42,101 nucleotides of DNA from Catajapyx aquilonaris (GCA_000934665.2 KZ538892.1:1-42101); one strand, 5' to 3'; counted from the stretch's first letter, positions 1 to 42,101 are shown. The notes: generated by a model from the sequence alone, not told the origin. Numbers and translations are program-made.

Positions 1-221
1 TTTACTACTGTCTAACAAAAACATGTGCGATTTTTTCACATCGTTGCAATCACCAAATCATTCTCCAGATATCAATTAGAGGGTGTTATGATCCTCCCAT
101 GCATTTGCATGAAAATAATGGAGAAAACGTGTACAAAAATGTGCTCCCGCCATAGTCCGCTTACGGAGGAGCTCTCCTCCTATCATGACGCCATGATTCC
201 GGCGCCCTGGCCTTGTCTCTA

Positions 222-407
222 GGTGGCCCTGGGTGGTCGCAAGGTGGCGTTGGCGAGGTGGTCGCGAGGTACCCACCTCGCGACCACCTCGCCAGCCAAG
301 GTAGTCGCGAGGTACCCACCTCGCCACCCGAGGTAGTCGCGAGGTACCCCTCTCGCGACCACCTCGCCACTATATTGATATTATATATAAATTAATTTCG
401 GTAAGGG
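222..407. mobile_element. End of a non-autonomous DNA element with subterminal GC-rich palindromic repeats
   Basis: Perfect 20-bp hairpin TGGCGAGGTGGTCGCGAGGT-ACCC-ACCTCGCGACCACCTCGCCA (251-294), with variant copies to 369. Ends in GGTAAGGG (400-407), a terminus also seen at 1088-1095. Confidence 0.55.
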
Positions 408-1095
408 GACCTCGTCATGACGAGCTAGCCGCTACTTGGCGCCGAGCAAGTCATACTGGGGATGGGGAAGTGGCTTTTTCGCTTTTTATTATTCGCTTCT
501 TCGCATGGTTGGTTGCTTGGTTTTCGTAGAAGTGGTGCCCGGCTTGTATGGATCTTTCATACCGCGGATTGTCCTGCTCGCACCAAACAGCATTGCCATT
601 TAACGACTCTAGCAAATTAATGTCACAATGAAGTACCTCGGGGGTAAATGAGCCGCATGCAGTGGAGTATCCTGCCACCTTTGCACATGGGTAATGGCCA
701 AAATTTATTCGCATTGTTGTGGGATAAATCGGTGCAACGATACACCGACGGCAGCGCCATCTCCACGCGGGAAGTTGCCCCACATTCGAATAAATTGCTC
801 GTCGCCAAGTGGCAGCTAGCTCGTCATGACGAGGTCAGAAATTGAGACTTGACCTCGCGGAATGACTTGCTCGGCGCCAAGTAGCGGCTAGCTCGTCATG
901 ACGAGGTCAGAAATTGAGACTTGACCTCGCGGAATGACTTGCTCGGCGCCAAGTAGCGGCTAGCTCGTCATGACGAGGTCAGGAGAATATTTGACAGCCG
1001 CGAGGTCCCGCGACGTGGCGGCTATCCTGAGGCGAGCTCGCCAGCTTCTGGCGAGCTAGCGGCAAGCTCGCGGCTAAGTTAAATTTTGGTAAGGG
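408..1095. mobile_element. Non-autonomous DNA element with 72-bp tandem units and one inverted unit
   Basis: 72-bp period (GCTAGCTCG at 815, 887, 959) containing the palindrome CTCGTCATGACGAG. 408-454 is the exact reverse complement of 47 bp of the unit. Ends AATTTTGGTAAGGG at 1095. Confidence 0.6.
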
Positions 1096-1785
1096 AGGGG
1101 CTCCCGGGCGCCTTATTTATTTAATATCTTGAAGCCTAATATTAATATAACAATGAAACTTACATACTAGGGGATTACTGCAAAAATGTTATGAAATTTC
1201 AAATCTACGTATTATGCTCGTGTCAAGGGTCACGAACTTTGACCTGCCAACGTGACACGTAATTTTTTGGCTGTTATCACCGGATTACGCGTTTAGCCTA
1301 CCGTTTAGAATATTGAAAGCCACATTTTTCATGTCTGTGGGATGCACAGCTACTGAAATAATCAAAATGGAAGAGTCCTCATTTTTGACCTCGTCCTTGC
1401 TCGTGAACTATGGACACCAGCGGGTTTATACAATATGTTGCTTAGACCTTGACAAAATAAAAGGGTATTCTGAATAAGTAACCAGGTATGTGACTATATT
1501 ATTAAGTTGTCCTTTTTGAAAAAACGCATTTGAAAATTTGACTTTTTGCGAATTTTACTAAAATAGTAGGTAATGCTATTATATCTTAGTCACTCGCTTA
1601 GTCACAGTTGAAGCTGTCATTAAGTTCCATCAAATACACGTAAAACATGTTACGTAGCAGACTTTGTTTTCAAGATATAGCCCTATTTAGAAATGGAATA
1701 TACCTGGTTCTTGCATAGCGGTCTGGGTTCAGTATAGCTTAAAAATAAAGATCAGTTTCCGCCAACATAGGCTATACGGTAAAAT

Positions 1786-1814
1786 ATTCATTCATTCATT
1801 CATTCATTCATTCA
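1786..1814. repeat. (ATTC)n microsatellite
   Basis: About 7 tandem ATTC units. Confidence 0.95.
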
Positions 1815-1913
1815 TAACATCACGGCATAATCCCAGACATGGGGTAGCCAGCGACGACTATTTAAAAAAAAGTTTGTGCCTAGCCGTCTCATATGACCAT
1901 TACAATGACTAAA

Positions 1914-2181
1914 ATATTATTATTATATTATTATATTATATATTATTATATTATATACTATATATTATTATATTATTATATTATATATTATTATATTATA
2001 TACTATATATTATTATATTATTATATTATATATTATTATATTATTATATTATTATATATTATATTATATATTATATTATACATTATATATTACATATTGT
2101 TATATTATACATTATATATTACATATTGTTATATTATATATTATATATTATATTGTTATATTATTATATTATATTATTATT
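1914..2181. repeat. Compound (TAT)n/(TA)n low-complexity tract
   Basis: Almost pure A/T, built from TAT/TATAT units. Confidence 0.95.
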
Positions 2182-2229
2182 GGTAAAATATTATTTTCAC
2201 ATATCCGTATTTCTTTCGTACTTCTAATA

Positions 2230-2760
2230 ATTGTAATGTAGATTCTACAAGTTCTTAAATTCGATGGTCTTTTATGGTATACACCCTGTATGTCCTGGTT
2301 CAAAATAACCTCGATTAGGACCTCGAAAACATCGGGAAATGTTACTTTCACCTGCTTGTAATGTTTATTCTACACGTTCTTAAATTCCATAGTGAGCTTT
2401 TAGTACACCCTGTAGGTATAAGTTCAAAATACCATAAAAATCGAAATAAGCGACCGTAAAAAGTGTAAAAACAGGGGAAACATAAGTTTCACCTACTTGT
2501 ACCGCTTAATGCTTATTCTGCAGATTATTGAATTCTATCCTGTTTTTGGTACACCCTGTAGGCCTTAGTTTGATAAGAGCCTCAAAATATGAAGCAGTGA
2601 CCGCAAAACGTAGGGTAACATCACAAACCTCTTCATTCCGCTTATTCGACAGAATAATTCTTAAATTCGAATATTCGATCGAGTTTCTCCGTAGGTCTAC
2701 GTTCAAAATAACCTAAAAATTTAAATCAGCGAGCCTGAAAACATGGGGAGATATGTTTTT
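2230..2760. repeat. Degenerate tandem repeat, about 125-145 bp period, about 4 copies
   Basis: TACACCCTGTA recurs near 2280, 2404 and 2550. TTCTTAAATTC and GTTCAAAATA recur in the same order. Confidence 0.7.
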
Positions 2761-3276
2761 ACGCGCTTAAACGGTTTAGTTGTGGAGCTATCATTATCGT
2801 TCGAGTTTTTTTCTGATATTGACCACTGTGTGCCACCGCGGTGACGCCACCCACCTACTATACCCAGCAGATACAGGACTGGTGTAAGGCTTGTGTCATT
2901 AGCCTTTTTACCTCATAAAGGCGCCACGTAGGCCTTAGAGATCTTTGCAGTAGGTAGTTAAGAATATTTTCCAGCGTTTTAAACTGGTACCTGCACTTAC
3001 CTTCTTATTGCAGAGAACCCTTCAATTATTGCATTATGTATATGTGTAAGGTTTGAAGTGAAGCAAAATTAATAGCTGAAAGCAGAGCTAAATATTAATG
3101 CTGTACACCAGCCGACTTTTGAGAACACACGCAGGTGTATAAATCTGTAACCAATCGTTCCCTGACAGAAACCTGCACTTCTCAGGTTTATAAGATCCAG
3201 CAGTCAGCCAATACCTTTTACCATTGGACTTAGTGGATGTCCGTAGTCAGTTAATGTTGTATACAAACCATAAATA

Positions 3277-3529
3277 GGGCGACACAGTGGCCGAGTGGTT
3301 AGCGCCGCAGCCTTCCACGTCTAAGGTCCCGAGTTCGATCCCCGGGTCGGACGGAGGATACTTATGTGGATAGAGTTTCGATGGGTTCTCTCCGTGTTCG
3401 CGTGGGTTTTCTCGGGGTTCTCCCGTTTCCTCCCACTATCAAAATCCATCACATTACAGGCAAATGATTAAAATCGGGTATTCAAAAGATGATCCCCTAA
3501 GAGGCCCAAGGGACCTATCACGGGGTATC

Positions 3530-3564
<35 letters not shown>
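3277..3564 (+). mobile_element. tRNA-derived SINE with V-SINE-like central domain, full length
   Basis: A box TGGCCGAGTGG (3288-3298) and B box GTTCGATCC (3333-3341). Body TCTCCGTGTTCGCGTGGGTTTTCTCGGGGTTCTCCCGTTTCCTCCCAC resembles the V domain. (ATT)n tail. 14-bp TSD TATACAAACCATAA (3260-3273 and 3565-3578). Confidence 0.88.
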
Positions 3565-3568
<4 letters not shown>

Positions 3569-3699
3569 CAAACCATAATATAGTAATGAGAACAGGTCAT
3601 ATTCATTGGGTAGGCCATAGCCGTAGGGCGTATAGGTTCATATACTAGGCATATATTGCCATCTCTGACCATTATTTCCATAAGCGATTATGGCTAAAT

Positions 3700-4559
3700 C
3701 AGCCCCCAGCAACTCCCTATCCAGCCCTATGGCGACGGTAGTTGAATATAAAAGGCACCACCCGCACCGGCCTGAAATTTGGCGCTGATATGGGGTTCGG
3801 GTGGCTGACTGCCGATCTGCGCATGCCCTCCGATCCAGCTGAAGTGGAAAGAATGGTTCGAATACAGTATATTGGTTCAGGCTTCCGCAAGTGGCCGCCC
3901 CAACCGCAACATCCCTGTGGGTAGGACAGTCTACAGTTTATCCCGTTTATCAAGGCACCCGATTGTTTGCGACGGACGCACCGTTGCCAACCGTCGTCGT
4001 GTCGGGACTCTCGGGAGGCCTCCGACCCCCCAACTCCGACCGCGTTGTTAAAGGGACACTCCACTCAAAAAACCAGTTTGGCTCTAAAAATCGGGCAAAA
4101 AATCCTGGATCCGACGGTGCAATTAGTTTTTCGCTACGCGGAACGGTAATCCCAGGGCGAGGTGTCAAAATGTGTCGTCTGCTAATGAGCGGCGCCGCCA
4201 CGCGGGGAAAAGGGGAACTAGAGGGCTGAACCGCTCTGGAATGGGCCCGGATGGGCCTAAGCGCGCTGGCAGGCGGGAGCAGCCCTCCAGTTCCCAAGGT
4301 CCCGAGGGCGTCGCTGGCGGACGGCCAGCTTCTAGAGCATTATTTTAATTCCCCCACTTTGACCCCTCGCCCTGGGATTACCATTCCGCGTAGCGAAAAA
4401 CGAATTGCACCGTCGGATTCAGGATTTTTTGCCTGATTTTTAGAGCCACACTTGTTTTTTGAGTGGAGTGTCCCTTTCAGGTGCGGATAAACTGTAGCCT
4501 AGCCGCCTTTTATATTCAACTACCGTATCGTATGAGTTGCGGGGGGGNGGGGGGGGCTG
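3700..4559. mobile_element. hAT-like non-autonomous DNA transposon (outer layer of a nest)
   Basis: Termini CAGCCCCCAGCAACTC and GAGTTGC(G)nCTG. Perfect 8-bp TSD GGCTAAAT (3692-3699 and 4560-4567). Inner perfect 21-bp inverted repeat CGGTAGTTGAATATAAAAGGC (3736-3756 and 4505-4525). Confidence 0.75.
4052..4475. mobile_element. Kolobok-like MITE nested in the hAT-like element
   Basis: About 118-bp inverted repeats (4052-4169 and 4358-4475) starting AGGGACACTCCACTCAAAAAA. Flanked by TTAA (left) and TTCA (right, one mismatch). Confidence 0.8.
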
Positions 4560-5966
4560 GGCTAAATCCCTGAGAGGTTAAAAGAGTGTGATGTCACTCA
4601 AGGGCACATTATTTTTAACCATGCTAAGATTCGTGGATTTATTGAATATTCATTTGTTAAACAGCAAAAATTAATTAGAGGAGATTTAAATTTCTGATAA
4701 AGGAAGTTCACGTGATTTTATGCAGTGTTCACATTGAACAACCCCTCTGAATACAAAATTATTGATCATTTTTCCTGTTATACTTCTCCGATTGATATAC
4801 AGTAGTTTGCTATAATTGTGCCTCGTTATACAACATTGAAGTATTTTAGCTACTGTTTCGCCATTGGATTCCTCACTTCCTTTGGCCGACATTGGGAGGG
4901 AGTGGATGGGTGGATGGATGCCTTCATCTTCCAACATTTGGCTACCATTCCTATGGCCGTGACCTGGAAGGAGGAATAAGTGCCTGTACACCAGGTGGGG
5001 TGAAGTGACCTTCACCTAAGCTACTTGGCATACAGGTATGCATAACTACATAACCAACAAAAATATGTAAAAATATGGAACAACTGCTAGTTTGTTAATG
5101 TGCAACAAAATTCTATGGCCAAGAGGAGGCTGTAACATGGGCATGAAAAAAAATATTAGGACCTGCTGCTTGATTTTTACTGCCTACTTAAGAGCCTATT
5201 TTCACTATTTTCAGGAACTAAATGCCTTCCTTTTAGGAGGTTTTTTATAACCTAAAAAACCTTTCTTTAGTCATCATAGTATTGAAGGAGAATGCACAAA
5301 TGTCCCACACCAAGTTAATGTCAGAATGTGGTAAATCACAAGCATACACAGCAATAGATTTACGTACCGGTACTACAACCCACACGCAAATAATAGGCTA
5401 CCTGTAATGAATATGACTCGATGAAAATAAAAATGTCCCAGTCCATTATTTTACTAATTTGTGTCACTGGTTGCAAAATACTATCACATGGAGATTGGAG
5501 ATGCTTATGCTCATATTTTTAAACTTCCCAAGCCCTAGAAACGAGCAGTGCAGATCACAGAAAAAAGTTGTGCCCATCCATGTTCCTCTGTTGTCCATCT
5601 GCAACAGATGGGAGGATCATACATGTCACATCTGTGTTTTAAAAATTTTCGCATGAAATGGGAAACTTAATTGATGAATTATGATTAGAGTATGGTGTGT
5701 TTTTGTTTCAATTTCAAGAGCCGAGGAATATTTTTGTCCAAGCCCATCACACAGTACTATGCAGGGTATATTGCAGTGCAACGAGAAACGGTGTTGGCCA
5801 TATACTGAAACTGAGAGAATGATGAAGTATAGGTGTGCCATTCGTTGTCATTTTCAAAGACATGGGTACATTTGATGATGAAGACTAAATAATATACCGT
5901 GTAATAATTATATTAATTACCTAACCAAAGGTAATTTGTTGCTGCATATTGTCAATTTATACCCTG

Positions 5967-6051
5967 AATTGAGGGGCTCAGGGCCAGAGGTGCCTATGCA
6001 TTAAAACACGCAAATTGTGCTTATGCCCCTCTGGCACTGAGCCCCTCAATT
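5967..6051. repeat. 85-bp hairpin (miniature inverted repeat)
   Basis: 34-bp arms AATTGAGGGGCTCAG..GCA with 4 mismatches and a 17-nt loop. Confidence 0.8.
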
Positions 6052-6354
6052 TTACATTGCAAAGCAAGTGACGGGATAAATTTGGCAAGCGGAGAGAATG
6101 AATAATGATCCAACCTAAAATATCCACCAATTTGGTACATCTGGTCCTGATTTCCACCGAGTTCAGTATATGCTACACGTATTGCTAGACCAATGAATGG
6201 AGGATCCAGCATACGGAATTTTTTCAAACGTTTTTAGGATACTTGCAGAAAGTGGCACTTCAATTTCACATTCTTTAAGTGTTCATGGCAAATGATGAAG
6301 GTGAGAGGAAATGACCATTGTACCTGAGTAAGTATTGGTCTGAAATCAGAGGAC

Positions 6355-6360
6355 TTTATT
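6355..6360 (-). terminator. Candidate polyadenylation signal of the tau-like gene
   Basis: AATAAA on the minus strand about 2.2 kb after the stop codon, closing a stretch with no recognisable repeats. Another AATAAA lies at 7653-7658. Confidence 0.35.
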
Positions 6361-8552
6361 GAAACTTACTGTGGAACATGCAGTACACTCTTCTCTACGG
6401 AATGAATACAACAATGGAGCAAAGACACTTCTACGCGGAGCGGGACACAACAACACCGAAAAGGAAACTCGAAGTGAATAAGTCGAATGGTCAGCTATCC
6501 ACTTGTTAGGCCTATAGTCTTTGACGTCAGTCTTGCACCTCTTAAAAAGTGTGCTAAACTATACCCATTGTACACATACGTCTACCGTGTCGGCCAGCCA
6601 GGGTTTACAAGAATCGTGCACAGAACGGAGATTTAAAGTTAACTTAACTCAATCTTGATGAGCGACAAATAGTGGCTTGTACAGAGTAAGAACCACGTGT
6701 AACAGTATAATAATTATTATATCGTGCTGCATGTAATTAATATTAGTCCGCCATACGTGACTCGGTCCAAGAATGAAATGCATAACTGGGCACAGCCACA
6801 TGTGACATTTCTCTGCCTTTCAGAAGTCACGTGGCTGCAGTGATGCAAGTCCAACAGTACAAGGAGCAGATTACACTATCTTGTAATTATGCAAGCATGT
6901 GAAGCGTAAACGCATTCCACATTAATAGTACAGTTTCTATTGTTATAATGATTTTAGTGGACAATTGTTATTTTAAAACAAAGAAAAATGAACATGCCCG
7001 AGTCTGAAGCTCATAAATATTTATCCATTAGAAGTAATTTCATTTCATTTCTTGAGGGTTTATATATATGCAAACAAAAATGTAGGTACCGTATCGCAAG
7101 TCAAAATGACGGTATATACAGTATATTATAGTCTACCAATTACACGGAAATAACAACCCTGAGCAGCGTCATTCGTCAATCAGTGTGCAGTCGGATCATA
7201 GAGTAGCCTACAGCATTCCGAACATTTTTCAACAAGCGGTGAAAGTGAAATCATGTTAAGTGCACAACAGTTGGCTACACTTATTTGCCAATAACTCGAC
7301 AAGTCAGTTGCATCGGAACAACGTGCTTTCAGTGAAATTAACACATGATCATATGCATGCCCTTGCACTATATTCCCAACTGTCGCGATCCTATACCAAA
7401 TGTCAATCAATTCGTTCGGTAGGGTGATTGAAAGTCAATTTGATATAGGCCTATCTGAAAGTTTTGAGGTACAGACCAACAACAGACGATGGCACGGCTA
7501 CGAACAGTCATAACATCAAGCCAGCCTGATGTATCTGCTCGCTGCCTGTCACTGACCTCTCCCCAAAAGTTTGTATAAAAGCAGCCTGCCACCGGAATGT
7601 GATTTACAAGAAAACCATTTAGCCTACTGGAAGCCACCATAAATATACTGCATTTATTCATAGCCTATTCTTAAAGCACACAAGGCGAAAGGGGAGAGGA
7701 GGCATTAGATTCAGAGAGAAATAGTCTAGCAGCAAACCACCCTCCTAGTATGACTCCCATTTAAAAATCATGATATTTAAAATAAAAATTCAAAGTTACT
7801 GCTTTCTGGGATTGTTGTAACGACCTCTGTTGCAATAGTCTTCACACCACACTCCTCTGGAGAAAGTCTCATGTTGCATGCACCCATAATATGAAGCCAC
7901 AGAGATCAGAGAACAAAGGCTGCTCCTGCCGTATAATGCTGTTGGATGTGTTTGTCATCATTGCTTCCATTCAGACTGAAATCCTGGCTGCATCACTGTA
8001 CACAAGCCATGGTCGCATATTGTGCCAAATACGGTACCGTGTATAGAATATGTATAGCATCAAAGTAATTATTTCTGTGTATATGTTGAGTTTCCAACGA
8101 CACAGTGAGTGAGGACTTGACAAAGTCAGACCACAGCTCCCGAGTTGACCCAAAACCAAAATTTGCGTAGTGACTTGCCAAAAAAGTACGGTACCTAACC
8201 AAAAAAAAAGATGCGTTAATGCTAGGGTGATTGTTGTCACACAAACACACAAACATAACTACACCCTACTTCTTTTACGAAAAGTGCGAAGCTGCGAGAT
8301 AAACGGCCCCCGCTGATGTACAAAAAACATACTTATATATTCAAATCTGGGAGTCCCAACAATGGGTTTTTGGAACTTTATAACTAAAACGCGGTCTGAG
8401 GGAACCCCATAGTAATGATTTGGTTGTCGGCAACCGTTGTTCACACAGTGGTTGACTTGTCATTGGAACATGGTGATGAATAGTCGTTACTACGGCGTAT
8501 GGACTGTTTGTTGACCCAAGTGCAAACCAAGACTCGCCCTCTGCTGTGCCTG

Positions 8553-8609
8553 TTAATAAGCCTTCCCATTCTCTTCTCCAAAGGGCTGAGGAGACAGAAT
8601 AGATGGGCT
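8553..8609 (-). CDS. tau: tau-like terminal coding exon ([18 protein letters not shown])
   Basis: Acceptor TTTCTTTTCAG (AG at 8611-8610), phase 0, TAA at 8555-8553. Not in the ORF track. Confidence 0.75.
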   Translation of the reverse strand, partial: SPSILSPQPFGEENGKAY

Positions 8610-11600
8610 CTGAAAAGAAAGCATGACAATGACATTGAAAGATGTGCGTGTCACAGTGTGGGTCTGCATCGTAACCTACTCACTTGCGCGCCTGAAGCCC
8701 TTCCTTCTGAACTGGCCTTACTGGAAGCTTTGCTTGAGGTCATGGATGCTCTGGTGCTGGTCATTTGCTTCAGGTACTCCTTGTCATCGAAGATCTTCTT
8801 CTCGCCGCCTCCGGGCCTGTGCTTTACGTTGTCCATTGACCCGATTTTACTCTGGGCTTTTTCCTTGAACTCCAGCTTGCGGGACTCCACCTGTAACACA
8901 AGCGTCCAAAATAGTAATGCCCTGACTATGCTCGGGTCAGCTATTTTATTCACCATGGAGTACTCTATAATATGTATATTACACAACCATGTGGAAACGG
9001 TTAAAAATAACTCAGGTAGGCTATTCGACAGCCTTTATATTCGAAAGAAATGTTGTCCTAAGGACATTCTTGTCGCATCTGTAGCAAGCCACAGAAGTGC
9101 ATGGACAAGCCCACTGACTCCTTCATGAAGAAGAGTCTACTTGTATTACTCTGAGCTAACAGAGTGTGAAAGTCACATGGAAATAGACATATTGGTTGAA
9201 ATTATGCCAATAGATTTGGTTTTGGAGGAACCATGATTATTATGAGGTAGGCTGTGCACTCCTTGGAGGATGGGGAAACTGTTCTGCACCACTGTATAAC
9301 AGGAAACACAACGTATTTGTTATTATACTGCAGAAGGGCAGAAAAGGAAGTGAGCGGCCGTAGAATACGCAAATCTAGTCTAAAAACATGTTGTAAGACT
9401 GTTACCTTGTGTATTCTCAGGACGGACGAGTAATCAAATTACAGGCGGAACACTACGGTAATTAGAAAAAAATACTCACTATGTTCCTTTTAGCGTCAGG
9501 AGTGTTTGTCCGACCCTAGAACACGGTAGAAACAGAAAAATTTGGGTTACAAGAGTAAAGGTAACTCAAGCACATCCGTAAACGTGCAAGAAAATAACCA
9601 AAGAGGCCCTGTTAGTCACTAAACAGACGAAATAATTGCCATTGCTGTCACATCATAGCAATTCATGCATTGAGATTGTTTTTAAAAAATGTTTTGCAGT
9701 TAGAGAATTGCTCCAAAGACATTCCAAGCTATAATGTAGAAACAATTGACAAACATATTCACTGAAGCAAACCTGTTGTTCCAATATTGACAAAGCGCCG
9801 TAACAAAAGGTCCACTATGAGCTATACCAAATATACATTTGATAGCAGGCATCCATCGTACCATATGCCAAAAGATGTTTCGGAAAATGGTGTCCTGAAC
9901 CTAAACAGCCATCAGCACTCTACCAAGGTCAATTTGATGGTAAAATCAGATTCACCTTTCTATAGTGTTGGTGGTCATGCAGCACCAGGATACGAGTGTC
10001 CGGAACGTTTGACATCATAATTATAATGCAGCCGGCACAGTTTGCAGAGTAATATCAATATTATTTCTTGTAAGCCAAATGCGAAAAAGGTTAAAAGCAT
10101 AGTGTTGTAAGAGGTGATTATATATCTAATTTAATATTGGTGCAAGGAAAATGCCGTCGAGTTAATGGTATATGGTCTGTAAGTATTGCAGCCTTTCAAA
10201 GAATACTCTTCTTAAGCAAAACTTGCGCCATTTTTGTTTCTCCTAGGTGCCTACTATTAGCCGTATTTTTGGTACATTTTACTGGCAGTTGAAAACAATG
10301 GCAAACGTTAGCACTGGGCGATTTGAAAATCTACTTCTGCTCAGTTCGCCGTGGCTGAGAGAATCTATACTCTGCATGCTTGGTAGACCTATAATATTTT
10401 CACATCATACTTGTATTAGGACATGCAGCTAATTTATGGACATCGTGCACTAATATTATGTCTCGTTTCTCAGAGTGATTACATTATCATAAGTAACTAG
10501 TGTCGCTATTAAATTAACACATTGGACTAGCGAAAATAATAATGTACTTTATAAAAACAAACTATTAAAAATACGCTATCCAATAATAATTATGTCATCA
10601 AATATATAATTTCCATGATGTCATAATATACAAGGTAACAACCCACTGACTTTATTTGTGAAAAAAGCCAATACCTTTGGGGAAAAAACTAGGCATGTGA
10701 TAAAATTGAAAATTGCGCGTCCCACAATGAAAATGAGAACTAAATAATTATCGCAAATTTTCTTAGATGTCTGTTTTTGCTGCGACGCCTTTAAGCTAAT
10801 GGCCCCAAATACTGTACAGGCTATACTGTAGACAAAACCAGAGAAACATGCTCCTTTCTAAGCAACGTCAACTGCTGCAGCTGAATGCTTCCCAACTATA
10901 GCCTTGGAAGCAGACCATTAGGGCCAATTCCATAACAATGTTATTCTAAATAATATATAAATCAACACACTGCAGTTATGATCTGAAGTCAAAAGGCCAC
11001 TGAACTCATGTTTAAAATATGAACCTACACCAGACTACATTTCTGCAATTGCAATTCACGGGAACAAGGGTGGTAAAATAGCTATCAATCATTATTAAGT
11101 CACAACTGTGAAAACCAAGATCAGTAATAATATTTCTGGTAATACTCAGGGTCAGCCGGGGAAGCCAACATGTTCCAACGTCATCTCTGAAGGACATTAT
11201 TGCATTTTGAACACATGGCGAAGGTTGTGAATTCTGAAGTAGTAATTAACGGCGTCACAAAATACAACTTTGCCATTGTGCAGTTAAGTGTGTATTTAAG
11301 TGAGACATCACCTGAGGACATCATGTGAATGACAAATGTGGCATTTACACGCGCTAGGCAAAGGGTAATTAGCGACCTTAGCACGTCGTCACATAGTTAC
11401 GGTTATGGCAAGGTCGCGGGATGGAAGATATCTGTTGTTCCTCAGTCCTACTCTAGCTTCCCCTGGCAGTCTTTTCTAGAATCTTTTCTGTGTAAGAAAA
11501 TTTTTTGCTCTTTATAAAACCGCTCCGAACGCAGCTCACGTGAACAACAGTGAAAATTTAATTATACGCTCGGAATCATCCCACTCAGTTTTTTCTTAGC

Positions 11601-14600
11601 ACTTAACCATTCAAAAGGGTATCCCTCTTCGTGGTGTGCCAAAAGATTAGGATCTGCCATTAAACAATCCGCGTAAGAATGGCTCAACGGTGCATGGTAA
11701 TATCCCACTGCAGCACTGAATACAAGTACCTGGCCTGTCCATTTCTGCCTCGAGATGAAGAAAGAACATGCAGGTCATCCTACATATTGCCATCCAAGCT
11801 AGTCACCTCCGAAAGGATCACTTTCATGTGCTTCCCTCATCTAAAGGCAGAAATAGATCCGGTGCTTACCTTTAGTGCTGCAAGAAAATCCTTTTGGCCT
11901 TTTGGGATATCAGATCTGTTGGGTCAGCAATATTGACTCCTTTATGTAGGCCTACAGTTACAGTACATACTGCATACTACACAGTTTGGATAATACGAAC
12001 AGGTGGAGAATATAATTCTGATTCGAAAAGTCCTCTGAAATATTGTCACAATTACGGCCAAGACGATACAGTCCTCCAAAGTTGCGGTAAAAATGTGATT
12101 ATGAATGACGCCATGCTATTGTGAATTCCATATTCCATCAAAAGCCTCAATAAAGCAAACTCAACATACTACCTCTCATCTCTTGCAGTGGAAAATTAAT
12201 TTAAAGTTAAGGCATTCAAATCCGTTCTTGGACTTATGAGACATGTTATCCTTACGATATATAGGGCCTTGTGCATTTTCACTGAAACAAAGAGCGAACC
12301 AGCTGCTTATGCAAATCAGCGTTCGCCTTATATGCTCATGTAATATTAGATTACACAGTAGTAATTCTCTCGGCTATTTTCGTGCATACCAAATTCAGGC
12401 CGAGGGACAGGAGGAAAACTTTGTCCACAGGTGATATCCAAAATGCTTAATTCTGAATAAATTGGACGAGTTGGCGAGTTGGCAGAGTTGTAGATTTTGC
12501 GCCAAGAAAGATCTGGGTGCACTGGTTTTTATCAATATATTGAAGGCAGTAACTGTTAGTTCATGCAACAGCTTTCAAATAATAAATGCAAATGAAATAT
12601 GATAAACCGTACAGTGATGGCCCACCAGTGCCCTACAGTGACCCTAGGCTTGAACTAGGTCGAAAATCTGTCCACATAGAGACCATTGCAAGAGCAGTAA
12701 TGGCACCTCACAAACAGACCTGCTGTTCATGTAGGGTAAACCATACAGTGACGGCCAGTTTCTACACCCTGCATCGAGGGGGTAACAACTTCGTGGAACC
12801 GGTGTACAGAGTCCCTGCGTGGAACCGGTCTGGAACCGGCTTGGAACCGGCTTGGAACCGGGTGGAACCAGCTTGGAACCGGGTAGAACCACCCGGTTCC
12901 AGGAACTGGTGTATACACTTTTTTTTTGGGGGGGGGGGGAGTTGTTACTCCCTTCTCTTGCATGCTTTTGTGTGGTGTTATCTCGTATCTCTTAGGCCTA
13001 GTTACCGTCCTAATACGCATAATACCGATGGTCCTTACTGTCCATAGGTTCCTAATGTAGATATCCTATTGTTTTGCTGCCATGACCATCACTATCTTGG
13101 CACCTGGCCATTATTGTTTGTATAAGGGTGGCCATTACTGTCTTTTGTTTGTTTCGTGTGTGTTTTGTTTTGTTGGGAACGAAGCCCTTTTAGAGGGGTG
13201 GATTACCACCATTTTGAATAATTTCCAGTTTTTCTTCAGTCACCGTGCAAGGACATTTATAGGATGGTAAGGATGGGGGGAGTTGGGAGGGGACACAGGT
13301 GCAAGTGCAATGTCTGAAAATGGTCATGTGCAGTCCCCCAGGATGCCGGTTGCCAAGACGCTTCCTTAGGCGCGGGCCAGAGACCCACTGACGCAGGCGA
13401 AAGGTATAACTCCCGGGCGGGGATTAGAGCCCGGGACCTTTAGCACAGCAACCCGAGACGTTACCATCTCGGCCACCGGACCTTCCCCCCATTACTGTCT
13501 TGTAGGCAGTATATTTTGTGCATTTAAAATAATATACATACACATATATTCTGACAGATTTAAATGAATTTGATGGAATGTGAACGGGCAAAACCTCTGT
13601 TATTTAGAGAAACATTTTAGAAAATTTATGTGGAAAGATATTATGCGAGGATATTCATGTATTACTGAGACCAATGAGCTAAACTGGCCATCACTGTATG
13701 GTTTACCATACCTACTTAACTTCAGTGGTTTTTAAACAAAAGAGCACAGAATAGTTAGGCAATATTCGGCATGCATTAGGAGACAACAATACCAGCCAAA
13801 CAAACTTACTGTCCTTTAACACTGACGTATGTCTTGTATAAGAAGATCAAGTGGGCATTATTGACTGATATCAGTAATACGTGCAAGAAGTAAAGGTGAC
13901 ATGGTCCGGGTATAATATGTGCATGTCCTCTGCATGTTTTATTAGAGTGGCAAAGGTAGCACCAGCAATCGGAATTCTACTATAGGAAGGACCAAAAAAA
14001 ATGGCAATGGTTTGAAGACAAATTACTTCATCAACATAGCGAATATTCAGAGGTGGCGCTGCCGAAAACAGTCTTTCAACATCCATCACATTTTTTCACT
14101 CTATATTAATGCAAGTCCTTACAGCCTCTCCCTCCTGAAAAGAACTGTTACTCAAAATTGAAGCAAAACGCAGTGGAAACGTTTGATCGAGAGACCACAA
14201 TCATTAACTTTTGGACTGCCTAGGACATTGCGCAGGGCAGTATTTTTATTCGGAATGGAGAGAGACACAACGATTACCTGTCAGCATATATGAAAAATAA
14301 AAAATAAAAATACCAGAAGGAAAAATCGGATAAGATCTGAAAAATTCAAATTCAAGTAACTTTCAGGGGAGCAAGTGTCATTCATTCTTGTTTCAACTAA
14401 TATGACAAACAGGTATTATACTTTGGCTTCACCGAAGCCTGCCTTGCACCTGTAAACTATCCCAATCCCATAGGTGCTTTTACTTTCCCACGGCCGATTC
14501 TCTGGACAGGAATATGTTACAATATCCTTAAAGACATATTATGTAGTCGGGGTGGCAGTAGGCTACAGGTTATAATATCCAGTACAATACATTTTAAACG

Positions 14601-17001
14601 AATTTCCAAAATCCTGATGCCACATCTCAGCGTAAGTAACATATTCACCCAGCGAGCCGACAACTACTAAACTGAACTGATAACAAATATAGCCTTTCAC
14701 TTTATCCTGAGGACAGTCGAACTTGGGGCAGACTATGTTCTGTCCATAGCCCCATTAACATCTCTACATTATGTACAAAATTAATGAAAATGAAAAATGA
14801 CATGATATTAGTAGGCATACCTTAGCTGTTCCACCTCCAGGCTGATGAGTCATATTGTCCCGAGAGCCCACCTTAGACGAAGCTCTTTCTTTGAAGTCCA
14901 GTTTTTTGCTCTCGATCTTCTTATCCCCGCCACCAGGTTTGTAAGTCGTGTTATCCAGAGAACCAATCTTGGATTTTGCTGACCAATTCAGTTTCTGGCT
15001 CTGGATCTGTCAATAAAATATATCAGTTTTAACAGTGTGGCGTCAGAAATACATCGACATTACAAAAATAAAAAATGTACATAAAAAATTCAATAAATTA
15101 ATTATTATTCGAGATTATGCGTGCGATATTATTTGCAATAGCAGTTCTTTTCTTAGCTCATCTAATGGACTTTGCCAGTGGGCATGCAGATTTGTAGAAT
15201 GGTGAGTGGGGATATGAGACGGGGAATCAAAACGTAACACGATGCAGATGCACATGAGACATTACATGCCATTACAAAGCCTTTGGACCACGCCACACTG
15301 GACTAGATTTACGGGCCAAAAATTTTAACCAGCTCTCGCTGTTTATACGGTCCGTTTTTTATGTCGGAGCCTTTTTGCCCCACCGCATTGTCCATAATTT
15401 TCGCTCCGCTTGTCGCAGGCCCCATTTGTTATAGACATACGTACCACTGGTTTTGACACACCGGAAAGGACAGTAGGTAATGATACCGGTACCAATTTAA
15501 AATTTTCGGTCCTGAAATTCGGTCTCTTGTGGCTTGGGCACGAGATGAACTCATAGGTGAAGGTGTGGAAGCAATAACTACAGCATGCTTCAGTTAAACC
15601 CGTATTGCTTAATGTAGGCTACAGTAGTTGAAGCGAACCTTCTTGTCTCCACCCGACGGGTTGTACTTGTCGTTGTATGCGCCAACCCTGGATTGCGCCT
15701 TGCTAAAGTCCACCTTTTTGGTCTCAATCTTGATCTGTCCACCTCCTGGTCTGTGCCGGGCATTGTCCATTGATCCAATTTTTGATTTCACACTTTTTAA
15801 GTTGGGTGATGCCGCCAAGCCAACCTGTACTTTGTTCATGGGCACTGTCCGGACAAGAAGAAAACGAGTAATCAATTACCTTAAGAATAGGTCAGCACAA
15901 TTTACATGTTAACAAAAAGAAAATGGTTCCAAGTTAATTATAAATTATTTTCTTACATTACGAAGCAAGTTAATTTTGAGTGAGAGACATCTGTGCATCC
16001 TTTCAATAGTGGAATCATGAAATCGGCAGTAGCAAATCCCAAATTTTCAGCTACCTGGATTATGCAGGGTGGTTCAGTGCTCCAAAGCTCTAAGTTTAGT
16101 TGTATTTAACGTTTAAAACAAAGTGGAGCGAAACTGATGTAGTTATGTTCATCACAGTCCTTGCATCTAGTACAATCAAAATACTTTTAGATAACATATT
16201 AGATTGTCAATTGCAAACCTTTTTGAATTATGAGCTCTGACACTTAAAATATATGGCCAAGTTTGGAGGATTTAACTCCATCACAGTATACTTGGTTACC
16301 CATCAATAATCGTCACATGTGCGGCATTGCATTGGTGGGTCCCAAGAGCAGATGGAGCGCTCACTCACCATGTCAGAAATATCACATAATATTTACTACC
16401 TGACACCCACAGCTAGAGTAGTCATATGTAATAATCTTTTCCAGCTTAAGTAGTGCTCTCAGTGCTGAGGAGTGCTCTGAAGGAGTGCTCTGACAGGGGA
16501 TGTGGCGGCGTTACTCATTAGTCATTATTTACGGGATGGGAGAATGCTTACCAGAAAATCAAGAAATAATGCCATGAGATATTTAAAATTTGCATAATTT
16601 TTTTACGGTTTCCGCTATAAGAAAATAATAGCACTGGACTTCTTCAGCAAGAACGAGTATCTCGTAATCTTTGGAGCAAAGGCGGCATTACATTTCTTGT
16701 CCGAAAGGGCTGACGCAGAAGATGGTTCTGGTGAGATCGGAGTAGTTCCAGAGCTGGGTGGAGTCTTCATGGGGCTGGGTTTGGCAACAGCTCCATTGGA
16801 CTTGCCACTAGGAGACACCATTCCCACAGAAGGACTCGTTTTGGCTGGTGATGCAACGCCCGGTAACTTCTTCGGGGCTGGAATTTTTGATGGCGACTTC
16901 TTCGGAGATGATAGATCACCGTTGGTCTGAGGCTCCTGAAACAAATCACATCCCAATGCATAAGACTCTTTTTTCACTCCCGATATCTTATTAATTTACT
17001 G

Positions 17002-17066
<65 letters not shown>

Positions 17067-20000
17067 AAGTTCATTTGTTTGTTTGTCCCAGTCCCCCCAT
17101 CGCTTCCTCCCCCTTGACCTCCCCCCAACCCCCACCGCTCCCTAATCATACCGCCCCTTCCCCCCGGGCCCCTCACTATATAGAAACGGATTATACCATA
17201 CGGGGTTATCATACTGTATAGCAACGTATTATCATAGCAACCTGTTACCATGGCAATTGGATTACCATAGCTACCATGACATCAACAGTGATTGAATGTT
17301 GCTGATCCATTGTTTCCATACAGTAACGTCATCACAATACCATGGCAACAATGGCATTCAACAATATCAATGGTGCCACGGTAATAGACCGTTCAATTCC
17401 TGTGCGAAGAACGGGTATCCTGCTAGTGTTAATAATAAACGACATTAACTCATGTACCTGTTGTTTACAGATGAACCCTTCCAGGATTGATTTTGCAGTG
17501 ACCCTTGATAATTTTTAGTGTACTGTACGTTATTCCCAATAATATTGTAGGCTATTTATTTATTTTTATTTTATTTTATTACCCCGTAACAGGGCGGGGC
17601 CCTTCAATAATATTGTACGAAAAAGTGAAACTGAGTTTTTGCCTAATTAGATCCTCAATCGATAAATTTGTATTTGAATTTCATGACATCGAAATTTGTT
17701 CAAATTTCATGGGGACAGAAAGGGTTAGGACTTAGGAGTATATTGGAGAACTTTTATACTACATACAATACCAGTAGTATAGTACGTATTTATTATTGGC
17801 AATGTTTGAAAATACTCCATTTTTCGCATAAAGCAATATTTCATAAAATTGCAACCATCTCTGCACAGTATGGAAACCGTTAAAATTGGGAAATTCAATG
17901 GGAAACCGATAATTCACAAAATTAACTCAATTAATGTCAATTTTAGTGGATAACTTGCAAGTTGCAACCCTGAAAATTGCTCATCTCATATCACTTCCGT
18001 AAAGATTGAAGAAGAAAATGCATTTTAATGTAACACCTTCTGTGGTCAATTGAAGTTTGAAAAATATAATGTTCAAATTCAAATTTTTGAGTTGGAGATC
18101 AAAGCAGACAAAAACCAGGTTTCACTTTTTCACCTGTAATATTGTAAGAAACAACTTCGACTAAAAATAATTACGGTGGGGCATTAGAAAATCAATCCTG
18201 GAAGAGATCCTTTGAGAATGGGCATGTGAGAGTAGCCTACTTCTGAGTCACAAAGGCGAATTCCTGCATAATAAATATTAGTTAGTTTTGAATTTAAAAG
18301 CGCACTCTTCAGCTACATTGTCAAAAGACTTGTATTCCAGAAACGGGAAGAGATGAGTCATAGGGATGATGACCAATTTCACCACACAAAGCATGATGTC
18401 TGAGGACACGGCGAAAGTAGGCTACAGTCATGTTCGTGGTAGAGTCCTTTGTAGGCTACTTATGGATTTTACTTGGCAAAACACACGATAATATTATTAT
18501 CAGAGAGGCACGTTTTTCGATGTACACACAGGCATAGGCAGCCCCCGACTTACGTAGTCTCGACTAATGTAAAGTTTTCCAACATGATAAGTCACCTTCA
18601 ATCATCTATATGGGATGCAATAAAAATCTTTGAGCAATAAACAAAATTATGTATACAGATTCCGTACCTTACTGGTAAAAAATTCCATTAATTAATACCT
18701 TGCTTAATTTCGAAAAAGGTGAGACGTCATCAGGCAAAAATGTTTCGGGCATCGATAGTTGTCACGCAAGAGTAGACTATCACTATACTTGTGAGTACCG
18801 CAGATTCCGTGGTACCTCAAGAAGCGTCTTAACACAGTTGCCAGAAATTTCAGTGAGGCTGTAAGGCCAAGATGCAGTAGATAGCGGTAGATAGATCACC
18901 AAGGACCTGGTTACTATTAGACGAAGGTGCGCTGGGACAAATGGGTACAACATTTACATGCATATAAAAATTAGCGTTCGACAGCCCTTACGTACCCTGC
19001 AAATTGTGAGGCCTCAGATCATTATAACAATTTAGGAACCTTACTTTCGTCACATCCCTTGCATATATCTAGGGGATTATCGGGTTGAAAAGGGTCGGCC
19101 TCCCTTCAAGGCAAGCTTTCCTTTGCTGTGTTACCAGATAAGAACTTAATCCTTTTGCAAACACTTTAGATTCTGAGACTTTGAAGTATGAAGTATGATA
19201 GAGGAGATAAATGACAAATAGGCCGAAGTAAATACAGTAGTATTATTTTGTTTCTACAAAATTCATCATAGTCACAAAATGGGTCATATCTTTGGCTAGC
19301 ATTGCACACAAACCCCGTGTCGATCTAGACATTTTTCGCTGTGACATTTTGTAAGCCAAAGTACTGCCGGTGCACTTGTCGCCACCAAGCCCGCTCCTTC
19401 ATCTTTTGGAGACTCCCTATATATTCTCCGTGATTTCATGATAAATTGCTTCACATTCTTCAGAACAGAACGAAGTGTGCAGGTCAGTTTGAAGTTTATT
19501 TTTTGGGGTGTGGCCTCTCCCATCCCCTCCTACATGTTCATCACTTCTATAGTATGCAACTCCTCTATTGCGTCATCCATATCATTTTTCTCCCAATGAT
19601 GCCACAATGCATCAGGTATTTATAACATAGAATCTTAAAACACGATGAGGTTGTCACGCTGTCCAGCTGGGTAGCCAGCATAGAGGAAGGAGAAATCCGG
19701 CCTCTTAAGAAATCCTTTTGATTGTGAACATTCATACGCAGTAGGCTTGAATCATTTTAAAATTTACAAGCTACTTATCAGGTGAATAGCCATACGTACT
19801 GACTTCGCGGAGAGTGCGTGGTTCCTGCATCCTAATGAAACTCTGGAAAAAATGTACTTTACCAGCTAGGCAATAGAACATAAAAATACCGGTAGGCCTA
19901 CTACTACTGTAGTTGTACTTTCGTGGTGTGAAAAACTCAAAACCCACAATATTTAACTCGCAGGCGAGTGTGTTTCTCTGGTATGCCTACGATATGCTCA

Positions 20001-23000
20001 GTGCCGGATTAACCCCCTTGGCCGCCCCTAGGCAGTTGAGATCCCCCACCCCCATCTCCCCAATTCCGCTTCAAAACTCAATTTTTTGTCGAGTGCTCTG
20101 CTTAATTTAATTTTTTTTAGATTACCCCGTGATACAGCCGTAAGCCGTTTGAGGGGAGTGGCATACCCCCATCAGTTTTCTAGTGTTCTTACAACTTTTT
20201 CTTCATTCTCCTGTGCAGGGAAACAGGGACATTGGGAAAGGATAGGGATTGAACTGGGGAGGGGACACTTGTGCAGGTGCAATGTCATGAAACCTTTGGG
20301 CCATGTGCAGTCCCCCAGGAGGTTAGGTTGCCAGACACCTCCTTGGTGCAGGTCAGAGACCCTCCCGACGCAGGTGAAAGGAAGTTCCCCAGGCGGGGAT
20401 CGAACCTGGGGCCTTTCACTCAGCAAGCCGAGACGTTACCATCACGACCACCACACCTCCCCATGCTTCATTTCATTTTATACTAGATAAAAATTTATAT
20501 TTCAACTTATGGCCGCCCCCGTATAGGCCTGGTGGCAAATCCGACGCTGGGAACCCCCCGACGAAATTTTTGAATTGTTACCAATTTTCGCCTTTATTTC
20601 CTATTATATTAGTGTAGCAGCTATTAGAAAAATATTTATTGCAACTTGCGGCCGCCCCTAGGCAATTCCCTGCTCTGCCCAATGGTAAATCCGGCGCTGC
20701 TTCCACTCGCTTAATTATTTATTATTAATTTTTCGCTTACTTTTTTTTTGTATGCCTAAATTTGCCGGCCCTTGAAATCTGCCGCCCTAGGCAACTGCCT
20801 AGGTTGCCTTTCCTTAAATCCGGCGCTGGATATGCTCAATAATGATCGATGCGCATAATATGTGCGAGGTGAGAAGTAAAAGCAACAGACAGTAGAAGGT
20901 GCAGAAATACAGTACGTTCTTGAGATTTGACAGTTACGATACGGCCACGGCAAAGAGAACATTACTATTGTTATGACGTGAAAATATTTGAGGGGTGCTC
21001 TTCCATAATGAGGAAAGTGCCATTTTGGCGGAAAATTACTTTTCTGTGTTTTTCTGCGACAAATGCTACCCTGCAGTTGCACTGAAAACGTGGCTGCCAT
21101 ATACGAGCCTCCGTTCCGAAAGTATCGATACCGAAAGTTTTCAGCCATTACTCATGCTACTCATGCAACGGTCAGAATGAGGCAAGTGCCAAGCAAGATG
21201 GAGGCACGTGCCTGGTTTGGGAACTTCTTCTTCTTTTGCAATTTTTCTCATATTATCAGTTTTACTAACTTACAAGCATTATTGAAGTGTTCTTTTGGTT
21301 CGTATTGTACGTATATGGTTTTGAAAATAAAAATGGGGTGCTCAAGGATACACAAGTATCCTCACAAAATGGAAAGAAACCTTCCCCTGTCAAATTTCAT
21401 TTTTGGCACTTGCCTCGTTGTGGAAAAGCACCCCACATTTTCTGACTGAGTTTGGAGCAGGGTGCAGCTGTACCAGCTTCACGCCTTCGAAAGCGATTCC
21501 TTGAGATGCCGGAAGTTTCACACCATTTACCCCGAAATTGCATGTGTTTGCGTTGTTTTCCCATAACTCGATTCAATATGGTATTCCTTAACAGCGCCGC
21601 GCCGGCGCGTATGGGTGGCGGGGCCCTGAGCCAAAAGGCGCGGGGCCCCTCCAATGCATGCATCGGCAACGCTTTTAAACTTCCCCTTGCATATGTATAT
21701 TCTCCTTATAAAGGTTTCTAGGTTAAACCACCTATAATATTTCTTCACTGCTCCTCACATGAACCTGGGATTTGTGCAGGCTGCGTCACGATGGCACCTT
21801 TTTATTGTGACACTTAGCCTGTTGCAATTCGTAAGGCCATAAACAGCTTGATTGGAGGCCTTGACACACCTTGTAGGACTCGATACAATGCAAATCAATG
21901 AATCTCAAACTGTATTTTGTGACAGAAGTTATAATACAGGGAAGGTAGGCAAAATTTAATGCACATGCAATGAGTATGTGCTGTAATACAACAGCTGATT
22001 GAATGTGATCTATTACAAAACGGGAGTTCACTTCCCCAAACTATACCTTATACAGTATTATGATTTCGGTGCTCCCCTCCCTGAGAAACATTATGAAACA
22101 CCATGTAGAACTAAAAGTATATTAGTGTACTAGGCGTAGGCCTATACACCATGCATGAGGCAAGGCACATAACACATCAGATAGGCAAATGAGATCTTAC
22201 CTGACTCTCATCCACTCCACTGTCATGATCACCTTCTGAAATAAATGAAACATAGTTATATTATGGTGGGAAATTGACTCTTTCACACTGATCCGTAATG
22301 ATTGTTGTGCTTTCTCCGTCTCAGAATGTAGTATCTTAGGCTACAAATAATTATGTAGCCTATATACATTCTGAGACGGAGAAAGGTCTGCTGAGACCCA
22401 TTATAGCCATATGTACGTATACGTATTGCTATAGTGGGTCCCAGCAGACCTTTTGCGCGAAGGCAGTATAGCAGGAGATCATTGAACCACGAAAAGAAGA
22501 CAATGTGAGGTAGGCCTACAATGTGATCACCCATCGTGTTAATAACGACGTATAGACTACTAGTCTACGAAGCTGGCTCAATACATATGACTTTTACGTA
22601 CAGTGGTGGCAGAGTGTGGCAAGTATGAAGTAGGATACCCAGAAATGTATGACCTGGCACAAACCGACATGAAAAAGTCAGTTATAGTTTTTCATCAGGG
22701 TGATTGAAAAGGTTATGCACCAATAGTCCAATTTCAGGATCATATATTAGAGGGGTCGGAATATAGCAACTATGGAATAGGAACCAAAGTTTTCCAAAGT
22801 AATTCCGATTCGGTAGGAGCCTGAAAATATCAGGAACTACGTACATTAAGAACGTAATTGCACCGTCTGAAGAGGCATTAGGTTGGTAACAGTATGAGTT
22901 GACTGAGACCTTCAGTTACTGCATTTATACAGTAGTATCTTCGTATCATCGTCATAATCATGTGCTTGTTATTCGTGCACGCGGTCGTCCACATGGAGTT

Positions 23001-25783
23001 GCCATGTGGTGTTTCGGGTTATGCCCGAGACATTCACATTTCGGAAATTCCCCCTCAGCATCACATGACAACATACAGTAGATGGGCTAAATGCGCCGCT
23101 TACTGTGACGACAAGGTGGTAGTGCTTTAAAGCCGCAGTGTTTCACGTCTAAGTACTGTACAATTTATTATTGTTCGATTCCCGGGTCGGACAGAGGAAT
23201 TTAAAACGCTATAATAGTCTCCTCCCTCTTGACGTCGGTTTTCTCAGGGTCCTCCCCTTTTTTCCCAAGTGCTGTTCAAAACACACACTCTCTCCTATTT
23301 CCTGCCCCCATGCTTCATAGCCTTAGTTGCCTGGGATCCCCCCAATCAACCAAACCAAACCACTTCTGATGTCCCAAATCGTCCATCGTGACACAATGCT
23401 GACACCAGAGCGAGAAAGGCTAAATATCACTCACGAGTGGTATGACCAGTCCCCAGTCACTCCCTATACCACTTATACCAGTACATTGCTACCCCCTTGA
23501 CGTTAGCTGATCTCCACCATCGAGGGGGTTTGGCCACGGTCGGCGCTAGAGTCATGAACCGAGATGGTGGCGGCTTACCTAGTGGGGAAATTTTGAACCC
23601 TTTTGGTCGACTCTGATTGGTTGGAGGTAGTACAGTAAAACTTCTATAAGTCGAACTTCCCTAAGTCGAAGTTCTCTATAAGTCGAATAAAATGATGAGC
23701 TTGGTTGGTCACAATGCAAAATAATAGGAAATAAACTTCCCTAACTCGAATTTCTATAACTCGAAGTGTAGGCAGGGCCTTTCGATGGGATATAAATGCA
23801 TTTTCAGTCTCCCTAAGTCGAAGTTCATGTTGGCGAGTACGAAAATTTTTCTAATTTCCCAGTCGAGCGAAGGGTCGAGAGTAGGCAACATGTACAGAAA
23901 GGCTCAATTTCCTGATCTCCGTCTACCAGACGCACCGAAAGAAGTGTTTGACTCGATTGTGACAATTGAATCCTTGAATCTAAGAGTAGGCAAATGTCCA
24001 TAACGGAGTTTTTTTTACAACAAAACAACGAGGAACATTGTAAGTGTGATAGTGACAGTTATTTTTGAGTTTTGAACACCTTTTGTCGCTGGATATAAAG
24101 GTAGGCTTCCTTATAGAGTTATGCGCTTTAAAAAATCCAAAGTTCTCTAACTCGAATCTTCTATAACTCGAAGTTTTTTTCCGGTCCCATGGAGATTCGA
24201 CTTATAGAAGTTTTACTGTAAATTGGTTAAAAAGAGCACAGGGGACCTTTTAAAACTCCAGCCAATCGTAGTCGACTAAAAGGGTTGAGAATTGCCCCGC
24301 TAGGTAAGGCGCCACCATCTCGGTGCATGACTCTAGCGCCGACCGTGGCCAATCCACCTCGGTGGGGGATGGTGGTGGATATCAGCTAACGTCACGCGAA
24401 AAGAGGGAGAGTGACTGGGGGCTGGGTATGACTTTCATATTTGTGAGTGACTTTCTAAAAATAACCACATGAAGATCTACCTGGATCAAGGTGAGTCGCA
24501 TTGTCACAGCTTACTTGACAAAGTCAACCAGTTTTTGATCGACTATACGAGAAGCTCCACATAGTTTGGTGCCCCTTCATTTTGCCTTTCAAAATACGAC
24601 CCAAGGAAGCCAAGATAATTATTATTACCATAAGTTATTTGTCCCTCAACAGGGCTCTTTTGATTTTCCTGCTCAGTTTAGTGGTCCACGTTTGTTGATG
24701 GAATAACAGATACACCGGTAAAGATTAGGATCCATTGTAAGATGAAGAGGGAGTTCATTGTCCGATTATTCCTCAAAGTAAGTCATCGGTCGATGCAATG
24801 TCAATGCTCCGTGCTTCCACCTCTTTTGTGAAAAGGAATTCTTAGGAAGCTGTCTAAAATAGTCTTTCTTCTTATCAAGATTAGGTTCATGAACTTCCCA
24901 AAATTTCCGTGTTATCAGTGGCAGAAATCCCCTCCAGTTGACATGTGGCCCTGATGTAGGCGACACTTTAGAGGTCAGGACAACATATACCGTACATGTC
25001 AGCATAAGAATATTTGCGGCGAGGAACATCCGGATCCATGTCTACAGCGAAACCTCTTGCATCAACAAAGACGAATTCTGATCTTCGTGATGGATTGGCG
25101 GACTACCTGCGGGCCAGTTTATTTGCTTACTTTTGCTTTCTTTTTGACATTGTTTTTTAACATTGTTGTAAAACGGTGTGGGTGGCGGCGACCAGTGATA
25201 GGGAGTTGTGGGAGGCTGTGACAGACTGAAAGCTCCATGTGCATAACAGTATTTACAATGTACTACATGATAATGCACTGATAATTTCAATCACACTGCA
25301 TCAACTTACCATAGCCTATCACATAATTATCATACACGTACGCCATATTTTAAATGCATTTAGAGCAGTGATTGCCACAATTTCAATAAATTCGTACTTG
25401 AATATGGCATTCGGAATTAATTCGAAACTGATATAATTTGAATTGAAATGAACAGTAACGCCTGAATTGAAGTTGAATGGAATGGAATCGACAGGACACG
25501 AGTGGTAGTGAATGGGTAATTGAACTGAATTGAATGGCGACGAATTGAAGTCGATTGGAATTGGATTAAGTGGGTCGCAGCCAGTTCTCGGTGGAGCTGA
25601 ATGAAAAAGTAATATATTCATTTCATAATGAATATTATGCCGATGGGGAGGAGGGAGTGCCCCTGGGAGTGTACAATCGCTTATGCTTTCTCAATAAAGT
25701 GGGTACTTTTAGCCTCAGAGGCTGTATGTACAGTACAGTACCAGAGGGGGCGCCTAATAATTGTTCTTATTGGAAGGTGTTCC

Positions 25784-25869
<86 letters not shown>

Positions 25870-27324
25870 GATTAAAAAGTTAAACTCACAAGGAACATAT
25901 CAGTCTGGAGTGATAATAACAGATCTTGATGAAACTGCCTATGCTAATAAAAGACAATATATGATAACCAAAAATAAGTCATTTCGGGCTGAAGTTCATA
26001 TTTGCAAAAGTTATGACGTGTTAAAGTCACAAAAATGGTACATTCCCATACAGAATGGGATTACGTTAGCGACCACATGTAATGACATTGAAGTGTGTAA
26101 TCAGTTTTATTGTACCAAATACACTTTAAAAGTAAAGAAGTAGGCCTAATTGATGAGATTGGCGGCACTCATGATATGTTATGAGATGAGCTTCTTTTGT
26201 TCTGCACATTTCAATACCGGTATTCGTTTCTGTATCAAACGTTCATTAAAAAGTGAACGGCATACTTATACGTTTAAATAAATTGTATGGCAGTTAAATA
26301 ATGTGTGTTTGGTACAATAAAACTGATTACACACTTCAATGCCATTATATGTGGTCGCTAACGTAATCCCATTGAGTATGAAAATGATTGTAATACCATT
26401 TTTGTCACTTTAACACGTCAGCGCATAACCTTTGCAAATATGAACTTCAGCCCGAAATGACTTCATTTTTGGTTATCATATACAGTATCATGGACGTGGC
26501 TGAGGCTAGGGTTGTTTGTTTGGATAGGTGTAAATGGCGTAGGTTAATTAATGGGTAAATAGGTAAATATGTCTGAGGATAAGGTGATGTCTGAGGTGGG
26601 CAGGGGTGGGGGGTGGGACAGGTTGTTTTTAGGTTTATTCTCATGAGTTTTATTAGTTCATATATTGGGTTAGCTTGCATCTCCCTTCATCGCTGACTAC
26701 CCCTCATAGGGAAATGTCGTGATGTTGTTGTTGTTGTTGTTGTATATACAGTATTGTCATTTATTAGCATATTCAGTTTCATCAAGATCCGTTATTATCA
26801 CCCGAGATATGCTCCTTGTCAGTATTTTAACGTAACTTATCGCTTCTCTAACAATGAGTGTTGAAAACTTGGGCTCTAAAGTTGAAATTGTGTATTTTTA
26901 AAATTTGAAATGACCACAGCAGACACTAAGAACCTTCCCGAATTTTAAATNNNNNNNNNNNNNNNNNNNNNNNNNNNNNNNNNNNNNNNNNNNNNNNNNN
27001 NNNNNNNNNNNNNNNNNNNNNNNNNNNNNNNNNNNNNNNNNNNNNNNNNNNNNNNNNNNNNNNNNNNNNNNNNNNNNNNNNNNNNNNNNNNNNNNNNNNN
27101 NNNNNNNNNNTAGGAGGGGATGTGCAAAGTGCAAGTGCGCTGTCGTTAATTGGTCATTTTGTGAACTCCCCCGGGTGGCTTAGTCTATCGGAAATTGCCA
27201 CCCGAAACGAAGCCAGAGATGGCCCAACTCTGCACGAAAGAAGGTGGGAACCCCGGGTGGGGATTGAACCCGGGACCTTAACTTCCGTGAGCGCACGCGT
27301 TACCGCGGCGCCACTCCGTCTCCC

Positions 27325-27398
<74 letters not shown>

Positions 27399-27410
27399 GG
27401 TGTTGTTGTT

Positions 27411-27462
<52 letters not shown>

Positions 27463-29992
27463 GTTTTAAATGTAATTTTTATGACAATGGAAATGATGAC
27501 CAATTTTCTGAGTCACATATTGTTCACGAATGATAATTTTAATAATATTTTTAATACTCGTATGCATGATTCCACATAATACGTAATACCCCATTTGCAG
27601 TATTGCCACATTTTAAAATAAGATTGATTTTATTATGTTTCTTTTAGTTATCAACACGAAAACAATGACCTGATGTCTGCTGTAGCCATTTCAAATGCGA
27701 AAATAATTGCAAATTGTCAACTTTCAAGCCCTGATTTTCACTACTCAAACAACATAGGCTACATTATTTTAAAAACTGAGTTTCACTTTTTCTGCATCTA
27801 ATATTATCAGGAACAAATTACAACATAAATTATTGTGGCCCATTGCCAAATTGAACTTTGGAGACGTCCGTTTGAAGATGCGATAGGCGTACTCGACGTG
27901 ATTTTTCTAGTCAAATTTTTACCTGGACGAACTCGTTACCATACCTGCGTATATGGTTGACGTCTCACTCTGAGTGAATCTGGTATCTCCTTACAATTCT
28001 GTAATAATGCAACCTTTACTGAAAATCAAAGTCCGGTTATATTATTTGGTTCACGCCTTATTAAGCTGCTGTTTCAGCAATCAACAATAACACTAATGTC
28101 AATCGAGAGACATTTGCTGCTTACAGTATTTTCTGCGACATTGACACGCAGTCAGTAAATAGATATGCATTATTGATAAATCAGAATACGGTGAATATGT
28201 TACTTGTAACGCGATGAAAAGTCACTATATTAAATATCATGATATAAGCCTTACCTTTTTCTTGAAACGAAGTTCCCGGTGTTTTTTCAGCCATTGCAGA
28301 TTCTTCGGCTTCCATATCAGCAATATTATTATCTTCTGATTTGCCGTCAGTTCCCGTTTCTGATGTGCTTGCGACAACTTCAGATGTTAATGTAGGAGTC
28401 ATTGCTGCCACCTCCACATTTGGTGTTTCTGAAGAGGCAGTTTCGGCCTGGTCTTGAGATTCTAATGTTGTCTCTGACTTTGCTGCATTTGTGATAGTGT
28501 CTGCCATTGCTTCACAGGAATCTACCACTTCCACTTCTTCGTTTGACACGGTTGTGACTGCTGCATTATCTACTATCTTTGGTTCGTCACCGGTTGTACT
28601 TTCATTTCCTTTCATTTCATTTTCTTCAGTTTCTCCTGCATCCACTGAACACACACTAACTTCTTCCGTTTTAGTTTCTTCTGCAGTTTCTGGTTGCCCT
28701 TCATTTGTTTCCTTCTCTTCCGTTATTAATACATTTTCTGCGTCATTGTTGGTGATGACCTCTGAGCAGGGTTCCTCTTCGTTTCCTGTCATAGTTTCTG
28801 GCTGAGGAGTAGCAATTGGAGTCATTTCGAGAAGATTGTTCTCCGTTTGTGAGTTTCCTTCCCCAGTTTCCATTTCTTCTGAAGGCATAGGTGTTTTCAC
28901 TTCTCTTTCCTCTTCAGTTGTTACTTGCACTTCACAAACTACTTCTGATTGTTCTTCAGTTCCTTCTATTGGGTTTTCTACGATGGCCTCTGTAGTTATA
29001 GTGCCTCCAGAGCATTCCTCCTCTTCATTTAGTACCTCAACTACCTCTTCCTTTTCTTCACTTTTTTCTTGCTTTTCCACCGATGATTGGTCTGTTGTGA
29101 CAACGTCAACGTTCTCCTCTACAAGTTCACATGTACCATCTCCCAATACGTCTGTTGCAGACTTTTCCACTTCTGCATGGGCTTGGACAGTAACTTCTGG
29201 GATACTCGGTGCATTGCACACTTCTCCAATCATGTCCTTCGGCCCAGACCCATCGTCTATTGGGGTAGTTTTTTCTATATCCTGAATGGGAGACTTAGCT
29301 AGTGATACTTCCTGCTCTGCATTAGTTTCTTCGTTTGATGCACTGGCGGGGACTGATTCAACGTCATTTTCTTCCGCTGGATGCTCAGCTGGTTGAGTAA
29401 CGGGAGGTGACAAGTTCACTGACTCTGGAGTTGGTGATGTCACCACGGCTTGTGTTTCGGGTCCGTCAGTGGCAGATTGATGCACTTGATCGATAACACC
29501 TGAGGCCGACACTGGCCTGGAACTAACCGCGCCTTGCACTGACACAGGTCTCGAACAACTTGGGGATTTGTCGTCCATGACTGGAGACATAACTACATCA
29601 TCGTCGTCGTCGTCCTTGCAGCCCTCTGGTTGACCATTTGGATGTAAAGCTTCAGTACCAATCTCAATATCTTCCTGACCATCACCGGTTGTGACGACTT
29701 CTACACTGTCACTCTGACCGTTCATGCTGTCAGATCCCACCAAAGTCAGTTCACGACAGACTGGAAATGCTTCTTCGTTCCCAACCCCAATCTCTTTTGT
29801 GCTCTTTCCGTTTGACAACTGGACGGTATATGTCACGTTGACATTTGCGGTTGGCGTCGGAGGCAAGTGGTCGGTTAAATTCTTCGAACAAGATAAACTT
29901 GCGCCATTAGCAAAATGGCAAGCTTTTGAAGGTCGTTGAATTTGGACGGTTTTTTTGCATGCTTCGTTTTCTCCGAAGATACTGGACAACAT
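8553..29992 (-). CDS. tau: Tau/MAP2/MAP4-family microtubule-associated protein, five-repeat invertebrate type; spliced model of 7 coding exons, 890 aa
   Basis: Exons 29992-28255, 22235-22201, 16935-16692, 15844-15639, 15006-14821, 8890-8684 and 8609-8553 have GT-AG introns with matching phases (1,0,1,0,0,0). Total 2673 nt, no internal stop. Layout is acidic N-terminus, Pro-rich region, five KxGS..PGGG-type repeats, IFDDKEYLK tail. The true start codon is uncertain. Confidence 0.9.
8684..8890 (-). CDS. tau: tau-like exon: repeat 5 and C-terminal tail
   Basis: [48 protein letters not shown]...SGAQ|GTGAGT; 207 nt, phase 0-0. Confidence 0.93.
9480..9515 (-). CDS. tau: Candidate 36-nt cassette microexon ([12 protein letters not shown]) between repeats 4 and 5
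   Basis: TTTTTCTGTTTCTACCGTGTTCTAG|36 nt|GTGAGT; open in phase 0-0, matching the host intron. Confidence 0.6.
12735..13707. mobile_element. Non-autonomous DNA element with 27-bp inverted repeats and an internal GGAACC minisatellite
   Basis: GGTAAACCATACAGTGA(C/T)GGCCAGTTT at 12735-12761, inverted at 13681-13707, with a further degenerate copy near 12598-12622. TGGAACCGG units of 10-11 bp at about 12795-12910. Confidence 0.6.
13145..13488 (-). mobile_element. tRNA-derived SINE, family A
   Basis: Minus-strand A-box-like TGGCCGAGATGG. Body shared with the 20110-20462 and 35964-36310 copies. A/C-rich tail. TSD CCATTACTGTCTT (13132-13144 and 13489-13501). Confidence 0.85.
14821..15006 (-). CDS. 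tau: tau-like exon: repeats 3 and 4
   Basis: [73 protein letters not shown]; 186 nt, phase 0-0. Not in the ORF track. Confidence 0.95.
15639..15844 (-). CDS. tau: tau-like exon: repeats 1 and 2
   Basis: GACAG|(L)[74 protein letters not shown]; 206 nt, phase 1-0. Confidence 0.95.
16692..16935 (-). CDS. tau: tau-like exon: proline-rich region
   Basis: [33 protein letters not shown]...SALSDKK+T|GTAATG; 244 nt, phase 0-1; many SP/TP sites. Confidence 0.9.
17004..17064. repeat. (TA)n microsatellite
   Basis: About 30 perfect TA units. Confidence 0.97.
17004..17426 (+). mobile_element. Non-autonomous Helitron
   Basis: 3' end is an imperfect hairpin CCTGTGCGAAGAACGGG (17399-17415) followed by CTAG|T (17423-17427). 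5' part is (TA)n then TTTGTTTGTTTGTCC. The exact 5' end is obscured by the microsatellite. Confidence 0.7.
17479..18204. mobile_element. Old MITE with degenerate long inverted repeats
   Basis: CTTCCAGGATTGATTTT (17479) and its reverse complement ending at 18204. Inner pair AAAAAGTGAAAC / GTTTCACTTTTT. Related fragments near 27770-27850 and 31360-31430. Confidence 0.65.
19999..20828. mobile_element. hAT-like MITE carrying a SINE insertion
   Basis: Termini CAGTGCCGGATT and AAATCCGGCGCTG. Perfect 8-bp TSD GATATGCT (19991-19998 and 20829-20836). The right-end motif occurs three times (ending about 20549, 20699, 20828). Confidence 0.85.
20110..20462 (-). mobile_element. tRNA-derived SINE, family A
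   Basis: Minus-strand B box GGTTCGATCC, family-A body, and 3' end TATCACGGGGTAATC plus an A-rich tail. Confidence 0.85.
22201..22235 (-). CDS. tau: tau-like 35-nt microexon ((E)[11 protein letters not shown])
   Basis: TTTCATTTATTTCAG|35 nt|GTAAGA. Phase 1-0 exactly bridges the acidic exon (ends phase 1) and the Pro-rich exon (starts phase 0). Resembles GDNDSGVDESTQ of Drosophila Tau as I recall it. Confidence 0.9.
23100..23275 (+). mobile_element. Degenerate copy of the V-like SINE
   Basis: CACGTCTAAG, GTTCGATTCCCGGGTCGGAC and GGTTTTCTCAGGGTCCTCCC match the 3277 copy. Confidence 0.6.
23427..24450. mobile_element. Foldback MITE with about 200-bp arms (outer layer of a nest)
   Basis: 23427-23627 is an imperfect reverse complement of 24256-24450 (e.g. 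TTGGCCACGGTCGGCGCTAGAGTCATG / CATGACTCTAGCGCCGACCGTGGCCAA). Confidence 0.85.
23633..24218. mobile_element. Tc1/mariner-pogo-type MITE
   Basis: Perfect 23-bp TIR CAGTAAAACTTCTATAAGTCGAA, TA TSD on both sides, and subterminal CT(A)TAA(G/C)TCGAA-type repeats. Confidence 0.9.
24991..25041 (-). CDS. Candidate 51-nt cassette or alternative first coding exon ((D)[16 protein letters not shown])
   Basis: TTTCGCTGTAG|AC ATG...TAC G|GTATAT; open in phase 1-1, matching the host intron; ATG context GACATGG. Splice sites are only moderate. Confidence 0.35.
25414..25570. repeat. Degenerate (GAATT/GAATG)n pentamer repeat
   Basis: Repeated GAATTGAA / GAATGGAA units. Confidence 0.7.
25784..25869. repeat. (AAT)n microsatellite
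   Basis: About 28 AAT units with one AAC. Confidence 0.97.
25880..26831. mobile_element. Foldback MITE with about 250-bp arms; right arm interrupted
   Basis: 25880-26128 pairs with 26294-26482 plus 26752-26831. Confidence 0.85.
26489..26743 (+). mobile_element. Short retroposed insertion (truncated SINE/LINE 3' end)
   Basis: Ends in (TTG)n, has an 11-bp TSD ATATACAGTAT (26478-26488 and 26744-26754), and splits the foldback arm. Confidence 0.75.
26951..27110. other. Assembly gap (160 N)
   Basis: Run of N. Confidence 1.
27111..27324 (-). mobile_element. tRNA-derived SINE, family B (3' part lost in the gap)
   Basis: Reverse complement matches 38463-38680; B box GGTTCAATCC. Confidence 0.85.
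27325..27461. repeat. Opposed (TTA)n and (AAT)n microsatellites
   Basis: (TTA)n at 27325-27396 and (AAT)n at 27414-27461, with a short spacer. Confidence 0.95.
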
Positions 29993-30069
29993 TGATCTAC
30001 AATCTGATCATTATCTAGAATCACATTGTCAATCAGGATTTCTTGGGACGCGATGGTTGACTGGTTCCC
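28255..30069 (-). CDS. tau: tau-like giant exon (1815 nt) encoding an acidic E/T/S/V-rich projection domain
   Basis: Long ORF from ATG 29992. Donor AAAG|GTAAGG at 28255 (phase 1). Strong acceptor TTCCTTGGTCTAACTCTACAG before 30069. An in-frame TGA six codons upstream of ATG 29992 leaves the 5' frame unresolved. Confidence 0.8.
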
Positions 30070-33000
30070 CTGTAGAGTTAGACCAAGGAAAGTCAATATA
30101 GAAGTATATAACACGTACTTTTTATTACATTGTGTCTCCAGACTGCCTATACATCAGGACAGGCTGTCATTGTGTTCAAAACACTGCCACGTGCAAGACA
30201 CGGTTGCATCTCAAGTTCCATGTAGCATTCATTGGTAGTATAGTAACCCTGGACGATTTTTCATGTAACGTTTTTTTCACCTCGTGTTTGTGAAGTTATG
30301 CAGCCACAATGTTATTATAAGCACTATTCTGCTCTAACAAATGGGGGCGGCTATACACGACATCATTAGCTCACGTTAAAGGAAAGGTCGCGATTCGATC
30401 CCATGCCTTTTGTGCGGAGTTCGTAGACCCTTTAGCTTCATGTTTGGATTGTCAACAGACTACCACGGAACGCAAGAAACTCAGGATCATATAATAAATT
30501 TAATATTGCACCTGTGTTGGTACCTTCTTGTAACGTCACAAGGCCTATACTCTGTCTGAATTAGGCTACTGTGCATAGAAAGTTGATTTTTTCAGAAGGC
30601 CACTTTGCTGTTATCTACTTTTTCAATTCATTTATACTCAATTAAAAAATTTGGCGATTACCTCATTTACAACAAATCTGAGAAAGTTAGAATTTGTGTT
30701 TAGGGAGGATCTCACTTGAGCTGATTGGAGCCACCACCTGGCTGCATTACTGTCTGGAAAGTTTGCACAAACTCATTAGATTAAAAAAAAGTTTGTGCAT
30801 CGCTTAGAACGCGATCTTTTGATTGGATGTTGCAGGCCTACACTTATTTTAAGGATCGTCATCAGGACAAGATGTTCCGGATTTTGATTACTTGCAAACT
30901 ATAGAGATTCAAATTTTTATTTGCATTGAAGCACGATAATCCTAACTTTTATTGCCAGATGCTATCATTAATCGTACACGTAGTGTCTCTCTTATCATTC
31001 AGTCCTTTTTTGTGCATGGTAGTTATAACTGTCCTTTTCAAATTGTTTTCCATAAATTGGTCAAATATCAAAATTACTCTCCACATTTTCTGCACCTACG
31101 ATTACTGCAGCTGACAATGCTGCATGAAAATAGTGTTAATTAACCTGCTATTAAACTGTTTCACGGATCATACAATCTAGCACCTCATAAAAACCTTTCC
31201 ATGCCTTAGCTGATTGGTAACCATGATTTGAAAGGTACTGATTTCATTAATTCCAGTTTTAGGAAACAACAGACAACTCTGGATATATTAAAGCCCTCGT
31301 GGATTTTAAATTGCAAAATGGCTCAATTCAAGTCAGAATTTTCCAAATACCAAAAAAAGACAAAACTGAGTTTAATTGTCATCTTACTTCTCTAAAATTT
31401 GTGACGGTTCACGGCAAAGACAATCCTGGAGCATCTTTTGAAGCATCACAAATTTTCTCAAAACATGCCTAACTTAGGCTCTACACTAATAACGATAACA
31501 ATAAACTAATTGAATGAATAACCAAAATGACTGTTCAATATTGTATAAAATTCAGTGGCCGTGAAAACATTCCAAAGACTTTACCGTACTGATACTGCAA
31601 CATTTTGCATATACAGACTGCGCCAGAAGTGCATCGTGCACATATAGGGACATAAACAAAATAGGCACAAATTACAAGTCCAAACATTATGAAACTTCAA
31701 GCAGTTCTTCCCTGTATTCTCTAAATATCAACATTAGGTATTAGATAACAGATGAAGAAAACACCCTCGACTTATCAGGGATACTCTCCTTAGATTACAT
31801 GCAGCCCACAACAGAAGAGCGCTGAACACGGATCGCGTGATACGACCTTTCATTTGCAGCGTTGAAAATAGAAACAAGGAACGCCCCTTTTCAAGCAGGC
31901 TAGATTATTCAACTTGCACCTTTAAATTTCAAAAGGAAAGCTGAAATCCAAAGGGAAAAGCATTATGTATAGGCGCATAATAATTCTACCCTTCATTTTG
32001 TTTGCAGCGACAAACCGGCACGATACGCTTAAATAGCTACTCATACCGGTACATCTCATTTACAGAGTATGAGGCACCAAAAATAGCCAACCATTTTTTT
32101 CGTGAAATGTACGGTAGTTCAATGGTATGCAGTAATACTATCTGCCAAATACACTGCGGGTAATTCTCTTTTCGCACACCCTGTGAGTGCCACTATACCT
32201 GTAGCGCATTCCTCACCTGCCGCACACGTGTGAATGTACCGAAGTTTGTGGCATTTTCAGGATATACGACAAGATACGTGACCACATTGACATTTGGAAG
32301 TAAAAACGTCGTATATTTCCACTGGCAACTTTCACTCTCGGAGTAACCCAATTATTTCGTATATATGCAGCATATCGATGCAGATTTATGAGGGTCAGTA
32401 TTAAAATACTTTCAGTGCCACCTTCCACCACGCTAATTCTTGCTTAAACTGAAGCAGGAAGTTGATCAGCTGAAGAGAAATTAGCATATCCGATATAATA
32501 ATGGAATCGCTCAGGCGATATCTCCGAGCGTGGCTAAAAGTTATTGCTGTACCTGGCAACAGTATTGATCTGGGATGAAATTCTCAAAATTTTTTATGCC
32601 ATTATCGATATAGCCGGTGTGACACGCATGACAGGGCGGGTCGCAAAATTCCTTGCCCTGATATATTGCGAGCACAGCACATCTGAGAGCCTGATCATCT
32701 CACCCTGATCTCAGCCTGATCAGTGTATATCTACATATGAGCAAACCTCGCTCAGTTATATGAGTAAATGGACTGTAGTCGAGTTAAAATTTGGCTAATA
32801 GTTGGCATAATCTTATTTATGCTCCAAGGTCAATATTTTCGTAGCATTATTTTTTTTGGACTTGGGCCACTTTTGTTCTAAGCGCCTCATATAGGATAGA
32901 CAGATCCATTAATGTTTAGATTCAGTACTGCAGTGCGACGTTACAGTGCTAGAGGCTCAGAACCGCTTCGCCAGCAAGGGTGCGATGTGGATTACAATTC

Positions 33001-33287
33001 ACCCATGGCCCTCTTAATTAGGTTGCCCTTTACCCACCGTGGCTTAAGAGGATTTCGTACTTCCTGCAGAGAAAAGCTGCAAAATTCCTACCGGAATGAA
33101 CAAAATATTAAGGGAAGCTTTTAAGCGATACTCCTAATGTGAAGCTTCTAAACATGGAATATTATTATAGACACGAAGTGACTAATATAGGTAAGTTATT
33201 GCATCAATTATTTAGTTAAACTGTTATTAAGTGCCTACCAGCAGAACCACGACAATATCTCTAATACTGTAGAAAATGCAGATCAGG

Positions 33288-33356
33288 CTGCATGGGATCG
33301 AACCTGTGACCTTTCCATGAGCATCGACGTTACCGATGAGCCACCTCGTCTCCCCC
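33288..33356 (-). mobile_element. tRNA-like SINE head fragment (family C)
   Basis: Minus strand GGGGGAGACGAGGTGGCTCATCGG...GGTTCGATCCCATGC; related plus-strand fragment at about 30343-30420. Confidence 0.6.
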
Positions 33357-34032
33357 AGCAACTTATCGTAAAATGCAGCAGATTGCAATATTTTGCCAGA
33401 AGTTTCCGCAGCATGTCATAAAATTGCTTTTACTGCGCTTTCAGTAGGCCTATTATTAGACATACGGCATATACGTAGTCAATAACCTTTTACTGCAGTC
33501 ATACATTAAAATTGGCATGTCTTATACTAAATACAGGCCTGAAAAAGCAGAACGATCAATCACACTGGAGTGATTTCAAGATAAGGATGGAAGATTGCAT
33601 TATCTCTTACGAGGGAACCCTTTTTCAAACATTGCTCTAAGGAACATTGATTGATCTATCAGAACATAAACTGGATCATTAGCAGTCAATGTCGGCCAAT
33701 TGATCATTCTTCATTTAAGTTATTTAAATTTTATAACTGCAGTTGTAACTGAATACTTCATCCCAATATAACAAAAGCGTTAACCTATACAAAAGACAAT
33801 CCTTCCCTAAATCAGAATGCCACATCTCACGTGGCTTCCAATTGTAAAATCAAATCAATACCGTTCAAGCATGGCAAACAAATCTGCAGGGTTGGAACTC
33901 GTGCAACTGACTTTAAATCACTCTAAACTGTGAAAGAAACGGCAGATTTTTTTCTTTCTTTTCTTTCGAGTACAATTGGCGAATGGAACTGAGTTGACAG
34001 TGCGACCGCAGTGCAGTGTTTTTCAACCGTAC

Positions 34033-34086
34033 CTTCAGGTTAGAAGTGGATGGATAACAGGCCACCTTTCTACCACAAGCACACAT
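34033..34086 (-). CDS. Candidate first coding exon (MCACGRKVACYPSTSNLK)
   Basis: ATG at 34086, 18 open codons, donor AAG|GTACGG in phase 0; lies about 100 bp downstream of a CRE/CCAAT site. Confidence 0.45.
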
Positions 34087-34185
34087 CAGACACTACACTT
34101 GTTCGTTTCGAGTTCGATCTCAAGCACCTCTCTGGGCCTTTCCCCCCCACACCCCATAACCCCCCCCGTCTCAACTAGCCAGACA

Positions 34186-34199
34186 GTGACGTCACCAAT
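34186..34199. promoter_or_regulatory. CRE palindrome abutting a CCAAT box; candidate tau-like promoter
   Basis: GTGACGTCAC (34186-34195) and CCAAT (34195-34199). C-runs (G-rich on minus) at 34142-34167. CACGTG at 34257-34262. Confidence 0.5.
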
Positions 34200-35963
34200 C
34201 CATAGCTAATCCACCACCTCATAAAATGTGTGGGATGGGGAAACAAATCATTAGGCCACGTGAGCACTTGGAGGCGTTCCCAAGTGACACGTAGCCTGCA
34301 TTATAAAGGGAACGCCCCCTTTTGCCCTAGGGAACAAGGGACACACAGGTGGATACCACCTCAGATTATTGCCTTCCGTCCACATTCAGGATGATGAACC
34401 CTGTTTCAAGAGATGGACTACAAGGCTCTCTTCTACGAAATTATAACCTGTGCAGGATCGCAGTGCATTTATCCGACTTATCCTATTAATTAAGAATTAA
34501 GAGAGTCAAATGAGGCCGCGCGGTTACCTCATGTTCGTGTCAATGATTACCGTATTCCAGATTAGGTGGTAATTCAAACAATTTTATCAATGTCGTTGAA
34601 GTGCACCTGTGTAATCAGTGTAGCCAAACGTTAAGTCATACGACGATAACACGCCCTGTTTATCTTGAACACTGGGTCCTTAACTATTGACAGTATTGAG
34701 GTTTACACACCACCACAGTTACTCTGGCGGTGAGAGATCATGCAACAAGTATAGTGTGATTTAAAAAAATACAGAGGTATACACACTCGGCCCTCTAATA
34801 TACTTATGGTATACGTATAGTTATTATGACAGAGACGCTCCGAACGTATCTACGTTGTGTTAGCATTTCGGTGGACGTTCTAGCCTCCCAAAAAGACAAT
34901 GATATTTTTACTTTACAAAGAGAAAGAATAGTCAGAAACTGCCTCAAAAAAATCCGATAAAATATTCCAGACGCTGACGATAAAATATGTGGGAATGTCG
35001 AGTACCAAGCATCTCCTAGGGAAATTCCGTGACGAATCGACCCACAGCACTGTAGTATATTGCGGACGCAGTAGAACTTTATTCTCTAGCTTCAGCATGC
35101 TGTAAGCCTAAATTTCGGCATTTTCTTCTGACTATGCAATTTACAGGACGTCTCTTCGCAATACCATCTGTCTTTTGGAATTACTCTTATAAAAGTTGAA
35201 TGTCAGAAATGTGTGGCTAAAAAGAAAACACACCGTTTCAAGCTGTGTATGCTGCTGGTGCAAGGGTTTAAGTCCCTGAAAAAATATCACTGACGCAGAA
35301 TTAAATGATGCATCTACACTACATCCATTGGGTCTCTCCATATCTGCCTTACGAGAAGGGAAAATGCAGTAGTGTGGTAGAGGTGACTTGGATGATGGTG
35401 ATCAAGGATGGCAAGCACGCCCCTTTCTTCCCTCATGACATGAATTGACAGGATCGATGCTTATAAGCAGTGTTGTAGTGCTATATTATATGGCCTGAGA
35501 TTCTTTTCGCTGACAGTGTGATGAAGTAAAGGAGAAGTAGAAAAAATTGGATCATATTAGTGACATCTTATTTCATCTTACTATTAGTTTGTTTCATTTA
35601 TGACTCGGTCCTCTTCTTATCACCGTAATATGCGTTCCTCTTCAGACACACCTTGCATGTGAAATGGGCCATCGATTTATCATTTACACGCTCTATAATA
35701 AATGTCAGTGCCCAGCTTGGCCCGCCTCTACGTTTCCATCAGATGCCAGCCCATCATAATGTTATCCACTCTAATAAAGTACTGTGCAGTAATTTCTGTC
35801 ATTTACAGGGATTATGGTAAATTATCATCATGATTCTAGACAACTGCGGCCTATACACAAATGGTGTCCAGATATGCTGTTTCTTCCACACCAGCAGGCT
35901 CATATTACTAAATGTAGGCAAGTACAGCAATATGTTTTTGCTTTCTTCAATATTTCAAGAAAG

Positions 35964-36310
35964 TGGGGAAGGTGATGTGGTGGCCAAGATGGTAACGTCT
36001 CGGCTTGCTGAGTGAAAGGTCCCAGGTTCGATCTCCGCCCGGAAGCTCCCTTTCACCTGCGTCGGGAGGGTCTCTGACCTGCACCTTTGGAGGTGTCTGG
36101 AATCTAACCTCCTGGATGGGGGATTGCACATGGCCCAACCAGCCAACCTTGAGACATTGCACTTGCACCCGTGTCCCTTCCCCAAAAATCCCTATCCTCT
36201 CCAATAATTGTCCTGCTTCCTTGCACCGGAGATTGAAAAAAAGTATAAGAAAATTGATGGTGGTGAACCATCCCCCAAAAAGGCCTATGTAGGCCTATCA
36301 CGGGGGTTTA
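35964..36310 (+). mobile_element. tRNA-derived SINE, family A
   Basis: A-box-like TGGCCAAGATGG, B box GGTTCGATCT, family-A body, 3' end CCTATCACGGGGG. Confidence 0.85.
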
Positions 36311-36840
36311 AAAAATATTTGAAGTAAGTCACTGATCGCATTGGCAGAAAAAGACACTGTACAATAAATCTGAACAACTGCGCTGTATTGTTGCATTATG
36401 AGCGCACTTGGAGAAGCACTTATACAGTAAAAATACTTCGCAGCTAAGCCACATGATGTGTATACTGCCATTAAGTACAGGATATTTACTCAGAGGTGGT
36501 GACACAACTTGGCGGCCTTTTTTCTTTCAGAATAAGCTGTTGGGTTGTCGTGCGCATCCTTTTGGAATGGATCTTTGAGTTCCTTCCAAAAACTACATCA
36601 TTTCATTGCCCTTTTGGCTCGCCATCTCATGGCCGAACGCTGAGTAGGTAGGGAACTATTCATAGTGGACGACAATAAATCATTTACATCCCGTTCCCTA
36701 CATCTTGATAGTCAGTCACGGTTCTATCAATAATGTAGGGGAAAGCATCGAATTATAGGATGTTTCTATAATAATATGTGCACTCGGCAGAAAGTTTATA
36801 TTTTATATAGAATGGTGCCAAAGGTGCTTGCTCGCTTCTC

Positions 36841-37158
36841 GGATTCAAGCTCCTTGCAATATTCCAAGAATAAATTATCCTAGTTGGTTTTATCGATTTC
36901 GTCTCTATTACAAAAATAATAGCTTGTGAAGTGGAATCGCATTGACCCTATATAGGTTATAGGACGTATCCTGCAGGCTAGGAAACTCGACAATCATCTA
37001 TGCTACACGGATCGCCTGGCGGGCAGGATGAGACCTATCACCAGTCAGCGTGTTACGCCGATTCAAAACTTCACAAGCTATTATCTCAGTAAGAAATCCA
37101 AAATCTTCAAAATCAATAGGGCAATTTCATCTTAGAATATCACAAGGAGACTAAATTC
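36841..37158. mobile_element. Old MITE with degenerate inverted arms
   Basis: ATAATAGCTTGTGAAGT (about 36916-36932) pairs with ACTTCACAAGCTATTAT (about 37068-37084), with weaker pairing further out. Confidence 0.55.
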
Positions 37159-38462
37159 AAGAGGAAGTGTTCACATTGGCCACCACCCTGAATATAGGTT
37201 GAAAGAACTGTGATTTGTGCAGTACATGTACAAGTCGATTGGATTGCAGGCTATACCGTAGTGACATACTCGAACTGATATACTGTATATATAAAAAACA
37301 CCTAAACTCTCACAATGAGGACGATGATCCCGAAATAGGAGCTCAGCTGTCCGGGGGTGAGGGGTGATTGGGGGCTCCAGGAAGGTGTTGGCAGGAATCC
37401 CTTTGGCCGGCCAGAAGCTACGGTTTTGTCACACTCAACATGCTGGTTGCTGATTCGATCATACTCACTTGAACATGTCATATTGTACTATTAAATCTAC
37501 AGTTACATTGTGTTACTCTATTACGTTACATTTTTTCTTTGTCTCAGACACGGTCAAATACGTGTATTTTATTACACTCTATTTTTTTAAAAATGGACGG
37601 CGAAGTTAGGGTAAATCCGCCAATGTGATAACCAGTCTCTAGTATTTCAGTTGACAACTTACGGCATTACAGTGTATCGTCTCAAGGTTTTGGACATTAT
37701 AAAAGGTGGCTAATTTGTGCAAGCTCCAGAAAACCCCACTGACCCAGACGGATAGACTGGAATAGATTTGGGATGGTATGATTTCAAGTAGCATCTCTTG
37801 GGAATGGGGGTGGGAGTTGCGTTCTACATTACACTAGCCTAGATACCAGGTGTAAACTAATAATGGTACAGTACAGTATACACAGTATAGTTATATACTT
37901 CAAAATAATGTATCAGTATATACTAGCAGTGACATTGGGCAGGACATTCATTTGCGTCATAGTGTATTGTAACCCTATGAGCATGGTGGATATGACTGTC
38001 ACGCTATCACGACTCATCTTTGCAGAAATTGATATGTAGCCTATACCTATTATATATAATTGTCTCGTCTTAATTTCCACTAGTGGGTGGCATTAAGGAT
38101 AAAAAAGGGTAACAGAATTTATAATATCCACCGAGCAAAAGATGCATTACAGTAAGCTAATAGCCAATAAATCTGATTCTTCTTGATTATTGATCGGTGC
38201 AGTCCGTTCTGGGTGTGCCAAGCTCTCCCCTATAATCCAGAATCTACTACACAGTATAACTGTATAAGGCATTCTTCTGTACATATAAATATCATACAAT
38301 TGCTCATAATGTATAATGTGCACTCTTAACTATAGCTATGCCAAATACGTGATATCAAATAATTTAACAAAATGTTACGAGATTGTGAAGTAGACTACTG
38401 TTTATTGGTCGAGAAATTTACATTAAAGCGAGTATTACTTACTGTTACCGTTATAGAACGAG

Positions 38463-38794
38463 GGAGGGAGGCGGAGTGGCGCTGCGGTAACGTATGCGCC
38501 CACGGATGTTAAGGTCCCGGGTTCGATCCCAGCCCGGGGTTCCCCCCTTCATCTCGTGCAGAGTTGGGCCATCTCTGGCTTCGTCTCGGGTGGAATTTCC
38601 GCTAAACATATCCACCCGGGGGAGTTCACAAACTATGTACCATGTTAGAACCTTTGCACTGCACATTGCACATCCCCTCCTGTCACCCTGCCCGTGGGCC
38701 CGGGCATTTCGCGAAAGGTCCCCACGAATGGCTAAAATAAAGGTCCATGATTGTACCCAAGGGGTCAGAAGCACTACCCACAATTATTATTATA
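38463..38794 (+). mobile_element. tRNA-derived SINE, family B, full length
   Basis: A-box-like TGGCGCTGCGG, B box GGTTCGATCC, (ATT)n tail, TSD ATAGAACGAG (38453-38462 and 38795-38804). Confidence 0.88.
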
Positions 38795-41094
38795 ATAGAA
38801 CGAGTCGCATATCTAATAAGTTAGCGTAGCTAAGTTTTCCTGATATTTCTGGAGAGTTAGTAACACGTAGCCTACATGATATTATGAATATGCCATGATG
38901 TACTGTAATTGTTTTACAAATGGGAAAATATACCGTACACTCACGCATAGTTATCCCACAAACACTATTTTTATTGGATATCGACTTTGGTGAACAATGG
39001 GCTGTAAAAACTGAAGAAAAACTGCAGACCCCCAATAATCGTATGCGGCCATTTTGAATTTATAGAATGCAAATTCGCGATGCTTCTAACGCTAATCGCA
39101 ACGCAAGCTATCTTACAGGGTTCGGAAATTTAATCGACCGTCGCTTTGGGAAATGGTGGTGGTGGTGGTGGTGGTGGAGGGGGGGGGGGGGTTATAGCCG
39201 ATGCATAGTTGCCGACACACACAAGTTATCAAATATCCTGGCACGTATGCGTCCACGCGACCTCACCTTTTTTATTTAAATTTAAGGTGTTACCATGTTA
39301 TTTAATTTTAATTTACGATCCTGCTAGGTGTAGCAGGGAATGTCTTAGGACCTAGGCGATGGAAGTGTGGTAAGCAGTATTCTAAACATATAAGCTGGGA
39401 TAATGCACTTTTTATTTAATGCTAATTATCTCGGCAACTATGCGTCGGAGACCCACGTTGCGTATACTCGAAGTGATCGCCTAGAACCCCACTATCATTT
39501 CCCAAGGCGACGGTAGATTAAATTTCCGCACCCTGTATATTAATTTTACACTATTGATAATTACGTATGAGTTCCTCTTGGTCAGTACACATGAAACGGC
39601 TGCATAAGTACAGTTTAACGCAGTTAACGTACAGGTAAACAATGTGGCCCCTAAAGGGGTTCATCCCCCTGTGGGCAAAGTACACAGAAGGCAGAAGGGA
39701 AGAACCGCTGTGTGTAATGAGTACCAACTGGGAGTTCAATCCACGGAGTGAAGATATTTCAAGCATCTTTCAGCCCCATGCATTCGGGAATTTCCTTGAC
39801 AGATATTACTGTCCTTCGCCTAAACGATTTCAACCACTAGTCTATCGAGAATAGAAAATCACGCATGTGATGTGGTCGATGTGGATATACCACTCGCCAA
39901 CCGCTCCCTCCCACTGCGTCCCACCGCTGCTTGAACATGGCAAACGGCGAACATTATTCAAATATTTAAATTGCGGCTAATAGAAGCCTGCCGAGTATAT
40001 CGGGTCGAGTTCATGACCCGAGAGACGCGCACGAGCAAATGGCAGATCAGAGAAAAGCAGTACTTGGAACATTATTATTGCAGACAGCAATCCAGCGAAA
40101 CATTTTGTAAATATTTCCATCAAAGCTCTGCAGAAAACCCTTTCACAACAAAAGAGTACCAACTGTGTCGCTATACATATCGCCATGACCCACTTTTAGT
40201 TGCCTGCGGTTGTCGAACTTATAGGATATTGAATGTCCGGCTTTCATAATATTGTCACCGCGGTCATCTTGAACATCCAATTTGCTGTAAAGCTTTTGAG
40301 AGTGACGCTCGCCCATTTTGCTTTTAAGATCTATCTACCCACACTGCAGCTCAGTACATAACAAAAACTTTCCCTCGCATTTTTTCGAGATGTCCAAATA
40401 AATATCGCTATATAAATTCCCCATTTAACGAACCAATTGTGAAAACCTTATACTTAAAACTGGCTCCATTTAAATGGCAAGCTACCCCAGCTGTGACAAA
40501 TCTGAATACAAGCATGACAAGCCAGATCTGCTCCAGACCAATTGGCAGTGTAAGGGTTGATGATGATGATGCAGTTCTTGAGCAATCAACTTGTCGTCTG
40601 CAAGCCAGGATTTGTTCAAAAAAGAGCAAAATTGCTGGTGAATTTAGTGTTGGCGAGGAAGGCAGGGCAGGCCGGTACAAGTAGTGTAGTTAGTAAGTTA
40701 TCGACTCATGGTCCGGCGCATGTCTGCTTCCACAGAGGGAGAGAGAGGCCTGAGTGGGATATTGGGAGTCGAGACAGCGCCCATTGGGCGACAGGAGCGT
40801 CTCCCTTTTCCGCCCTTTCCATCTCTCGGATGTTGCTGGGATGATACGCATCATTTTACACGTACTTTTACACGCATCGTCAATACTGTGATACGCATCA
40901 ATGATTATTTCCGGTGGGAGGAAATGAGGCTTTCAGTACTTTATATGTGACGTAAGGCGTCAAATAGGACCTATAGCGGATTAGTCGGGATGTCCCCCCT
41001 AGTTAGGATAAGCCAAGATCAGGACATACACTGCACTAGCACACTTAGCGGAAGGGGCTCGAAACAGAGCTAGGTCACGTAGTATGAACACTGT

Positions 41095-41245
41095 GCATGA
41101 GAGGGAGTGCAGTGCAGTGGGAGGAGACGGGAGAACCTCGAGAAAACCCACGCGAGACATGGAGAGAAACCATCGGAATTTGACATGGGAAATCCCCTGT
41201 CAGAACCGGGGATCGTACTCGGGACCTCAAACTACTTCACCATCT
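41095..41245 (-). mobile_element. V-like SINE copy
   Basis: Minus strand GGTCCCGAGTACGATCCCCGG and GCGTGGGTTTTCTCGAGGTTCTCCCGTCTCCTCCCAC match the 3277 copy. Confidence 0.7.
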
Positions 41246-41909
41246 CGCGCAAATATTATATTTCCAGCTTTATTGAACATAATTAAAATTCGTGTAAATC
41301 ATTGACCAATCAAACGTAAGTTTTGGCTTTTGTTTGCAGTGTTAGCCGTAGAGCGACTTATTGCGTAGAACGCGAACTTATTGCGTAGATATATCTATTT
41401 TCATGACTAGCAATCTAGTAATGATTGTAAACTTTGCTCGACGTCTGTTATTTATGTCAAATTTGCATATATATTAACCCAGTGAGTTATCTGATAGGAT
41501 GTGCTGGAGCTCCCACACTCAGCCAGCTAATAGGTTACGCTTTCAGATTTTATTTGCCGAAGTAATAGGTAAACATTATGACTGCCGATAACACCAATAT
41601 ACCGCAATATACGTACAGTACACAAAGTCATGCAGCAGAGTGGGAATTAGGGCTGTCTTGTCTGCATTAAGTTAATGATTTGTCTGTTAATGTAGAATAT
41701 TTAGAATAGAAGGGTAGTTTAATAGTCTATCAAAGAGCTGAATGACCATATTATACTCCATCCCCTATATATGTACAGAATGTTTCTTTGCCTAAAGTGA
41801 CGCCCCCAGCAGCAGAGATATGGGAGAGTTGGTAATATATTATATGGGAGAGTTGGTAGCATAATCACCCCTGGTCCGAATTATTACACCAGTCCAGACT
41901 GGTCTCTTA

Positions 41910-42034
41910 GGGCCGGTTTCACCGAGCTTGGTATATGATAAAACCAGGTTTCTTTAGGAAAATCCATACAAATAGATAGGGATTTTGAGAAATACCTTGG
42001 TTTTATCATATACTGAGCTCGGTGAAATCGGCCC
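41910..42034. mobile_element. PIF/Harbinger (Tourist)-type MITE, 125 bp
   Basis: Near-complete palindrome GGGCCGGTTTCACCGAGCT...AGCTCGGTGAAATCGGCCC with 3-bp TSD TTA on both sides. Confidence 0.88.
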
Positions 42035-42101
42035 TTAGAACTTCCTCTATATCTTTTTACGTATTTCGAGTTTGTTTACAATATTTCTCTCTCTCTCTCT
42101 C

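Follow-up and report, generated by a model that had tools for sequence, protein, structure and literature searches.

A Tau/MAP2/MAP4-family gene of Catajapyx aquilonaris with a very large acidic exon, and the open frame overlapping its putative start

The window analyzed here, a stretch of 42101 nucleotides from Catajapyx aquilonaris (GCA_000934665.2 KZ538892.1:1-42101), carries on its minus strand an ordinary arthropod gene of the Tau/MAP2/MAP4 family, a genuine homologue. The region around its very large acidic exon is probably an unexceptional 5' end for the long ('big') isoform, with the start codon most likely inside that exon, namely ATG 29992 or perhaps ATG 29725 (Met90). The 77 nt from the splice acceptor at 30069 to ATG 29992 would then form an untranslated leader, whether a non-coding exon upstream is spliced to it or transcription starts close by. 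An earlier note on this DNA had combined an open frame upstream of the start, a run of seven adenines (A7) and a Cys-rich mini-ORF 4 kb upstream into a possible N-terminal extension of Tau; on the reading favored here these are coincidences of A-rich, stop-poor sequence, singled out for lining up and not for forming a device.

Gene identity and the large acidic exon

The earlier note had called the main frame a Tau ORF, and the label is correct. Three exon ORFs match the Pfam family of tubulin-binding repeats (PF00418), whose gathering cut-off is 27 bits, with PGGG motifs at 15749, 14937, 14841 and 8815, and 131 of 732 candidate proteins are Tau/MAP2-like at E<=0.001, crab and insect entries ranking at the top. 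The acidic motif, the GDHDSGVDE micro-exon, the proline-rich region and the repeats follow one another in the same order as in arthropod members, the order by which Tau/MAP2/MAP4 orthology was judged. The parts of the gene are as follows.

28255..29992, minus strand: main ORF, large acidic projection-domain exon, from ATG 29992 to the donor AAAAAG/GTAAGG; 579 codons plus one base
29588..29614, minus strand: acidic motif of the main frame, DDDDDDVVM, also present in arthropod long isoforms
22201..22235, minus strand: micro-exon of 35 nt, (E) plus 11 residues, entered in phase 1 and left in phase 0, continuing the frame in which the big exon ends
16692..16935, minus strand: proline/serine-rich exon, limits inferred from splice motifs, with 7 tblastn homologue matches inside
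15639..15844, minus strand: tubulin-binding repeat exon R1, PF00418 at 70.3 bits
14821..15006, minus strand: tubulin-binding repeat exon R2-R3, PF00418 at 107.7 bits
8684..8890, minus strand: tubulin-binding repeat exon R4 with a conserved 12-residue tail, PF00418 at 54.9 bits

The big exon ends at 28255 in phase 1 and joins the micro-exon in frame, and the DSGVD[ED] of the micro-exon is found in 98 of the 120 homologues compared. The R4 exon ends at the donor CAA/GTGAGT, so more 3' exons are expected. Over the whole window Rfam gave 0 matches and ARAGORN 0 tRNA genes.

The big exon is expressed and spliced at 28255. A single sequencing run containing it (X1; unspecified kind, 32 million letters) was compared with the window over 27600-42101, and one of its contigs departs from the genome exactly at 28255, as expected of spliced cDNA. 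Five X1 contigs match the big exon with 0 differences, and no indels, over 1140 nt that contain two T6 runs and one T5 run. The X1 contigs on the big exon end at 29691, and coverage excludes 29692-30503 and 33892-34375, where the A-run and the 34033/30069 junction lie.

Of the 120 homologues, 23 carry the pattern [DE][DEN]{2,}D[VI][VI], at a distance of 30 to 361 residues from the N-terminus, so the 126 residues that precede the acidic motif here are unexceptional. Pfam recognized 0 families in the big exon and 0 in the upstream-frame ORF described below, and a word-index search for big-exon homologues of near and longer lengths found none. With the 120 homologues as queries, tblastn against the window (E<=0.01) placed nothing from 17 kb to 42 kb and thus revealed no conserved N-terminal exon. 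Metagenomes were scanned as well, the protein scan giving 130 pattern matches, 0 of them confirmed, and the scan for the exact 29-mer adjoining the A-run 0 matches. The residues encoded by 30007-29408, searched with phmmer against 1.84 billion representatives, gave 4 matches, all of them repeat proteins aligned on a Ser/Pro-rich stretch; two of these, P0001 and P0004, are unrelated repetitive proteins.

The putative start and the features upstream of it

The features around and upstream of the start are listed here; the last of them is hypothetical as an exon.

30069..30090, minus strand: best local splice acceptor (tttccttggtctaactctacAG/G), 12 of 17 pyrimidines, candidate exon start at 30069
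29997..30026, minus strand: two tiny uORFs in the putative leader, ATG 30026 (1 codon) and ATG 30011 (4 codons, stop ending at 29997)
29723..29725, minus strand: second in-frame ATG (Met90), gacagcATGa, with A at -3, an alternative start
29875..30069, minus strand: upstream frame from acceptor to TAA, 64 ATG-free codons, overlapping the main ORF; part of a 92-codon stop-to-stop ORF, 29875-30153
29950..29956, minus strand: run of seven adenines (A7), read as A_AAA_AAA in the upstream frame, which an added A or a -1 slip would fuse with the main frame
29895..29925, minus strand: hairpin GCCAUU-UUGCU-AAUGGC with a lower stem; minimum free energy -10.5 kcal/mol for 60 nt
34033..34086, minus strand: candidate exon 1 in phase 0, an ATG with 17 further codons (MCACGRKVACYPSTSNLK), then the donor AAG/GTACGG

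From the acceptor to the donor at 28255 the candidate exon measures 1815 nt (30069-28255), a multiple of 3, and the main frame read from 30069 meets 3 stops. The acceptor (ctctacAG/GGG) had been placed correctly, and no other site within 29650-30160 reaches 12 of 17 pyrimidines; another that does stands at 30333 in the scanned range. We infer that it is the acceptor used for this exon. A TGA at 30010-30008 precedes ATG 29992 in the main frame, as the earlier note had observed, and the start itself (agatcaATGT), with T at -3, sits in a context that is weak under Kozak rules. Both uORF ATGs are out of frame and lie at most 35 nt before ATG 29992, and one of the two ORFs stops 5 nt short of it. 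The weak context and the preceding out-of-frame ATGs make ATG 29992 awkward as an efficient start.

The remaining observations of the earlier note were largely borne out as to coordinates and letters. The ATG at 34086-34084 does open 18 codons to 34033, with a donor directly after, and joining 34033 to 30069 by coordinates does give an 82-codon frame that closes at TAA 29877-29875. In this frame the A7 run at 29956-29950 reads GCA AAA AAA CCG, which in the 30069 register is GC A_AAA_AAA CCG, a slippery heptamer of the form X_XXY_YYZ. The upstream frame overlaps the main start by 39 codons and holds no ATG between 30153 and 29957. The hairpin, too, exists, starting 24 nt after the A-run and not the roughly 30 nt that had been given.

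The candidate exon 1, the open frame and the hairpin do not exceed what chance would provide. The donor of the candidate exon fits 7 of 9 consensus positions, as do those at 24 of the 718 GT sites in 30070-42101, and the same interval holds 9 ATG-started, stop-free, phase-0 candidate exons with donors that good (7 distinct donors), the MCACG exon being one. Its region is single-copy within the window and shows no CpG island (observed/expected 0.56 at 34001-34500). Furthermore, the exon ends in phase 0 and therefore could not serve a short isoform joining the phase-1 micro-exon. Among 20000 dinucleotide shuffles, 766 leave 64 codons open, and 4091 of the 82732 segments of 64 codons in this sequence (4.9%) are free of stops; stop-to-stop ORFs of 92 codons or more number 43 in the window. 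The whole 92-codon ORF stays open in only 33 of 20000 shuffles, which counts against the reading favored here. The 60-nt hairpin fold has a z of -1.39 (21 of 200 shuffles fold as well) and the 120-nt downstream fold a z of -1.28 (27 of 200 as good). Homopolymers of at least 7 number 29 in the 42101 nt, with about 0.09 expected in the 132-nt overlap.

Homologues give the upstream features no match. The MCACG and upstream-frame (GNQST) peptides matched none of the 120 homologues from arthropods (lowest E 2.0 and 0.17), and a Cys cluster like MCACG stands at the N-terminus of 0 of the 120, as compared by eye. This check is uninformative, as the accepted main frame, too, has no match ahead of the acidic motif, and among the homologues compared no relative conserves any N-terminal frame. 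A Cys-rich exon 1 followed by a one-base frameshift is a possible reading of these features to which none of the analyses lent support, and chance accounts for them about as well.

Alternative readings of the 5' region

The likeliest of the alternatives, though itself unlikely, is that a one-base indel, with A8 as the true or ancestral state, hides an N-terminally extended long isoform. Coding would start in some upstream exon, not necessarily the MCACG exon, enter at 30069 in phase 0 and run into the main frame; A7 would be an assembly error, homopolymers being a classic site for one-base errors, or a real deletion of recent date, after which ATG 29992 served as a rescue start. From the best local acceptor onward the upstream frame stays open, the best-scoring frame changes from upstream to main near the A-run, and the weak context of ATG 29992 with its two small uORFs fits such a history. 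The codon usage of the first 37 codons (30069-29959) is borderline coding-like, a weak point in favor of the earlier note, with p 0.028 and 0.025 under models that include the big exon and p 0.054 against stop-free shuffles, but this signal is lost under the model built on conserved exons only (p 0.165). The error-free agreement with X1 across T5-T6 runs in the same exon also argues against an assembly error, as does the make-up of the assembly, which here includes one variable-size N gap and one single N; these suggest a short-read-based assembly, in which A7 errors are rare. Neither an upstream exon nor support from homologues was found in the searches described above.

Next, and likewise improbable, comes a different exon structure, in which an upstream coding exon is joined to the acceptor at 29981 (phase 2) or 29818 (phase 0), or in which the mRNA begins inside the exon or a little before it, with Met90 as the start codon. 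The favorable -3 position of Met90 and the diversity of arthropod homologue N-termini, which suggests alternative first exons, are consistent with it. Both acceptors are present with 9 of 17 pyrimidines each, which makes them weaker than the one at 30069, and the main frame over 29947-29726 is open and mildly coding-like (p 0.032-0.071 under the big-exon models, 0.40 with conserved exons only).

Ranking below these two, at a low probability, is the proposal that the upstream frame is an overlapping uORF. An upstream exon, MCACG or another, would provide the AUG, and ribosomes would end at 29875, past ATG 29992, so lowering translation of the long isoform. The open frame and its overlap with the main start have the right form for this, the MCACG exon fits in phase, and the weak contexts of both AUGs would permit leaky scanning under Kozak rules. 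However, the upstream exon and its junction are hypothetical, the X1 contigs stopping at 29691, the MCACG exon belongs to a set of nine candidates at chance level, open frames this long are common in the window, and the 120 homologues show no conservation.

Canonical programmed -1 frameshifting combines an X_XXY_YYZ heptamer with a spacer of 5-9 nt and a pseudoknot or stable hairpin, and to our knowledge it is very rare in animal cells. The earlier note had ranked it last, and rightly so: although A_AAA_AAA is in the correct register with a hairpin downstream, no stable stimulatory structure lies 5-9 nt from A7, the hairpin at 24 nt is weak and matched by shuffles (z -1.3 to -1.4 for the two folds), the upstream frame is without its own ATG and homologues show no conservation, so that programmed slippage linking a Cys-rich peptide to Tau in some translation events is scarcely credible. 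Equally far-fetched is the device that would follow from it, a long isoform gaining a Cys-rich, possibly lipid-anchored N-terminus only upon a -1 slip and so dosing a membrane-tethered microtubule-associated protein.

Comparison with known systems

Set against canonical -1 frameshift sites, the A-run has the register and lacks the structure at the right spacing, none nearby being stabler than shuffles. Palmitoylation of GAP-43 falls on Cys3/Cys4. The hypothetical MCACG peptide, likened in the earlier note to GAP-43 and MAP6, has Cys 2, 4 and 10 and then Arg/Lys, a matter of analogy; in MAP6/MAP6d1, N-terminal palmitoylation is described on Cys 5, 10 and 11 (PMC4272302). The palmitoylation idea starts from those three cysteines of an 18-residue peptide that is itself one of nine chance-level candidates, and palmitoylation cannot be inferred from three cysteines. 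Among the matches listed, no literature title on MAPT frameshifting or tau S-palmitoylation concerned a frameshifted or N-terminally acylated Tau isoform. If true, the extension would give the Tau family its first member with a dedicated membrane anchor and might add a rare case of cellular frameshifting. The caution is a general one: in A-rich, stop-poor exons, an overlapping open frame, a homopolymer and a distant mini-ORF may align by chance.

The closest likeness is to arthropod long isoforms such as P0008 ('microtubule-associated protein 2-like', Portunus trituberculatus) and P0022 ('tau-like isoform X2', Macrosteles quadrilineatus; names as in the source), which share the C-terminal PF00418 repeats, the proline-rich exon and the GDHDSGVDE micro-exon. 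As here, arthropod Tau/MAP2-like long isoforms carry an acidic DDDDDVV upstream of the micro-exon within a long, poorly conserved region. They differ in that identity is at most 63% even in the repeat exon, nothing is alignable upstream of the acidic motif, and their N-termini are unlike MCACG, GNQST or MLSSIF.

In vertebrate Big tau (exon 4a) and high-molecular-weight MAP2, a single very large exon contributes a long projection domain whose presence, but not its sequence, is conserved, and exon 4a is an internal cassette that follows the conserved coding exons 1-4 (PMC9755724). Unlike exon 4a, the main frame here is closed by stops just past 30069, and no upstream coding exon was found in the window; the comparison is one of architecture. 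As it stands, this is an ordinary Tau/MAP2-like gene of an arthropod, whose acidic projection exon is very large and evolves fast, and that single exon of 1737-1815 nt, without a detectable homologue, resembles in its architecture the projection exons of Big tau and MAP2.

The Tau-family gene and its large exon

The eukaryotic window is arthropod by its closest protein relatives, and its minus strand carries a gene of the Tau/MAP2/MAP4 family. PF00418, the Tau and MAP tubulin-binding repeat, is present in the ORFs of three exons, near 15.8, 15.0 and 9.0 kb (70.3, 107.7 and 54.9 bits; Pfam cut-off, 27 bits). With the R4 exon ORF (9.0 kb) as query, 131 proteins among 732 candidates matched at E<=0.001, the highest identity among the matches listed being 63%. 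Two crab entries head the list together with unnamed proteins derived from transcripts, many insect entries come next, and PF00418 is present in all 120 homologues listed (of 131). The exons were placed from splice motifs and homologue alignments.

Predicted exons of the Tau-family gene
Ending at 28255, minus strand: large acidic exon (splice motifs and homologue alignments)
22235-22201, minus strand: micro-exon, 35 nt, (E)+11 residues (splice motifs and homologue alignments)
16935-16692, minus strand: proline-rich exon (splice motifs and homologue alignments)
15844-15639, minus strand: repeat exon R1 (splice motifs and homologue alignments)
15006-14821, minus strand: repeat exon R2-R3 (splice motifs and homologue alignments)
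8890-8684, minus strand: repeat exon R4 (splice motifs and homologue alignments)

With the large exon ending in phase 1 (AAAAAG/GTAAGG) and the micro-exon entered in phase 1, the reading frame carries on from one to the other. The micro-exon motif (DSGVD[ED]; 22201-22235, minus strand) was found in 98 of the 120 homologues listed, and by this measure is the most conserved element besides the tubulin-binding repeats. The main frame of the large exon, open from ATG 29992, also encodes DDDDDDVVM at 29614-29588 (minus strand). The corresponding motif, [DE][DEN]{2,}D[VI][VI], occurs in 23 of the 120 homologues listed, where it lies between 30 and 361 residues in from the N-terminus, and precedes the DSGVDE motif in every homologue having both. 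Its carriers are crabs, flies, moths, a caddisfly, a leafhopper and midges (Portunus trituberculatus, P0008; Macrosteles quadrilineatus, P0022; P0010, P0017, P0085 and others), and DDDDDV[VI] is mostly followed by a polar stretch. As it recurs within otherwise unalignable N-terminal regions, DDDDDV[VI] could serve the long isoforms as a conserved docking site. Repeats, acidic motif and in-frame micro-exon together bear out the label "Tau ORF" that the earlier note gave to the main frame, which is the orthologous one.

The large exon is contained in a single public sequencing run, X1, whose kind is not on record. Compared with 27600-42101, five X1 contigs cover 1140 nt within 28255-29691 with 0 differences and 0 gaps. 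In one contig, 26 extra letters diverge from the genome precisely at 28255, where the donor is predicted, even though the stretch compared included the adjoining intron. We infer that X1 includes cDNA, the large exon being expressed and its donor at 28255 used in splicing.

The intron downstream contains a 160-N scaffold gap (26951-27110); beside it are simple repeats, among them long ones of the (ATT)n/(TAA)n type (27268-27579). A single N stands at 4548. The variable-length gap and the single N make the assembly look short-read-based. A SINE-like repeat whose head resembles a tRNA is interspersed in the window, with two long copies, 85% alike, at 38465-38681 and 27112-27325, one of them adjoining the gap, and shorter matches at 33294-33355, 36006-36033 and 20396-20425. 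ARAGORN called no tRNA; summed X1 depth over the region 38248-38731 is about 2900.

The candidate first exon and the A7 run

The earlier note had joined a Cys-rich first exon to an upstream frame that overlaps the main frame, and all the coordinates it gave are confirmed. The candidate MCACG exon runs from ATG 34086 through 18 codons to 34033 (donor AAG/GTACGG); joined to the acceptor ctctacAG/GGG (exon start 30069), it gives 82 codons ending at 29875. The A7 run at 29956-29950 reads GCA AAA AAA CCG, and in the main frame a TGA (30010-30008) precedes ATG 29992 (agatcaATGT). The acceptor, called strong in the earlier note, is the best nearby: it has 12 of 17 pyrimidines, whereas the remaining AGs within 29600-30160 have 9 or 10. 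The hairpin downstream of the A7 run exists, starting 24 nt past it rather than at the claimed distance of about 30 nt.

A perfect CRE palindrome, TGACGTCA, lies at 34187-34194 (minus strand), ~100 nt upstream of candidate ATG 34086, with CACGTG/ACGTG boxes and G7-G8 runs nearby (about 34260-34290, minus strand). The region looks like a putative promoter, but CpG is not enriched around the palindrome (o/e 0.56).

The exon-1/frameshift construction is indistinguishable from chance. The donor fits 7 of 9 consensus positions, a score equalled by 24 of 718 minus-strand GT sites in 30070-42101. The MCACG exon is one of nine ATG-started, stop-free, phase-0 candidates with such a donor in that interval; a frame-fitting first exon was therefore to be expected. 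When the same letters were shuffled with dinucleotides preserved, 64 codons stayed open in 766 of 20,000 shuffles; of the real stretches of that length in the window, 4091 of 82,732 are open. Shuffles seldom leave all 92 codons of the ORF open (33/20,000), yet 1528 of 82,228 real stretches that long lack a stop, and the window has 43 stop-to-stop ORFs of this length or longer. Homopolymers of at least 7 number 29 in 42,101 nt, giving ~0.09 expected in the 132-nt two-frame overlap. RNA folding 3' of the A7 run was not better than in shuffles (z -1.39 over 60 nt, -1.28 over 120 nt).

For the large exon, word-index searches among proteins of near and of greater length returned no relatives, and its first 200 residues retrieved only spurious repeat proteins from 1.84 billion representatives. 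Against the 120 homologues, neither the MCACG peptide (best E 2.0) nor the upstream-frame peptide (best E 0.17) had a match. The main frame before the acidic motif likewise matches 0 of 120. Taken together, the comparisons are uninformative rather than negative. With the same homologues, tblastn found no conserved exon at 17 to 42 kb of the window, and a Cys cluster like MCACG is absent, on inspection by eye, from all 120 N-termini. Its phase-0 end would keep the MCACG exon from also heading a short isoform that joins the phase-1 micro-exon.

Where translation starts

The region is the start of an ordinary arthropod Tau-family gene. It probably comprises an ordinary leader, with the start inside the large exon; this and the likelihoods below are judgements rather than computed values. 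ATG 29992 has T at -3, and two small out-of-frame uORFs (30026-29997, minus strand) fall in the 77 nt between acceptor 30069 and this ATG.

Small uORFs preceding ATG 29992
ATG 30026, minus strand: 1 codon (ATG-TGA)
ATG 30011, minus strand: 4 codons, ending 5 nt before ATG 29992

Scanning rules count T at -3 and preceding small ORFs against a start, and ATG 29992 would be a poor one by these rules.

Codon usage was scored with a log-odds model trained on the gene's own exons. The 37 upstream-frame codons from 30069 to the A7 run score +12.8 under this model, in which a single acidic exon, similar in composition, carries most of the weight. This value is exceeded by 2.8% of the window's stop-free non-coding windows with the all-exon model (2.5% with a big-exon-only model vs 16.5% with a conserved-exons-only model); when the letters of these 37 codons are shuffled, 5.4% of the stop-free results exceed it. 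Past the A7 run the best score belongs to the main frame, whose 74 codons from there to Met90 (ATG 29725) reach p 0.032 vs shuffles.

This codon usage, the frame change at the A7 run and the poor ATG 29992, each a weak point, speak for a hidden one-base indel masking an N-terminal extension. As an assembly error, however, it requires that a short piece of coding sequence truly has A8 and that the assembler dropped one A, whereas the assembly appears short-read-based from its N gap and single N, and comparison of the large exon with X1 gave no indel in 1140 nt, T5-T6 runs included; we regard it as unlikely. A different exon structure, or a start at Met90, seems rather improbable, and so does an overlapping uORF opened at some upstream AUG. 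Programmed -1 frameshifting is very improbable: the heptamer A_AAA_AAA is present, but no structure lies at the usual 5-9 nt spacing, the hairpin starting 24 nt away in sequence that folds like shuffles.

Comparison with known systems

Among the titles listed in literature searches, none concerns a Tau that is frameshifted or acylated at its N-terminus. In MAP6 and MAP6d1, the palmitoylated residues are Cys 5, 10 and 11 (PMC4272302); the hypothetical MCACG 18-mer, with Cys 2, 4 and 10, would resemble them as a lead only. Between acceptor 30069 and donor 28255 (minus strand) the large exon measures 1815 nt, a length divisible by 3, and in the main frame both of its ends are in phase 1. This layout would suit a putative skippable cassette exon, yet three stops close the main frame directly after 30069. 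Big tau exon 4a and the MAP2 projection exons of vertebrates are large, occur across lineages and are unconserved in sequence (PMC9755724). The large exon of C. aquilonaris, likewise large and unconserved in sequence, resembles them in the way it works and would be a candidate cassette exon.
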